DNA of 62,958 bases, the filler included. It is 6 parts of 6 records of this genome, joined end to end, with 100 filler letters (N's around TTAATTAATTAA, not from the genome) between each part and the next. Parts side by side here need not be neighbours in the genome. Positions count along the whole stretch, not along the records: positions 22,812 to 39,539 come from SRR22947727_2850; 5 more parts are not named here. The stretch is one strand, 5' to 3'. The number at the start of each line of letters is the position of its first letter. Positions within the stretch are counted from its first letter, which is position 1. Made by a program: the position numbers and the translations under genes. This document shows positions 1-62,958 of the stretch, piece by piece. The notes under the pieces are model-generated. The model had not been told where the DNA came from. It saw only the letters and a list, made by a program, of their open reading frames with translations, and did no database searches.

Positions 1-522
1 AACGGTCGTTGGTCTGTTGAGAAGTTCAAAGGACTTATCTTCCAGATCGAAAGAGATGCAAACGCCATCGCGCAGACCACTCGTCGCGGGAAGGGCAACT
101 TCATCATGTGCTCCGCTGATGTTGCTTCTGCTCTAACCATGGCTGGTGTGCTTGATTACACCCCTGCTCTAAACGCCAACCTCAATGTTGACGACACCGG
201 CAACACCTTCGCAGGTGTGCTACAAGGCAAGTATAAGGTCTACATCGACCCTTATGCTGCTAACGTCAGCAACAACCAGTACTATGTCGCTGGTTACAAA
301 GGTTCTTCACCTTATGACGCTGGTCTATTTTACTGCCCCTACGTTCCTTTACAGATGGTCCGTGCAGTTGGTCAGGATACTTTCCAACCTCGCATCGGCT
401 TTAAGACCCGCTACGGTCTAATCGCCAACCCATTTGCTGAAGGTTCCGAAGCAGGTTATGGTCGTATTATGACCAACACCAATGTCTACTACAGACGCGT
501 TCAAGTGAAAAATTTGATGTGA
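1..522 (+). CDS. g23: T4-like major capsid protein gp23, C-terminal part (5' truncated)
   Basis: Frame open from base 1 (NGRWSVEKFKGLIFQIERDAN); gp23 motifs GLFYCPYVPL and FQPRIGFKTRYG. Confidence 0.97.
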   Translation, partial: NGRWSVEKFKGLIFQIERDANAIAQTTRRGKGNFIMCSADVASALTMAGVLDYTPALNANLNVDDTGNTFAGVLQGKYKVYIDPYAANVSNNQYYVAGYKGSSPYDAGLFYCPYVPLQMVRAVGQDTFQPRIGFKTRYGLIANPFAEGSEAGYGRIMTNTNVYYRRVQVKNLM

Positions 523-553
523 TAAAAACTCCGACGAGTTTAATTTCAACACT

Positions 554-578
554 AAGGACCCTTCGGGGTCCTTTTTTT
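554..578 (+). terminator. Rho-independent terminator after g23
   Basis: AAGGACCC-TTCG-GGGTCCTT followed by a T run; cUUCGg tetraloop typical of T4-like phages. Confidence 0.92.
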
Positions 579-620
579 ATGGGTAGTAATATCCGTATTA
601 ATACTCATCTCCTATCGTGT

Positions 621-627
621 CTAAATA
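621..627 (+). promoter_or_regulatory. T4-like late promoter (CTAAATA)
   Basis: Variant of the gp55 TATAAATA box upstream of the OMP gene; same motif at 1238, 2509 and 8034. Confidence 0.65.
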
Positions 628-682
628 ACGGAGATGTGTTTAATATACGCATCTTTACATTCCATACAAAGGAGAAAGATTA

Positions 683-1096
683 ATGAAATTACTTATCGCT
701 TGCGCCGCTGCCCTATCTTCACTAGGTGCTCCTGCATTCGCAGACATGGTTGGACCTGGAGCAGAAGAGACCGCTCCCGGCAACTTCTATGTCTACACCG
801 AGGTTGAGTCTGACTGGACCCTAGGAGAGTATGACGGCACCTCTACCACCGCTCGTTTTGGTTACGAAGGTGAAGTAACTGATTCCGCATCACTCTACGT
901 TGAGGCAGGTCCTTCATTCATCAACCCTGATGGTGCTGACCTAACGACCGAATTGGGTCTTGAGTTTGGTGGTGAAGTTGCTGTTACTGAGAGTCTCTCG
1001 GCATACGGTGAAGTTGAGTTCATGACCAATGGTGAAGTAGATCTAAACGAAGATCTAGACATCGGCACCAAGGTGGGCTTGATTTATTCTTTCTGA
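683..1096 (+). CDS. Small outer-membrane beta-barrel (porin-like) protein of cyanophage/picocyanobacterial type
   Basis: Signal peptide MKLLIACAAALSSLGAPAFA, alternating beta-strand pattern, C-terminal KVGLIYSF ending in Phe, RBS AAGGAG. Confidence 0.75.
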   Translation: MKLLIACAAALSSLGAPAFADMVGPGAEETAPGNFYVYTEVESDWTLGEYDGTSTTARFGYEGEVTDSASLYVEAGPSFINPDGADLTTELGLEFGGEVAVTESLSAYGEVEFMTNGEVDLNEDLDIGTKVGLIYSF

Positions 1097-1107
1097 TAGG
1101 TTATAAT
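1079..1107 (+). promoter_or_regulatory. Sigma70-type (early) promoter
   Basis: TTGATT (1079-1084), 17-nt spacer, TATAAT (1102-1107). Confidence 0.65.
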
Positions 1108-1112
1108 ATACA

Positions 1113-1233
1113 GGTAGTCAACAAAGACTACCCCTGTTGGTTAGGTGTTGTGTATAGAGAAAGATAGAAGTTTATATCTGTCGGTAGTTTGGTTTTAATG
1201 AGCACCTCCTTTTGGTCGGGGAGGTGCTTTTTT
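1113..1233 (+). ncRNA. Candidate ~120-nt phage small RNA
   Basis: Own promoter, 5' hairpin GGTAGTC-AACAAA-GACTACC, own terminator, no convincing ORF. Confidence 0.5.
1201..1233 (+). terminator. Rho-independent terminator
   Basis: AGCACCTCC...GGAGGTGCT stem followed by a T run. Confidence 0.85.
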
Positions 1234-1237
1234 AATG

Positions 1238-1244
1238 CTAAATA
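1238..1244 (+). promoter_or_regulatory. Late promoter for g3
   Basis: CTAAATA about 25 nt upstream of the g3 ATG. Confidence 0.7.
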
Positions 1245-1268
1245 ATAATTACTATAGTATTCTTAGTA

Positions 1269-1868
1269 ATGGCGGAAGATTTTGGTAGTGGAAGAAATAT
1301 CTACTACAAGCAGTTAGACAACAGAAACTATATGAGTCCTATTGGATTCACGTTTAGTCTAGCGAGATTTCCGAAGGTTTCTTTCTTCAGTAACAAGGCA
1401 GCACTACCACAGATAACTCTTGGTACTGCTGGTCAGTCTAACTATCTGAAGGACATTATGCACCCTGGTGATAGACTCGAATATGGTGATTTTAACATCG
1501 AGTTTCTTGTCGATGAGGATATGCAGAACTATACTCTCATCCATAACTGGATGACTGGTCTCGGATTTCCTGAGACTCCACAACAATTTAAAGATGTTAC
1601 TACCAGTGATGGTGGTGTTAGAGACTTTAAATTACAGTATAGTGATGCTACACTGGGTATACTCAACAGCAACTATAATACTATTGCGAATGTGAAGTTC
1701 TGGGACTTGTTTCCAATCTCACTATCTACCTTGGAGTTTACTGCCACTGACACTGATATTAATTACTTGGTTGCTAATGTAACCTTTAATTACCTATACT
1801 ATCAGATTCTAGATAAGGAAGGCAAACCTCTAACTCCTGAATATATTAATCAATCACTACAACGATGA
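1269..1868 (+). CDS. g3: Tail completion / sheath stabilizer gp3
   Basis: NYMSPIGFTF and DLFPISLSTLEF motifs; conserved position before uvsY in cyanomyoviruses. Confidence 0.85.
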   Translation: MAEDFGSGRNIYYKQLDNRNYMSPIGFTFSLARFPKVSFFSNKAALPQITLGTAGQSNYLKDIMHPGDRLEYGDFNIEFLVDEDMQNYTLIHNWMTGLGFPETPQQFKDVTTSDGGVRDFKLQYSDATLGILNSNYNTIANVKFWDLFPISLSTLEFTATDTDINYLVANVTFNYLYYQILDKEGKPLTPEYINQSLQR

Positions 1869-2296
1869 ATTTAGATGAAATCCAATCTATGTGGGAGAAA
1901 GACTCCAAGATAGATATGGACAACTTACATGATGAGTCTGTAAAGACACCCCAGTTACATCAGAAGTATTACACGCTGTATACCACTCTGAAACTGCTCC
2001 AGACGAAGGCACAGGACACCGAGAGGAAGGTCCGACTAGAAAGATATAACTTCTATAGTGGGAAGGCACCTGCCGAGGCATATGTCGAAGAACCATTTCC
2101 ATACAAGGTGAGAGACAAAGAGTCAATGTCACTCCATCTCAACGCTGATACCAAACTATCAACGGCAAAGATGAAGGTTGAATATTATCAAGTGATGTTA
2201 GATTACCTAGCAGACATCCTCAAGATGATTCATAATCGTGGTTTTCAAATCAAGAATTCAATCGACTGGTCTAAGTTCACCTCAGGATACAACTAA
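1865..2296 (+). CDS. uvsY: Recombination mediator UvsY
   Basis: WEKDSKID, YSGKAPAEAY, RGFQIKNSIDWSKF; synteny. Confidence 0.92.
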   Translation: MNLDEIQSMWEKDSKIDMDNLHDESVKTPQLHQKYYTLYTTLKLLQTKAQDTERKVRLERYNFYSGKAPAEAYVEEPFPYKVRDKESMSLHLNADTKLSTAKMKVEYYQVMLDYLADILKMIHNRGFQIKNSIDWSKFTSGYN

Positions 2297-2493
2297 TGAG
2301 AATTCCCGAAGACGGTAAATTCAGCATGGATCTTGGTATAGAAGATATCTACCTTCTATATGACTGTGTTGTGAAGCGTCTTGAGAGGTGGGAAGGATCG
2401 CCTCAGAGGCACCCTTTCGAGCAAGAGCACCTCTGGCATCTAAGAGATGAGTTATACAAGTGTATGCTACATCATAAGTTTTACGAAATGTAA
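2296..2493 (+). CDS. Hypothetical cyanophage protein (65 aa)
   Basis: Start overlaps the uvsY stop; plausible composition. Confidence 0.7.
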   Translation: MRIPEDGKFSMDLGIEDIYLLYDCVVKRLERWEGSPQRHPFEQEHLWHLRDELYKCMLHHKFYEM

Positions 2494-2508
2494 GTATATT
2501 TGAGGTCG

Positions 2509-2515
2509 CTAAATA
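2509..2515 (+). promoter_or_regulatory. Late promoter for uvsW
   Basis: CTAAATA 23 nt before the ATG. Confidence 0.65.
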
Positions 2516-2538
2516 TTTTTAGCTGATACCTTTACATT

Positions 2539-3999
2539 ATGTCTGATTTGACAATCAGCAAAAAGAACGAAGTGTTCTTACAAATTGATTGTGACCCACA
2601 CATACAATACGAACTAAAAGACAATTTTACCTTCGAGGTTCCGGGAGCAAAGTTTCATCCTTCCTACAAGAAGAAATGGTGGGATGGCAACATTGCTTTA
2701 TTCAACCTGCAGACTAAACAGATCTATATTGGTCTCTTGGATCGTGTTGTTGCTTTCTGTGAGCACTACGGTTATTCGTATCAATTTGAAGATAACAAGT
2801 TCTATGGATTGCCCTACGAGGAGAATGAAAATATCTCCCCTGAAGGTATCACTGACTGGATTAGTTCTATAACATCATATAAACCAAGAGATTACCAGTT
2901 ACATGGGATCTATACTGCGCTACGCAGCAACAGGAAACTAATTGTCAGTCCAACAGCATCAGGTAAGTCCCTGATGATATATGCCCTCGTTAGATACTAT
3001 AGCGAGAGGAAAAATAATATTTTACTAGTTGTCCCCACAACTTCCCTTGTAGAGCAGATGTACAAGGACTTTGAGGACTATGGATTCGATGTATCAAAAT
3101 ACTGCCATAAGATATATGGTGGTAAGGAGTTGAATACTGAGAAGGGAATTGTAATTACCACTTGGCAGTCAGTATATAAACTCGATAAGAAGTATTTCTC
3201 TAGGTATCAAGTAGTTATTGGTGACGAGGCACACAACTTCAAGTCAAAATCACTTGTGAGCATCATGAGCAAACTTTGTGACGCCAAGTATAGATTTGGT
3301 TTTACTGGAACTCTGGACGGCACACAGACGCATAAGTGGGTCTTAGAGGGTCTCTTTGGTCCTGCATACAATACCATCAGGACAAAAGAGTTGATGGAAG
3401 CAGGTCATGTAGCAAAACTAGACATCAAAGTATTGATTCTAAAGCACGATGAGCAGGTCTTTGCTAGGTATGAAGATGAGATACAGTATCTTATTGGTCA
3501 CGAGAAAAGAAATAACTTTATATCCAACCTAGCGGTAGACCTGAAAGGTAATACTTTAGTGTTGTTTACTCGTGTGGAGAATCATGGAAAGATACTCTAC
3601 GACCTAATAAATAGTAAAGCAGAGGAAGGACGGCAGGTCTTCTTCGTTCATGGCGGTGTAAATGTTAATGAAAGGGAATTAGTCAGAGAGATTACTGAAA
3701 GAGAATCAAATGCGGTCATCATTGCTTCCTACGGAGTATTCAGTACCGGTATTAACATCAAGAATCTTCACAATGTAATCTTTGCTTCTCCCTCCAAGTC
3801 AAGAATTAGAAACCTCCAAAGTATCGGTCGTGTGCTGAGAAAAGGAGCAAATAAAACTAAGGCAATGCTCTATGATATTGCCGATGACTCTACTAAAGGG
3901 TCCAAACGAAACTATACATTGAATCACCTAATAGAAAGAATCAAAACCTATAACGGTGAAAAGTTTAACTATGATATTATCAATATCAACCTGAGGTAA
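2539..3999 (+). CDS. uvsW: SF2 helicase UvsW
   Basis: SPTASGKS Walker A, DEAH box, QSIGRVLR motif VI. Confidence 0.95.
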   Translation: MSDLTISKKNEVFLQIDCDPHIQYELKDNFTFEVPGAKFHPSYKKKWWDGNIALFNLQTKQIYIGLLDRVVAFCEHYGYSYQFEDNKFYGLPYEENENISPEGITDWISSITSYKPRDYQLHGIYTALRSNRKLIVSPTASGKSLMIYALVRYYSERKNNILLVVPTTSLVEQMYKDFEDYGFDVSKYCHKIYGGKELNTEKGIVITTWQSVYKLDKKYFSRYQVVIGDEAHNFKSKSLVSIMSKLCDAKYRFGFTGTLDGTQTHKWVLEGLFGPAYNTIRTKELMEAGHVAKLDIKVLILKHDEQVFARYEDEIQYLIGHEKRNNFISNLAVDLKGNTLVLFTRVENHGKILYDLINSKAEEGRQVFFVHGGVNVNERELVREITERESNAVIIASYGVFSTGINIKNLHNVIFASPSKSRIRNLQSIGRVLRKGANKTKAMLYDIADDSTKGSKRNYTLNHLIERIKTYNGEKFNYDIININLR

Positions 4000-4002
4000 C
4001 TT

Positions 4003-4425
4003 ATGGATGAAGGTAAAGTAGCAGCACTCAAACTCAACACTGGTGAGGAGATTGTTTGTATGATTATGAAAGTAGAAAGTAATGGTGGTGATGGTTTTAA
4101 TGTCTGTATTAGAGACCCACTCAAAGTGGAATCAATGGGCACTAGAACAAAGGGTGGTGAGTTTAAAGTCAGATTTGTCCCTTGGTTTCTAACCACGGAT
4201 GAAAGAGATTTTGATATTGACCTAACCAATGTTATTGCTATTACTAGAATTGAAAATGATGATGTAATGCAGAATTATTCTCGTTACTTTAGAAAGAGAG
4301 ATAATGTAGAGGGACCAATACAATTGGATGAATCTAAGTCCTCTATTGGATACTTAGGATCAGTAAAGTCATTCCAAAAGAGTCTCGAAGAGATATTTAA
4401 GTTAGACTATAAACCCAATGAATAA
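4003..4425 (+). CDS. Conserved hypothetical protein (possibly Sm-like fold) between uvsW and g55
   Basis: LKLNTGEEIV and FVPW motifs; RBS GAGG; typical position. Confidence 0.7.
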   Translation: MDEGKVAALKLNTGEEIVCMIMKVESNGGDGFNVCIRDPLKVESMGTRTKGGEFKVRFVPWFLTTDERDFDIDLTNVIAITRIENDDVMQNYSRYFRKRDNVEGPIQLDESKSSIGYLGSVKSFQKSLEEIFKLDYKPNE

Positions 4426-4458
4426 CTTAATAGTATCCCTTCAACCTCCACAAGGTCG

Positions 4459-4487
4459 ATTATAGAATGATTCGGCACACTTGTCAA
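4459..4487 (-). promoter_or_regulatory. Perfect antisense sigma70 promoter
   Basis: Minus strand reads TTGACA-agtgtgccgaatcattc(17 nt)-TATAAT. Confidence 0.8.
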
Positions 4488-4492
4488 GTTTG

Positions 4493-4501
4493 TGCTATAA
4501 T
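4493..4501 (+). promoter_or_regulatory. Extended -10 promoter for g55
   Basis: TGCTATAAT 21 nt before the g55 ATG. Confidence 0.7.
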
Positions 4502-4522
4502 AGTAACAACCAATAGAACTAT

Positions 4523-4999
4523 ATGGCTAAAAGAAAATCAGAGCATTATGTAAACAACAAAGAGTTGCTAGAGGCCCTGCTTGTCTATAGAGAAGAAGTG
4601 GAGCACGCTAAACAAAATGATCTTCCTAAACCCCGTATTAGTAACTATCTTGGTTCCTGCTTTCTGAAGATTGCTACTCACCTGAGTTACAAACCAAACT
4701 TCGTCAACTACATGTTCCGAGAGGATATGATTTCTGACGGTATTGAGAATTGTATTCAGTATATTCATAACTTCAATCCAGATAAGTCTAGGAATCCATT
4801 TGCTTACTTTACTCAAATCATTCACTACGCCTTCCTTCGTAGGATTCAAAGAGAGAAGCGTCAACTCGATATTAAGAATAAGATTGTAGAGAGAACTGGA
4901 TTCGAGTCACTGATGACTGCTGACAGCAACTTGACATCTGAGTATCGTAATGACTATAATGCTATTCGAGAGAACATCATTACCAAACTGAACCAATGA
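4523..4999 (+). CDS. g55: Late-transcription sigma factor gp55
   Basis: HYVNNKELL, NFVNYMFREDMISDG, NPFAYFTQI. Confidence 0.96.
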   Translation: MAKRKSEHYVNNKELLEALLVYREEVEHAKQNDLPKPRISNYLGSCFLKIATHLSYKPNFVNYMFREDMISDGIENCIQYIHNFNPDKSRNPFAYFTQIIHYAFLRRIQREKRQLDIKNKIVERTGFESLMTADSNLTSEYRNDYNAIRENIITKLNQ

Positions 5000-6045
5000 G
5001 TCTAGTCGCTATTCTTACGGACACGCACATAGGTGCTAGAAAGGGCGTAAAGTATCTACAGGACCACTTCGAAAACTTCTATAAGAATGTATTCTTCCCC
5101 ACTATCAAGGAGCGTGGAGTAGAAACCATCCTACACTTGGGTGATGCTTTCGATAGTCGTAAGACCATTGAGTACAACTCACTCAATTGGGCACGGAGAG
5201 TGATGTTTGACCCTATGAAGGGTTATGATGTAAGGATGATTGTGGGCAACCACGACTGCTATTACAAGAATACTAACGACACCAACTCACCTGGTCTCCT
5301 TCTAAAGCATTACGACAACATCACCACCTATACAGACCCTACAGAAATCAGTGTAGAAGGTCTAGACATCCTGATGCTCCCCTGGATTTCACCAGAGAAC
5401 GAGGCACAAAGTATCAAGATGATTCGTGAGAGTAAGTCTCGTATTGCTATGGGACACCTAGAGTTGTCTGGGTTCTATGCCTATAAAGGTCTGGAGTATC
5501 GTGATGGTAAACTAGACAACAGCATCTTCAATGGATTCGAGAAGGTCCTCTCAGGGCACTTTCACACCCGCTCAGACGATGGTCGTATCCATTACATCGG
5601 TAATCCATACCAGATGTTCTGGAACGATGTAAACGATAATCGTGGTTTCATCCTATTGGATACAGAGACTCTAGAGATTGAATACATCAACAACCCACAT
5701 CAACTCTTTGATGTGATATACTATGAAGACCAGAGTGCTGCTATGCTCAAGTCAAAGCAATATGCTGGTAAGATTGTCAAGGTCATCGTTCGTAAGAAAA
5801 CAGACCAGAAGAAGTTTGATAAATTTGTAGAGAAACTACTGACTGCCGACACACTCGATGTAAAGATTGTCGAAAACTTCAATGTCCAAGAGGCAGATGA
5901 TTTTGAAGTAGATGATGCTGAGGAGAATACACTCTCTATCCTCAACCGATATGTTGATGAGGCAGAGTTTACAGACACTCCATTAGAGAAGGAGGCAATC
6001 AAAAAACTCATCTCAGAAGTTTATCTGGAGGCGTGTGAAGTGTGA
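4996..6045 (+). CDS. g47: Recombination endonuclease subunit gp47 (Mre11/SbcD-like)
   Basis: DTHIG, GDAFD, GNHD and SGHFH phosphoesterase motifs. Confidence 0.95.
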   Translation: MSLVAILTDTHIGARKGVKYLQDHFENFYKNVFFPTIKERGVETILHLGDAFDSRKTIEYNSLNWARRVMFDPMKGYDVRMIVGNHDCYYKNTNDTNSPGLLLKHYDNITTYTDPTEISVEGLDILMLPWISPENEAQSIKMIRESKSRIAMGHLELSGFYAYKGLEYRDGKLDNSIFNGFEKVLSGHFHTRSDDGRIHYIGNPYQMFWNDVNDNRGFILLDTETLEIEYINNPHQLFDVIYYEDQSAAMLKSKQYAGKIVKVIVRKKTDQKKFDKFVEKLLTADTLDVKIVENFNVQEADDFEVDDAEENTLSILNRYVDEAEFTDTPLEKEAIKKLISEVYLEACEV

Positions 6046-6329
6046 GCGACCCTTGTTATATCCTCACTACTGATACTGAGGATAGTATGTTTGTTTATTC
6101 TATCGATGATGATGGAGCAAAATCTATCTTGGTCTTCCAAAAGATTGAAGATGCTCAGAGATATGTTATAATGCTTGAAGAAGATGAAGAGTATAAAGTG
6201 GGTGAGCGTGTTGAATTAGACATCACGGAAGTCCCACTTGAAGCTGCCCTGGATGTATTCAACTCCAAAGGTGACGCATATATTCTCGCCAAATCTGATG
6301 ACCTCTTTGTTCCTCCACCTACACAATGA
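6042..6329 (+). CDS. Conserved hypothetical protein between g47 and g46
   Basis: Overlaps both neighbours; EDAQRYVIMLEE and DDLFVPP resemble the usual cyanophage gene at this site. Confidence 0.75.
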   Translation: MSDPCYILTTDTEDSMFVYSIDDDGAKSILVFQKIEDAQRYVIMLEEDEEYKVGERVELDITEVPLEAALDVFNSKGDAYILAKSDDLFVPPPTQ

Positions 6330-8041
6330 TTATTTTTGAGAAACTCCGTTACAAGAATTTCCTTTCTTCTGGCGATACTTTCACAGAAATCGACTTTCTG
6401 CTAAACAATACAAATCTAATCGTCGGCACGAATGGTGCTGGTAAGTCAACAATCTTAGATGCGTTGACTTTTGTTTTGTTTAATAAATCGTTTCGAAAAA
6501 TTACGAAACCAATGCTAGTTAATAGCATTACAGAGAAGCACTGTGTCGTTGAGATTGAGTTTAGTATCAACGGCAAGAAGTATTTTGTTCGTCGTGGTAT
6601 TAAACCAAACATCTTTGATATTGAGGTTGATGGTAAATTGCTCGACAAGCGTGGAGATGATAGAGATAATCAACAGCAACTAGAAGAGGGTATTCTAAAA
6701 CTAAACTATCGCAGTTTCACACAAATCGTTATTCTAGGGAGTAGTACATTTGTCCCTTTTATGCAACTGCCTGCTGCTCACCGTCGTGAGGTCATTGAAG
6801 ACCTACTAGACATTCGTGTATTCAGCACGATGAATGGTGTTATTAGAGACAAGATGAGGAGTATCCGAGAGGACCTCAAGATGCTTGAGATGAAGAAGTC
6901 ATCTCTCAAGGATAAGGTCTCTATGCAGCAAAACTTCATTGATGAGATTACCAAGCGTGGTGAGACAAAGATTGAAGAGAAGAAAGAAGATGCTAAGAAT
7001 ATGCTCTTTGAGAAGCAGGCATTGGAATCAAAGGTCATAGTTGAGATTGAGAGTATTGAAGAACTCCAGAAGCAACTGGAGACATATCAATCTGCTGCTG
7101 AGAAACTCAAGAAACTTGGTGGTCTCCGTGGTAAAATCCAGCAAAAGATTTCTACACTCACTAAGAATCATAAGTTCTTTAGTGATAATGCTGTATGTCC
7201 TACCTGTACTCAGGAGATTAGTGAAGACCTAAAAGGTGAGAAACTAACGGAGTTGGGTGTTGAGGCAAAGAAACTCAAGGAGGGTTTCGATGACTTGGAG
7301 AAAGCAATCTCTGCTGAAGAAGATAGAGAGAAACAGTTTACTACTATCTCTAGGACTTTGATGGAGTCAAATAAGTTTGTCTCTACTACAAATGTCCAGG
7401 TTAGTAGTTTGATGAAGCAGGTAGATAAACTGGAAAAGGAGATTGATGAGATTCGTCATCAGATTGAGAATCAGTCTGAGGAGTCAGAGAAACTAGAAAC
7501 ATTCACATCTAACCTAGCAAATGTGAATACAACTATGTCTGAGAAGAATCTGGAGATGTCTAAGCACCAGTTTGTCTATGACCTACTCAAAGATGGTGGT
7601 GTAAAGACCAATATCATCCGTAAGTACATTCCTCTTATCAATAAGAATGTGAATAAGTATCTCCAGATGATGGAGTTTTATATTAACTTCAACCTTGATG
7701 AGGAGTTTAATGAGACCGTAGTATCACCTATTCACGAGAGATTTTCTTACGCTTCATTCTCTGAAGGTGAGAAGATGAGGATTGACCTAGCATTGCTATT
7801 CACTTGGCGTGAGGTTGCTCGTGTCCGTAACTCAGTCAACACCAATCTTCTTATTATGGACGAGGTGTTTGACTCATCACTAGATGGTTTTGGTACTGAA
7901 GAGTTTCTCAAAATCATTCGCTATGTGGTTCAGGATGCTAACATCTTTATTATTAGTCACAAGCAAGAGTTGCACGAAAGGTTTGACTCTGTATTAAGAT
8001 TTGAAAAAGAGAAAGGTTTCTCTAAACTATCATCTAAATAA
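6326..8041 (+). CDS. g46: Recombination endonuclease subunit gp46 (Rad50/SbcC-like)
   Basis: GTNGAGKS Walker A, CPTC zinc hook, FSEGE signature, DEVFD Walker B. Confidence 0.96.
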   Translation: MIIFEKLRYKNFLSSGDTFTEIDFLLNNTNLIVGTNGAGKSTILDALTFVLFNKSFRKITKPMLVNSITEKHCVVEIEFSINGKKYFVRRGIKPNIFDIEVDGKLLDKRGDDRDNQQQLEEGILKLNYRSFTQIVILGSSTFVPFMQLPAAHRREVIEDLLDIRVFSTMNGVIRDKMRSIREDLKMLEMKKSSLKDKVSMQQNFIDEITKRGETKIEEKKEDAKNMLFEKQALESKVIVEIESIEELQKQLETYQSAAEKLKKLGGLRGKIQQKISTLTKNHKFFSDNAVCPTCTQEISEDLKGEKLTELGVEAKKLKEGFDDLEKAISAEEDREKQFTTISRTLMESNKFVSTTNVQVSSLMKQVDKLEKEIDEIRHQIENQSEESEKLETFTSNLANVNTTMSEKNLEMSKHQFVYDLLKDGGVKTNIIRKYIPLINKNVNKYLQMMEFYINFNLDEEFNETVVSPIHERFSYASFSEGEKMRIDLALLFTWREVARVRNSVNTNLLIMDEVFDSSLDGFGTEEFLKIIRYVVQDANIFIISHKQELHERFDSVLRFEKEKGFSKLSSK

Positions 8042-8060
8042 AATATATCGTATTCTTATC

Positions 8061-8195
8061 ATGAACTTCTTACGAGTAATCGGAATTGTTGGTATCCTTG
8101 CCTTTGCTGGCGCGGGTATTCAGCATGGTCAGTTTCACTTATACAATGGCGTAGTTCCTCATGTACATGAGAATGGAGTAATCCACAGTCACTAA
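8061..8195 (+). CDS. 44-aa membrane-anchored or secreted His-rich peptide
   Basis: ATG at 8061 follows late promoter CTAAATA (8034-8040); hydrophobic N-terminus, then HxH..HSH tail. Confidence 0.6.
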   Translation: MNFLRVIGIVGILAFAGAGIQHGQFHLYNGVVPHVHENGVIHSH

Positions 8196-8197
8196 TT

Positions 8198-8944
8198 ATG
8201 AATTTTACTGATTTGATTCTGGAAGTTCCTAACGCACTTCCAGACGATTTTTGTGATGAGTTAATTCAAAGATTCGAAGAGGACACTGAGAATCAATATC
8301 AAGGTGTTTCAGGTAGAGGTATTGATAGAGAGATAAAGGATTCTATAGATATTTTTATTTCAGGCAAAGAAAATTGGGTAGATGCTGACCAAAGAGTATT
8401 TAACTATGTTAAATCTGGAACTGACCAATACAGTGAATTATTTAATAGTAAAGTGTATCCTCCTGAGTCTGAGATTTTAGATTTTATTTGTGACGAGGGG
8501 TATCAGATACAGAGAAGTTCTGTAGATGGTCATTATACCTGGCATCATGATCACAATGAGATGATTATTATGGATACAATTCATAATGATGACGGTATCA
8601 AGTCACTAAGGAAGTCCCGAGTATACACCTTCATCTTTTATCTCAATGACTCCAGTGAGTTTGGGGGAGGAAGGACACAATTTTTCTTTGATGGTGAAAT
8701 TCATAGTGTCACACCAAAGAAAGGATTGGCACTCTGGTTTCCTGCTAACATTCTGTATACTCATAGGGGTGAAGTTGTAACTTCTGGTAAAAAATATTTA
8801 ATGACTGGTTGGATTCATAAAGAATTCAACGCAAACTATTCTTCAACATCACCTCAAAGTGTAGAATATAGAAAATCTAAGGGTGAGGATAATATGTTAT
8901 TTCCATTAAACCCAAGTCCAAATTATAAACTGTCCACTCCATAA
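8198..8944 (+). CDS. 2OG-Fe(II) oxygenase (prolyl-4-hydroxylase-like)
   Basis: WHHD, FYLND, GGRT, THRG and KYLMTGW motifs. Confidence 0.9.
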   Translation: MNFTDLILEVPNALPDDFCDELIQRFEEDTENQYQGVSGRGIDREIKDSIDIFISGKENWVDADQRVFNYVKSGTDQYSELFNSKVYPPESEILDFICDEGYQIQRSSVDGHYTWHHDHNEMIIMDTIHNDDGIKSLRKSRVYTFIFYLNDSSEFGGGRTQFFFDGEIHSVTPKKGLALWFPANILYTHRGEVVTSGKKYLMTGWIHKEFNANYSSTSPQSVEYRKSKGEDNMLFPLNPSPNYKLSTP

Positions 8945-8972
8945 AGACACCTCAACCATTTTCGCTTATAAT
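8928..8972 (+). promoter_or_regulatory. Early promoter with upstream TGTC-core box
   Basis: AACTGTCCAC at 8928, AAGACA -35, 17-nt spacer, TATAAT at 8967. Confidence 0.65.
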
Positions 8973-8995
8973 ATTCACATATACAGCACAGCGTT

Positions 8996-11143
8996 ATGGT
9001 TAATCTTGAGGTCAAAGGTCAACTTGCAAAACTCCTTGCTACTGAGGATCTTATAATTGAGCACCGTAATGTCTCTACTGCATCTTTCGATGTTGACCGT
9101 CGAGTGCTGACACTACCTCGTTGGGAGAAAGCATCCAGCGAGGTTTTTGATTTGTTGATTGCTCACGAGGTTGGTCACGCTCTCTTCACTCCAGCAGATG
9201 ACTGGAATGAGATTGCTGAGGTTCCTGGTATCTACATTAATATTGCTGAGGATGCTCGTATTGAGAAGATGATGAAGCACCGCTTTGGTGGTCTGCCTAA
9301 GACCTTCTATAGTGGATACAAACAACTTCACGAGGAAGACTTCTTTGGTATTGAGGATCAGGATGTCAGTGAGATGTCTCTACCAGACCGTGTAAATCTA
9401 CACTTCAAGATTGGTCATCATATTCAAGTTCCCTTCAAAACTATTGATGAGAGTCGTGTAGTCAAAAGAATCGGTGACGCTCAGACCTTTGAGGATATGG
9501 TATATGCTGCTGAGGAACTCTATAAACTCCACGAAGAGCAGATTGAAGATCTGAAGAATAGTGCACCTGTCTCCTCTGGTGAAACGCCGTCAGAGTCTGA
9601 GGACTCTGGAAGTGATGGTCAGCAGGATAATGTTGCTCAGAACGAGCAGTCTGAGACTCAGTCTAGAGAAGATGATACTTCCTCTAATGACGATCAGACT
9701 TCTGAGGATATTATTGAATCTCCTAGAAGTGAGGGTGGTGACCACTGTTTCGATGATGACATTAGAACAGTCGATAATCTCAGTGACAAACTAGAAGATC
9801 TATCTACTAAGTCTAGTTTCAACGAACCAGTTTATATTGAGATTCCTGATGTAGATCTGAAGAAAGTTGTTGTTACTAACAGTGAAGTCTATGAATATAC
9901 TCATGACTACTGGAACAAGAGTGTCAATGAGGCATATTATCACGCTACAAATACTCGAACTAAAGAACAACTTGAAGATATCTGGTTTAAGTATCCACGG
10001 CAAATGTGGAAAGACTTCAAGCGAGAGATTCAATCTGAGGTCAACTATATGGTCAAGGAGTTTGAATGTAAAAAGTCTGCCGCTGCTTACGCTCGTTCCT
10101 CTACCTCTAGAACCGGTGTTTTAGATTGCTCAAAACTACACACCTACAAGCACAATGAAGACATCTTCAAAAAAATTACAACACTTCCGAATGGAAAAAA
10201 CCACGGTCTAGTATTCGTTCTTGATTGGTCTGGGTCTATGTGTCATATTCTCCAGGATACTGTTAAGCAACTACTCTCAGTGGTGATGTTCTGTGACAAG
10301 GTAAACATTCCTTTTGATGTCTATACTTTCACCAATGAATGGAATACTTGTGCTCTTATGAGACCATTACTTGAGAATGATAATCAGATATATATTGACG
10401 AGTCATTTAGTTTGCTCAATGTTTTGACCAGTCGTGTTTCTCGTAAAGAGTTAATCCGTCAGATGGAGTCCTTCTTCATTCTCTCTACTATGGCATCCTA
10501 TGGATATGGTGCTGGAATGCCCACCAGGATGGGACTGAGTGGTACTCCACTCAATGAGGCAGTAGTTGCCCTAAAGACTCTCCTACCCGATTTCAAACGC
10601 CGTACAGGTGTCGAGAAAGCACATGTTATGGTCCTCACCGATGGTGAGTCATGTATGTCTAGATACATCTGTCGTTATGATGAGTTTGATGGTGCCCCTC
10701 AACGGGGTCTTCGTAGAATTATTCCTAACACTAACTGCTATCTTCGTAACAGGACTACTGGAATCGTGAGGTCTGTTGGAAAAAAAGGTTCCTATGACCT
10801 ACTCACAACCACCTTGATTGAAGACCTACAGGACATGTTCCCTGACAGTACCTTCACAGGATTTCGTATTCTAGAAAACAGTAGTGGTTACTTTGTCCGT
10901 CAGGCAAGCAACTATGATGACAAAATCATCAGTCAGTGGAAGAAAACTAAGACTGTAACCCTGACCAACTTTGGTTATGATAGATACTTTATCATCGCCA
11001 ACAATCAACTACAGCAGAGCACTGACTTTGAAGTTGATGAAGATGCCTCAAAGGCAAAGATCAAGTCAGCGTTTGCCAAGTCATTGAAGGGTAAGAAGGT
11101 CAATAAAAAGATCTTAGGAGACTTCATTGGGTTGATTGCATAA
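8996..11143 (+). CDS. HExxH metallopeptidase-like plus vWA domain protein (CobT-like partner of the AAA ATPase)
   Basis: HEVGH, acidic linker, MIDAS DWSGS, GTPL, LTDGE. Confidence 0.88.
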   Translation: MVNLEVKGQLAKLLATEDLIIEHRNVSTASFDVDRRVLTLPRWEKASSEVFDLLIAHEVGHALFTPADDWNEIAEVPGIYINIAEDARIEKMMKHRFGGLPKTFYSGYKQLHEEDFFGIEDQDVSEMSLPDRVNLHFKIGHHIQVPFKTIDESRVVKRIGDAQTFEDMVYAAEELYKLHEEQIEDLKNSAPVSSGETPSESEDSGSDGQQDNVAQNEQSETQSREDDTSSNDDQTSEDIIESPRSEGGDHCFDDDIRTVDNLSDKLEDLSTKSSFNEPVYIEIPDVDLKKVVVTNSEVYEYTHDYWNKSVNEAYYHATNTRTKEQLEDIWFKYPRQMWKDFKREIQSEVNYMVKEFECKKSAAAYARSSTSRTGVLDCSKLHTYKHNEDIFKKITTLPNGKNHGLVFVLDWSGSMCHILQDTVKQLLSVVMFCDKVNIPFDVYTFTNEWNTCALMRPLLENDNQIYIDESFSLLNVLTSRVSRKELIRQMESFFILSTMASYGYGAGMPTRMGLSGTPLNEAVVALKTLLPDFKRRTGVEKAHVMVLTDGESCMSRYICRYDEFDGAPQRGLRRIIPNTNCYLRNRTTGIVRSVGKKGSYDLLTTTLIEDLQDMFPDSTFTGFRILENSSGYFVRQASNYDDKIISQWKKTKTVTLTNFGYDRYFIIANNQLQQSTDFEVDEDASKAKIKSAFAKSLKGKKVNKKILGDFIGLIA

Positions 11144-11186
11144 GTGTCACACACCCCCGCACGGGGGTTTCTTTTTGGTCTATAAT
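11142..11186 (+). promoter_or_regulatory. Early promoter with upstream TGTC-core box, overlapping a hairpin
   Basis: AAGTGTCACA at 11142 and TATAAT at 11181; ACCCCC-GCAC-GGGGGT hairpin between them. Confidence 0.65.
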
Positions 11187-11210
11187 AACTACATACAACA
11201 GAACCACCCA

Positions 11211-12320
11211 ATGTCCAGAATTTCAATGACCACCGATCAAATTGTTCACTACCTTCTTCAGGACTACCGTGCTGAGATTACAGCAGCAGATGTCCGTGGA
11301 TTCTGTGCTTCGAAAGGTCTCAACTATCAGACGGTGACTCGTCGTCTTGACCAATACAAAGTTGGTCGTGGTAAGTGGAATCTTGAGGTGACTGCCGAGG
11401 CAGTGGAAGAGTTGGAGGAAACCTTTGCTGCTCCCTCTGCTACACAGCACAATCTGATTCCTAGCAAAGACCCTCAGTTTGTACCTTTTGGTAACTTCGC
11501 TGATGTCAAAAAGATTATTAAGTCGGGTATGTTCTACCCCACATTCATTACTGGTCTCTCTGGTAACGGCAAGACCTTCTCTGTTGAGCAAGCATGTGCT
11601 CAACTCAACCGTGAAATTATTCGTGTAAACATCACAATTGAAACTGATGAAGATGACCTTTTGGGTGGTTTTAGACTTGTTGATGGGAATACTGCATGGC
11701 ACAATGGTCCAGTCATCGAGGCAATGGAACGAGGAGCAGTCCTACTCTTGGACGAGATCGACCTTGCATCTAACAAGATCCTCTGCCTTCAGTCAGTTCT
11801 AGAAGGTAGTGGTCTATTTCTAAAGAAGATTGGTAAATACATTACTCCAAAGGATGGATTCAATGTCATTGCAACTGCAAATACTAAAGGTAAAGGCAGT
11901 GATGACGGTCGCTTTATTGGAACGAATATTCTCAATGAGGCATTCCTAGAGCGTTTCCCTATCACTTTCGAGCAGGCATACCCCACAGTTGCTACTGAAA
12001 CAAAGATGTTGAAGGGATACGCTAAGTCACTGGGAATCTCTAACGACGACTTCTGCAAGCGTCTATGTGACTGGAGTGACATCATTCGTAGGACCTTCTA
12101 TGACGGTGGTGTTGATGAGGTTATTTCTACTCGTCGTCTGGTCCATATCATTCGTGCCTTCTCTATCTTTGATGAAAAGTCAAAGGCAATCAATGTCTGT
12201 CTCAACCGATTCGACGATGAGACCAAGCAGGCATTCTTAGATCTCTACGATAAGATTGACGCCGATGTCAACTTTGTTGAGGAAGATGTGTTAAGAGTGG
12301 AGGTGGAAGAAAAATTCTGA
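11211..12320 (+). CDS. cobS: CobS-like MoxR AAA+ ATPase (cyanophage type)
   Basis: GLSGNGKT, LLLDEID, ATANTKGKG, ISTRRL; start moved to ATG 11211, downstream of the promoter. Confidence 0.92.
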   Translation: MSRISMTTDQIVHYLLQDYRAEITAADVRGFCASKGLNYQTVTRRLDQYKVGRGKWNLEVTAEAVEELEETFAAPSATQHNLIPSKDPQFVPFGNFADVKKIIKSGMFYPTFITGLSGNGKTFSVEQACAQLNREIIRVNITIETDEDDLLGGFRLVDGNTAWHNGPVIEAMERGAVLLLDEIDLASNKILCLQSVLEGSGLFLKKIGKYITPKDGFNVIATANTKGKGSDDGRFIGTNILNEAFLERFPITFEQAYPTVATETKMLKGYAKSLGISNDDFCKRLCDWSDIIRRTFYDGGVDEVISTRRLVHIIRAFSIFDEKSKAINVCLNRFDDETKQAFLDLYDKIDADVNFVEEDVLRVEVEEKF

Positions 12321-12344
12321 AATTATAGAACTCAGAGGTATGAA

Positions 12345-12352
12345 TATAAATA
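12345..12352 (+). promoter_or_regulatory. Consensus T4 late promoter
   Basis: TATAAATA 28 nt before the ATG. Confidence 0.8.
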
Positions 12353-12380
12353 TATTGAATAAACCTATCTCCTAGGCAAA

Positions 12381-13882
12381 ATGGGTTATAAGATTAACGG
12401 TGAAGTAATCATCTCCAATAGTAAGGATATCGATAATGTCGGTATCGCTACTATGGATTTGGTCGATGCTAAGGTGTCTTCCAAAGCAATCACAGAGCAA
12501 ACCGAAGGTAGTGTCTCTGATGTAACCGGTGCCGATGAGGTTCTCATCTACGATGCTGAGGCAGGAGCACTCCTAAGAGTCACCGTAGATGAGTTCATCA
12601 GTGGGTCTGGGATAGGTACTCTGGTAAGTGATTTTGATAGTTTGAATGTTACTGGTGTCGCCACCTTTGCTAATATCGCAATGGCGTCCACTGAATCATC
12701 AATCACACTTCCAGACAGTGCAGAGATTGTACTTGGTGATTCTTCTGACTTCAGTATGTACCACGATGGTGACCACACTTACCTAGATGAGGCAGGTCAG
12801 GGAAACCTCAAGATTCGTACGAATAATTTCAGAGTAACAAATGTAGCAGAAACAAAACCAACTATCATAGCTCAGGTTACACAGGGTGTTGAGTTGTATT
12901 ATGATGGTAATAAGAAGTTAGAAACTACAGATACTGGTGCTCTTGTATCTGGAATTCTAACTGCTACAACAGTCAAGACAAATGATGTTTTTGCTAGAAA
13001 TATTATCACACTTGGCATCACTACTATTCAGGACCACCTAGAGGTAAACGACAGTACTGGTGCTGGTACTGAATATAATCTCAATGTTAAGACCAATGGT
13101 AGTTCTACCTTTGGTGTCCTAGGCAATGGTGCCATCTTGCTAGGTAATAACGCTGCCGCACCATTCATGGCGACCAACGACCACCACGCGACTTCTAAGA
13201 AGTATGTGGATGATGCTGTTGGTTTATCAACCGTTGGTTTAGCATCTGTTTCATATGTTGACCAACAGATTACAGGTGTTTCTACAGTTACTAGTGCTTT
13301 AGTTGAGTTGACGGGAGTTCCCGTAGGTAGCGTTGGTCTCGGCACATTTGTAAATGGTATCGTCACAGATGATGTTGGAATTAAATCTGCCTTACAAGAT
13401 TTAGAAACTTCTCTTGCCAAAACATCAAGTGCTGCCAAGATTAATAATTATCAATGGAGTAATAATCACGATAATACTATCACTGAGACGCACATCACCA
13501 CTGATGGATCTGATTGGGCAAATGCTACTAAGATATATGTCCATAGAAGGGCAAAAAATAATGTTGATATGCAGAATGTGTTCAACAATACCCTCGTAAG
13601 AGGTGCTAAAATTTATATTCAGAAAACTAATGATGCTACTAAGTCGTTCGTTGCTAACATCGACAGTGACTCTCCCACTGTAACTGGTACCGGCACAGAT
13701 CAGGTGTTTGAATACGCCGTAACTAATGTGACAACTATTGGTACAGTCTTCAATGAAAATATTGAGGTTAATTTTGGCATCTTTGTAGATACCAATGCAT
13801 ATGAGGTAGATATTGTAGTTGGTTTATCAACCGTTGGTTTAGCATCTACTGAATATGTTAATCAAGCGGTTGCTTCTGCTGG
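12381..13882 (+). CDS. Virion structural / tail-fibre-like protein (3' truncated)
   Basis: Late promoter; Thr/Gly/Val-rich; fibre-type motifs VELYYDGNKKLETT and HATSKKYVD; internal repeats. Confidence 0.7.
13218..13847 (+). repeat. 30-bp exact direct repeat, copies 600 bp apart
   Basis: GTTGGTTTATCAACCGTTGGTTTAGCATCT at 13218-13247 and 13818-13847 (VGLSTVGLAS). Confidence 0.95.
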
Positions 13883-13982
13883 NNNNNNNNNNNNNNNNNN
13901 NNNNNNNNNNNNNNNNNNNNNNNNNNTTAATTAATTAANNNNNNNNNNNNNNNNNNNNNNNNNNNNNNNNNNNNNNNNNNNN
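13883..13982. other. Artificial contig linker
   Basis: 44 N + TTAATTAATTAA + 44 N. Confidence 0.99.
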
Positions 13983-14333
13983 CTGATCGACGAGCTGGAT
14001 GCAAAAGATACGCTGAAAGTTTTGTGGGATCCTGGCAATAATTGTTGGTGCCATGAGCAGGCCTTCCCCGATGGCTATGAAGCGGTAAAGGGCGGCTATC
14101 TCGGTCATGTGCATATCAAAGATGTTCTGGTTGACACGCCGCGTGCAACGCTTGAAGTGCGCAAGATGGGCACGGGGCAACTGGGCCCGATGTTTCAGCC
14201 AATGGCGGATGCGATGCGTGCAGATCATTATGATGGGGTGATCTCATTCGAAAGCGTTTTTCACCCCGGCAATGGCGATTTTGAGGATGGGTTTCGCCAA
14301 TGCATCGGGCTGTTCAAAGAGATTTTTGGATAG
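13983..14333 (+). CDS. Sugar-phosphate isomerase/epimerase TIM barrel, C-terminal part
   Basis: WDPGN, HVHIKD, YDGVISFE; frame open from the contig edge. Confidence 0.8.
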   Translation: MIDELDAKDTLKVLWDPGNNCWCHEQAFPDGYEAVKGGYLGHVHIKDVLVDTPRATLEVRKMGTGQLGPMFQPMADAMRADHYDGVISFESVFHPGNGDFEDGFRQCIGLFKEIFG

Positions 14334-14386
14334 GGTTTTAAGCCGGATATAAGGGCCGCCAGCGCGGCGGCCCTCGATGGCTTTGA

Positions 14387-15286
14387 CTAAGCCTCTACCG
14401 AATAGCCTGCGTTTTTCATCACGCGCAGCAGTTCTTGATGGCCCGTTTGGGCCATTTTAAGGGGCGGATTTTTGATCGGATCTTGCTCGGCTTCCACGAC
14501 AAACCAGCCTTCATAGCCATGGGCGGCAAGGCGTTGAACGATGGCTTCAAAATCCAAGCTGCCATCGCCGGGTACGGTAAATGCGCCTTTGATCACCGCG
14601 TCCAAAAAGCTGTGCCGGCTGCGATCCAGCCCGGCGATCACATCCCCGCGTATATCTTTGGTATGCACATGGTTGATGCGGGCATGGTGCTTGTCGATCA
14701 CCCGCAAAACATCTCCGCCAGCAAAGGCCATATGCCCCGCGTCAAAAAGCAGTGGCAAGGCGGCGCCGGAATGGGCCATCAGAAGATCTAATTCGGCCTC
14801 GGTTTCGATCGGAGCCGCCATATGATGGTGATAGCTCAATGGCATGCCCTGCGCGGCGCACCATTCGGCGAACGCGGTCAGTTTGCGCCCATATTCTTTG
14901 ATTTGTGCCTCATCCAGCTTCAGTTTACTGGCAAGCGGTGCAGATTGATCGCCTTGGATTGTACCCGCGGTTTCACCATAAACAATACAGGGTGCCCCCA
15001 TGGCTTTGAACAGCTCAAGTTGCGCGGCAACCCTGTCTTTCTCGGCTTCGATCTCGCCGCTCAGCAAAAGCCCCGAGAACCACCCCCCGCAGACCGAGAT
15101 CCCGTAGCGCTCAAGAACGGGCCCCAAAATCGCAGGATCCATTGGAAAACGTCGCCCGGTTTCCATGCCGCTATAGCCGGCTTCGCTGGCTTGGCGCAGG
15201 CATTCTTCCAGCGAAACATCATTGCTGAGCTCTTCCAGATCATCATTCCACCAAGCAATCGGGGCGATGCCAAGCTTTGCTTTCAT
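14387..15286 (-). CDS. iolE: myo-inosose-2 dehydratase
   Basis: GIAPIAWWNDD, YHHHM, HVHTKD, GWFVVEAEQDP; start at MKAKL. Confidence 0.95.
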   Translation of the reverse strand: MKAKLGIAPIAWWNDDLEELSNDVSLEECLRQASEAGYSGMETGRRFPMDPAILGPVLERYGISVCGGWFSGLLLSGEIEAEKDRVAAQLELFKAMGAPCIVYGETAGTIQGDQSAPLASKLKLDEAQIKEYGRKLTAFAEWCAAQGMPLSYHHHMAAPIETEAELDLLMAHSGAALPLLFDAGHMAFAGGDVLRVIDKHHARINHVHTKDIRGDVIAGLDRSRHSFLDAVIKGAFTVPGDGSLDFEAIVQRLAAHGYEGWFVVEAEQDPIKNPPLKMAQTGHQELLRVMKNAGYSVEA

Positions 15287-15290
15287 TTGC

Positions 15291-17138
15291 TTATACTCCG
15301 ATACGTTGTTTGGCGCGGATCGCATCATGGTCTTTGCGCGCTTCATTAACGCTGTCACGGGCGGAGATTTCAGGCACGCCGACATCCCAAGATGCATCCC
15401 CCGGGGTCCACTCATAAGCATCAGAGGGAATGGTCAAAACGGTGGTTTTGTCATTTTCTTGGGCCCATTTCATGGCTTCATCCAATTCACCCAGCGTTTC
15501 TACGCGGCGCCCATAAGCGCCCATAGCTTCGGCATGTTTGGCAAAATCAACCGAAAATGGCGTTTTCACGCGGCTGTCTTTGATCAGGTTGTTAAAGGAG
15601 GCTCCGCCTTTGTAATTCTGTAGGCGGTTGATGATCGCATACCCGCCATTATCGGGCACAATCACGATAATTTTATGCCCGCTCAGCACGGTGGAATAAA
15701 TATCCGAATTCATCATCATATAGGTGCCATCGCCGATAATCACGATGGGGGTGCGGTTTTCATCGGCCATCGCAGCGCCCCACCCAGCGGGGATTTCATA
15801 GCCCATGCAGGAAAAGCCAAATTCGGTGTCTACCGTATTGGGGGCTTTGACGCGCCAGCATTTATTCACTTCACCCGGAGGGCCCCCAGCCGCGGTGATC
15901 ACCAGATCTTCTGTTTTGGCGTTGTCTTGCACCACTTTAATCACCTGCGCGTAGGATGGTATATGCGCATTGCTGGGCTTTTGCAGCTCATCAATCAAGC
16001 TGTCCCATTTGGCCATTTCATCGCGGCCTTTCTCCATCCAAGTGTCAGGGGCCGACCAGTCGCCCAAAGCCGCATCCATTTCACGCAGGCTTTCGCGGGC
16101 ATCACCGACCACAGAGATGGCGCGGTGTTTGGTGGCATCAAAGCGCGCTGCATTGATCGAGATAAACTGAGCATCGGCTTTAAAGCTGGTCCAAGACCCG
16201 GTGGTGAAATCTTGCAGTCGGGTGCCTATCGCCACAATCACATCCGCTTCGGCGGCCATGGCATTGGCGGATGCTGATCCGGTTACGCCGATGCCCCCGA
16301 CATAGGCGGGGTGCTCGTGCAGCACGGCACCTTTGCCGGCAATGGTTTCGCAAAGCGGAATGCCGCGGGCTTGCGCAAAATTACCCAATATCTCTTCAGC
16401 CAATGAATAGCGCACCCCGCCGCCTGAAATAATCAAGGGCTTCTTGGCGGCTTTTAGGGCTGCGATCGCCTTATCTAATTGCTGTAAATCGGGGCGCGCG
16501 CGCGGAATGTGATGCAGCGTGGGCTCAAAAAACGCAGCTGGATAGTCAAAAGCGATTTCCTGCGTGTCTTGGCACAGGCCGATAAAGGCAGGCCCGCAAT
16601 CGGCTGGATCGAGCATTGCGGCAATCGCTTGGGGGAAGGATGAGATGATCTGCTCGGGATGGGTGATGCGATCCCAATAGCGGGTAACGGCTTTGAAGCT
16701 TTCATTCACGGTCAAGGTTGGATTGTTGAAATGCTCAACTTGCTGCAGCACCGGATCTGGGCGGCGGTTGGAGAATGTATCACCCGAAAGCAGCAGCACG
16801 GGTAGACGGTTGGAATGGGCCACGCCGGCCGCAGTGACCATATTGGTTGCTCCGGGCCCCACAGAGGAGGTGGCGATCATCAATTGCCGCCGCCGCTTAG
16901 CCTTGGCATAGCCAATTGCGGCAAGCGCCATCGATTGTTCGTTTTGCCCGCGCCACGTTGGCAATTGATCTTGCACCGCTTCTAAAGCTTCGGCCAAACA
17001 GGTCACATTGCCATGCCCGAAAATTCCGAACACGCCGGCAAAGAGTGGCACGCGCTCGCCCTCAATCTCGGTGAATTGATTGCACAGATATCGAACAACA
17101 GCCTGCGCCATCGTCAATCTGATTGTGTTTGCGGCCAT
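15291..17138 (-). CDS. iolD: THcHDO hydrolase (TPP-dependent)
   Basis: IRLTMAQA, GIFGHGNV, NEQSMA, EFGFSCMGYEI, GDG TPP motif. Confidence 0.95.
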   Translation of the reverse strand: MAANTIRLTMAQAVVRYLCNQFTEIEGERVPLFAGVFGIFGHGNVTCLAEALEAVQDQLPTWRGQNEQSMALAAIGYAKAKRRRQLMIATSSVGPGATNMVTAAGVAHSNRLPVLLLSGDTFSNRRPDPVLQQVEHFNNPTLTVNESFKAVTRYWDRITHPEQIISSFPQAIAAMLDPADCGPAFIGLCQDTQEIAFDYPAAFFEPTLHHIPRARPDLQQLDKAIAALKAAKKPLIISGGGVRYSLAEEILGNFAQARGIPLCETIAGKGAVLHEHPAYVGGIGVTGSASANAMAAEADVIVAIGTRLQDFTTGSWTSFKADAQFISINAARFDATKHRAISVVGDARESLREMDAALGDWSAPDTWMEKGRDEMAKWDSLIDELQKPSNAHIPSYAQVIKVVQDNAKTEDLVITAAGGPPGEVNKCWRVKAPNTVDTEFGFSCMGYEIPAGWGAAMADENRTPIVIIGDGTYMMMNSDIYSTVLSGHKIIVIVPDNGGYAIINRLQNYKGGASFNNLIKDSRVKTPFSVDFAKHAEAMGAYGRRVETLGELDEAMKWAQENDKTTVLTIPSDAYEWTPGDASWDVGVPEISARDSVNEARKDHDAIRAKQRIGV

Positions 17139-17261
17139 ATTTTCTCTCCCAAAATGGTCAAAGTAACGCTATTTTACGGCGGGCTCCAAACAAGCGGCCT
17201 GCAGGAAAATAGCGCGGTTCTGAATTGTAACTTGCGCTCTTTCGTTCCCATAGATACTAAT

Positions 17262-17279
17262 TTTGCAACCGGTTGCAAA
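17262..17279. promoter_or_regulatory. LacI-family operator palindrome
   Basis: Perfect palindrome TTTGCAACCGGTTGCAAA in the divergent intergenic region. Confidence 0.75.
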
Positions 17280-17377
17280 GCTTATTTCAAAGCGGGCCTT
17301 CCTGGCCTTTTGACGAGGGGCGCGCCCTTCATTTCGGCCTGCATAAGCAGCGATTGAAACAACAAAGAAAGACTGCG

Positions 17378-18328
17378 ATGACGAAACATATTTTGGTTGC
17401 GGGAAAATTACATCCGTCGGCGCTGCGCGTGCTGGACAGCGCCGAAGGCGTTTCGTTCGATTACGTTCCCGATGCGGATCCCACCGCTTATTTGCCACTG
17501 CTGCCCAAGGCGCAGGGATTGGTGCTGCGCACGCAAACTTTAAATGCGGCTCATATCGCAACCGCGCCTGATTTGCAGATCGTTTCCCGCCATGGTGTTG
17601 GTTATGATGCGGTTGACGTGCCGGCGTTAACCAAGCGCGGTATTCCTTTGGCGATTGTGGGAGATGTAAATTCGCGCACCGTTGCCGAACATGCGATGCT
17701 GCTGCTTTTGGCGGCCTCGCGCTGTTTGGTGAAATCGGTCACGGGGTTTCGCGCTGGCGATTGGGCGCAGCGTAATATGTTTGAACCACGGGAGCTTTAC
17801 GACAAAACGCTTTTAATCGTTGGCTACGGGCGCATTGGGCGGCACTTGGCGCAAATGGCCAAGGCTTTTGGAGTGCATGTTTTGGCCTATGACCCTTATC
17901 TAGGTGCGGATCAATTTGCTGGTGCCGAACAGGTGGCCAATATTTCGGCCGGTTTGACACGGGCCGATTTGGTTTCGCTGCATATTCCCAAAGCGGATGG
18001 TCCATTATTGGGCGCGGCTGAACTGGCATTATTACCGGCGCATGCTGTGGTGGTTAACACGGCGCGCGGTGGTTTGATTGATGAGCTGGCCTTGGCGCAA
18101 GCCTTAAAAGAAGGTCACCTGGGGGCTGCTGGTTTGGATGTGCTCGAGGTTGAGCCCCCCTCTTATGATCATCCTTTATTTGGCCTGGACAATGCGATTA
18201 TTACGCCGCATGCGGCTGGTCTGACCGAAGAATGCGCCGAACGGATGGGCATGATTTCGGTGCAGAATGTTTTGGATTATTTCGCTGAAACGTTAAATCC
18301 GGATCTTGTGGTCAATGGTCCCTTTTAG
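17378..18328 (+). CDS. D-isomer 2-hydroxyacid dehydrogenase (SerA-like)
   Basis: RHGVGYD, GYGRIG, NTARG, TPHAAG; start revised to MTKHIL. Confidence 0.9.
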   Translation: MTKHILVAGKLHPSALRVLDSAEGVSFDYVPDADPTAYLPLLPKAQGLVLRTQTLNAAHIATAPDLQIVSRHGVGYDAVDVPALTKRGIPLAIVGDVNSRTVAEHAMLLLLAASRCLVKSVTGFRAGDWAQRNMFEPRELYDKTLLIVGYGRIGRHLAQMAKAFGVHVLAYDPYLGADQFAGAEQVANISAGLTRADLVSLHIPKADGPLLGAAELALLPAHAVVVNTARGGLIDELALAQALKEGHLGAAGLDVLEVEPPSYDHPLFGLDNAIITPHAAGLTEECAERMGMISVQNVLDYFAETLNPDLVVNGPF

Positions 18329-18337
18329 GAGAATGCA

Positions 18338-19444
18338 ATGAAGGTTGGTTTGATTGGATCAGGGTTTATGGGCAAAGCGCATGCGTTTGGCTTTGCCACT
18401 GCAGAGCGTGTTTTCGATCTGCCCGTCAGCTTTGAAATGGATATCCTGGCAGATGCCACGCTTGACTTGGCAGAAGCTGCGCGCGCGGCCTTTGGGTTTC
18501 AGCGGGCCACCGAGAATTGGCGCGATTTGATCTGCGACCCTTCGATTGATATCGTAGATATTACAGCCCCGAACGCGCTTCATAAAGAAATGGCATTGGC
18601 CGCAATCGCTGCGGGAAAACACGTCTATTGCGAAAAGCCATTGGCACCCTTGGCCTGCGATGCATTGGAAATGGCGGAAGCTGCAGAGGCCGCAGGCGTT
18701 AAAACGCAAGTGGGGTTTAATTACCTAATGAATCCAATGCTTCGCTTGGCCCGTGAGATGATTCTAGCTGGTGAATTGGGTGAGATTTATTCTTACCGCG
18801 GCGTCCATGCCGAAGATTATATGTCGGATCCGGCTGGCCCCTATACGTTTCGCCACGAGCCTGCCGGTGGCGGTGCCTTGGCAGATATTGGCAGTCACGC
18901 ATTGGCCACGGCAGAGTTTCTTTTGGGCCCGATCGCGCAAGTGATGGGCAATAGCCATATTTTGATCCCTGAACGCCGCGATGCCTCGGGGCAGAGGCGC
19001 AAAATCGAAGTAGATGATGTTACGCATGCATTTTTGCGCTTTGACAGCGGTATCACTGGCAGTATTGAGGCAAATTGGTGCGCGACAGGGCGCAGCATGC
19101 AGCATGATTTTGAAGTTTATGGATCAAAGGGCGCGCTGCATTTCAGCCAGGAGCGGTTCAACGAGCTACATTTTTACAATGCCAATGACAAACCTGGACA
19201 ACGTGGGTTTCGGCGCATCGAAGCAGGGCCGACGCATCCCCCTTATGGGCAGTTTTGCGTCGCACCCGGTCATCAAATCGGGTTTAATGATTTGAAAGCG
19301 ATTGAAATTGCCGGATATGCCGAGGCGCTTGCCGGGCAAGCCGCCGAGCCGTTCAACTTTCGCGCCGGTTGGCGGGTGCAACGCCTCGTGGAGGCGATTC
19401 AGCAGGCCGCAGCGCATCAACAATGGATTGATACGGCGCCCTAA
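18338..19444 (+). CDS. Gfo/Idh/MocA oxidoreductase (inositol dehydrogenase-like)
   Basis: GSGFMG, CEKP, DIGSH; iol context. Confidence 0.88.
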   Translation: MKVGLIGSGFMGKAHAFGFATAERVFDLPVSFEMDILADATLDLAEAARAAFGFQRATENWRDLICDPSIDIVDITAPNALHKEMALAAIAAGKHVYCEKPLAPLACDALEMAEAAEAAGVKTQVGFNYLMNPMLRLAREMILAGELGEIYSYRGVHAEDYMSDPAGPYTFRHEPAGGGALADIGSHALATAEFLLGPIAQVMGNSHILIPERRDASGQRRKIEVDDVTHAFLRFDSGITGSIEANWCATGRSMQHDFEVYGSKGALHFSQERFNELHFYNANDKPGQRGFRRIEAGPTHPPYGQFCVAPGHQIGFNDLKAIEIAGYAEALAGQAAEPFNFRAGWRVQRLVEAIQQAAAHQQWIDTAP

Positions 19445-19480
19445 GCGCCGGATCTAGGCAGAATGAAAGGCAGGAAAGCC

Positions 19481-20293
19481 ATGAGCAAATTGCATATCAA
19501 ACCCAAGGGACGCCTTGGGAAGGTGTTTGATGTAACGCCCGAAACTGCAGGATGGTCCTATGTGGGCTTTGGGCTTTATCACTTAAAAGCCGGGGACAAG
19601 GTGGCCGAACAAACCGCGGGCAATGAAGCCATTCTTGTTGTGGTTGAAGGCAAGGTTTCTCTGAAAGCTTGTGGGCAGGATTTTGGCGAAATGGGGGATC
19701 GGATGTCGGTGTTTGAACGCATGCCGCCGCACGCGCTTTATGTGCCCCAAAACGAGGAGTGGAGCGCAGTCGCAAGCACAGATTGCGTGCTGGCTATATG
19801 CACCGCGCCGGGCACCGGCACCTATCCTGCCACCCGCTTGGGCCCCGAGGGGATCGATACCATGCCGCGCGGCGCTGGGGCCAATACCCGCTATGTGAAC
19901 AATATTGCCATGGAAGGGCGCGATGTGGCCAGCAGCCTTTTGGTGACCGAAGTCTTCACGCCGCAGGGCAATTGGTCATCTTACCCCTCGCATCGCCATG
20001 ATGTCGATAATTTTCCTGAAATCACCTATCTTGAGGAAACCTATTATCACCGGTTAAACCCGTCTCAGGGGTTTGGCGTGCAGCGCGTTTATACCGAAGA
20101 TGGCAGTTTAGACGAAACCATGGCGGTAAAAGATGGGGATGTGGTTTTGGTGCCCAAAGGCCACCATCCTTGCGGCGCGCCCTATGGCTATGAGATGTAT
20201 TACCTAAATGTGATGGCGGGCCCGCTGCGCAAGTGGCGTTTTCAAAATGATCCGGATCATGATTGGATTTATCAGCGCGATTCGGCGAAATAG
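19481..20293 (+). CDS. iolB: 5-deoxy-glucuronate isomerase
   Basis: GNWSSYPSHRHD, LEETYYHR, YYLNVMAGP. Confidence 0.95.
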   Translation: MSKLHIKPKGRLGKVFDVTPETAGWSYVGFGLYHLKAGDKVAEQTAGNEAILVVVEGKVSLKACGQDFGEMGDRMSVFERMPPHALYVPQNEEWSAVASTDCVLAICTAPGTGTYPATRLGPEGIDTMPRGAGANTRYVNNIAMEGRDVASSLLVTEVFTPQGNWSSYPSHRHDVDNFPEITYLEETYYHRLNPSQGFGVQRVYTEDGSLDETMAVKDGDVVLVPKGHHPCGAPYGYEMYYLNVMAGPLRKWRFQNDPDHDWIYQRDSAK

Positions 20294-20302
20294 GAAGCTT
20301 AT

Positions 20303-21472
20303 ATGTCTGCTCAAATACCTCAGAAATTCGGATCTATGCCCCGCCGTTTGCGTTTGGGCATGGTGGGCGGCGGCGCGGGCCTTATCGGGGAGGTGCATGC
20401 CAATGGAGCCCGGCTGTCAAACCGTTGGGAGCTGGTTGCCGGGGCGCTTTCATCCAACGCAGAGCGCGCAAAAGCCGCTGGTAAGGCGTGGTTTTTGGCA
20501 GCAGATCGCTGTTATGAAAGCTACCAAGAGATGGCGCGCGCAGAAGCGCAACGCGCAGATGGCATTGATGCTGTGGCGATCGTAACGCCCAACCATTTGC
20601 ACGCACCCGTGGCGTTGGAATTCATGGCGCGGGGCATCGATGTGATCAGTGATAAGCCCGTAACCGCGCGGCTCGATGAGCTGGGGCCCTTGGTCGCCGC
20701 ACAAGAAAAGTCAAAAGTGTTTTTCGGGGTGACTTATGCCTATGCCAGCCACCCTATGCTGCGCCAAGCGCGCGAGATGGTGCGGGCGGGTGAGCTGGGC
20801 GAGTTGCGACAAATTCACGTAGAATATTTTCAGGATTGGGCGATAGATTTAACCGATCAGGCGGGGGATATCCCCTGGCGCTTGGATCCGGCGCAAACGG
20901 GCAGCAGTTTTACGGTTGCCGATATCGGCACCCATGCCGAGCATTTGGCCTGCTTTGCCAGCGGCCTGCAGATCGAAGCGCTGCGCGCTGATTTTCATGT
21001 GACCGGCGCGGCAAAGCCGCTGGAAGATACTGCCTTTATGCAATTGCGCTTTGAAGGCGGCGTTCCGGGAACTTTGATGGTCAGCCAAGCGATGGCGGGC
21101 AGCCAATGCGGGTTGCGCTTGCGTCTTTGCGGATCAAAGGCCAGCCTTGACTGGTGTCAGGAAATCCCTGAAAGCTTGTGCTACCGGGCGGTTGGTCAGC
21201 CAGAAAAAATATTAACCCGCGGCCATGGGGCAGGCATTTATCCGGCCGTTGAAAACCTGCTGCGCATGCCGCGTGGGCACCCCGAAGCGCTGAGCGATGC
21301 TTGGGCCAATTTATATTTGGAATTTGCGATTGCAATTGATGCGCGTCGCCGCGGTGTGACCTTGCCGGAAAACCTGATTGCGCCGCCAAGTTTATTGGAT
21401 GGCAAACGCGGTATGGAATTTGTGGAAGCCGCCGTGCACTCGGCTCAAACCGGCGCTTGGGTTTCTTTTTAG
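20303..21472 (+). CDS. Gfo/Idh/MocA oxidoreductase
   Basis: GMVGGG, TPNHLH, SDKP, DIGTH, PRGHPEA. Confidence 0.88.
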   Translation: MSAQIPQKFGSMPRRLRLGMVGGGAGLIGEVHANGARLSNRWELVAGALSSNAERAKAAGKAWFLAADRCYESYQEMARAEAQRADGIDAVAIVTPNHLHAPVALEFMARGIDVISDKPVTARLDELGPLVAAQEKSKVFFGVTYAYASHPMLRQAREMVRAGELGELRQIHVEYFQDWAIDLTDQAGDIPWRLDPAQTGSSFTVADIGTHAEHLACFASGLQIEALRADFHVTGAAKPLEDTAFMQLRFEGGVPGTLMVSQAMAGSQCGLRLRLCGSKASLDWCQEIPESLCYRAVGQPEKILTRGHGAGIYPAVENLLRMPRGHPEALSDAWANLYLEFAIAIDARRRGVTLPENLIAPPSLLDGKRGMEFVEAAVHSAQTGAWVSF

Positions 21473-21524
21473 GCTTTGAGCAGCGCCCGCTATTGCGTGC
21501 TTTTGCGGCTGCCCTCATGGTGCA

Positions 21525-22427
21525 TCATTCGGCGGCTTCAATCAGCCACTCGCGGGTCAGCGCTGCCTTTTCTGAAAGGGGGCGTAAGTTGGACCAGACC
21601 AGATAAAACCCCATGCCTGTATGCCAGGCCCATTCTGAGTGCGCTTCCAACAGATCGGCGTTGATCAATGCCCGCGTAACGTGTCGCCAGCCAAAGGCAA
21701 AGCCTTCGCCGGCCATCGCTGCTTGCAGCACCAAAGCATAATCATTCAAACGTAACCCGCCGGTTAATGTTGGAATTTGGATATTGAAGGCGGCAAAATA
21801 TTGCGCCCAACCGGGCCGTTCACGGATCGGCTCTTCTAGGTGAATAAGCGGTTGCATGGCCAGCTCTGAAAGGCGTTTCAGGGGCTGAGCCGCCTGCATC
21901 ACGCTGGGGGCTGCAATTGGGAAAATAACTTCCTGCGCCAGCAAATAGCTGCTGCAACCAGCCCAGTTTCCATTGCCACGGCGTATCGCCAGACTGATCC
22001 CTTCCCCATCGATATCGGGCTCGCGATCCGAGGTTTGCAAGCGTAGATCGATCAACGGATGGGCCTGATGAAACGCACTAAGCTGGGGTACCATCCAATA
22101 ATTTGCAAAAGCGGTTGAGGCGCTCAGCGTCACGTAATTGCGTTGACCTTGGGCGCTTAGATTGCGCGCACTCTCTAAAATACGCTCAAATCCGGCAGCG
22201 ACATCACGAAACAAATGTTCGCCCGCGGGGGTCAATGTGACCTGCCGATGCTGTCGGTGAAATAAGGTGACGCCTAAGGCCGCCTCAAGTTGCCGGATCG
22301 CGGTGCTAATCGCAGGTTGAGAGACGTTCAGCTCAGATCCGGCCTTGGTAAATGATCGACAACGCGCGGCGGATTCAAACACCAGTAAATGGCGGGGTGA
22401 GGCGGTAAGTTTCCAGAGTTCTTGCAT
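21525..22427 (-). CDS. LysR-family regulator (GcvA-like)
   Basis: HTH SFTKAGSELNVSQPAIS...LE...LF; LysR substrate-binding domain. Confidence 0.93.
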   Translation of the reverse strand: MQELWKLTASPRHLLVFESAARCRSFTKAGSELNVSQPAISTAIRQLEAALGVTLFHRQHRQVTLTPAGEHLFRDVAAGFERILESARNLSAQGQRNYVTLSASTAFANYWMVPQLSAFHQAHPLIDLRLQTSDREPDIDGEGISLAIRRGNGNWAGCSSYLLAQEVIFPIAAPSVMQAAQPLKRLSELAMQPLIHLEEPIRERPGWAQYFAAFNIQIPTLTGGLRLNDYALVLQAAMAGEGFAFGWRHVTRALINADLLEAHSEWAWHTGMGFYLVWSNLRPLSEKAALTREWLIEAAE

Positions 22428-22440
22428 AAATTCAAATTAT
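22426..22440. promoter_or_regulatory. LysR recognition site
   Basis: ATAA-N7-TTAT (T-N11-A) overlapping the LysR start codon. Confidence 0.6.
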
Positions 22441-22519
22441 CCAAATCATTACATTTTTCAACCATCACAGTGCCTCTTTTTAATTCTATATTTCTTGAAG
22501 CTATATGAAGGATCGCAGA

Positions 22520-22711
22520 ATGGCCCGCCGCACCCGTCTTAAGAACCGGCGTGATGACGCCGCTACCGCGTCGGTTACGGCAGCCTATGTGAAACGGGAT
22601 TTGCCGTTTTTTGATCCCTTAAATCCGGATGTGGTGGCCGGCTTAGAAACCCAGGTGGATTGGATCTTGCAAGAGGTGGGGATTGCGTTTCGCGATGATC
22701 CCAAGGCGCTT
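22520..22711 (+). CDS. Trimethylamine methyltransferase (MttB/MtgB) family protein, N-terminus only
   Basis: Arg-rich N-terminus and ILQEVGIAFRDD..AL typical of alphaproteobacterial MttB-family proteins. Confidence 0.75.
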
Positions 22712-22811
22712 NNNNNNNNNNNNNNNNNNNNNNNNNNNNNNNNNNNNNNNNNNNNTTAATTAATTAANNNNNNNNNNNNNNNNNNNNNNNNNNNNNNNNN
22801 NNNNNNNNNNN
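22712..22811. other. Artificial contig linker
   Basis: N run with TTAATTAATTAA. Confidence 0.99.
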
Positions 22812-23408
22812 TGTGCCTGTGTCTTCGTAAAAGCTGATGTCTCCGTTTGGGTCAAATCTAGCTCTTGCTAAAGGTGTTCCAGTACCTCCTGTTTTAATGT
22901 AAACATTTCCGTTACTTGAATTATTTGTGCCTATAATATTAAGAGCTTGATTACTTCCATCTGTAGTTAAACTAGCATCAAAAGCAGAGCTGCTATCTAT
23001 AGATAAAGTTGTGTCAGAGCCACTACCAAAAGTTGTATTCTGACTAGCATTTATCGTAATAGCATCTGTTCCTGCTGTTACAAACTTTAATATGTCTGTG
23101 CCACCTCTATAGATACCAGTGTTAGTGTCGCTAGTGAACTTGATAGATGGAGCGGAAACTGTGCCATCAGATACACCTATTGTCACACCTGAACTTGCAC
23201 CTATAGTTGCACCATCTATAGTACCGCCATTAATGTCAGGCGATGTCATTGCATCAGTGCCAACTTCCTGCTTCTTCAGCAAACTTGCCATCTCTCTAAT
23301 AGCATTATTGATGCCTGAAGGTGGACATCCTTCCGCCACATTTACAGAATTTATGTCTGTATTATTTGAAGCTACTGCGTCAAATTCTGAGACTTTTGTT
23401 TTCGCCAT
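22812..23408 (-). CDS. Phage tail fibre, N-terminal part
   Basis: EGCPPSGINNAIRE anchor, GTVSAPSIKFTSDTNTGIY, GDISFYEDTG. Confidence 0.78.
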
Positions 23409-23411
23409 TAT

Positions 23412-24965
23412 CTATCTCCTATTCATTCCGAAAAAATTTGCATCCTCTGCGTTTGAGCCTAATAGACCGCCATATGCAGGCGACCCTCTTCCAATAGCAG
23501 GGGCAAGTAATCGTGTAGTGAAATCTCTAACCGCAGGAACACCTAAACGACTATATGCAGGAACAGTTAAACCTGAGCCTATACCGACTGATATTGGGTC
23601 TATAGCTAAACCACCACCTAAAGCAAAACTACCTAACATAGATCTATCTGCTGTACCTGAGTTTGGTAGCCTTTGTTTTATTGTCTCTTGTCCTGCTCTT
23701 ACTAGTGGTTGCATATCTGCTTTGCCTCTAGCAAAATCTTTGTTTCGCAAAGATGTATCAGCCTTTTTAATATTTCTTAAAATTTGATCGGCAGTAAATT
23801 CACCACCCTCACTTTGTATTACAGTTCTTTCAACTGGTAACAATCTTTTAAAAGACTTATCTATTGCATCTAACTTTGCTTTTTGCGTTGGATTAGTATC
23901 TTTTAAAATTTCAATTAAACTTTTTTCAACATTCTTATAAGAGCCAATTAAATCATCGCTGAACAATGTGGGCTGTGATGCACCTATCTTTCTAGCTTTA
24001 GTTCTAAGCTGAGAAATAGCTGTTTTATATGCTTGCCCTGATATATTGCCATCTGCATCAAATTTTGAATAAATTATTTTTTCTAAATCTTTGAAAAATA
24101 CTTTTTCTAAATTATCGTCTAATGTTTCTGCTGAATTATAAATTGCATCATCTATTTTAGATTGCACTGACTGTCTATTAGGCAACTTAAGTGTAGGCAC
24201 AACATCTTCATATGCTTTGGAAACAACTGTCTCTACAGCATCATATAATTCATTTCCAGTCTTGCCTTTTACAACTTCTTTAGGATTTACACCTAATGTC
24301 TTTAGTGGCTCTAAAACTTCTTCATAGACAGTTCTATCAAATGCCTGCTTAGATCTTTTTTTAGCATTTGAGATAGCTGACCCAACAAAAGGCACTGAGG
24401 TCATTGCCTCTTCAACCCTTTTTAAGCCACCACCTACAGCATCACCTACTGTAACTGGCACTCCCCTTTTAATTAATTCTTTTGCACTTTCAGTCGCATA
24501 TGGAGCAACCTTTTGTAATGTGCCACCAGTCAATCCGCCAACTGTTGTACCAATTGTTCTGTCTAATGGATCATCGCTGTCTGTTGCAAATCCACCATAA
24601 AATCCACCCATAAGTCCTGCACTTTTTACAGCATCCAATCCTTTTTTAGCTAATCTTGCACCACCAAATACTGCTGTTGGAATACTGCCTGCAATCTCAG
24701 ATCCATAAGCATATAATGGCTCTTGCTCCCTAAATGATTTAAGATCACTTCTTATAGCATTTACTGTTTCATTATAAGCTGTGTTGAAATCTTTACCTTC
24801 AGCAAACTTAGCATACAAACCCTTAGCTACCCCTGCCATTTCGTCAAAAGATCCCATTGATAGACCCTGCAAAGCAGATTGAGTAATGCCAGTTAACTTG
24901 CCAACCTTATTTTGAGTAGGTTGCGAAACAACTGAGTTTTCACCTAATAATCTAGCCTTGCCCAT
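23412..24965 (-). CDS. Putative DNA-transfer/ejection (internal virion) protein
   Basis: QGLSMGSFDE, Gly/Ala-rich hydrophobic segments, PNSGTADR; position before the fibre gene. Confidence 0.6.
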   Translation of the reverse strand: MGKARLLGENSVVSQPTQNKVGKLTGITQSALQGLSMGSFDEMAGVAKGLYAKFAEGKDFNTAYNETVNAIRSDLKSFREQEPLYAYGSEIAGSIPTAVFGGARLAKKGLDAVKSAGLMGGFYGGFATDSDDPLDRTIGTTVGGLTGGTLQKVAPYATESAKELIKRGVPVTVGDAVGGGLKRVEEAMTSVPFVGSAISNAKKRSKQAFDRTVYEEVLEPLKTLGVNPKEVVKGKTGNELYDAVETVVSKAYEDVVPTLKLPNRQSVQSKIDDAIYNSAETLDDNLEKVFFKDLEKIIYSKFDADGNISGQAYKTAISQLRTKARKIGASQPTLFSDDLIGSYKNVEKSLIEILKDTNPTQKAKLDAIDKSFKRLLPVERTVIQSEGGEFTADQILRNIKKADTSLRNKDFARGKADMQPLVRAGQETIKQRLPNSGTADRSMLGSFALGGGLAIDPISVGIGSGLTVPAYSRLGVPAVRDFTTRLLAPAIGRGSPAYGGLLGSNAEDANFFGMNRR

Positions 24966-26071
24966 TATTCAATAACTCCAATTTGCCCATTTACCTCAAA
25001 AAATTGACCATCTTTTAATTTTTCTTCCGCTTCTTCTATTGAAGACACTTTGATTGGATTTAAAAAAGTTCCTGCTTTTGGAAGCAAAGATGTGAAGACA
25101 TTTTCTTGATTAAGGTTGTTTCTTTGTGAATATCCTAAATATTCTTTTTCAAGATCTTTTTGTGTTTGTATCTGTCCTTGCACCAAAGATTTAGAAGCAT
25201 CTAATATGTCTTTTCTGACTTGTGGATCGAATTTTTGACCAGTAAGTAACTTGTTATAGAAATTTCTAATGTAAGCAGGAACACCACCCGCATTTTCAGT
25301 TTGTGCTTGCTCACCTTCTCTAACAACAGATCTTGGATCTAGTGCTTTCATATAACTAAATACTAAAGCTATATCAGAAGCACCAGTTGGGTTTTTCTTG
25401 CTTGCGAAAGCATATGCTTTATTAAAGTTAGTTATTGTTTCTCTAAAAGGCTTTGCTAGTGCTGTAAATTCCTTACGCAAATCTTTTTCTTGTGTAAATT
25501 GTGTCTTAGCATCTTCTTTTCTAGTTTTTTGCTGATCTAACTGCATCTTCTGAACTTCATTTAGATACTTAGCCATCTCTAATTGGTTCTTTAAAGAGTT
25601 TTGGCTTGCTTTACTTTGCCTATCTTCCTCAGCTTGCTTGCCCTTTAAATAAGATTGTATTCCAACACCAAATGCTTGACCTAATGTTGGTGCAGGCTTG
25701 CCTACCGAATAACCGCCTAACTTCATCAATTCAGAGGCAGAGTTTAAAGCACCTACAGTTCTCGGATCACTAAAAGAAGTTCCTAATAAACCAGTATTTG
25801 TACGTTCTGTCTCAGGACTGGTTAACAATGTTGGAGTGTTTTTAAATGGTGTATTTTGTATAACACCCGCATTTGTCATAGGTCTTACTGGAATATTATT
25901 TCCTGATCTCATTGTAACACCAGTGTTATAGGCTGTATTGTTACCAATCTGAGGGAGTGCAGTTACCTTTACTGGACTTTGCATATAGGATGCGTTTCCG
26001 CCAACCATACCTCTTCTTAATCCAGTTAAAGGATCAATATTTCCTAATAAAGCATCTATTGGTCTATTCAT
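24965..26071 (-). CDS. Putative ejection protein
   Basis: Coiled coil and DIALVFSYMKALDPRSVVREGE motif; position in the ejection cluster. Confidence 0.55.
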   Translation of the reverse strand: MNRPIDALLGNIDPLTGLRRGMVGGNASYMQSPVKVTALPQIGNNTAYNTGVTMRSGNNIPVRPMTNAGVIQNTPFKNTPTLLTSPETERTNTGLLGTSFSDPRTVGALNSASELMKLGGYSVGKPAPTLGQAFGVGIQSYLKGKQAEEDRQSKASQNSLKNQLEMAKYLNEVQKMQLDQQKTRKEDAKTQFTQEKDLRKEFTALAKPFRETITNFNKAYAFASKKNPTGASDIALVFSYMKALDPRSVVREGEQAQTENAGGVPAYIRNFYNKLLTGQKFDPQVRKDILDASKSLVQGQIQTQKDLEKEYLGYSQRNNLNQENVFTSLLPKAGTFLNPIKVSSIEEAEEKLKDGQFFEVNGQIGVIE

Positions 26072-27192
26072 TATATCAACCCTAACAATCCGCCACCGAT
26101 TGCTCCCATTCCTGCATAAGATGGATTAATTAATGATGCTAATTGTGCCCCGCCTAAAGCACCTCCTAAAGCACTAGCACCCTGATTTCTAAATACTGGC
26201 TGTATTGTGTTTGATCCGACAGTACCGCCACTAATTAAAGCCATATAGTTTCTTAGCTTCTGATCATCTATGTTTTGCTCATAGTTGAACCTATTAATAT
26301 TATCCTGCAACTGAGCCATAGCATCGCTCTCTCTTGCTGATCCAACCTGAGCAAGTCTTTGTGCATCTCTGTAATCAAGATCAGCAAAAGTAGGTGATAG
26401 TTTTGCACCTTCTAGCTGTCTTGCCATCCTTGCTGTATCCATAGCACTTAGGGCAGATCCGCCTGCAAGTCTTCTCTGTATATCAGCCTGAGATAAGTTG
26501 CCTAAAGCTCCTAAAGCACCTGACTGATTAGCAAATTGTTGTTGTGCTAAATTACCTAATTGCTGTTGTGCATTTAACTGGTTTTGTCTTTCTCGCTGAT
26601 AGTCGCCATAAGCTATATTTGATGCTACATCACCTAAAGACTTAGCTAAAACATCTTGATTAGCACCTGATCCATATCTGCCTGACATAGCAAATTGTGA
26701 TTGTATTTTATCTTTTACTGGATCTATAGCTCTATCGATAGCACCCTGCAAATAAGGATTGCTACCTAACATATCACCTCTTGCGGTGGCTCTTGTGTAG
26801 TCTAGAACCTCATCAAAATTAGCACCACCTAACATATTTCTAGCCATTGGCATTGCTTCGTTTTGGTATCCGCCAGTCGATGCTCTTTGGAATATGTTTG
26901 AGCCTAATCCTAAACCGCCACCAGTTTGAGCAATATTCCCAATATAATTTTGTGCATTATTAACAAGAGAGCTACCCGCTAAGGCTCTGTCTCTTGTCAT
27001 ATTAAGAGCCAATTCACTTTCAGGACTAAATCCTACAGTTGTTGAAAATGGATAATATGAAGGCATTTCAGAAGTGTATCTGTCTTTAGCCTGAGCTAAT
27101 CCATACTCTAAAAAGGGTTTTGCGTACTCAGGTGGTTCAACTGTTGTATTGACTGTACCTGAAGATCCGCCTCCGCCACCACCTTTTGACAT
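26071..27192 (-). CDS. Putative ejection protein (P22 gp7-like position) with N-terminal KGGGGGG
   Basis: MSKGGGGGGSS start, NPYL motif, Gln/Ala helices, Gly-rich hydrophobic C-terminus. Confidence 0.65.
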   Translation of the reverse strand: MSKGGGGGGSSGTVNTTVEPPEYAKPFLEYGLAQAKDRYTSEMPSYYPFSTTVGFSPESELALNMTRDRALAGSSLVNNAQNYIGNIAQTGGGLGLGSNIFQRASTGGYQNEAMPMARNMLGGANFDEVLDYTRATARGDMLGSNPYLQGAIDRAIDPVKDKIQSQFAMSGRYGSGANQDVLAKSLGDVASNIAYGDYQRERQNQLNAQQQLGNLAQQQFANQSGALGALGNLSQADIQRRLAGGSALSAMDTARMARQLEGAKLSPTFADLDYRDAQRLAQVGSARESDAMAQLQDNINRFNYEQNIDDQKLRNYMALISGGTVGSNTIQPVFRNQGASALGGALGGAQLASLINPSYAGMGAIGGGLLGLI

Positions 27193-27193
27193 A

Positions 27194-27586
27194 TTAATAT
27201 TCCTTTACTAAAACGATTGCAGTTGGTTCATAGTCTTTCATCACTTTTTCCCAACCCTTTCTGCCTATAATTTCAACCGCTTCACATCGGTATAATATAG
27301 ACCATTTTCTTATCTTTGGCTCTACCTCTAACAGTGTTTTAAGGTTACCTCCTGCAAGCCAAAACCGCAGTGTCCTGCGTTGAGGGTAACTGACAATCTC
27401 AGTTACAATTGCACTATCTTTTAATGCCCATAACTGAGCATCACCTCTTTTGACGATATCTATAACTTGTTCGAAAGTATGACTATTGTGAGCATACCTA
27501 AGAGCATCAGTAATCCATTTTCTGCACCGATTAGCATTAGCCGAAAACGATATATGCGTAGGATCTAGTGGTCGTAGCACTTGCAT
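27194..27586 (-). CDS. GNAT-like phage protein (P22 gp14 / T7 gp13-like position); start uncertain
   Basis: QLW, AIVTEI, LAGG and GRKGW motifs; lies directly before the ejection genes. Confidence 0.6.
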   Translation of the reverse strand: MQVLRPLDPTHISFSANANRCRKWITDALRYAHNSHTFEQVIDIVKRGDAQLWALKDSAIVTEIVSYPQRRTLRFWLAGGNLKTLLEVEPKIRKWSILYRCEAVEIIGRKGWEKVMKDYEPTAIVLVKEY

Positions 27587-27836
27587 GATTTAATGTCGCC
27601 TGCCCCTTTTGCCTGCCAGTTACATGAATATTTTCTGTAGAGGCATCGCTAGTTGTTGGCATGAATAAAATGACACTGTCATCACCTATTCGTGCATCGT
27701 ATAAAGTTGTCGTGGCTGAACTATTTGTAAGAGTTATATTGCCAGTAGAATTGATCTTCCCGTTTAATATATTGTTGACGACATTCGATATCTCTCGAGG
27801 TGTTCCGCCATTTATGGGTAAGTTTAAATAACTCAT
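27537..27836 (-). CDS. Small phage tail-associated protein
   Basis: Coupled to the tail gene; LNGKINSTG motif; beta-rich. Confidence 0.65.
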   Translation of the reverse strand: MSYLNLPINGGTPREISNVVNNILNGKINSTGNITLTNSSATTTLYDARIGDDSVILFMPTTSDASTENIHVTGRQKGQATLNHASATTTRSYAYIVFG

Positions 27837-29317
27837 CGCCTACCTAAAACCTGAATGTCTAATTCATAACCTGATATTTTTTCAAATGCCCCATTAAAAG
27901 CATTGTCTATATCAAACTGTATCGTATGAAACCTTCCATTAGATCTTGTTGGTATAAAGCCCTCATTGTTTAATGAACCCGCTGTACCATCTGTAAAAGG
28001 ATCTTCAATAGCTATTAAGTTTACTCCTGAACTATCTATGCCATTTGCCATAGTGTTTCTTGACTTTAATGTGACAGTGATAGTGCCACCATCAAAGTAA
28101 GGATAAATACGATTTATGTTTGTAAGCCTGCCAGTCGCAAACTCTTTTTCTCCTAATACAAGTTGTGCAGGAAGAGATACTCCTTCAGTGAAGAAAGCTA
28201 TTGCATTATCTTTAGCACCACCAAAAACAAATTGACCACCTCTAAAGGCTCTACTATCTAAAGAAAATGTAAGGTCGTCTATTGATGAATTTACATTGTC
28301 TAAGGCTTCCAATGTGTATGCAGGAGTTTGGAAACTGCCCAACATATCATGCGTAACTTCGGCAAAAGACCATCTTTTAACAGCATAATTGTAGAATAAT
28401 ATTCTATCAGGGTTTCCATCACCAGTTGGATAGCCCCACGCAACTATACTTCTTGTGGGGTCTATACTTGCTGTAATTCTATCGGCATTTGATATCTTCA
28501 AATCATCATAAAAAAACCTATTTACCTTCTCAGCACCGATTGGAATACTTTGCTGACCATTCCAAAAGTAAAAACCATCTTCAGCTAAATAAAATATTTC
28601 TGACGGGCTAAGACTTGCGTATGCACCTTCAAAAGCTAGACCTCTCTCAGTTTCTACAGTGTCAAACTGAAATATTAATGGACTGCCGACATATGTCATT
28701 CTGACTATGGCATTATCCATAAATATAATACCATATTCACCGCCCACTAAGCCTTTAACATGACCCTGATCAGGTATTTCCTGAAAATCTGACTGATTAG
28801 TTCCTGCTGTCCAACTTGTCTCATCATTTATAGCTGACCATGTAACCCTGCTTTCACCACCTGAGTAACCAGTGACAACAAAGTCTCGAACAACCGCCAC
28901 ATATCTTGCTTGTGGGGCTGTAGCAGACAGATCAGCAAATTGAGTTCCGCCTGAGGCTATAAACTGCAATCTTTGTGACGTATCTCCTGCAACAATAATT
29001 TTATTGCCAAAGACACAAAAATTCCAATATTGATCAGTTCCTAATGAATAACCACCCGACTTTGATACGTCATCTAACTGACTGTTACTTGCATTAAAGC
29101 GATAAAGTTTGCCTGCATCTCCTGCATATAACTCCACTGATCCAGTGCTGTCCTTTTTAGAAAACAATCCTTGAATACGACTATCGCCTGCTAAAGAAAA
29201 ACTTCCTAAATTTTTAACCGCAGAATATCCAACCGCAGAAGGTATAACATTTTTTGCCACCTGAAGAGGACTTGCTATAGCCTGCTGATCAGGCAACCAT
29301 TCACCAAAATCTATCAT
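27833..29317 (-). CDS. Tail stabilization/nozzle protein (P22 gp10 / tail tubular B-like)
   Basis: FGEWLPD start, WSAIND..W, beta-propeller-like repeats, about 490 aa; ATGA overlap with the upstream gene. Confidence 0.75.
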   Translation of the reverse strand: MIDFGEWLPDQQAIASPLQVAKNVIPSAVGYSAVKNLGSFSLAGDSRIQGLFSKKDSTGSVELYAGDAGKLYRFNASNSQLDDVSKSGGYSLGTDQYWNFCVFGNKIIVAGDTSQRLQFIASGGTQFADLSATAPQARYVAVVRDFVVTGYSGGESRVTWSAINDETSWTAGTNQSDFQEIPDQGHVKGLVGGEYGIIFMDNAIVRMTYVGSPLIFQFDTVETERGLAFEGAYASLSPSEIFYLAEDGFYFWNGQQSIPIGAEKVNRFFYDDLKISNADRITASIDPTRSIVAWGYPTGDGNPDRILFYNYAVKRWSFAEVTHDMLGSFQTPAYTLEALDNVNSSIDDLTFSLDSRAFRGGQFVFGGAKDNAIAFFTEGVSLPAQLVLGEKEFATGRLTNINRIYPYFDGGTITVTLKSRNTMANGIDSSGVNLIAIEDPFTDGTAGSLNNEGFIPTRSNGRFHTIQFDIDNAFNGAFEKISGYELDIQVLGRR

Positions 29318-29940
29318 TGCCTTAACCAAACCTCACTTCCAACATTTTGAGTTGTCCATACTTCTGAGCCAATATTTTGTATTGCCCAAACCTCTGATCC
29401 TTCTTCAACCTCAACCCAATCTTCACCAATGATTTTTGCGGTAACATCAGAACTTGCCAAAGCACTGCCAGTAGCTGTCGTAAACACCTCAAAGTTAGCT
29501 GTGGCTTCCTCAGTGGCTACTGTTGTCGCACTCGCATCCATATCAGCAATTAAAATAGGTGTTGCTGTAGCTGTGCCACTTACAGATACACTTGCTGTTA
29601 CTGTCGGCAATATCCTTAAACAAGATGCCGATACTGTTGCACTGACACTTCCATTAGCAACAAGTGTTACTTCATAATTAGCAGTAGCTGATACAGTTCC
29701 AATTGATGCTGAACTTGCTGTTACCAAAAAGACTGTATTTGCAGTCGCTGTTACTGTTGAAGCAGTCGATGCACTAGCACTAGCAACTTGTATTCTTACA
29801 GCACTAGCACTTACACTGGCTGATACTGAGGCTGTCGCACTTGCCTCATGTAAAGTTAAATTGTCTAGCTGTTCTAGTGTTCCATAAACATCAAGAGCAT
29901 CAATGCTCCCCCAACTATCTAACTGTTCTAAGGTAGCCAT
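29314..29940 (-). CDS. Ala/Ser/Thr-rich structural protein
   Basis: Low-complexity core; C-terminal GSEVW repeated three times. Confidence 0.65.
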   Translation of the reverse strand: MATLEQLDSWGSIDALDVYGTLEQLDNLTLHEASATASVSASVSASAVRIQVASASASTASTVTATANTVFLVTASSASIGTVSATANYEVTLVANGSVSATVSASCLRILPTVTASVSVSGTATATPILIADMDASATTVATEEATANFEVFTTATGSALASSDVTAKIIGEDWVEVEEGSEVWAIQNIGSEVWTTQNVGSEVWLRQ

Positions 29941-29949
29941 AATAAAACC

Positions 29950-30336
29950 TTAATCAGCAGAAATTGTTAAAGAACCACTTGCTACTTTTAATATATCTCC
30001 ACTTGCTATAACTTTTGATGATGTAAATGCACCATGAAATAAAAGGTTGCCTGAACTACTGGCATCAAAGATTGCCCAATGCGACACTGTACCCCATGCA
30101 CCAGTCGCAGGGTCAAACTCAACACTTGCATTACTTGCTATTGATCCTGAAGATGCAGAAGCAAAAGTAATTGCTTTTCTTGAGTAGTTGTTACCAGTTA
30201 ATTCTGTACCTGAATTATCATCGGCAAAACTTCCAGTAGATAATCCTAAATAAACTGCTGAGGGAGCAGACGTTGAGGCTGTTCCAGTAAAGTGATCTAG
30301 AAATTTAAGTTCTAGATAATCTGACATTGCTGACAT
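29950..30336 (-). CDS. Conserved phage structural protein
   Basis: MSDYLE..LDH, VYLGL, WGTVSHWAIFDA.SSGNLL. Confidence 0.7.
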   Translation of the reverse strand: MSAMSDYLELKFLDHFTGTASTSAPSAVYLGLSTGSFADDNSGTELTGNNYSRKAITFASASSGSIASNASVEFDPATGAWGTVSHWAIFDASSSGNLLFHGAFTSSKVIASGDILKVASGSLTISAD

Positions 30337-30345
30337 TTATTTCTC

Positions 30346-30984
30346 CTATGATGCAGACGATGATTGTTTTGCGTAGATTGATGATATGTGCAAAGCACCA
30401 GTTCCATAGTGAGATCTTTGTTCGTCTTTTCTTATCTCTTCTATAGATCTTGTAAACTTAGCATCATAAGTTGATGCCCTTTGTTCATCCATTAAATAGG
30501 TGTAAGCCTCAACCAATGCCCCTGATAAATAAGCATCAGGATGACGAGTTAACATCACATTTGTTGCATTGCTATCTGATAGGGCAGTGAGGCTACCGAT
30601 ATAAATAATTTCGGCTGTGTAGTTATCGTCAGGTATAGGTCTGATCTTTAACTCACCACCAACAATAGAATAGGCTGAAGGTCTGCCACTCCCGCCAGTG
30701 TAGGCAGTATCTAAAGCTGTAGGACTTTTATATTCTAATACGACATTTGGACTTGTATTTAGCTTAATCTCTCTGACCTCTCTCATGTCAGTGGGAAGGG
30801 CTATAAACTCATCACCGCTTGTCAATGTGGCAGTCGCTCTTTTTTCCTGATCTCTAGTCTCTAATTCTCTAGATAATCGTGCTTCAGCTAACTGGATAAA
30901 GTTAGGGATCTGATCATCAAGATCTGTTCTAGCTAGAAAGTTAGCTACCGCAGTTTTTAATTCTGAATATGTTGATATGCTCAC
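30346..30984 (-). CDS. Head-tail adaptor (tail tubular A-like)
   Basis: TYSELKTAVANFLAR.DL..FIQLAE.RL.RELE; PDAYLSGAL. Confidence 0.78.
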   Translation of the reverse strand: MSISTYSELKTAVANFLARTDLDDQIPNFIQLAEARLSRELETRDQEKRATATLTSGDEFIALPTDMREVREIKLNTSPNVVLEYKSPTALDTAYTGGSGRPSAYSIVGGELKIRPIPDDNYTAEIIYIGSLTALSDSNATNVMLTRHPDAYLSGALVEAYTYLMDEQRASTYDAKFTRSIEEIRKDEQRSHYGTGALHISSIYAKQSSSAS

Positions 30985-31313
30985 ATCGAGCCTCCGCCAG
31001 TTCTAAAAAATCTATTTTCGCTATCGTTAAGCCACCGCTTCCACTTCTTAGAGGCTTCAGGGTTATCTTTTGGATCTCCAAACTTTTGCATAAGTTCTAG
31101 ATATAAATTGTTTGGTATCTCGGCAACGTGTTGCCAGTGTCTTTGTGTATTGCCAATCAAAGATCCTTTTTCGTAGTCATTTGCTTTTCTTTTGTTAGCT
31201 TCCAAAACCGCTTTAATATGCTGTTTTGTCTCGATGGTGTAAGTGCCATCGTTATTGTCATGCCAAAAAGTTTCTTTCTGCGAATATGGATTTCTTGATA
31301 ATAGTCTAGACAT
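30981..31313 (-). CDS. Conserved hypothetical phage protein
   Basis: HVAEIP and WLNDSENRFFRT; homologous to 39790-40095; start revised to MSRLL. Confidence 0.75.
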   Translation of the reverse strand: MSRLLSRNPYSQKETFWHDNNDGTYTIETKQHIKAVLEANKRKANDYEKGSLIGNTQRHWQHVAEIPNNLYLELMQKFGDPKDNPEASKKWKRWLNDSENRFFRTGGGSM

Positions 31314-31330
31314 TGTTTCCCCTATAAATA

Positions 31331-31356
31331 GAAAGGGCGAAATTAATCGCCCTCTC
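31331..31356 (-). terminator. Terminator after the capsid gene
   Basis: GAGAGGGCGA...TCGCCCTTTC followed by a T-rich tract on the minus strand. Confidence 0.7.
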
Positions 31357-31367
31357 ATCGCTAGTTA

Positions 31368-32321
31368 TTAAGCACCTGATAAACCAATAACTGCACCATG
31401 AGCTTTTGGGGCAGTGGGCATCAAAACAAACTCCGACAAAATTTGTTCTTTAATTGCGTCTCCTGTGCGAGCCAACGTTGTCTTTGTAAAGTTTCTGCCA
31501 TTGAGTGTACCGATCTTTATGTGATCAGGATCAATAACAAATAACTTGTCATTAGACATAAATCTTGAAGGTGTTAACTCAAGAGTTCCAAAATCTGTTA
31601 AGTAAACAGAAGTTGCACCCACAAATGAAGGGGCTTGACCCTGAGTTGTGTTCACCTGATTTGTTACAAGATTTGTTCCTGACTGACTGAGGTCAGAAAT
31701 ATTTGCCTTATTCGTGGCATCACAAACTAAAACTCTCGGCTTACCGCCATCTTGCCATGCCTGAGTTACAGCATCGTCAATTTTGGCTAAAGTTAAAGCC
31801 TCTTCAGTTCCAGTTAAATCTGCAACATCAGAACCATCACCAGTACCAAATGAGATATCCGCAGGGTCTGCTGACCCGTTAGTCACCCATGTAATAAGGG
31901 TAGCTGTCTTACGAGGCTCAGAGCCTGACTTAGCTACGTTAAGATCTCCGATAATCTTCTCGATGTCTCTTCTTAACTCAAGTCCTTTTAACACTGATTG
32001 GTAAGCACTTTCCTTCGCTCTTCCTGCCTTATCAACAGCTTCCAATGTTCCTGAGATTGCAAAGTCTTTTCCTGCTATCTGAGTGTAGTTGTTAAGTCTT
32101 GTTGTTGCAGTTGGAGTTGCGTAAGTTGCATCCGCCCCTTCAGAAAGACTGTTTTGTCCTGCTGAAGCTAGTTCCTGAACTTGCCACTCAACGAGTGTGC
32201 CATTCACTGTTTCTTTTTTTGCTAGTGAAAAAATTGGTGTTTCATCACTATCGATCTTATAGATAATATCCGCAAGTTGCTCTTTCTCACCAACTGCGGT
32301 TGCGGTTGTATGTGTAGCCAT
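31368..32321 (-). CDS. Major capsid protein
   Basis: EQLADIIY.I...ETP, EWQ..EL, NYTQI, ELRRDIE, YLTDFG; follows the scaffold gene. Confidence 0.88.
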   Translation of the reverse strand: MATHTTATAVGEKEQLADIIYKIDSDETPIFSLAKKETVNGTLVEWQVQELASAGQNSLSEGADATYATPTATTRLNNYTQIAGKDFAISGTLEAVDKAGRAKESAYQSVLKGLELRRDIEKIIGDLNVAKSGSEPRKTATLITWVTNGSADPADISFGTGDGSDVADLTGTEEALTLAKIDDAVTQAWQDGGKPRVLVCDATNKANISDLSQSGTNLVTNQVNTTQGQAPSFVGATSVYLTDFGTLELTPSRFMSNDKLFVIDPDHIKIGTLNGRNFTKTTLARTGDAIKEQILSEFVLMPTAPKAHGAVIGLSGA

Positions 32322-32334
32322 TTAAATTTCTCCT

Positions 32335-33333
32335 TTAGGCTGATTTGTTTAAAAGTAGTTCCACAGCACCTTCTATAGTGCTGTTATTATTAAAACGTTT
32401 CATCATGTCTTGATTACGTTTTGATACAACTTCAGACTTTGTTTTCGGAGAACCTGCTTTAACCATTTTAGGGGCAGTCTTAACCTTCTTTTTGGCTTGA
32501 GTTTTGCCACCCATTAACTCATCATACAACATTGCCTTCCTCAAAGTTACAATGGCTCGATGATCACTTGCCTGAGCAATTTCATCATCGGTGTAACCCA
32601 TATGGGATTTGGCATATGAGATCACTTTTGACCTCTCAGCTTCTCTGACCTTTTCATCTCTCCACGCAGGGATCTTATCGAGCATTGTATCAAACTCAGC
32701 CTTTAGGTGATTTTGATATTGTGCTTGTACTTCCGCCTGCTGTTGAGACATAATAGCCTGCTGTTGGTGCTGTAGTTTAGCTAAATTGTTTTGTTGAATT
32801 TGGTATTCTGCGTGAATACTTGCAAACTCTTCATTGGTTTTTGTTCTTCGCAGTTCTTCCCAATTAGGCTCAGGCACTCTTAATGCTTGCTCCAATTGCT
32901 GAAGTCCTCTCGCATACTCATCTCTCAACCGCTTCGTTTCAGCACTTTCTGCCTCAATCGCTTTGCTCTTTTGTGAGACTTCGTTCATGCGTTTATGAAA
33001 AGTCCGCTCTCTCTGATAACCACTTAGAGCCTCTTCCAAAGTTACCTCTGCCTCTTCTCCATCAATCTTGACTTTGTAGAGTTGGACTTCTTCTTCGACT
33101 TCTTCGTCATCATCTTCCTGATCGGTTGTATCTTCTACTTCTTCGCCCTCATCGGAGATATCTTCTTCATAGACTTCCTCTTGCTCTGTTGTTTCTGATA
33201 CTTGAGCCTCTTCTTCAGGCTCGTTTATTGCCTCAACTTCAGGGTTAGCTTCTGCTTCCATTTGAGGTAATAATCTGTCAATTGCTTCGTTTACTGATAT
33301 AGAACCGCTCTCTTTCGAGTTTACATTTTCCAT
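32335..33333 (-). CDS. Capsid scaffolding protein
   Basis: Acidic N-terminus, VKIDGEEAEVTLEE..SGYQR, coiled coil, DHR...L.KAM. Confidence 0.82.
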   Translation of the reverse strand: MENVNSKESGSISVNEAIDRLLPQMEAEANPEVEAINEPEEEAQVSETTEQEEVYEEDISDEGEEVEDTTDQEDDDEEVEEEVQLYKVKIDGEEAEVTLEEALSGYQRERTFHKRMNEVSQKSKAIEAESAETKRLRDEYARGLQQLEQALRVPEPNWEELRRTKTNEEFASIHAEYQIQQNNLAKLQHQQQAIMSQQQAEVQAQYQNHLKAEFDTMLDKIPAWRDEKVREAERSKVISYAKSHMGYTDDEIAQASDHRAIVTLRKAMLYDELMGGKTQAKKKVKTAPKMVKAGSPKTKSEVVSKRNQDMMKRFNNNSTIEGAVELLLNKSA

Positions 33334-33350
33334 AATTGTTTTCCCTTATA

Positions 33351-33623
33351 TTATTTTGATTTCCCAATTAGTCTGTCTAACTGAGCCTTAGCAATCCTTC
33401 CATTAGCACTAACATTCTCTATTCCTGATTTAAGTGCCTGCAAAGACTGGTAAAGATAGTAAATGCGTTCTCTCTCCTCACTGTCCTTCAGTGGTGAGTT
33501 TCTCCACGCATCTAAAAATTGTTTTTCTAAATTTTCAAAGACCTCTATAAAGACTACGTTCTTGAGAAGAATGTCAGCCTTACCTCCCTTTTCTAGATCC
33601 TCTCTTGCACTGCCTTCCTGCAT
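33351..33623 (-). CDS. Conserved small phage protein upstream of the scaffold
   Basis: WRNS...ERE; homologous to 42118-42342. Confidence 0.72.
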   Translation of the reverse strand: MQEGSAREDLEKGGKADILLKNVVFIEVFENLEKQFLDAWRNSPLKDSEERERIYYLYQSLQALKSGIENVSANGRIAKAQLDRLIGKSK

Positions 33624-34747
33624 TAAGATCTCCTAAAAGGTGTAAATCCACTTAGCCCCATTTGGTTTTGATATGCTGAAGGTCTATAGGCAAACTGACT
33701 TACAAAGTTCTGATTAGCTTTGTTAAAGTCAAAACCGCTTGGTAAATTCAACGGGGCTTTATCTAGAGTTGTAGCCCTATAATAAGCCTCATTAGCAGGA
33801 AATGGATTAGGACTGTTTGGTCTATTTGGTCTTGTTGTATCTAACCTACAAGCCTGCAAATCGTCATCAAACCTATAGCCATCAGGACATATTGGCTGTC
33901 CGCTAACTGGATTAGTTGTGGCAGGCTTTATCGGCTCACTTTCACCACCGCCCATATTATTCATACCGCCAAAACTCATTTCTGAAGGTGAGGTGTTACT
34001 AAAAATACCATATCCATCGACAGCACCAGTAGGGCTTCCCATACCTATCCCAAAACCAGTTGTGCCAGTTACCTGACCGCCTGAATATGTTGGTGTGTAG
34101 CCCATATTGATGTTATCAATTGTGTTTTGTGCCCCCATTTTACTTATGTTGTTTATTACAGCACCTAAAGGGGTAGGGATGTTAGGAAACATTCCCTTTT
34201 GAGCCATATTATTTACATTTGACATAGAAGTCATTTGATCGGCTGTTGTAAAATCGCTTACATCAGTTGGATTAGCAAAGCCAGTCACACTATCAGGAGA
34301 GTAACCAGTTGTGCCAATAGATGCCATTGCCTCAGGAGATAATCCTGAGTTTGTCATATTAGCTAACCCAATGTTTTGTGCTAAATTTTGCAATCCAGTT
34401 TGCTGTATGTCATATGGGTCTATTTGTTGAACACTAAAGTTCTGTGCGTTTGGATAACTAAAATTATCCATATTACTAAAATTGTCTTGAGCATTTGTAT
34501 TCGCTGATACATTTTGTTGGTCGGCTACTGAACTATCTAGCCCCATATCGCTAGAACTATCATTGTTACTAGAAGTATCGCTTACACTGGCTTGAGCAGA
34601 TACATCATCATCCATACCCATAGAACTACTGTCATCTCCACCGCCTCCGCCTCCATCATCAGATCCAAAGCAATACATTGACTGCTCGATTAGATCGGCA
34701 GGATCATATCCCTCAAGTAGTTTCTTTATTTGAAATCGCATAGCCAT
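33623..34747 (-). CDS. Low-complexity protein with CFG/poly-Gly N-region and C-terminal CPxGxxFDxxxxxC motif
   Basis: 374 aa, rich in Ser/Asp/Asn/Gly/Met; overlaps the acyltransferase gene by 35 nt. Confidence 0.72.
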   Translation of the reverse strand: MAMRFQIKKLLEGYDPADLIEQSMYCFGSDDGGGGGGDDSSSMGMDDDVSAQASVSDTSSNNDSSSDMGLDSSVADQQNVSANTNAQDNFSNMDNFSYPNAQNFSVQQIDPYDIQQTGLQNLAQNIGLANMTNSGLSPEAMASIGTTGYSPDSVTGFANPTDVSDFTTADQMTSMSNVNNMAQKGMFPNIPTPLGAVINNISKMGAQNTIDNINMGYTPTYSGGQVTGTTGFGIGMGSPTGAVDGYGIFSNTSPSEMSFGGMNNMGGGESEPIKPATTNPVSGQPICPDGYRFDDDLQACRLDTTRPNRPNSPNPFPANEAYYRATTLDKAPLNLPSGFDFNKANQNFVSQFAYRPSAYQNQMGLSGFTPFRRS

Positions 34748-35150
34748 TTTTCCTTTTTGATGGTCTGTACCATTGACCCTTTACATTTGTTCCAAAATTC
34801 TTTGTTACAAATTCCCTCATAGAGCGAACCATTTCCCTTGTTCTGCCAAATGGACTAATCCAATCCGCAAACCATAAATTATCACCTGATTGCCAATCCT
34901 TCGGCTGTATCAAATAATTTTCATGTTTTAGCTTGTGCAGGATCTCATCGGATACCCATGCCCATGTACAAACACCAGTTGGTTTTGAGTCAAAATAGAA
35001 AACCCTATACTGCCCATATCTAACTGGCGGGATAAATATTCTTTTTATGGAGTGCATCTTATAGTGATGGTGGGTCATCGAATGTGCCACCAAAAATAAG
35101 ATATCTCCTAAGTAATTATGCTCTCGGTAAATTGGTTGAGATTTCTGCAT
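34713..35150 (-). CDS. RTX toxin-activating lysine acyltransferase family protein (HlyC/TAAT)
   Basis: LGxxxxLxxxSxxH (S24/H27), PPxxxGQY, PxGxCTWA, DWQSGDNLWFADWISPFG (D96), matching HlyC DWTSGDRKWFIDWIAPFG. Confidence 0.9.
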   Translation of the reverse strand: MQKSQPIYREHNYLGDILFLVAHSMTHHHYKMHSIKRIFIPPVRYGQYRVFYFDSKPTGVCTWAWVSDEILHKLKHENYLIQPKDWQSGDNLWFADWISPFGRTREMVRSMREFVTKNFGTNVKGQWYRPSKRKNGYAISNKETT

Positions 35151-37161
35151 CAGTAACCGCCTTTGCCACCCTTAACTCGGCTTCCATAGTTAGTTCTTGC
35201 CTTCGCATCTCTAACTCTGCCTGCATCTTTTCTCTTGCAAGCTGAATGTCCGCTTGTGCCTTTTCTCTAGCAAGTGCAATATCTGCCTCTATCTTCATCT
35301 TCTTTGCTTCAATCTCAGCCTGAGCCTTTTGCATCTCAGCTTGTGCTACTGGATTTTCTTGCCCTTGCTGTTGTTGCTGTTGCATTTGCATTTGCATCTG
35401 CACAGCCTGAGGCGGGTTAAAGAACTGATTAGCATCTTTAAATCCTCCAATTTCGGTAATTTGTCGTAAGGTATTAACGTATTGAGATAAGTTACAAATC
35501 GGATTGTCTGCTCCCAAAGTTTGCAAAATAGTTTCTTGCTTTTGTGCAATAGCTTGGAGAAAACTGATTTTTTGTTCGTCATCGGCTGTTCCTAACCCTA
35601 CATTAACAATTACATCAAAACCGCTAGTGCCTTCCTGCGGATCAATCGCTATAAATTCATTTCTTAATCTTACTATGCGAGGCTGTTGCTGATAGGCAGA
35701 TATCAGGTGCAATATACCCTTAAATAAATCCTTAACACCAGTCTCAGCCATTGTTCTTGCGTAACTCTCTAGTTTTTGCTGAGAGCCTCTAACAGTAGCA
35801 CTAACAGCCGAAGCGGTTGTACTTTGCAGAACTGACGGGTCAAGACCTTGACTTGCTTCACTTATGCCCGTTCTAGATGTTTTTACCTGATCTAGATATT
35901 GCATCAGTGGCTGTATTTCACCACCAATACCCTGACCAGTTAAAGGCTGAACTGCACCCGCTTGTCTTGTCCTGATAATACCGCCTGCTGTGCCATCCAA
36001 TAAATCGTCAAGATTAACCTGACCTTCAACAGCCACCATTCTCGGCAATACTGAGTGATATGTGCTGTCAAGATATTGTCTTAACAATGTTGATTTAATT
36101 GTCTGCAAGTCTTGTGTTAGATCGAATAAAGATCTTCCAACAAGTCTATGAGGCATAAGTATTGGTGATATAACTGCGAAAGGAATGTAATCTACAACTT
36201 CATTTTCTAATATTACATCTCCGCCATCACCAATAGATAAGATCCTACGCATTTCAGCGATGCCATCGTCATCATAGTCAACCTTCATTGTGATATCATG
36301 TACCACAACTTCATGTTGTGACGGGTCTACTGGATCATTGCCTGACTGACTTTCTAGATCTTCAAAACGTCTTTGTCTTTCCTCATCTATCTCGCCATCA
36401 ATCATGCCTGCATTGTCTTCAATGAGTTTTCTGTCATATCCCATAGACACCAAATCACTCACTGACATAGTTGTCTTATGGCATAAAAAATAACAGTCCT
36501 CTAAAGACTTAGCCCTGCGGTTAAATAAAAACTCCTCAGGTGGCACATTCTCAATCTTAATCTTGCCTGACTTCTTAGTGATCTTAACCTTTAAATCATA
36601 ACTGTTAAGAACCTGAACTTCTTCACCCATTTCATTTATAACAGTGGTGTAGTTCTCTTGTCTTTCAACAACCTCAATGTCAGGGTTAGCCAATAACAAA
36701 GCCAACTCTTCTTCAGTTAAACCCTCATATTCTTCTTCCTGAATTGTAGATGTCTCATCCCAACAATACTTAACAACACCTAACTTAAACATTAGGCTGT
36801 CCTTAAACCAGTTATACATAATCCTATAACCATCATTGTCGTTATTGATGATATAGTTCACATAATCTGTTAGCTGTTCAGCTTTATCAACATCCTCAGC
36901 AGTTCTCGGAGCATACCTGACATACTTATCGGAACTGGTAAAAATACGCATAAGCGATGGCATGATCTGCTCAACTGCATCAGCAAAGTCAGTGGATACC
37001 ACAGAGCTTCTGCCTTCAATCTCATTGCCAAATGGCTCACCCAAATAATAGTCAATAGCCTTTAATCTGTCTGCTGAATACTCAGTTTCAAAGTGATTTT
37101 GGCTATCGGTAATTTCAGACTGGATAATAGATCCCAATCTTTCATCTGTCATTTTTGCCAT
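35116..37161 (-). CDS. Portal protein
   Basis: YYLGEPFGNE.EGRSSVV, VPPEEF, P..HRLVGRS, RTG; Gln-rich coiled-coil C-terminus; 681 aa. Confidence 0.9.
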   Translation of the reverse strand: MAKMTDERLGSIIQSEITDSQNHFETEYSADRLKAIDYYLGEPFGNEIEGRSSVVSTDFADAVEQIMPSLMRIFTSSDKYVRYAPRTAEDVDKAEQLTDYVNYIINNDNDGYRIMYNWFKDSLMFKLGVVKYCWDETSTIQEEEYEGLTEEELALLLANPDIEVVERQENYTTVINEMGEEVQVLNSYDLKVKITKKSGKIKIENVPPEEFLFNRRAKSLEDCYFLCHKTTMSVSDLVSMGYDRKLIEDNAGMIDGEIDEERQRRFEDLESQSGNDPVDPSQHEVVVHDITMKVDYDDDGIAEMRRILSIGDGGDVILENEVVDYIPFAVISPILMPHRLVGRSLFDLTQDLQTIKSTLLRQYLDSTYHSVLPRMVAVEGQVNLDDLLDGTAGGIIRTRQAGAVQPLTGQGIGGEIQPLMQYLDQVKTSRTGISEASQGLDPSVLQSTTASAVSATVRGSQQKLESYARTMAETGVKDLFKGILHLISAYQQQPRIVRLRNEFIAIDPQEGTSGFDVIVNVGLGTADDEQKISFLQAIAQKQETILQTLGADNPICNLSQYVNTLRQITEIGGFKDANQFFNPPQAVQMQMQMQQQQQQGQENPVAQAEMQKAQAEIEAKKMKIEADIALAREKAQADIQLAREKMQAELEMRRQELTMEAELRVAKAVTDAEISTNLPRA

Positions 37162-37337
37162 TATTTTTTCTTCCTTGCGACAGCCATATTGTCCACTAAA
37201 TTAGGATACTTTCTTCCCGCTTTTTTGGCTCTTTGTTTGGCTGAGGCGATTTGGTTTTTTGATAGGGGGGTGGATTTTTTCAATGACTTCGGTCTTTTCT
37301 TGTTCCAAATCGGCACGTTTTTTTTGGATTTCGTCAT
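37161..37337 (-). CDS. Small basic phage protein
   Basis: AKQRAKKAGRKYPNLVDNM motif; stop overlaps the portal ATG; start may be 37337-37355. Confidence 0.65.
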   Translation of the reverse strand: MTKSKKNVPIWNKKRPKSLKKSTPLSKNQIASAKQRAKKAGRKYPNLVDNMAVARKKK

Positions 37338-37452
37338 CGACATCACATTTTCCACTTCTTTTACATAGCTTAGGGGTTACACATCCACTGCAAGTCACCA
37401 ACTCTAATATTGGAGCTTCCTTTTTCGGTCTGCGATAAAGCCTGACAATCAT
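37201..37452 (-). CDS. Small Cys4 protein (C-x2-C-x5-C-x5-C)
   Basis: CSGCVTPKLCKRSGKC; ATGA overlap with the upstream ORF. Confidence 0.55.
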   Translation of the reverse strand: MIVRLYRRPKKEAPILELVTCSGCVTPKLCKRSGKCDVDDEIQKKRADLEQEKTEVIEKIHPPIKKPNRLSQTKSQKSGKKVS

Positions 37453-37556
37453 TTGGATTTCTTCTTAACTTTCTTTTTAACTTTGGCTTTGTAAACACTA
37501 GCCTTCTTCATACCCTCTTTTGTGTAAGGGAATTTCTTTCCACCGATATTAGGCAT
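37449..37556 (-). CDS. 35-aa Lys-rich microprotein (absent from the ORF track)
   Basis: MPNIGGKKFPYTKEGMKKASVYKAKVKKKVKKKSK; overlaps neighbours at both ends. Confidence 0.65.
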   Translation of the reverse strand: MPNIGGKKFPYTKEGMKKASVYKAKVKKKVKKKSK

Positions 37557-37740
37557 CTTTCTTTTTCCTTCCTCTTTTCTTGAGCGGAACTACATTACTC
37601 ATAGTCACCCCTCTAGTGGTTTGAACTGGAATAGGTTTAGGCATTTCAACCTCAATCTCTTCAGGCTTAATTTTACCCAATAAACACTTACATCGAGCAG
37701 TACATTTCCACTCGTAAGTGCAAACATCACAATGTTGCAT
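37549..37740 (-). CDS. Small Cys4 protein (C-x2-C-x5-C-x5-C)
   Basis: CDVCTYEWKCTARCKC; RBS AAGGGG; basic tail. Confidence 0.6.
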   Translation of the reverse strand: MQHCDVCTYEWKCTARCKCLLGKIKPEEIEVEMPKPIPVQTTRGVTMSNVVPLKKRGRKKKDA

Positions 37741-37779
37741 AAGTTTCCCCTTACGTTTTTTAGATTTAAAATTTTTTGA

Positions 37780-39539
37780 TTAGGTCAGTAGACCATAGCC
37801 CCTTAGTTGCTGAGGGGTTGCCTCTGTAAGCGACTGGATGTTTCGTCTAAATCCTTCGGATATAGGTGTTGTGTTACTAGATCGTACCTGCCCCTGATTT
37901 CCAATGGTGTCACTGAGGAGACCTGATTGTTGTGTTCTTCCAGTAGATCCTGCAACTGGTTGTTCAGAGAGATTTTCTGCTGTGCTGATAAAGTCCGCAG
38001 TGTCTCTATTCCTAAAACCTTGAGAACCTTCTTCGAGAAATCTTCGTGTAGCTTTTGTTCTGATTCCATCATTACCTTGCCATTTCATAATTACAAGATC
38101 GGGAAAGCCTAAACTTTCATCCCACCCTGATTTCTTCCATTGGGCAACAAGCCTCTTATACTTCTGCTCACTACCACCAAATTCGGCATCCCTTACATAT
38201 TTAGGATCGAATTTTACCCTACCGAGTTCATTAAAGCCAAATTCATTATAATAGTTTGGCAAAAACCCTTTTGGATGTGCTTTTGATGGCACTGCATAAG
38301 CATCTAATACTGTAGCACCATTTTCAATTCCATTCAAGATAGAAGAGGGTACAGATACACCTTTTGAGGCATATCCTAACTCATTATTCATTACACCAAC
38401 TATACCTACTTCATTTTTAGTTAGTGCAGGGTGAGTAAACCCATAATCAGCTTCATAATCAGTATTTTTCTTCAATCCATAATAGACTTTACCGCCAGTT
38501 TTAGCATCCCCTAAACCATAGAAAACTAATGAACCATCTTTAGCACCATCTTGTATTTCTTTAAGGCTATACTTCGTTAAACTTTCAGAAAGTATATTGT
38601 CCTCTAATCCATCTACAATCTCAATCGGCTTCAACCCACCCTGATTAACGGGAGTTAGTGTAGATCTCCAATTAGAGTTTACTGTATCAGTAATTAATTG
38701 TGCGTGTCTTGCAGAATTAATGTTTCCTATTCTTTTCGCACTCATTCCCTGAGCTATTTCAGGTGTTATTTCTTGAACTAAATTTGCCATTGAAAATGCT
38801 CTAGCATCGCTTCTTATCGGCTTATTAGCAGAACGTCTTGCACTAAAAAATTCAGGAAACATAACTTCAGCAGGTACTGGCATATCAAATTTTGCTACTG
38901 GCTTTCCAAAAAGTGCATAATCGTAACTTATATGAGGAACTCCACCTATATCAATAGTTTTCACTGGCTTTCTAGTTTTATCTAATTCCAATAAAATTAA
39001 ACTATCCATAGGATTAGTTCCCGCTTCATACGGGTTAATGGTTTCTTGTAATATTCTATTAATGTTAGGAGAACCTAAATCTCTACCTCTCCTACTGTTT
39101 AGAGCTTGTGCAAAATAATTTGCTGTTTCAAAGTCAAGACTGCCTAAATATTTTTCTAAGTCAGGTGAATTAAACCCAACAAAATCTTGTAACTTTTCTG
39201 CACCCTTTTTGGTTTGACCTATTGACCTAACTAAATTATCTAACTTAACAACATTTTCAGGTTTTATGTAAGAGTTATCTATAAAAGACTTAACTTGCCT
39301 TCCAAAAATTTTCCTCATTGTTTTATTAGATACTTGAGAAGGCAATTTACCAGACGTTTGAGGGTTCATAGCTGTTACAACAGCATAATCTGCTCCTCTA
39401 CTAGCTTGAGATGTCGCCTGACCTTTTCCTAAATTAGCAAATGCAAGCTCTTTGTCTAAACTGCTTCTCATTAACGGGAAGTCAGAACCGCCTTGCAATG
39501 GAACTGGCTCTATTTCAGCACCATCTATGCCCCTGAAAA
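37780..39539 (-). CDS. Large phage protein (5' truncated) with a C-terminal GNAT-like domain of polyvalent-protein type
   Basis: Frame open to the contig edge; KGV...GIENGATVLDAY...FLPNYYNEFGFNELGRVKFDPKY. Confidence 0.65.
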
Positions 39540-39639
39540 NNNNNNNNNNNNNNNNNNNNNNNNNNNNNNNNNNNNNNNNNNNNTTAATTAATTAANNNNN
39601 NNNNNNNNNNNNNNNNNNNNNNNNNNNNNNNNNNNNNNN
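39540..39639. other. Artificial contig linker
   Basis: N run with TTAATTAATTAA. Confidence 0.99.
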
Positions 39640-39790
39640 TAGCCCTTACCATATTAGCACGTACTCTTAGCTCTCTATTCAGTCTATTCTCTGTTAAGGT
39701 GATAAACGTAGGGATCAATGTTGTAAGATCATCCCTGTTGAGATAATTTGCTACAGTAGCCTGTAGCTCTGAGTACGTGGATAGAGCCAT
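39640..39790 (-). CDS. Head-tail adaptor, N-terminal part
   Basis: TYSELQATVANYLNRDDL, homologous to 30346-30984. Confidence 0.8.
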
Positions 39791-40095
39791 TACAGATGGC
39801 TTTCATGTGTGCGGAGAAAACGATTTTCAGGATCATTCAGAAGCTGCTTGATCTTGGGCCAATCATTTTTATTCATTATGTCAACGCCAAGCTCGCGTTT
39901 CCATTTTTCAACTACAACCAGCGGAATGCTTGCAACTTTACGCATACCGTTGTTTGACTGTGTTCCGTACATAGAGTCGTTGTTAAGTTCTTTCTTGTTA
40001 AGCTCTAGCAACGGTGCTACGTCCTGCACATTTTCAAGGACAACATTGTCCGTGCTGTGATCGTAGTTGAATTTGGTTTTAACTGGATCGTTCAT
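39790..40095 (-). CDS. Conserved hypothetical phage protein
   Basis: KVASIP and LNDPENRFLRT; homolog of 30981-31313. Confidence 0.75.
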   Translation of the reverse strand: MNDPVKTKFNYDHSTDNVVLENVQDVAPLLELNKKELNNDSMYGTQSNNGMRKVASIPLVVVEKWKRELGVDIMNKNDWPKIKQLLNDPENRFLRTHESHL

Positions 40096-40116
40096 CTTTT
40101 GCCTCTTAGTTAGAAC

Positions 40117-40141
40117 GGGGGAGAACAGGATGCTCTCCCCC
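40117..40141 (-). terminator. Hairpin/terminator after the capsid gene
   Basis: GGGGGAGA...TCTCCCCC; weak U tract. Confidence 0.55.
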
Positions 40142-40154
40142 TTTAGTCCTAGCC

Positions 40155-41105
40155 TTACGACAGATCGTAGACTGCGCCGAGAGCTTTCTCGTTCTTGACA
40201 ACGAGAGTATGCTCAGCAATGATTGCCCGCTGCTCGCCGTCAGACGTGCTAGCAACTTCCCGCTGGAAGAACGGACGAAGATATGCAATTGCATAGTACT
40301 CAGGGTCAAGCAGCCAGACATCACGGCTACGCTGGAAGCGGTTAGGAACCACTGCCATTTCACCGAAGTCACTGACGTACACGTCCATACCACCGATGAT
40401 CCGCTGATCACCAATGTCGTTGAAGTTACTGACGCCGGAAGCGCCACCAACACCAACAAAGCTGGAGAACGTCTGCTTCTGCGAGGGGGCCATCATCAGA
40501 TACTTGATGTCGGCACCTTCATCAAAGGCGCTAAGAATAGACGCCTTCAGCAGAGATTCAGTAAAGGTACGAGGCGTGCCGTCGGTACGCGCAGTACCGT
40601 TACCAGCACCTGAACCACCTGATCCAGCACTGACGTTGGTAGCTACCCAAGAGGTAAGCGACCCAAGTTTACGAACAGTGGTGTCCGCAGCCATTGCCGT
40701 CTTAGTCTGGTTGACGCCAACATACGCACGTTCCATATCACGCTTCAGTTCTTTAGCGCGTTTGGACATCTGGTACGCAAGCTCTTCTTTACGACCAGCT
40801 TTGGATACAGCGTCCAGAGTGCCAGAAACGAGCGTCGTTTTCAGGCTGATCTGGCAGATGTTACCAAGGCGAGACGTAGCGGTCGGCTCAGCAGCAGCAA
40901 GCGTCGAGCCTTCTTCGTGGTGGTTATTAGCAGCGTCCGCAAGCGAATCTGTCTGCCATTCGTGATTAACCGCAACCGCATCTTCGCGACCACCCATTGA
41001 CATAAACGGCGTATCAGTCGGAGAGATATCGTAGATTACATTCTCAAGGTCTTCACGAAGACCCTTCGCTGAGAACGTAACAAACACACCAGTAGGCTGT
41101 GCCAT
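40155..41105 (-). CDS. Major capsid protein
   Basis: REDLENVIYDISPTDTPF, HEWQTDSL, ELKRDME, YVSDFG; homologous to 31368-32321. Confidence 0.9.
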   Translation of the reverse strand: MAQPTGVFVTFSAKGLREDLENVIYDISPTDTPFMSMGGREDAVAVNHEWQTDSLADAANNHHEEGSTLAAAEPTATSRLGNICQISLKTTLVSGTLDAVSKAGRKEELAYQMSKRAKELKRDMERAYVGVNQTKTAMAADTTVRKLGSLTSWVATNVSAGSGGSGAGNGTARTDGTPRTFTESLLKASILSAFDEGADIKYLMMAPSQKQTFSSFVGVGGASGVSNFNDIGDQRIIGGMDVYVSDFGEMAVVPNRFQRSRDVWLLDPEYYAIAYLRPFFQREVASTSDGEQRAIIAEHTLVVKNEKALGAVYDLS

Positions 41106-41124
41106 AGTTTAGTTCCTTTCAAGG

Positions 41125-42111
41125 TTAAGTGATAAAGTCCAACAAAACATTTGCAGCATCTCGCTGACTACCTGTTTTTGCAAGTCTCTCTCGCTTAGCC
41201 TGAACTTCCCTACGTGAGCGTTGAGCTTTTGTTCTGGGAGTTCCGGCTTTCACAACCTTTGGAGCGGTCTTTTTAGATTTCTTAGCTGGCCCCTTAAAAG
41301 CCTTGTCCTGCATCATAGCTTTGTGCAGCACTAGGATAACACGGTGGTCAGCTATTCCATCAACTTCCTGTGGAGAAAATCCTAACCCAAGGGCGTAGTT
41401 ACGCACATCGTCCTTAAAGTTAGAGTCTGGATCAGAATACTGGGGCAACGCCTGTGCAAGAAGTTCAGCTTCTTTCTGAATCTTCTCTTGCAAAATTTGT
41501 CCCATTTCTGATTCAGTCTGCTGCTGAACACGCACTCGCTCGTTCTGCAACTCAGAAATTCTCTCCTTCGTTTCTTGGTACTCCAGACGCTTCTCCATGT
41601 ACTCCATTGGATCGTTGTCTTTAAGCTCAGCCCAGTTTACGTTCTGAAAGCGTTGTAGCTCTAAGTTCTGGTTCTGTGCCATGTTACCAAGAACTTGAGC
41701 ATATTGCTCACGCTCCTGTTGAACGGCTTGGAGATTAGCTTCATAGGCTTTTCTCTGTTCCGCTAGAGACTGCGATTTACGGGTATAATCCGCTTGCCGC
41801 TGATAGCCGTTCCGTAGCTCATCAAGATTAACCTCGACTTCTTCACCATCAACTTTAACGGTGTAGCTTGGAGAGGTTTCTGTCTCAGCTACTTCTTCGT
41901 CTACCTCGTAGTCAACTTCCTCATACTCTGTTTCATCTTCCGTCGCTTCATATTCCTCTTCAGCGGCTTCTGTTTCATACTCTTCAGACTCTGAGGGGGC
42001 TTCGATAGTTTGTTCTGGATTGGTGTCTTCATCACTTCCAAACATGACATCGAACATGTTAAGCTTTGGCTCGGTGACTTCCCCTTCGGGATTGGTCTGT
42101 GCCTCACTCAT
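41125..42111 (-). CDS. Capsid scaffolding protein
   Basis: VKVDGEEVEVNLDELRNGYQRQADYTRKSQ. Confidence 0.85.
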   Translation of the reverse strand: MSEAQTNPEGEVTEPKLNMFDVMFGSDEDTNPEQTIEAPSESEEYETEAAEEEYEATEDETEYEEVDYEVDEEVAETETSPSYTVKVDGEEVEVNLDELRNGYQRQADYTRKSQSLAEQRKAYEANLQAVQQEREQYAQVLGNMAQNQNLELQRFQNVNWAELKDNDPMEYMEKRLEYQETKERISELQNERVRVQQQTESEMGQILQEKIQKEAELLAQALPQYSDPDSNFKDDVRNYALGLGFSPQEVDGIADHRVILVLHKAMMQDKAFKGPAKKSKKTAPKVVKAGTPRTKAQRSRREVQAKRERLAKTGSQRDAANVLLDFIT

Positions 42112-42117
42112 TTGTCG

Positions 42118-42342
42118 TTACCTTTCTGTGTTTTCTATTTTGTAATCGTCCATAACAGCTTTGAGATCATCTATTACAGAACCCAAAGCTTGTAGTTTCA
42201 TCCAGCAGTTTTCTCGCTCTTGTGTAGATTGAGACATTCTCCACTGGATTACCAAGTCATTATTGAGCCTTTCTATGGTAAGTTTGAAAGCTTCATTGTC
42301 TAGTATTAGACCGGCTTGGTGTGCTTGTTCAGTAGGGTTCAT
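42118..42342 (-). CDS. Conserved small phage protein
   Basis: A..ILDNEAF, QWR, ERE; homolog of 33351-33623. Confidence 0.72.
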   Translation of the reverse strand: MNPTEQAHQAGLILDNEAFKLTIERLNNDLVIQWRMSQSTQERENCWMKLQALGSVIDDLKAVMDDYKIENTER

Positions 42343-42506
42343 TTGTGCTTCTGCATATACCCTTCAGTACCGGCGTACTTAGAGTTGCCGTAGATGTCTC
42401 CACCCATGCGATTACCGCTGGGCTTAGGCGGCGCAGTGTTACCACCTTTAGAGGGGACAGGGCGGTTACCAACTTTGCCCATCTTTGGGCTAGCATAGTC
42501 TTTCAT
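42339..42506 (-). CDS. 55-aa basic Gly/Pro-rich protein (absent from the ORF track)
   Basis: MKDYASPKMGKVGNRPVPSKGGN...YMQKHK; RBS AAGGA; ATGA overlap with the next gene. Confidence 0.6.
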   Translation of the reverse strand: MKDYASPKMGKVGNRPVPSKGGNTAPPKPSGNRMGGDIYGNSKYAGTEGYMQKHK

Positions 42507-42521
42507 GGTATTTCCTTTCTG

Positions 42522-42770
42522 TTACCATTTTTTGCAAGACCAGTATCTTGCGCTTAGTTTAGAGGGAGGGCTAGTGTCGCACTTGTGTCTGGCCCTGAAA
42601 CTTTTTCTACGTTTAGGCTGATCTTTTTTAATGCTCATATTAGGATCACCAAAACGGACCAATTTTACTGCGCCTCCTTTTTTTGCCAAGACTGCAAACT
42701 TCTTGTTCTTACCGGGAGTTCTCTTAGGTTTGTTATAGCCGGAGAACTTTTCTCCTCTGTATGTAATCAT
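42522..42770 (-). CDS. Small basic conserved viral protein
   Basis: KLVRFGDPNM, RRKSFRARHKC, SARYWSC motifs common in marine viruses. Confidence 0.8.
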   Translation of the reverse strand: MITYRGEKFSGYNKPKRTPGKNKKFAVLAKKGGAVKLVRFGDPNMSIKKDQPKRRKSFRARHKCDTSPPSKLSARYWSCKKW

Positions 42771-43255
42771 GTTTTGATAATAAAATTGATTGGTTGAAGT
42801 TTGATAACATCTGTGCCTGTGGCAGCACTGGCAGTTACAGAAGTACCTAGAACAAAACTACCGCCGACACCTACAGGAGAATAAGTGCGGAAATCTGGAA
42901 CCAAAAAGTTTGCACCACTTGTGCCAAAGGTGTTACCTATTACGTTATACAAAGCAGCATAGGTAGACGTAGAAAATGCAGAACCATCGCACAACAGCCA
43001 ATCATTGATACCACTGATGGTCTGTGTAGTAGGTATGCTGTTACTAGCATACATAATCACGGAACCAACGGGAAAACCTAGTTTGTTTAGCTGGGCAGAC
43101 GTTTGGTTAACAGCCGTGGTTCCAAGGTTAGGAAACTGCGTCTGAAGAACCGACTTGACCAAACGAAGATGATCATCGCCTTCTGAAAGAGGATCACTAG
43201 CAGAGGGGTTTGAAGAGTTGAGTTGGCTAATATAACTAGCAGATTCTACAGTCAT
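42767..43255 (-). CDS. Tail-collar domain protein
   Basis: GDDHLRLVK; PVGSVIMYA, WLLCDGS..S..TYAALYNVIG.TFG, VPDFR. Confidence 0.85.
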   Translation of the reverse strand: MTVESASYISQLNSSNPSASDPLSEGDDHLRLVKSVLQTQFPNLGTTAVNQTSAQLNKLGFPVGSVIMYASNSIPTTQTISGINDWLLCDGSAFSTSTYAALYNVIGNTFGTSGANFLVPDFRTYSPVGVGGSFVLGTSVTASAATGTDVIKLQPINFIIKT

Positions 43256-43292
43256 GTCTTACTCCGTTAAGCTTATTTTAACACTTTTATAT

Positions 43293-43877
43293 TTAATTGT
43301 CAAGAAGCTCAGGCCAATCATAAAGAATACCTGACTTTGTAATACTATCGTCATCTTCAACTGTATACGTTACGAACAACGCGGCAATGGCATCTGTGTC
43401 AGCGGCGGTGGTGATAGCGTCTTCCATCTCAGTCGCCTTGGCCCGGATTGCATCGCGCCATGTCTGGATATTAGCGGGTACTGCTACAGCAGTGTCTACC
43501 TTGCGAACCAATGCCCAATCAGTTTGAGACAGGAGTGACCCCTGCTGCGACCGTACTTCAGCAATCAGGTTCGACCTGACGCCCTTGGTAACCATCTGCA
43601 CACCGTCGTCATCCAGCAGAGGATCGCCGTTCTCGTCTACCTCGTTAACATCTTCTAGCGGCTTTGGCGTACTGTTTACCGTGCCGTCATCGTTGTATCC
43701 CCAGTTATACAGCACACTGTTAGGATGCGGCTGCTGCACGATCTCGGTGATACCAATCGCTGTTTTCTGCTCTACAGAATAGGTGTACCAACTACCGGGA
43801 TGGACCGTGCCATCTGCATCAGTAAACTGTTGACCGGGACGAATGGTTTTGCTGTTGCATTTATAAATTGATGTCAT
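43293..43877 (-). CDS. Tail-fibre assembly/chaperone-like protein
   Basis: LLSQTDW..VR and WRDAIR; follows the fibre gene. Confidence 0.65.
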   Translation of the reverse strand: MTSIYKCNSKTIRPGQQFTDADGTVHPGSWYTYSVEQKTAIGITEIVQQPHPNSVLYNWGYNDDGTVNSTPKPLEDVNEVDENGDPLLDDDGVQMVTKGVRSNLIAEVRSQQGSLLSQTDWALVRKVDTAVAVPANIQTWRDAIRAKATEMEDAITTAADTDAIAALFVTYTVEDDDSITKSGILYDWPELLDN

Positions 43878-43891
43878 TTTATCTATCCTTA

Positions 43892-46252
43892 TTATCTTGC
43901 TGTAGCTGGTGCTACGCCGTCACCGCCGAATGGGTTCTCTGCGAAGGCCATGTATGTAATAGTATATCCGTTGCCATTAACGCTGCCAGACGCATCTCGC
44001 ACTTTGAAACCATTGCTCAGAAAATCTATTTCATGGTCGGCATTGGCTTCTGTGTTTGCTAATTCTGCGAATAGCTGATCCCCTACAGAGTTTCCACCAC
44101 CAGAAGCTGACCTATCCGTATCCAGTATGCCCCAGCGTGTTCCAGCGTTGCTTGAGGATTTATACATAATCCATTTTGGTTTAAATCCTGTGTACACAAA
44201 AGGACCATTTGTTGCCGATCCATTGCCCTTGTAACTGCCGATGCTGCTATATCCGGGGATTTCTGCGAAACAGTAGAACAAGCAAACCTGACCTCCGTTT
44301 GTCCAAGCACCGTTTATAATTTGAAAAACAGAACTGGTAGAAGCTGATTGCCATGTTGTTGTTGTCGCAGCACCTGTTGTATTTAGCCGGATTTCGTTCG
44401 CCGGTGAAATTGCATCGTGATAAACGTGCCAGTTATCAGCAAGGTTTACGTTTTTACCGATTATCATTTTTGGGGCTACCCCCAAGCCATGCCCAATAGT
44501 ATCGGTTCCAGATGTGCCGGGTGTTGCAGTTACGATGGAAAATCCTGCGGCTGTGTTGGCGGAGACTGTACTTGCAAGCGAACCATCAGTGTTGCTGCTG
44601 CCAGCGCCGTTGGCTGCCCACTGCCATGCGACATAATTAACACCACTTGCATTAACATCTGGAGAATAGCTAGTATCATCACCAACTGTAAAACCATCTG
44701 ATCCAAAAGCAGTCAGGTTATCGGCATCAGTTGCTTCAGCACTTGTAGTATTGCTGGATACAGACTTAGTAACACCACGGACGGCATCCGTTAGAATATG
44801 ATTACGAGCGGTTGTACGGGATTTTATCCAAACCAAATCAGGTGCCAGATCACTATTACCGTTATTAACAATCGCTTGTGTGCCGTTATTACCCGTATAA
44901 AGCGTAGGCTGAAAATGCGCTGACCCATCCTTGATCGATGGTGTGGGAAGGTTGGCGGTGTTCCAAGCCTTATAAGTACTGCCGGGATCGTGAGTAAACG
45001 CTGACTGCCCGAAGTTTGCAGTAAAGTTTGCGTGTGTACCCGAACCGGCAGAGTAGGATACCCGTGCATACATCATGCCGGTTAGACCGGTTTTTGCAGC
45101 CGTGCCTGAATTTTGAATAACGCCATCTTTAGAAAAGTACAGGTTTCCACTTTGTACTAGAACACCGATAGTGTTGGTGGTGTAGGTTGCACCATAAGAT
45201 GAAGTTGATCCTTGATCGTTAAAGTTCCCTGTGTTGCCTTGATAAGTATACCTACCGGGGTTGTAATCACTGATCGTAGTTGTTCCAGCAAGAGCCAAAG
45301 CATCAGCGTCTTGAAGACCAATATCAGGGTAGGTAGCAGCCGTGCTACTAGCAACTTCAAAATAAAATCCATTGCTGTCAGTAACATCAATGGCGAAAGT
45401 AGACACTGCTCCTGCATCTCCAGCAGCGCCTGTGTTTAAGTTACCGTCAGACAACGTATAAGCGTCTACATTAAGTGGATTAAATGTAGGGAAGTTCAGA
45501 GTCGGCGTATCCAACATCTGATCTGTGGTGGTTAGTCCGCTGCTGGTGAAATCATTGGAATTGCCACTGTAGTCTGCCCCTAGATCGGCGCTGTCTTCAC
45601 CTGTGATGTAAAAGCCGTTGGATCCGTAGCTGCCATCGTATGCCTTGGGTATCCACACGCCATCGTCGTTATATTCACCAAAGCTGGTTGGGTCTAACGC
45701 AGTGCCGTCGATGAAGTTGATTTCGGCCTGATACCCGTCAAAATAATAATTTGCGATATGAAGTTCACCTATCTTATGCTCAACGGCATTGTTGATAGCA
45801 CCTTCAAAATTTTGAGCCGGAGTTGCCGCTTTGGTAAAATCTGTTACCTGAGAACCGTTGATGTATAATTTAGTCCTGTTATTAGCATCAGCTTGTGTGC
45901 TATCGAACTGCCAGACCAAGTGATACCAAGCAGAAGCGTCACGAAAAACCTGCGTGGTGTACCAGTTAAGGTCCGTGCCAGAACCTTCGTTTAGTATCGT
46001 AATCATTTCACGAGAAGCCGCATCTGGACCTACCTGTAGATACGCCGTCCCTGTTGCTGCAAAAAGACTTTGCCTTGTTCCGTCAATCTTTCCACGCTTG
46101 AACCATGTCGAAAAGGTCCAAGTGCGGCGATTACCAGCAGAGCCATATGTTTTGCTCAGATGAGATGATGTAGTTTTATCAAACCGGATCGACTGATCAA
46201 TCTCGTAGCCAGCACCGCCAGCCGCCTTGGATGTGCCTTGGATGATTGACAT
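43892..46252 (-). CDS. Tail fibre / receptor-binding protein (LamG/SPRY-like domains)
   Basis: RRTWTFSTWFKR, FRDASAWYHLV, ANFGQ, PDLVWIKSR, YMAFAENPF. Confidence 0.82.
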   Translation of the reverse strand: MSIIQGTSKAAGGAGYEIDQSIRFDKTTSSHLSKTYGSAGNRRTWTFSTWFKRGKIDGTRQSLFAATGTAYLQVGPDAASREMITILNEGSGTDLNWYTTQVFRDASAWYHLVWQFDSTQADANNRTKLYINGSQVTDFTKAATPAQNFEGAINNAVEHKIGELHIANYYFDGYQAEINFIDGTALDPTSFGEYNDDGVWIPKAYDGSYGSNGFYITGEDSADLGADYSGNSNDFTSSGLTTTDQMLDTPTLNFPTFNPLNVDAYTLSDGNLNTGAAGDAGAVSTFAIDVTDSNGFYFEVASSTAATYPDIGLQDADALALAGTTTISDYNPGRYTYQGNTGNFNDQGSTSSYGATYTTNTIGVLVQSGNLYFSKDGVIQNSGTAAKTGLTGMMYARVSYSAGSGTHANFTANFGQSAFTHDPGSTYKAWNTANLPTPSIKDGSAHFQPTLYTGNNGTQAIVNNGNSDLAPDLVWIKSRTTARNHILTDAVRGVTKSVSSNTTSAEATDADNLTAFGSDGFTVGDDTSYSPDVNASGVNYVAWQWAANGAGSSNTDGSLASTVSANTAAGFSIVTATPGTSGTDTIGHGLGVAPKMIIGKNVNLADNWHVYHDAISPANEIRLNTTGAATTTTWQSASTSSVFQIINGAWTNGGQVCLFYCFAEIPGYSSIGSYKGNGSATNGPFVYTGFKPKWIMYKSSSNAGTRWGILDTDRSASGGGNSVGDQLFAELANTEANADHEIDFLSNGFKVRDASGSVNGNGYTITYMAFAENPFGGDGVAPATAR

Positions 46253-47517
46253 TAAGCAAACACCGCACTTGTGACGACATAAGCGTTCGTTCCGTCGTCG
46301 TAATAGCTGAGCCAGTAGGTGCCAGCGGTGCTGATCGTGCTAGCCAAGTTGGCGTCACCCTTGGTCGTAGCCGCCAGAGAGATTGCATGACCCCCGCTGT
46401 TGATCAGCAGGATGTTGCCCGACTGTCCATCAGTGTGGTTGGTAAACGTCAGGGTGCCGGTGCCGGTGGGAGTACACTTGAAGTTGTTGCTAGCGGACTG
46501 ATCAAAGCTCAAGTCGTTGTCGGTGGTGGGCGGGTTGTAGGCAGCGTTGACGACTTTGACGCCGCCGTCGCTTTCGATACGCATATACTCGTTAGTTAAA
46601 CCAGCCGTTGTACTGTTTGTTGCGGTTCCGAAAGCAAGGTCGTCGGCGTTATCCCATGCAACCTGTGCCACATTAGCGTTAATACCAGCCCTGAAAAACT
46701 GATCCTGACTGTTGTTGGTAATAACAAGCGTGTTTTCCCCATTAACAGCCACACCTGCAATAGCAAGTTTTCCGCCATACGTAGTAGGCGAAGACGTACC
46801 AATACCGACATTTCCGCTTGCATCCACAACAAACGGCGACGAGTCAGGATTAGCACTATCCTCAACCACCAGCGCGTTACCAGAGCCGGTCTGGGTAATG
46901 CGGAGAGCATCGCCGCTTGTTGAACCGGAGATGACAATGTTCGCAGCCAAAGAGGTGATATCGGTGTTAGCGCCACTGGCCGCTGCGCCAAGGCTGGTCC
47001 TTGCTCCGCTTGCCGTGGTTGCGTTGGTGCCGCCGTTGGCCAGCGGGAGAGTGCCTGTAACTTGACTTGTCAGATTAATGTTACCTGTTAGTTCACTAGT
47101 AGCTACCGTTCCCCACTCAGGATCGGTTCCATCAGAGCGGAGTACAGTATTGGCTGCCCCTATGGGCAACCTGTCTAGTGTTGAAGCACCCTTGGTAATT
47201 ATATCACCGCGAGTAGTAGTAGGATCACTGATGCCGCCCAAAGCAGCAAGTGCGGCGTTGGCAGTGGTTTCTCCTGTACCACCACTGGTAATCGGTATTG
47301 TGCCTGTACTGACCACCACAGCGCCTGTAGACTGATTGACAGCTATGGGGCTGGTAGCAGTGATGCTAGCAACGCCGGACAGTGCAGAGGCCAATGTTGA
47401 CTTACGAACTTTGTTAGTAGTACCGGCGCTAATGTCTACAATTGGCAGAACGTCGTCATCAGAAAGGTCTGCTTCTGACAGTTCTGTAAGCTCTGTAATT
47501 TTTTTGTTCGTTGCCAT
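46252..47517 (-). CDS. Tail fibre protein
   Basis: KKITEL anchor, LPLANGGTNATTASGARTSLG, GNVGIGTSSP. Confidence 0.8.
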   Translation of the reverse strand: MATNKKITELTELSEADLSDDDVLPIVDISAGTTNKVRKSTLASALSGVASITATSPIAVNQSTGAVVVSTGTIPITSGGTGETTANAALAALGGISDPTTTRGDIITKGASTLDRLPIGAANTVLRSDGTDPEWGTVATSELTGNINLTSQVTGTLPLANGGTNATTASGARTSLGAAASGANTDITSLAANIVISGSTSGDALRITQTGSGNALVVEDSANPDSSPFVVDASGNVGIGTSSPTTYGGKLAIAGVAVNGENTLVITNNSQDQFFRAGINANVAQVAWDNADDLAFGTATNSTTAGLTNEYMRIESDGGVKVVNAAYNPPTTDNDLSFDQSASNNFKCTPTGTGTLTFTNHTDGQSGNILLINSGGHAISLAATTKGDANLASTISTAGTYWLSYYDDGTNAYVVTSAVFA

Positions 47518-47849
47518 TAGCTTTCCACCCAATCTATATATAAAATTGCTGAGCCTGAAGTGTTAATAGTAGCTATTTTTTCTCCGTCTCCAGCCCCCAA
47601 AGACGAATCTGGCCTTACAATTACGTAAATAGTTTCATTGTCGTGTATGAAACTAGAAGTTCCATCTGTGGTAGCCGTAGGATTTCCGCCTACTTTGAAA
47701 AAGTTAGAAGGACTGCCACTGGTTCCGTGCGCTTTGATATGCGCTATGCCGGTGCCAAAAGGACAAGTACCACTTTGAGCACTGGTGCCTCCTATAGCAA
47801 CTTGCTCACTAGAGTTAATCCTATGGGCATGGGGGTGCTGCCGGGTCAT
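47517..47849 (-). CDS. Small beta-rich phage protein
   Basis: GGNPTAT and GEKIA. Confidence 0.7.
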   Translation of the reverse strand: MTRQHPHAHRINSSEQVAIGGTSAQSGTCPFGTGIAHIKAHGTSGSPSNFFKVGGNPTATTDGTSSFIHDNETIYVIVRPDSSLGAGDGEKIATINTSGSAILYIDWVES

Positions 47850-48026
47850 TTAACCCTCCAAGAAGGTAACATTGACCGTGGCTGTTCCAATACTGGCTAC
47901 TTTTTCACCGTCAGTTGCAGTTGGAGAACTATCTCCCCTGATGACAAAGTAACCCGCATCTGCTGGCTCTATCAAAGTACCTGCTGCCGTGGCCGTAGGA
48001 TTTCCGTTGATTACGATATTTACATC
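47850..48026 (-). CDS. Tandem paralog of 47517-47849, C-terminal part
   Basis: DVNIVINGNPTATAAGT...RGDSSPTATDGEKVASIG...FLEG*. Confidence 0.7.
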   Translation of the reverse strand, partial: DVNIVINGNPTATAAGTLIEPADAGYFVIRGDSSPTATDGEKVASIGTATVNVTFLEG

Positions 48027-48027
48027 G

Positions 48028-48127
48028 NNNNNNNNNNNNNNNNNNNNNNNNNNNNNNNNNNNNNNNNNNNNTTAATTAATTAANNNNNNNNNNNNNNNNN
48101 NNNNNNNNNNNNNNNNNNNNNNNNNNN
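48028..48127. other. Artificial contig linker
   Basis: N run with TTAATTAATTAA. Confidence 0.99.
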
Positions 48128-48129
48128 TG

Positions 48130-48153
48130 CTTGCCATGTTCCAGAAATCTTAA
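48130..48153 (+). CDS. pntA: NAD(P) transhydrogenase alpha subunit, last codons
   Basis: LAMFQKS* directly upstream of pntB. Confidence 0.6.
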
Positions 48154-48166
48154 GGAGACCAGAACA

Positions 48167-49606
48167 ATGGATCTAGGTTTCACCACTGCTGTTTATGTTG
48201 TCGCGGCTATTCTGTTCATTCTGTCGCTTGGCGGGCTGTCAGGTCAGGAAAGCGCAAAGCGCGCCGTTTGGTATGGCATTTTTGGTATGGGGCTGGCGGT
48301 CTTGGCAACCGTTATTGGCCCAGGGGCTGGCCTTTGGCAGCTAACAGCTATATTGGTCGCGATCGGCGGATTGATTGGCTATCAGCTTGCATCAAAAGTT
48401 GAAATGACCCAGATGCCGGAACTGGTTGCGGGCATGCACGCACTAGTTGGTCTGGCTGCCGTCTTTGTCGGGTTTAACGCGCATTTTGAACTTGCAAATG
48501 TTCTAACCATGGATGACACGGCAAAAAAGGCGCTTGAAGGGTTTGCCGCATTGCTGGCAAAGAAATCGGGTGCCGAGATCAATATCTTGCGTGTTGAGGC
48601 ATCGCTTGGCATCTGGATTGGTGCGGTTACCTTTACCGGCTCGGTGATTGCTTATGGCAAGCTATCTGGAAAAGTTACATCAGCCGCAACCAAACTTCCC
48701 GGCGGGCATCTATTGAATGCCACGGCGGCGATCTCATCATTGGTTTGCCTTGGCTGGTATCTGACAAGTGGCGCATTGCTGCCGCTGGTTATTCTGACAG
48801 TCCTCGCCCTTTTCATCGGCTATCACTTGATCATGGGTATTGGCGGCGCTGATATGCCGGTGGTTGTATCGATGCTGAATTCATATTCAGGTTGGGCAGC
48901 GGCCGCGATTGGCTTTAGCCTTGGCAATGATCTGCTGATCGTTGTTGGTGCGCTTGTTGGCTCGTCAGGCGCGATCTTGTCCTACATCATGTGTAAGGCG
49001 ATGAACCGATCCTTTGTCAGTGTTATCCTTGGCGGGTTTGGCGGTACGGCTGGCCCGCAGATGGAAGTTGAAGGCGAGCAGATTGCGATTGATGCCGATG
49101 GTGTTGCAGCAGCGCTTGAAGATGCCGAAAGCATTGTCATTATCCCCGGCTACGGCATGGCGGTGGCGCAAGCACAGCAAAATGTTGCCGAACTTACCAG
49201 ACGGCTTCGGGCGAAAGGCAAAACAGTACGCTTTGCAATTCATCCCGTTGCTGGCCGGCTTCCCGGGCATATGAACGTGCTGTTAGCCGAAGCCAAAGTG
49301 CCCTATGACATCGTCCTTGAGATGGATGAAATCAATGATGATTTCCCAAGTACCGATGTTGCCATCGTGATTGGTTCCAACGATATTGTGAACCCAGCAG
49401 CACAAGACGACCCGAACAGCCCGATTGCCGGCATGCCTGTTCTGGAATGCTGGAAGGCAAAACAGGTTTTCGTATCAAAGCGAGGCCAAGGCACCGGATA
49501 TTCGGGCATTGAAAATCCGCTGTTTTTCAAAGAAAACACCCGCATGTTCTATGGTGATGCCAAAGCGTCACTCGACCAGCTATTGATGGTTATTTCGGGG
49601 CATTGA
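48167..49606 (+). CDS. pntB: NAD(P) transhydrogenase beta subunit
   Basis: [55 protein letters not shown]. Confidence 0.97.
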
Positions 49607-49629
49607 TCCGATACCATAAACCGCCTAAC

Positions 49630-49664
49630 AAAAAGGCAGCCCTGATTGAACGGGCTGCCTTTTT
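49630..49664. terminator. Bidirectional terminator
   Basis: AAAAAGGCAGCCC...GGGCTGCCTTTTT between convergent genes. Confidence 0.88.
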
Positions 49665-49706
49665 CTTGATCTATTGTTGGCGGGTCGGATTTATCTAGCG
49701 CCCGAT

Positions 49707-51095
49707 CTAACCGGTATAGGGTACAATCAGATTATCAGGAAGCCCGACTTTGGTTGCAGCCGCGCGTTGCCGTTCGGCAAGCGCATCAACCGAGAAATCA
49801 TCAATCAGCTCATGGAATAATTCATGCCAATTCACTTCGGCACCAAGATGCATGAAGACTGACCCAAGCCCAACAGCCGCCCGATCGGTCAACACAAATT
49901 CGCGCGGCGGTTTGATCCCGCCAATGCGTTTCAACTCGGTATGAACCTTGCCAGCCAGATCACGTCCCGCCTTACCACCCCGCATTTGCTGGATGGGACG
50001 AACCCGATTTTCAAGAAGCGGGGCATAGATAAATTCGGCCCACATATTCAAAACATCAATGGCGTCATTATCAAGCCCGACAAAGCCCCAGCGTTCATAG
50101 GCATCGACGGCCTGATCACGGTTATTATCGCGAAGCGCCTTATAAAGTTCGATCACACCAGCGACAAATTGCGGCCGGAACAGGCGGATTGACCCGAAAT
50201 CCATAAGATTGATGCTGTGATCCTTGGCAATCGAATAATTGCCAAGATGCGGATCACCATGAATGACGCCATAATAATAAAACGGCACATACCAGACCCG
50301 AAACATGGTTTTCGCAATTTCATTGCGCGTTGCCTGATCGGGGTTGGTTTCAAGAAAGGCCATTAGCCGCTGGCCTTCAAGCCAGTTCATGGTCAAAAGC
50401 CGGTTTGTCGATAATTCCGGAATATGGCTTGGCACCTGCACCTTTGTCTCATCAGCAAGCATATGCTGATAAAGCTGCATATTCATCGCTTCGCGACGGT
50501 AATCAAGCTCTTCTAAAAGTCGCTCGGATAACTCGTCATAAATATCGGATGTCGAAATCGCCGAATCATAACGCTCATACAGCTGGAATAGCAATTTCAG
50601 CTGTTTCAGATCGGCCTCGATCGCCGAATTCATATCGGGATATTGTAGTTTCACCGCCAAAGGCGCGTTATCCAGCCCCATCGCCTGATGAACCTGTCCA
50701 AGCGATGCCGCCGATACAGCATCACGGCCAAAGCTGCTGAATTTTTGCTGCCAATCAGCACCAAGCTCGGCCGCCATGCGGCGTTTGGTAAACAGCCAGC
50801 CCATTGATGGCGCATCGGCCTGCAACCCTGCCAGCTCTTCGGCATATTCTGGTGGCAACGCATCGGGAATGGTTGATAGAATCTGCGCCACTTTCATAAT
50901 AGGGCCTTTCAGCCCACCAAGTGCTTGCCGCAAGTCAGCGGCATGTTTACCGCGATCAATTTCCCAACCAAGATAGCGTTCACCGGCAACCCGCGCCGCA
51001 AGGCCGCCCATTGTTGAGGTTACTTTTGCATAACGGCGGATACGGCCGCCAAACTGCCGGTTGCTGGCTGCATCATGATCACCGCTCATTGCCAT
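49707..51095 (-). CDS. AarF/ABC1/UbiB-family atypical kinase
   Basis: AASLGQVH, VKLQYP, EELDY, HGDPHLGN, DFG. Confidence 0.92.
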   Translation of the reverse strand: MAMSGDHDAASNRQFGGRIRRYAKVTSTMGGLAARVAGERYLGWEIDRGKHAADLRQALGGLKGPIMKVAQILSTIPDALPPEYAEELAGLQADAPSMGWLFTKRRMAAELGADWQQKFSSFGRDAVSAASLGQVHQAMGLDNAPLAVKLQYPDMNSAIEADLKQLKLLFQLYERYDSAISTSDIYDELSERLLEELDYRREAMNMQLYQHMLADETKVQVPSHIPELSTNRLLTMNWLEGQRLMAFLETNPDQATRNEIAKTMFRVWYVPFYYYGVIHGDPHLGNYSIAKDHSINLMDFGSIRLFRPQFVAGVIELYKALRDNNRDQAVDAYERWGFVGLDNDAIDVLNMWAEFIYAPLLENRVRPIQQMRGGKAGRDLAGKVHTELKRIGGIKPPREFVLTDRAAVGLGSVFMHLGAEVNWHELFHELIDDFSVDALAERQRAAATKVGLPDNLIVPYTG

Positions 51096-52873
51096 TATTT
51101 CAGTCCTTCCAACTCGTCAATCATGCCACTAATCATATCCAGCCCAAGCGACCAGAAAGCTGGCTTGCTGGCATCAAGGTCAAAATGTTGCAAGGCCACA
51201 TCATAACGTTCGGTGCCGCCAGCCTTTAGCAGATTTTTATAGTTCTGGATAAACAGATGGTCGGTCTTGCTGGCCTGCGCCAATTGATATTTCTGCCAAA
51301 GCGCATTCACCAAACAATCACCAAATGCATAGGCGTAAACATAAAATGGCGTATGGATGAAATGCGGTACATAGCCCCAGATCGGCCGATAATCATCGCC
51401 AGTTTTAATCGCTGGCCCTAGCGCAGCCCGCTGGGTTTCCATCCAGATATCCGAAATTTCTTCAGCCGTCAGTTCGGCTTTGGCACGCGCCTGATGCAAT
51501 TCGGTTTCAAAATTATGAAACGCAATCTGGCGTACAACCGTATTCAGCATGTCTTCGACCTTGCCCGCCAGTAATAGCCGCCGCGATTCGGCATTGGTTT
51601 GGCTATCAACAAGCTGGCGAAAGGCCAGCATTTCGGCAAAAACCGACGCTGTTTCGGCAAGGGTAAGCGGCGTATCAGACATTAAATAGCCCTGATCGGC
51701 CGCCAGCACCTGATGGATTCCATGCCCCATTTCATGTGCCAAAGTCATCACATCGCGCGATTTTCCAGCAAAATTCATCAAAATATAGGGATGCGCTGAT
51801 GGCACAACCGGATGCGAGAATGCGCCCGAGCTTTTGCCCGCCCGCGGTGCCGCATCAATCCAGTTCTTCTCGAAAAACGGCAAGGCAATCTTGGCCATTT
51901 CGGGATCAAAGCCGTGAAATGCATCAAGCACAATCTGCTTTGCTTCACCCCATTCATAATGCCGGTCATCATCACCGGGCAATGGCGCATTACGATCCCA
52001 CCAGTCAATTTGCTTTTTACCCATCCAGCGAGCTTTGAGGCTGTAATAGCGATGCGACAGATCAGCATTGCGGTCATTCACTGCCTGCACCAGCGCATCA
52101 ACAACATGATCATCAACATCGTTTGCCAGATTGCGCGATGATACTGGCCGCGCAAAACCGCGCCAGCCATCTTCCATCTGCTTATCCTTGGCGATGGTAT
52201 TCATCACCAACGACAGCAATCTTTGATGATCTTTCAAAGTTGTTGATAAAGACTGGCCTGCCTCTTTGCGCTTGGCTGCATCGGTGCTGGATAGCGCATC
52301 AAGAATTTCCGCTTCGGTTACATCGGTGCCTTGAAACGCAAACCGCATTGCCGTTGTGGTTTCATCAAATAATCGCACCCAAGCTCCGGCACCGGTTGGC
52401 GCGCGTTCGGCAATCATTTTTTCAATTTCATCAGATAATTGGTATGGCGCCATTGCCCGCACCCGCCGTAACCAGGGTGAAAACCGCGCCAAACCAGCAT
52501 CGTCAAGCAAGCCGTCAACATGATCTTGATCAAGGCGCGCAAGCTCAAGCTCGACAAATAAGAGCGCCGCGCCAATTTCAGATCCAGCTTCGCGCACCGA
52601 TTGGTGATGTTTGGCGATTGCCGGATCATTTGTATTGGCTGCAAATAGCAATTGAGCGTGGCTTTGTACCTTGCCCAGCTGTTCGAGAACCGTCTCATAG
52701 GCGGTGATTACAGCAGCAAGTTCGGCTCCTGAAATCGTGGCAATCTTCCCCTGCCAATCAGCCGCAAGCGCTAATGCGGCCTTGCGGCAGGCGACAATAT
52801 CGGTTTGCACAGCTGGGGAATCAACCCCGTCATAAAGGTCAACCAAGCTCCAAATTGGACAGGAATCAGGCAT
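51095..52873 (-). CDS. pepF: Oligoendopeptidase F (M3B)
   Basis: HPYILMN, TLAHEMGH, AETAS, HFIHTPFYVYAYAFG. Confidence 0.92.
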   Translation of the reverse strand: MPDSCPIWSLVDLYDGVDSPAVQTDIVACRKAALALAADWQGKIATISGAELAAVITAYETVLEQLGKVQSHAQLLFAANTNDPAIAKHHQSVREAGSEIGAALLFVELELARLDQDHVDGLLDDAGLARFSPWLRRVRAMAPYQLSDEIEKMIAERAPTGAGAWVRLFDETTTAMRFAFQGTDVTEAEILDALSSTDAAKRKEAGQSLSTTLKDHQRLLSLVMNTIAKDKQMEDGWRGFARPVSSRNLANDVDDHVVDALVQAVNDRNADLSHRYYSLKARWMGKKQIDWWDRNAPLPGDDDRHYEWGEAKQIVLDAFHGFDPEMAKIALPFFEKNWIDAAPRAGKSSGAFSHPVVPSAHPYILMNFAGKSRDVMTLAHEMGHGIHQVLAADQGYLMSDTPLTLAETASVFAEMLAFRQLVDSQTNAESRRLLLAGKVEDMLNTVVRQIAFHNFETELHQARAKAELTAEEISDIWMETQRAALGPAIKTGDDYRPIWGYVPHFIHTPFYVYAYAFGDCLVNALWQKYQLAQASKTDHLFIQNYKNLLKAGGTERYDVALQHFDLDASKPAFWSLGLDMISGMIDELEGLK

Positions 52874-53060
52874 ATCAAAGCTTCACTTTTCTAACAGAAC
52901 CAACCATAGCTACGGCAAGGGTCAACCGTACCTTGTTGTTATATGAGCATAGGCAAGAGCTTTCTCAAGGATGTTTTTCAAACCTTTTAGATTTATCCCT
53001 TCGATATTTGCTTCACGCTTGCTCCAAAATTTAAATTGCGTTAGCGTTTGTTTGCTCGAT

Positions 53061-53322
53061 ACATGAGAGGGGAGAGATTGCTGGCCGCCGAACGAGCGAT
53101 AGCAGCAACACCGAAGGAGCAAATCCCCAGAAACTCTCAGGTAAATGTACTCTTTCATGTGAGCGCTCTGGAAAGTGACACGGCAGTGTCCACCGAAGGG
53201 GAAAACTGGTGATCTTATGAATCAGCCAGAATTGGCATAAGGTTCAAACGATCATCCAATCAGGTCACTAAAGGACATGATTGGAAACAGCTAATCTCTC
53301 AGGTTCCGCGACAGACGGGGCG
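53061..53322 (+). ncRNA. Tandem glycine riboswitch
   Basis: Two aptamers, GGAGAG..CCGAAGGAGCAA..CTCTCAGG and CTCTGGAAAG..CCGAAGGGGAAA..CTCTCAGG..GACAGA, upstream of gcvT. Confidence 0.93.
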
Positions 53323-53373
53323 AATACCATCAAATGGTATTCACCTTTGACGCGTGACCAGGAGATTAAACCA

Positions 53374-54468
53374 GTGGAAAAACAACGGACCCCACTCTAT
53401 GATTTTCATATTGCCAATGGCGCCCGCATGGTGCCTTTTGCCGGATGGGATATGCCTGTTCAATATGCGGCCGGTATCAAGGCCGAACATCTGGCAACCC
53501 GCAATGGCGCAGGATTATTTGATGTTTCGCATATGGTGCAGGTCGAATTATCCGGCAATGGGGCTGATGCCTTTTTTGAACGTCTGACCCCAACCGATAT
53601 TGGCGCAGTTGCCGAAGGGCGCGTTCGCTATTCAATGCTGCTGAATGACGCTGGCGGTGTTCTTGATGATTTGATGGTGGCGCGGCTTGATGGCAGGCTG
53701 CACCTTGTTGTCAATGCTGGTCGAGCCACGCATGACATTGATCATCTTCGCCAAAATCTTGACGATAGCACCAAGATGGATGTTCATCATGATTGGGCGC
53801 TTTTGGCGCTTCAAGGCCCAAAAGCGGCGCAAGTTCTAAACAGTCTTGGCCTTGATCTGGACGGGTTCCGCTTTATGGATATCCGCCATTTCACCCTTGG
53901 CGCGGTTCCGCTTGTGATCGCGCGGTCTGGCTATACTGGCGAAGACGGATTTGAAATTTCCATGCCCGCCAATGTCGCTGTTGATATTGCCGAAACCCTA
54001 ATGGCGACAGGTGATGTCACGCTTGCCGGTCTTGGTGCCCGCGATACATTACGTCTTGAGGCAGGCCTGCCGCTATGGGGGCATGAACTTGACGAAACCA
54101 TTACCCCAACCATGGCCGGGATACGATTTGCCCTGTCAAAAAAGCGGCGTAAAGCGGCTGATTTCCCCGGTGCCGATGTCATTCTTGATGAATTTGCAAA
54201 TGGTCCGAAACGACAGCTTGTCGGTTTATTGGCAAGCGGCGCACGGCCGGTTCGCGATGGCACTATCCTGCTTCATGACGGTGTTGACATTGGCATCATC
54301 ACATCGGGTGGTTTTTCGCCAAGCCTCGATCGCCCGGCCGCACTTGGGTTTGTTGAGACCCATCTTGCCACTGACGGCACCATCATTGCCGCCGCCACAA
54401 GAGGCGGTAACACCCCCATTACCGTGGTGAATTTGCCACTCGTCCCACATCGCTATTTTCGCGGTTAA
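53374..54468 (+). CDS. gcvT: Glycine cleavage aminomethyltransferase T
   Basis: FAGWDMPVQY, FDVSHM, RSGYTGEDGFEI, GLGARDTLRLEAG; GTG start after GGAG. Confidence 0.96.
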   Translation: MEKQRTPLYDFHIANGARMVPFAGWDMPVQYAAGIKAEHLATRNGAGLFDVSHMVQVELSGNGADAFFERLTPTDIGAVAEGRVRYSMLLNDAGGVLDDLMVARLDGRLHLVVNAGRATHDIDHLRQNLDDSTKMDVHHDWALLALQGPKAAQVLNSLGLDLDGFRFMDIRHFTLGAVPLVIARSGYTGEDGFEISMPANVAVDIAETLMATGDVTLAGLGARDTLRLEAGLPLWGHELDETITPTMAGIRFALSKKRRKAADFPGADVILDEFANGPKRQLVGLLASGARPVRDGTILLHDGVDIGIITSGGFSPSLDRPAALGFVETHLATDGTIIAAATRGGNTPITVVNLPLVPHRYFRG

Positions 54469-54495
54469 ACATATCAAAGCCATAAGGAGATAATC

Positions 54496-54858
54496 ATGCT
54501 TAAATTTTCTGAAGATCACGAATGGGCCAATCTAGATGCCGATATTTGCGCGGTTGGTATTTCACCGCATGCGGTTGAACAGCTTGGCGATATTGTTTTT
54601 GTTGAATTGCCCGATATTGGTCTGGCAGTGAATAAAGGTGATGCCGTTGCCGTCTTTGAGTCGGTCAAGGCCGCATCGGATATCTACAGCCCTGCCGGTG
54701 GGGAAATCGTCGAGGTCAATAATGCGCTTCTTGACGATCTGACCGCAATCACGCCCGAAAGCGCAATGGCCAACTGGCTTTTTAAAATCAAAATCAATGA
54801 TGCTGGTGACCTTGAGTCACTTATGGATGAGGCCGCCTATAATGCCATGATTGGCTAA
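54496..54858 (+). CDS. gcvH: Glycine cleavage H protein
   Basis: [13 protein letters not shown], lipoyl ESVKAASD. Confidence 0.96.
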
Positions 54859-54949
54859 CCGGCATCGCCTAGTCACTTTACGGCAATCCGGCTTGGCCGA
54901 CCATTGCCGTTCTTGCCCAAATGGGCCGTTATTTTCGAAAGGACGCATC

Positions 54950-57639
54950 ATGTCATCACTTCCTTCGCCACAAGCCGCCTTTGCCAGCCGCCATATTGGC
55001 ATTAACGAAACCGATATCGACAAAATGCTTGATGCGGTTGGCGCACCCTCGATGGCGGCATTACTCGATTCGGTAATTCCCGAAAATATTCGCCGCCAAA
55101 GCAAAATGACCTTGGCACCAGCCCTTTTGGAACATGAAGCATTGGCTGAATTAAAGAGCTTTGCTGCCAAAAATCAGGTCAAAACATCACTTATCGGCAT
55201 GGGCTATTATAATTGCCACACCCCGCCAGTGATCCAGCGCAATATTCTGGAAAATCCGGCATGGTACACTGCCTACACTCCCTATCAGCCGGAAATTTCC
55301 CAAGGGCGTCTTGAGGCGATTTTAAATTTCCAAACAATGATCATCGATTTAACCGGCATGGATATCGCCAATGGATCGCTTCTTGATGAAGCCACCGCCG
55401 CTGCTGAGGGCATGGCATTGGCAAGCCGTATGCATAGACCCAAGGGCAACCGTTTTATCGTTGATCCCGATACGCATCCGCAAACCATTGCCATTTTAAA
55501 AACCCGCGCTGAACCGCTTGGCATCATCATTGATGTTCAGCCCATTGGCGACTCAATACCCGATGATTGCTTTGGTGGCTTGCTGAGCTATCCGGGCAGT
55601 TGCGGTGCCATTCATGACCTATCGGGCGCGATTGCCACCATCCATGATGGCGGCGGCTTGGCCGTTGTTTGCGCCGATCTTTTGGCGCTGACCCTGCTGA
55701 CACCACCGGGCGAAATGGGTGCCGATATTGTCGTTGGCAGTGCACAAAGATTTGGCGTGCCATTCGGCTTTGGCGGGCCGCATGCCGCCTATTTTGCGTG
55801 CAGCCAAGCCTTGCAAAGGTCAATCCCCGGACGGTTGGTCGGGGTGTCGCGCGATTCCAGTGGCCGCCCTGCTTACCGGCTGGCACTGCAAACCCGTGAA
55901 CAGCATATCCGCCGCGAAAAAGCCACCTCCAACATCTGCACCGCACAGGCGCTTTTGGCGATTATGGCAAGTTTCTATGCGGTTTGGCATGGCCCAGAAG
56001 GGCTGCAAAACATCGCGTCACATAGCAACCGGCAAGCACGGCGTTTCGCCGCCGCAATGATGGCGGCTGGCCGTACCATTCGGCATCAGGCATTTTTTGA
56101 CACGGTCGTGATCGAAGCGGCGGATGATCGTGATGCGCTCATGGCGGCGGCAGTGGCGGCTGGCTTTAACCTTCGGCAATTAGATCATGCGGTTGCCGCA
56201 AGCTTTGATGAAACGATTGATGATGATGCTCTTACCACCATCATCAGGGCGCTTGGTGGGCGTTTAGGCGATGATCACCTTGACAGCATTCCGTCACAAC
56301 TCGGCCGAAGCAGTCCGTTTTTAACGCATCATGTGTTTCATCAATACCGTTCGGAAACTGAAATGCTGCGCTATATGCGGCGGCTTGCTGATCGTGATCT
56401 TGCGCTTGACCGCTGCATGATTCCGCTTGGATCATGTACCATGAAACTAAACGCCACTGCCGAAATGATGCCCATCACATGGCCCGAATTTGCCAATATT
56501 CATCCCTATGCGCCTGATGATCAAACCAGTGGCTATCGTGAGATGATTTCACGGCTTGAGGAGATGCTGTGCCAATGCACTGGCTATGCCGCAATGTCCT
56601 TGCAGCCAAATGCCGGCGCGCAAGGCGAATTTGCCGGATTGCTGGCGATTTCACGCTATCACCAATCACGCGGCGATCATGACCGCAATATTTGTCTCAT
56701 TCCATCATCGGCGCATGGCACCAATCCGGCATCGGCAGCAATGGCCGGCATGAAAGTCGTTGTGGTCAAATGCGATGCAAATGGTGATGTCAATCTTGAT
56801 GATTTACGCGCCAAGACCGCCCAATATGAAACCAATCTTGCCGCCTTGATGGTCACCTATCCGTCAACGCATGGTGTGTTTGAAGAAGCCATTGCGGAAA
56901 TTTGCGATATCATTCATCAGGCAGGCGGGCAGGTCTATGTCGATGGTGCCAATTTAAATGCACTTGTTGGTCATTGCGCCCCGCCCGAATTTGGTGCCGA
57001 TGTCAGCCATCTCAATCTGCATAAAACCTTTTGTATCCCGCATGGTGGTGGCGGCCCAGGCGTTGGCCCGATTGGTGTTGCGGCGCATCTGGCACCATTT
57101 CTGCCCGGATCACCGCTTGATGGCATTGGCGCTGTTAGTGCGGCACCCTTTGGCTCGGCAGGCATTCTGCCCATCACCTATGGCTATATTCGCATGATGG
57201 GGCCAGACGGGCTTGGCGCTGCCACTGCCGCGGCAATCTTGTCGGCCAATTATATTGCCAAGCGGCTTGCCGGTTCCTATCCGCTGCTTTACACCGGCCG
57301 CAATGGGCGTGTGGCGCATGAATGTATCATTGATATCCGGCATATTCAGGAGGCGCATGGCATCAGCAATGAAGATATTGCCAAGCGGCTGATTGATTAT
57401 GGCTTTCACGCGCCAACCATGTCATTTCCGGTTGCTGGCACCTTGATGATCGAGCCAACCGAGTCTGAATCACTTGCTGAAATTGACCGGTTTTGTGACG
57501 CCATGATTGCGATTGCCGCCGAAATCCAATCCATCGCTGATGGCATATGGCCAAAAAACAATAACCCCTTGGTCAATGCACCCCATACCGCCGATGACAT
57601 TATGGAAGATGACTGGACGCGCCCCTATAGCCGCAAACA
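54950..57639 (+). CDS. gcvP: Glycine dehydrogenase P (3' truncated)
   Basis: [35 protein letters not shown]; start revised to MSSLP. Confidence 0.97.
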
Positions 57640-57739
57640 NNNNNNNNNNNNNNNNNNNNNNNNNNNNNNNNNNNNNNNNNNNNTTAATTAATTAANNNNN
57701 NNNNNNNNNNNNNNNNNNNNNNNNNNNNNNNNNNNNNNN
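57640..57739. other. Artificial contig linker
   Basis: N run with TTAATTAATTAA. Confidence 0.99.
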
Positions 57740-58163
57740 CTTCTAAATGATCCATTTCATGCTGAATACATGTAGCTAATAATCCTTCAGCTTTTAATTC
57801 TTGTTTTTGCCCATTATAATCCAAATAACTAATATGACATTTGTCTGGCCTGTCTACTTCAGCAAATTGCCCTGGAACCGAAAGGCATCCTTCTTCATAA
57901 GTAGAATTTATTTCAGATTTAACAATAATTTTTGGGTTAACAAAATACATTGGGGTTTTTTTTTCATCTCTAGAAAGATCAATTACAATCACTCTCTTAG
58001 GTACACCTATCTGAATTGCAGCTAAGCCAATACCTGGAGCGTCATACATTGTTTCCAACATATCATCCATCAATTTTCTAATATTATTGTCCACTTTTTC
58101 TACGTCTGTAGATTTTTGTCTTAAAAAAGGATCTGGTTCAGTTAAAATTTTTCTAATAGCCAT
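57740..58163 (-). CDS. def: Peptide deformylase (3' truncated)
   Basis: [20 protein letters not shown]. Confidence 0.96.
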
Positions 58164-58183
58164 TATTCATAATTATAATAAAT

Positions 58184-59926
58184 TTATACTCTTTCTGGAA
58201 GCGTCATTAATAAAATTTTTTCATTAAGCTTTTTTAGTCCAGCTTCAAGAAATAAATGATTAATAAAATATAAAGTTTGAACATCTAAATTTACAATTTC
58301 ATCTTCTCCAACCAATTCAACAATTCTTAACAGTAATAATCCTATTTCCTTGTTTTTAACCATATTAATTAACTCGATAGGTGCAGAATTGTCTTTTTTA
58401 ATATTTGCATAATTTATATCATCAGGTAAAACAAATTTATTATTTTCTAATGACTCAAATAACATTGCGTCTTTAATTGATATTTTATATTTTTTATTTT
58501 TTTTAATTTGTTTGTAAACATTTTCAAAATCCTTAGATAATTTATTCAAAGATGGATCTTTTTCAGTATAAAACTTTAAAATTCTTGAGGAATAATAGTT
58601 GTCATCATTATATCTGATTTTTTTTGGTATTTCTTTTTCTTCTAATATGATGTTATTTTCAACTAATGTCCTGTATCCCGCAGGAATTCCCTCTTTTTTA
58701 ATTTCAATCAGCTGATCACTTAAAAATTTTCTAAAAATATTTTGCAATTTGTTTTCTTTATATAAATCATTAAGTATAAAAAGATACTTAAGTTTATTAT
58801 CTGTATTATCTGATAATAAAATTTTTTGAAAAATTAAAGCTCTTGAGTCAACAGGATGAAGTTTTTTATAGTTATTATCTACATCAAGAAAATCATTCAG
58901 ACTAAATTTAATATTTTTATATATATTAAGGATGTAAGAAAATTCTAAACTTCCTAAATCTGCAGCAATTTCTAATTCGTTAATAAATTCTTTGTTTTCG
59001 TAGTCCTCAAATTTTAATAAATTGGCTGAAGTAATATATTGCCATATTTTTTTATTAGTTTTTTTGTTTGGTTTATAATCAAAATTTTCAACTGTTATTG
59101 ATGACAGGTAAAAATTTAAAAGTGATGTATCATCAATTTTATTGTCTTTTTTCTCTACAATACCCAATAAGTAATTTGTTTTGTCGTCAAAAAACTTATC
59201 AGACAATTTTTGCTCTTTAAGTAAATCATGAACTAGTTGTGCTTCATTTTTCTTATTAGAATTTATTAAACAAATTACTCTAAACTTGTCTAAATAATTA
59301 TCTTTAACGCTGTTATCAATTAAGTTAGTTTTTTCACATGCGTCTTGAATATTTCCTTTTGAAATATTTTCATCTACCAAATATTTGATTATTTTTTCTT
59401 TATTGGGAAAGTCATTATTCTTATTAAGAAAAGAAGATATTAAATCATTTCTTTTATTTTTTATTAGCCAGTTTATTTTGTAATTAACAAATTCTTCATC
59501 TGTCATATTACGTCCGGGTAAATATGAAATAGTATATAAAGTATTGATTAATAACTCTTCTGAAAAAGAAGATAATTTTATTTTTTCTATTCTTTCAATT
59601 GTATCTTTAACTCTTGTTCCTTCTGAATTAACCCACATATCTAAAGTTAAATTATTCTGCTCAGGCTCAAAAATTCCATAAACAGAATTTTTATTATCTG
59701 TTAAGGCATTATCACTTAGAATGATGTTAGTTTTAATTTCTTGATTGACGTTTATTTTAGATTGATTTTGATCTACGGAAATATTTGATGAGTTAGTAGA
59801 AATAATTTTTTTCTCTAAGTTTTCTTTTTTCCAAATATCTACTTCTTCACTTAATAAAGATGATGAAAAAAAAATTGAAATAAAAAATAAAAATAAATTT
59901 TTTTTATTTAAGTTTAATGATTTCAT
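58184..59926 (-). CDS. Conserved hypothetical exported protein
   Basis: 580 aa, signal peptide, helical, SAR11-like AT bias. Confidence 0.75.
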   Translation of the reverse strand: MKSLNLNKKNLFLFFISIFFSSSLLSEEVDIWKKENLEKKIISTNSSNISVDQNQSKINVNQEIKTNIILSDNALTDNKNSVYGIFEPEQNNLTLDMWVNSEGTRVKDTIERIEKIKLSSFSEELLINTLYTISYLPGRNMTDEEFVNYKINWLIKNKRNDLISSFLNKNNDFPNKEKIIKYLVDENISKGNIQDACEKTNLIDNSVKDNYLDKFRVICLINSNKKNEAQLVHDLLKEQKLSDKFFDDKTNYLLGIVEKKDNKIDDTSLLNFYLSSITVENFDYKPNKKTNKKIWQYITSANLLKFEDYENKEFINELEIAADLGSLEFSYILNIYKNIKFSLNDFLDVDNNYKKLHPVDSRALIFQKILLSDNTDNKLKYLFILNDLYKENKLQNIFRKFLSDQLIEIKKEGIPAGYRTLVENNIILEEKEIPKKIRYNDDNYYSSRILKFYTEKDPSLNKLSKDFENVYKQIKKNKKYKISIKDAMLFESLENNKFVLPDDINYANIKKDNSAPIELINMVKNKEIGLLLLRIVELVGEDEIVNLDVQTLYFINHLFLEAGLKKLNEKILLMTLPERV

Positions 59927-60086
59927 TAGTAATATTTTTTTTAATTTCTTGCTTTGGTGCGGGAAAATTAAACTTACTTAGTATGAATAATCCAAGCAAT
60001 GTAATTATAATAAATATTAAGAAGTTTATTATTTTTCTTTTAATTGATGTCTTTTCAGAAAGTCGATTGTTGTAATTAATTTGCAT
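59904..60086 (-). CDS. Small single-TM protein
   Basis: One TM segment then PAPKQEIKK; divergent from aroK. Confidence 0.65.
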   Translation of the reverse strand: MQINYNNRLSEKTSIKRKIINFLIFIIITLLGLFILSKFNFPAPKQEIKKNITNEIIKLK

Positions 60087-60158
60087 AATTATATTTTAAT
60101 ATTAAACTCAATAAATAAGACAAATTTGTGATAAATCAAATTATATATTGGAGTTAAA

Positions 60159-60668
60159 TTGAAAAAAAACCTTGCATTAACTGGAATGATGGGAGTTGGA
60201 AAAACTTCTATTGGTAAAATTCTATCTCAAAAGCTTTCTATGAAATTTATAGATATTGATCAAATAATTGAGAGAAAACTTAATGCAACTATTAGTGATA
60301 TATTTAAAAAAAAAGGAGAAAAATTTTTTCGTAAATATGAGGAAAAAATTACTCTTAATGAAGTTTCAAAATTAAATGCTGTGATATCTCTTGGCGGTGG
60401 AGCGTTTATCAATCCAAAAATAAGACAGCAAGTACAAATTAACTGTACGAGCTTTTGGCTCGATTTAGATGTTCCATTACTTAAAGAAAGATTAATTAAC
60501 TCAAAAAAAAGACCTCTATTAAAGAATAATGATTTAAAGAGTGTATTAGAAAAAATCTACAAAGATAGAAAAAAAATATATGCGCTTGCTGATTTTAAAA
60601 TAGACTGTAAAAAGCTTAATGTAGAGTCTGTAGCAAATAAAATTATTGAATTATATGAAAGTAAATAA
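60159..60668 (+). CDS. aroK: Shikimate kinase
   Basis: GMMGVGKT, GEKFFR, SLGGG, RPLL. Confidence 0.95.
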   Translation: MKKNLALTGMMGVGKTSIGKILSQKLSMKFIDIDQIIERKLNATISDIFKKKGEKFFRKYEEKITLNEVSKLNAVISLGGGAFINPKIRQQVQINCTSFWLDLDVPLLKERLINSKKRPLLKNNDLKSVLEKIYKDRKKIYALADFKIDCKKLNVESVANKIIELYESK

Positions 60669-61764
60669 ATTAAAAATTGGTACTTCTGACTCAAAATATG
60701 AGATTATCATAGGACAAAAAATATTAAAAAATTCCTCTCAATACATCAAAAAAAGTTGCCCAAATGTAAAAAAAATTGCTTTAGTCATTGATAAAAATAT
60801 TCCTCAGAATTTCGTCAACATCTTAAAGACAAGCTTAAAAAAATTTAAAGTTTATTCTTTTAAATATTCTGTAAATGAAAAATTCAAATCCACACATAAT
60901 GCTCTAAAACTTGCTGAAACTTGTTTGTCTAAAAACTTTAACAGGAATGATTTAATTATATCATTTGGTGGTGGCATTTTAGGAGACCTTTCAGGTTTCG
61001 CAGCAAGTATTATAAAGAGAGGTATAAATTTCATAAACATTCCTTCAACTTTACTTGCTCAAGTAGATTCTTCGATTGGTGGAAAAACAGGTGTTAATTC
61101 AAAATTTGGAAAAAATTTGATTGGTGCATTTTACCAACCTAAATTAGTAATTTCTGATGTAGAACTTTTAAAAAGTTTACCAAAAAGAGAGATGGTATGT
61201 GGTTACGCTGAAATTTTAAAACATTCCATGATTTTGAAAAGTAATTTTTTTAATTGGCTTTCAAAAAACTCTGCCAAAATCCTTGAAAACAAAAATCCAA
61301 ATCTTATTACTCAAGCAATTGTCAAAAGCTGTAAAGTAAAATTATTTTTTGTTGAGAAAGATACGAAAGAAAAAAATATTAGAATGATTTTAAATTTTGG
61401 TCATACGTTTGCACATGCTATAGAAGTGCAAAATAAATATTCAAAAAATATTAATCATGGAGAAGCAGTTATATTAGGTATGCTGATGGCAACAAAATTA
61501 TCGTATTTAAAAGGTGTCTGTAGTTTAAAAACTTTAAATCTCGTTCAAAATATTTATAAAAATAATAATTTAAAATATTCTTTAGATAAATTTTTTAAAA
61601 CAAAGGAATACAATAGTATTGTGGATCATATGAGTAATGATAAAAAAAATAATGATGATAGGATTAACCTCATTCTTTTAAAAAATATTGGTCAAACCAC
61701 TTTACCAAATGCATATAAAATTAAGAAAAATGAATTAAAAAAAATATTTAAAAAAATTATTTAA
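60655..61764 (+). CDS. aroB: 3-dehydroquinate synthase
   Basis: GGGILGD, QVDSSIGGKT, LNFGHTFAHA, HGEAV. Confidence 0.96.
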   Translation: MKVNKLKIGTSDSKYEIIIGQKILKNSSQYIKKSCPNVKKIALVIDKNIPQNFVNILKTSLKKFKVYSFKYSVNEKFKSTHNALKLAETCLSKNFNRNDLIISFGGGILGDLSGFAASIIKRGINFINIPSTLLAQVDSSIGGKTGVNSKFGKNLIGAFYQPKLVISDVELLKSLPKREMVCGYAEILKHSMILKSNFFNWLSKNSAKILENKNPNLITQAIVKSCKVKLFFVEKDTKEKNIRMILNFGHTFAHAIEVQNKYSKNINHGEAVILGMLMATKLSYLKGVCSLKTLNLVQNIYKNNNLKYSLDKFFKTKEYNSIVDHMSNDKKNNDDRINLILLKNIGQTTLPNAYKIKKNELKKIFKKII

Positions 61765-62017
61765 TTATAATTTCTAGAGCGTGAATTTTGTCTTTGAACT
61801 CTTCATTGACTGCTTTCAGTACTTCTTTGTGGGCCTTAACTCTATTTAAAGATTTTAGAAATATGGACTGAATTTCAACTTTTAAATGATATTTAGTTTT
61901 ATCAAAAAATTTATGAGTTTTATGTTTATCTGAGTTATCAATAATATTTATGCTTTCAAGATCAATATGATTTCTAATTTTATTTTCTATTTCTTTTAAA
62001 AAATTATTTATTTGCAT
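61757..62017 (-). CDS. bolA: BolA-family protein
   Basis: DNSDKHKTH, F..LNRV.AH, IHALEI. Confidence 0.85.
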   Translation of the reverse strand: MQINNFLKEIENKIRNHIDLESINIIDNSDKHKTHKFFDKTKYHLKVEIQSIFLKSLNRVKAHKEVLKAVNEEFKDKIHALEIIIK

Positions 62018-62045
62018 AAGTTTATTATATAAACAATTTTTTAAT

Positions 62046-62561
62046 ATGAAAATTATTTGTGATTGGGAAAATTGTAATGAAATAGGTAGTTACAAGGCTC
62101 CATTAGAAAAAGATAACAGTAAGAAATATAGGCTACTATGTTTAGAGCATATAAAAATTTTTAATAAAAAATGGAACTATTTTTCAGATATGACTGATCA
62201 ACAAATAGAATATTTTATAAAATCAGATCTAACATGGCATAAGACAACAAAAAGTTTTGGTTCTTCAGAAAATTTTTTTAATATACTCTGGAATAATGCT
62301 CTTGATGATAAATTAAATATTTTTAAGTCCTCCGGTTATAAAGAATTTAAGAAAAATCAATTAAGCAGCACCGATCGTGATGCTCTAGATATAATGGAGT
62401 TAAATTATGACGCAAAATGGGAGGAAATTCAAAAACAATTTAAAACTCTTGTTAAAAAATATCATCCTGATAAAAACCTAGGAAGTAGGAAGTTTGAAGA
62501 TAAGCTAAAAAAAATTACCTTGGCATATAGTCAACTTAAACTGACAATTGGAAAAAAATAA
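62046..62561 (+). CDS. C-terminal J-domain protein
   Basis: CDWENC..CLEH..FNKKWNYF and HPD. Confidence 0.88.
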   Translation: MKIICDWENCNEIGSYKAPLEKDNSKKYRLLCLEHIKIFNKKWNYFSDMTDQQIEYFIKSDLTWHKTTKSFGSSENFFNILWNNALDDKLNIFKSSGYKEFKKNQLSSTDRDALDIMELNYDAKWEEIQKQFKTLVKKYHPDKNLGSRKFEDKLKKITLAYSQLKLTIGKK

Positions 62562-62958
62562 TGACTAGTTTAACATCGTTAAAAAAACCAGATATAAAAA
62601 TTTCTGTAAAACAAACCTTTGGTGTAGACACAGAAATGGAAATAGAAGCTTTTTCAAAAACAAATGAATTTGTTCCTAAAATTGATCAAAATTACAAATT
62701 TGATAGAGATACAACTTTAGCAATTTTATCTGGATTTGCTTTTAATAAAAGAGTTTTGGTTCAAGGATATCATGGAACAGGTAAATCGACTCACATTGAG
62801 CAAGTTGCGGCTAGACTAAATTGGCCATGCATAAGAGTAAACTTGGATAGCCATGTAAGTAGAATAGATTTAATCGGTAAAGACGCAATAGTGCTTAAAG
62901 AGGGAAAGCAAATAACTGAATTTAAAGAAGGTATTTTACCTTGGTCAATACAAAATCC
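62561..62958 (+). CDS. cobS: Cobaltochelatase subunit CobS (3' truncated; absent from the ORF track)
   Basis: FDRDTTLAILSGFAFNKRVLVQGYHGTGKSTHIEQVAARLNWPC. Confidence 0.92.
   Translation, partial: MTSLTSLKKPDIKISVKQTFGVDTEMEIEAFSKTNEFVPKIDQNYKFDRDTTLAILSGFAFNKRVLVQGYHGTGKSTHIEQVAARLNWPCIRVNLDSHVSRIDLIGKDAIVLKEGKQITEFKEGILPWSIQN

Follow-up and report, generated by a model that had tools for sequence, protein, structure and literature searches.

A TAAT (HlyC-family) acyltransferase gene is part of the head operon of a marine podophage with an SU10-type portal and capsid. Our best explanation, which we hold to be about evenly poised between right and wrong, is that its product is an active acyltransferase that would use host acyl-ACP to modify the protein encoded downstream, probably at the N-terminal module of that protein. 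The window, i.e. the whole stretch of DNA analysed (62,958 nt), along which positions are counted, includes contig SRR22947727_2850 (22812-39539; 16,728 nt, no N), and all genes and codons given below lie on its minus strand. The portal protein gene (35116-37161; Pfam SU10_portal, E 4.6e-203) is followed by the TAAT gene (34713-35150; 145 aa), by g374 (33623-34747), which encodes a low-complexity protein of 374 aa and is located downstream of TAAT in relatives also, and by the genes of a conserved small protein of 90 aa (33351-33623; phrog_8161, a family of unknown function; syntenic in relatives), the head scaffolding protein (32335-33333; phrog_3927, E 8.8e-47) and the major capsid protein (MCP; 31368-32321; Pfam SU10_MCP, E 1.8e-75). 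The start of the TAAT gene overlaps the 3' end of the portal gene by 35 nt, and its 3' end overlaps the start of g374 by 35 nt, exactly as given in an earlier note on this DNA.

That note had assigned the ORF to the TAAT family and had proposed a Pfam HlyC search and a comparison of the predicted structure with ApxC, both of which bore the assignment out. PF02794 (Pfam HlyC) matched the ORF with an E value of 7e-29 and 100.7 bits (cut-off 25), aligning residues 14-115 with profile positions 2-105 of 127, and 16 of 16 database homologs matched the same profile. ApxC (4whn) was matched with an E value of 8.3e-13, 103 residues being aligned ungapped. When an AF2 model of moderate confidence (pLDDT 62.3, pTM 0.55) was searched with Foldseek, the best three matches were ApxC 4whn chains (E 2e-7 to 3.6e-7, TM 0.58), and GNAT-fold enzymes ranked after them. 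These results show that the ORF encodes a genuine member of the HlyC/TAAT family. The motifs named earlier are present, S24 and H27 within SMTHHHY and D96 within FADWI. His27 (codon 35070-35072) and Asp96 (codon 34863-34865) align without gaps with the catalytic His and Asp of ApxC, which Halvorsen et al. (PMC8510554) name a His/Asp dyad; the Ser-His-Asp triad that had been claimed for TAATs does not agree with this published description.

In an alignment of 49 phage TAAT rows, in which three isolates were entered twice, the His27 column contained H in 33, Y in 11, F in 2, W in 2 and a gap in 1, and the Asp96 column was acidic in all 49 (D 33, E 16). The catalytic His is replaced by Tyr in some TAAT clades. 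The dN/dS values of 0.10-0.37 (28 pairs) point to purifying selection on the TAAT gene.

The order portal-TAAT-g374-90-aa protein-scaffold-MCP was kept in 35 of 35 TAAT relatives on viral contigs, as far as the contigs extend, with a TAAT/g374 junction formed by an overlap of 29-35 nt or a spacer of 8-15 nt. The fixed portal-TAAT-g374 order in relatives is new here. In a survey of TAAT neighbourhoods, also proposed earlier, the podophage relatives kept TAAT among the head genes. In the pelagiphages HTVC103P and HTVC104P it lies in the early/replication region, where it adjoins a Lys-rich 108-aa protein and not a structural gene.

A census of the slot before the g374-family gene covered the 62 unique related loci that take in the end of the portal gene and the intact start of the g374-family gene. 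The slot was occupied by TAAT in 44 loci and by a classical GNAT in 6, and was empty in 12. The slot GNAT was identified by Pfam Acetyltransf_1 (34 bits, E 4e-8 for locus L088; 22.8 bits for L062; cut-off 20.7) and by phrog_1249 'acetyltransferase' (E 7.8e-29); its gene begins 3 nt beyond the stop codon of the portal gene and shares 4 nt with g374. A profile-profile comparison of the TAAT and slot GNAT alignments gave nothing significant. The N-terminal module of the g374-family protein matched the content of the slot in 62 of 62 loci. TAAT loci had a leader ending CFG (30), MGES (13) or a variant (1), all six GNAT loci had a leader ending C[HF]C[GS]G, and empty-slot loci had a KGQPH..LAYIN module (11) or MGFGGG (1). 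The active-site acid of TAAT was Glu in 13 of 13 MGES loci and Asp in 31 of 31 leader loci. On a portal tree, slot types were interleaved with at least five changes of type, and one GNAT locus was nested among TAAT loci with branch lengths below 0.02. The tree provided two independent pairs per contrast for the co-variation of slot and module, all concordant but too few for significance (sign test, p = 0.5). Since slot and module are physically contiguous, recombination alone would move both together, and the co-variation rests on few independent events in adjoining DNA.

The g374 protein has a conserved leader at its N-terminus and a conserved domain of ca. 110 aa at its C-terminus, and the region between them is hypervariable, acidic and rich in Ser and Gly. 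The leader (34664-34747; 28 aa) ends in Cys26-Phe27-Gly28, the codons of which were checked, and these three residues were invariant in the alignment of 18 leader-bearing homologs. A lipoprotein signal peptide was considered for the leader and dropped, the leader being charged and having no lipobox, and a double-glycine leader was dropped as a poor fit to the consensus. The C-terminal domain (33626-33955; CPDGY.FD.DLQAC with a GFTPF tail) has 264 relatives in viral contigs. Searches of Pfam and PHROGs assigned g374 to no family; their sole matches were sub-threshold matches of CBM_14 to the CP.GY.FD..C hairpin of two g374 homologs (E 0.011 and 0.04). No match to the domain was obtained by tblastn against 50,697 phage records, a Protein Atlas look-up of g374 reached a top score of 0.75, which is no lead, and the AF2 model of the domain was weak (pLDDT 61.5, pTM 0.28), consisting of a hairpin and one helix only. 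Complex prediction for TAAT with g374 residues 1-60, run without controls or tailored alignments, gave no answer (score 0.00, mark 0.34) and weighs neither way on binding.

Annotated phage TAATs already exist in GenBank, in Pelagibacter phages HTVC103P, HTVC104P and HTVC112P and Roseobacter phage CRP-235, and share PF02794 and phrog_20210 with the TAAT of the contig at 26-27% identity. Because four phage genomes carry annotated copies, the mere presence of a phage TAAT is not new. Literature searches found no characterised phage TAAT, the only mention in the papers found being in one figure legend, and the TAAT gene goes unmentioned in the HMO-2011 paper; the earlier note, which knew of no characterised example, is consistent with this. 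In HMO-2011-type roseophages (CRP-235 type), TAAT was located 1-2 nt upstream of a low-complexity protein of 424-1057 aa in 33 of 33 loci. This partner begins M[GS]GG, with poly-Gly in most and MGGSKK in L125, and has a g374-like GF.xP[FY] tail in most rows, while 6 of 20 distinct proteins end otherwise; in CRP-235, a lysozyme gene comes after the partner gene. The pairing of TAAT with a partner of poly-Gly N-terminus in these roseophages is an independent parallel. In both CRP-235 and HTVC112P, the TAAT gene belongs to the structural module, and the gene right after it encodes a protein starting MGG.

RTX repeats and type I secretion genes had been reported absent from the contig, and this stood. 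GGxGxD occurred once in the six frames, inside the poly-Gly run of g374, and no tandem RTX nonapeptides were found there. No RTX (HemolysinCabind) or ABC-transporter families of Pfam were found in the scanned ORFs, and none of the larger ORFs of the contig, which is a partial genome, had a type I secretion match in Pfam or PHROGs; these larger ORFs encode phage structural proteins or proteins without a known family. Nor did any of five whole related viral records, two of them estimated to be at least 90% complete, have RTX repeats. A phage-encoded ACP (PF00550) was likewise found in none of the five.

Based on these results, the pathway may be as described below. TAAT would be a catalytically competent N-acyltransferase expressed with the phage head genes. 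It would draw an acyl chain from host acyl-ACP, a donor we infer because no phage ACP was found, and would transfer it to a phage protein, most probably g374, whose gene lies downstream and is translationally coupled, at or near the N-terminal module. The g374 protein may act in assembly or may be part of the virion, inside it or ejected from it, and the acyl group would give it membrane affinity; chain length and biological purpose are inferred. Of this explanation, the family, the intact dyad, purifying selection, the fixed order, the replacement by a GNAT and the pairing in a second phage group are shown by the sequences. The earlier proposal that TAAT acylates the adjacent Gly-rich protein was retained in part: among the candidate targets, g374 has the most in its favour, namely the conserved pairing, the GNAT that takes the place of TAAT in the slot, and the like pair in a second phage group. 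No invariant lysine, however, was found in 33 unique g374-family proteins, some of which have lysines in the leader and middle only and others in the C-terminal domain only, nor in 20 partner proteins of the CRP-235 type, one of which has only one lysine, at a non-conserved position. Lysine acceptors are therefore unsupported, since neither candidate substrate family has an invariant lysine. Also weighing against g374 as the acceptor, the 12 empty-slot loci and isolate C72C1, which lacks an acyltransferase, keep a protein in the g374 position.

The lack of an invariant lysine in the g374 family also fits an active TAAT with another target, be it the portal, the scaffold, a putative ejection protein (g373, g368 or g517) or a host envelope protein, with g374 a mere neighbour; we regard this as the lesser prospect, though one to be reckoned with. 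The g373 gene (26071-27192), which encodes a putative DNA-ejection protein (phrog_4287 'DNA ejection protein', E 5.7e-17) with the N-terminus MSKGGGGGG, would suit such a role with its invariant Lys3 in M[SG]KGG. Phage C72C1, which lacks TAAT, conserves this N-terminus too, and so M[SG]KGG does not co-occur with the enzyme. Directly upstream of this first ejection-protein gene lies g130 (27194-27586), possibly a second acyltransferase-like gene, with BLASTP matches to Roseobacter phage CRP-738 gp29 ('putative acyltransferase', E 1e-5) and CRP-3 gp28 (E 2e-5). Viral GNATs were its nearest named Atlas clusters (0.87-0.89, a lead only), while hhalign against the TAAT and slot GNAT alignments gave nothing significant and a profile search of PDB gave nothing. 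Other placements of TAAT also speak for a different target, namely the early genes of HTVC104P and, in HTVC112P-type siphophages, the position ahead of a J-like tail protein (78 of 78 loci, though close relatives at 82-100% identity). The change of the g374 N-terminal module with the slot content in every locus of the census argues against it. So does the placing of known TAAT genes beside those of their substrates: in hlyCA, the enzyme gene is directly upstream of the substrate gene. CdiC is also encoded beside its substrate, according to Halvorsen et al. (PMC8510554).

In a further-reaching version, phage TAATs, and likewise the GNATs found in their place, would attach a lipid to the very N-terminal module of a class of Gly-rich virion proteins that are internal or ejected, at a site other than a lysine. 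Candidates for it are the alpha-amino group of an N-terminal Gly (MGES.., MGGGGG..) and the Cys or Gly of ..CFG... We think this proposal unlikely.

TAAT might instead have kept its fold and lost its chemistry, serving g374 as a non-catalytic partner of GNAT fold, for instance as an assembly factor or a chaperone. The replacement of His27 by Tyr, Phe or Trp in 15 of the 49 rows and the absence of a conserved lysine from both candidate substrates would agree with this, which nevertheless seems improbable to us: the TAAT of the contig retains both dyad residues, the acidic residue is retained in every row, the replacement in six loci is a GNAT over the Pfam cut-off, and classical GNATs usually have Tyr as their general acid. 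In addition, TAAT His-to-Ala mutants retain partial activity, as stated in PMC8510554. There is similarly little to recommend an accessory ('moron') enzyme acylating a small molecule or host factor outside virion assembly. The variable slot (TAAT, GNAT or empty) would then be a permissive insertion site, and the best NCBIfam matches of the slot GNAT, weak ones to aminoglycoside N-acetyltransferases (25 bits; cut-off 140), would be in keeping. Against this, two N-acyltransferase families share one slot with tight coupling to g374, unlike random cargo, the slot GNAT fits closely between the portal gene and g374, an unrelated group of phages has the same pair of enzyme and partner, and proteins are the substrates of the characterised TAATs described in PMC8510554.

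In sum, the morphogenesis operon of an abundant lineage of marine podophages has a TAAT gene as a fixed member; the gene is under selection, can give way to a GNAT gene and forms a pair with the gene of a Gly-rich protein. TAATs are not known in any role other than activating bacterial RTX toxins and, since more recently, one class of CdiA effectors. If TAAT acylates g374, a step devoted to protein lipidation would exist in tailed phages, for which none has been described; the lipid would most plausibly aid an internal or ejected protein in engaging the host envelope, and the substrate range of TAATs, possibly also their chemistry, would be wider. If the N-terminal module is the site for TAATs and GNATs alike, these would be the first virion proteins of tailed phages to carry a lipid, and the acceptor chemistry would be new for the TAAT family. 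The idea of acylation is directly testable because the enzyme and the candidate substrate are encoded by two small adjacent genes.

Among known systems, HTVC103P, HTVC104P, HTVC112P and CRP-235 differ in phage type (HMO-2011-type podophage, siphophage, and a 54-kb phage with TAAT in the early region), and none has the portal-TAAT-g374 arrangement. HlyC/HlyA, CyaC/CyaA and ApxC/ApxA resemble the phage system in enzyme family and fold and in having, as in hlyCA, the enzyme gene immediately upstream of the presumed substrate gene; they differ in that the phage locus has neither RTX repeats nor type I secretion genes in the contig ORFs scanned and the g374 homologs have no conserved Gly-Lys site. 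Picornavirus VP4 and reovirus mu1 are N-myristoylated on an N-terminal Gly by host NMT with myristoyl-CoA, so that a GNAT-fold enzyme lipidates an internal capsid protein, which leaves the capsid at entry to engage a membrane. They would be counterparts of the phage proteins under the N-terminal-module proposal; the likeness is conceptual only, as the enzyme here is phage-encoded and of the TAAT family. CdiC with class IV CdiA of E. coli STEC4 (Halvorsen et al. 2021, PMC8510554) is alike in the His/Asp dyad of the TAAT and in the adjoining non-RTX substrate, and we count it for our best explanation as a precedent for such a substrate. In CdiA, a secreted effector of bacteria, Lys1467 is acylated, whereas g374 is a phage protein of no known family and a candidate acceptor. 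The CdiA domain lipidated by CdiC is, in the same text, largely unstructured and has no lysine invariant across homologs, in which the g374 family resembles it, and the lipid of CdiA serves contact with the target-cell envelope.

The TAAT ORF (34713-35150, minus strand; 145 aa) lies on an N-free contig of 16,728 nt (22812-39539), one of the contigs strung together in the window with N runs between them. The long ORFs of this contig are all on the minus strand, and the order of transcription is a 572-aa ORF (37780-39498, TTG start), a 64-aa ORF, the portal gene (35116-37161; Pfam SU10_portal, E 4.6e-203), TAAT, g374 (33623-34747), which encodes a low-complexity protein of 374 aa, a 90-aa ORF (g90), the scaffold gene (phrog_3927), and an uninterrupted major capsid protein (MCP) gene (31368-32321; SU10_MCP, E 1.8e-75). 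These are followed by genes for several virion structural proteins, g130, three proteins, two of which belong to PHROGs named 'DNA ejection protein', and a truncated tail-fibre gene. The contig covers the half of a podophage genome that encodes structural functions. Its nearest isolate by portal is Phage C72C1 (62.6% identity), and LUZ24/PaP3-like and other podophages come next (33-44%). Pfam and PHROG searches gave no family for the 572-aa ORF, which four relatives (L015, L031, L032, and L035) share at 79-86%. The next contig in the window (39640-48027), which has a higher G+C content, is a fragment of a related phage; it encodes MCP and scaffold, a 74-aa protein takes the place of g90, and upstream are tail-fibre-like genes instead of g374, TAAT, and portal. 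In several relatives, the MCP gene is split by group I introns, one or two per gene (Rfam RF00028; 82-95 bits, cut-off 50), at L009:4341-4562, L018:4067-4294 and 4596-4805, L026:5909-6130, L037:2623-2846 and 3061-3270, and L039 (Phage C72C1):10699-10939; the C72C1 record divides MCP into two CDS, each annotated 'major head protein'.

The 145-aa protein matched Pfam HlyC (PF02794) with 100.7 bits (cut-off 25, E 7e-29) and the solved TAAT ApxC (4whn) over 103 ungapped residues (E 8.3e-13). His27 (codon 35070-35072, minus strand) and Asp96 (codon 34863-34865, minus strand) align to the ApxC pair that makes up the family's His/Asp dyad. With 15 close homologs as input, AF2 gave a model of only moderate confidence (pLDDT 62.3); Foldseek nevertheless ranked the three ApxC chains at the top for it (E about 2e-7, TM 0.58) and classical GNAT enzymes next. 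Pairwise dN/dS was 0.10-0.37 (28 pairs of 8 sequences, the two overlaps left out) and the N-terminus MQKSQ (residues 1-5) was kept in a 15-sequence alignment, so this is a genuine ORF with a correctly placed start. We regard the gene call and family assignment as secure, close to certain. The earlier note was thus right to place this ORF in the TAAT family, and the 35-nt overlaps it gave with portal and with g374 are both exact. Its statement that RTX repeats and type I secretion genes are absent from the contig also held: GGxGxD occurs once in six frames, inside the g374 poly-Gly run, and RTX or transporter families were unmatched in the ORFs scanned. No RTX repeats were found in five related viral records, either. 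The sole correction concerns the active site, described there as a Ser-His-Asp triad; the accessible part of Halvorsen et al. (PMC8510554) gives a His/Asp dyad, reported for CdiC H37/D107 and ApxC His24.

An IMG/VR scan with the TAAT alignment yielded 35 loci (35-99% identity), and the order portal-TAAT-g374-g90-scaffold-MCP held in 35 of 35, as far as each contig reaches. The g374 protein is conserved at both ends (N-terminal ~28 and C-terminal ~110 residues). Because its acidic, Ser/Gly/Asn-rich middle is hypervariable, full-length identity drops as low as ~40% beside portals that are 90-100% identical; this middle (33956-34663, minus strand; ~235 central residues) varies in both length and sequence among contigs with flanking genes of 90-100% identity. 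For the C-terminal domain (CPDGY.FD.DLQAC ... GFTPF), IMG/VR contains 264 relatives; the domain was unmatched among isolated phages and gave no family in Pfam and PHROG searches.

To survey the slot between portal and the g374-family gene, two scans were run with the g374 C-terminal domain (264 and 208 viral contigs), and the top 80 loci from each were pooled with the first 35. Loci were kept, one per distinct g374-family protein, if they showed the portal 3' end together with the whole 5' end of the g374-family gene (n = 62). The slot held TAAT in 44 loci and a classical, non-TAAT GNAT of ~150 aa in six; it was empty in 12, C72C1 included, with a portal/g374-family gap of 5-8 nt. The slot GNAT scored 34 bits (L088) and 22.8 bits (L062) against Pfam Acetyltransf_1 (cut-off 20.7), matched phrog_1249 'acetyltransferase' (E 7.8e-29), begins 3 nt past the portal stop, and runs 4 nt into the g374-family gene. 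The distant podophages phiM5 and HTVC106P have neither gene.

In 62 of 62 loci, the type of N-terminal module in the g374-family protein matched the slot content. With TAAT in the slot, 30 loci (alignment A3, 18 leader-bearing homologs) had a charged leader of ~25 aa ending in an invariant Cys-Phe-Gly, 13 had a leaderless form starting directly with MGES, and one had a variant leader in which Leu replaces Cys. All six GNAT loci had a distinct leader ending in C[HF]C[GS]G. Where the slot was empty, 11 loci had an unrelated module of ~55 aa (KGQPH.LAYIN...), and the C72C1 protein begins MGFGGG. The active-site acid of TAAT was Glu in 13/13 MGES forms and Asp in 31/31 leader forms, and its His was replaced by Tyr in 15 of the 31 leader forms. 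On a tree of the C-terminal 250 residues of portal (50 rows), the slot types were interleaved: one GNAT locus fell inside the TAAT loci with branch lengths <0.02, one Cys-Phe-Gly-leader locus and one MGES locus had nearly identical portals, and the KGQPH type occurred in two clades. The fewest changes required were five for slot type and nine for N-terminal type. Phylogenetically independent pairs, only two per contrast, were all concordant (sign test, p = 0.5). Because the slot gene and the g374 5' end adjoin, recombination would move them together, and this linkage may confound the co-variation, which is suggestive and not proof. The KGQPH..LAYIN..GG.G module (L096:4143-4340), seen in g374-family proteins without an acyltransferase, resembles (E 6e-4, 43% over 50 residues) an N-terminal segment of the 857-aa 'LysM domain-containing protein' that Roseobacter phage CRP-901 encodes close to its portal gene (L293:3836-6409); this likeness is a weak hint that g374-family proteins may be particle-associated.

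TAATs are a known enzyme family that has already been recorded in phages, though unstudied there. A tblastn search of 50,697 phage records matched four (26-27% identity), namely Pelagibacter phages HTVC103P, HTVC104P, and HTVC112P and Roseobacter phage CRP-235, and all four annotate the gene as a toxin-activating or RTX-toxin acyltransferase. These TAATs and that of the window belong to phrog_20210, 'unknown function'. The accessible text of a pelagiphage preprint (10.1101/2019.12.14.876532) has 'HlyC' in a figure legend only, and a term search of the HMO-2011-type paper describing CRP-235 (PMC9038755) gave no mention of a TAAT. A full-text literature search, with subscription journals mostly outside it, found neither a phage TAAT study nor fatty-acylated phage virion proteins, in agreement with the earlier remark that no characterised phage TAAT was known. 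What is new here is the TAAT partner and the genomic logic, which are directly testable.

The HMO-2011-type podophage CRP-235 encodes its TAAT (gp30) among the structural genes; directly downstream comes the low-complexity protein gp29 (491 aa), with lysozyme and large proteins after it. Among 35 IMG/VR relatives of this TAAT, 33 were examined, two contig-end matches being left out; in all 33, a low-complexity protein of 424-1057 aa begins 1-2 nt past the TAAT stop. Their N-terminus is M[GS]GG, mostly as poly-Gly but as MGGSKK in L125, and most rows end in GF.xP[FY]..T., similar to the GFTPFRRS end of g374, with other ends in six of 20 distinct proteins. In the sister isolates CRP-738 and CRP-3, the TAAT slot holds a 151-154-aa protein without a Pfam family, annotated 'putative acyltransferase' in CRP-738, and the partner proteins have a leader ending in ..VF(K)GGGG. 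HTVC112P-type siphophages have TAAT before a J-like tail protein starting MGG[IV]V in 78/78 loci examined, all close relatives (82-100% identity), and this start may be independent of TAAT. Unlike these, HTVC104P has TAAT in the early region, followed by a Lys-rich 108-aa protein; therefore, not every phage TAAT is structural.

The window phage may carry a second enzyme/poly-Gly pair. The 130-aa protein g130 (27194-27586, minus strand; phrog_22172, unknown function), which by BLASTP (E 1e-5 and 2e-5) is homologous to the slot protein of CRP-738 and CRP-3, is encoded directly upstream of g373 (26071-27192, minus strand), the first putative ejection protein, with the N-terminus MSKGGGGGG. Profile comparisons of g130 gave no match, and its nearest named Atlas clusters were viral GNATs (0.87-0.89), which the tool rates as a lead only.

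Taken together, our analysis demonstrates that g374 has as its fixed neighbour a TAAT that is under selection and bears the dyad, that this TAAT is replaceable by another N-acyltransferase family, and that such an enzyme/partner pairing also occurs in a second phage group. The best-supported reading is that TAAT modifies g374, to which we give an even chance; counting against it are the 12 of 62 loci without any enzyme and the non-structural context of the HTVC104P TAAT. TAAT would acylate g374 probably at the N-terminal module, with host acyl-ACP as the likely donor, as the five related viral records that lack RTX repeats, of which two have an estimated completeness of at least 90%, gave no ACP genes either. 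The acyl group would lend the otherwise hydrophilic g374 membrane affinity, in assembly or after ejection. Lipidation of a virion or ejection protein would be a plausible purpose, with g374 as a candidate virion protein. A further point against that reading is that no conserved lysine was found in the g374 family or in the CRP-235-type partners; of the latter, 20 distinct proteins share no invariant lysine, and the only lysine of one of them falls at a variable position. Should the acceptor be a residue other than lysine, what stays constant is the N-terminal Gly in the leaderless proteins and Cys-Phe-Gly in those with a leader; on this rests a bolder reading, N-terminal or Cys acylation, which would be improbable. 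Lysine variability has a parallel in the acylated CdiA domain, which, as far as the accessible text of PMC8510554 describes it, has no invariant lysine. The same text reports that His-to-Ala mutants are partly active, under a direct-attack model, so the His-to-Tyr change in some clades of the phage enzymes is compatible with activity. The nearest precedent for modification of g374 by TAAT is CdiC/CdiA, in which CdiC is reported to put 3-hydroxydecanoate on a largely unstructured CdiA domain and the effector thus holds the target-cell outer membrane (PMC8510554).
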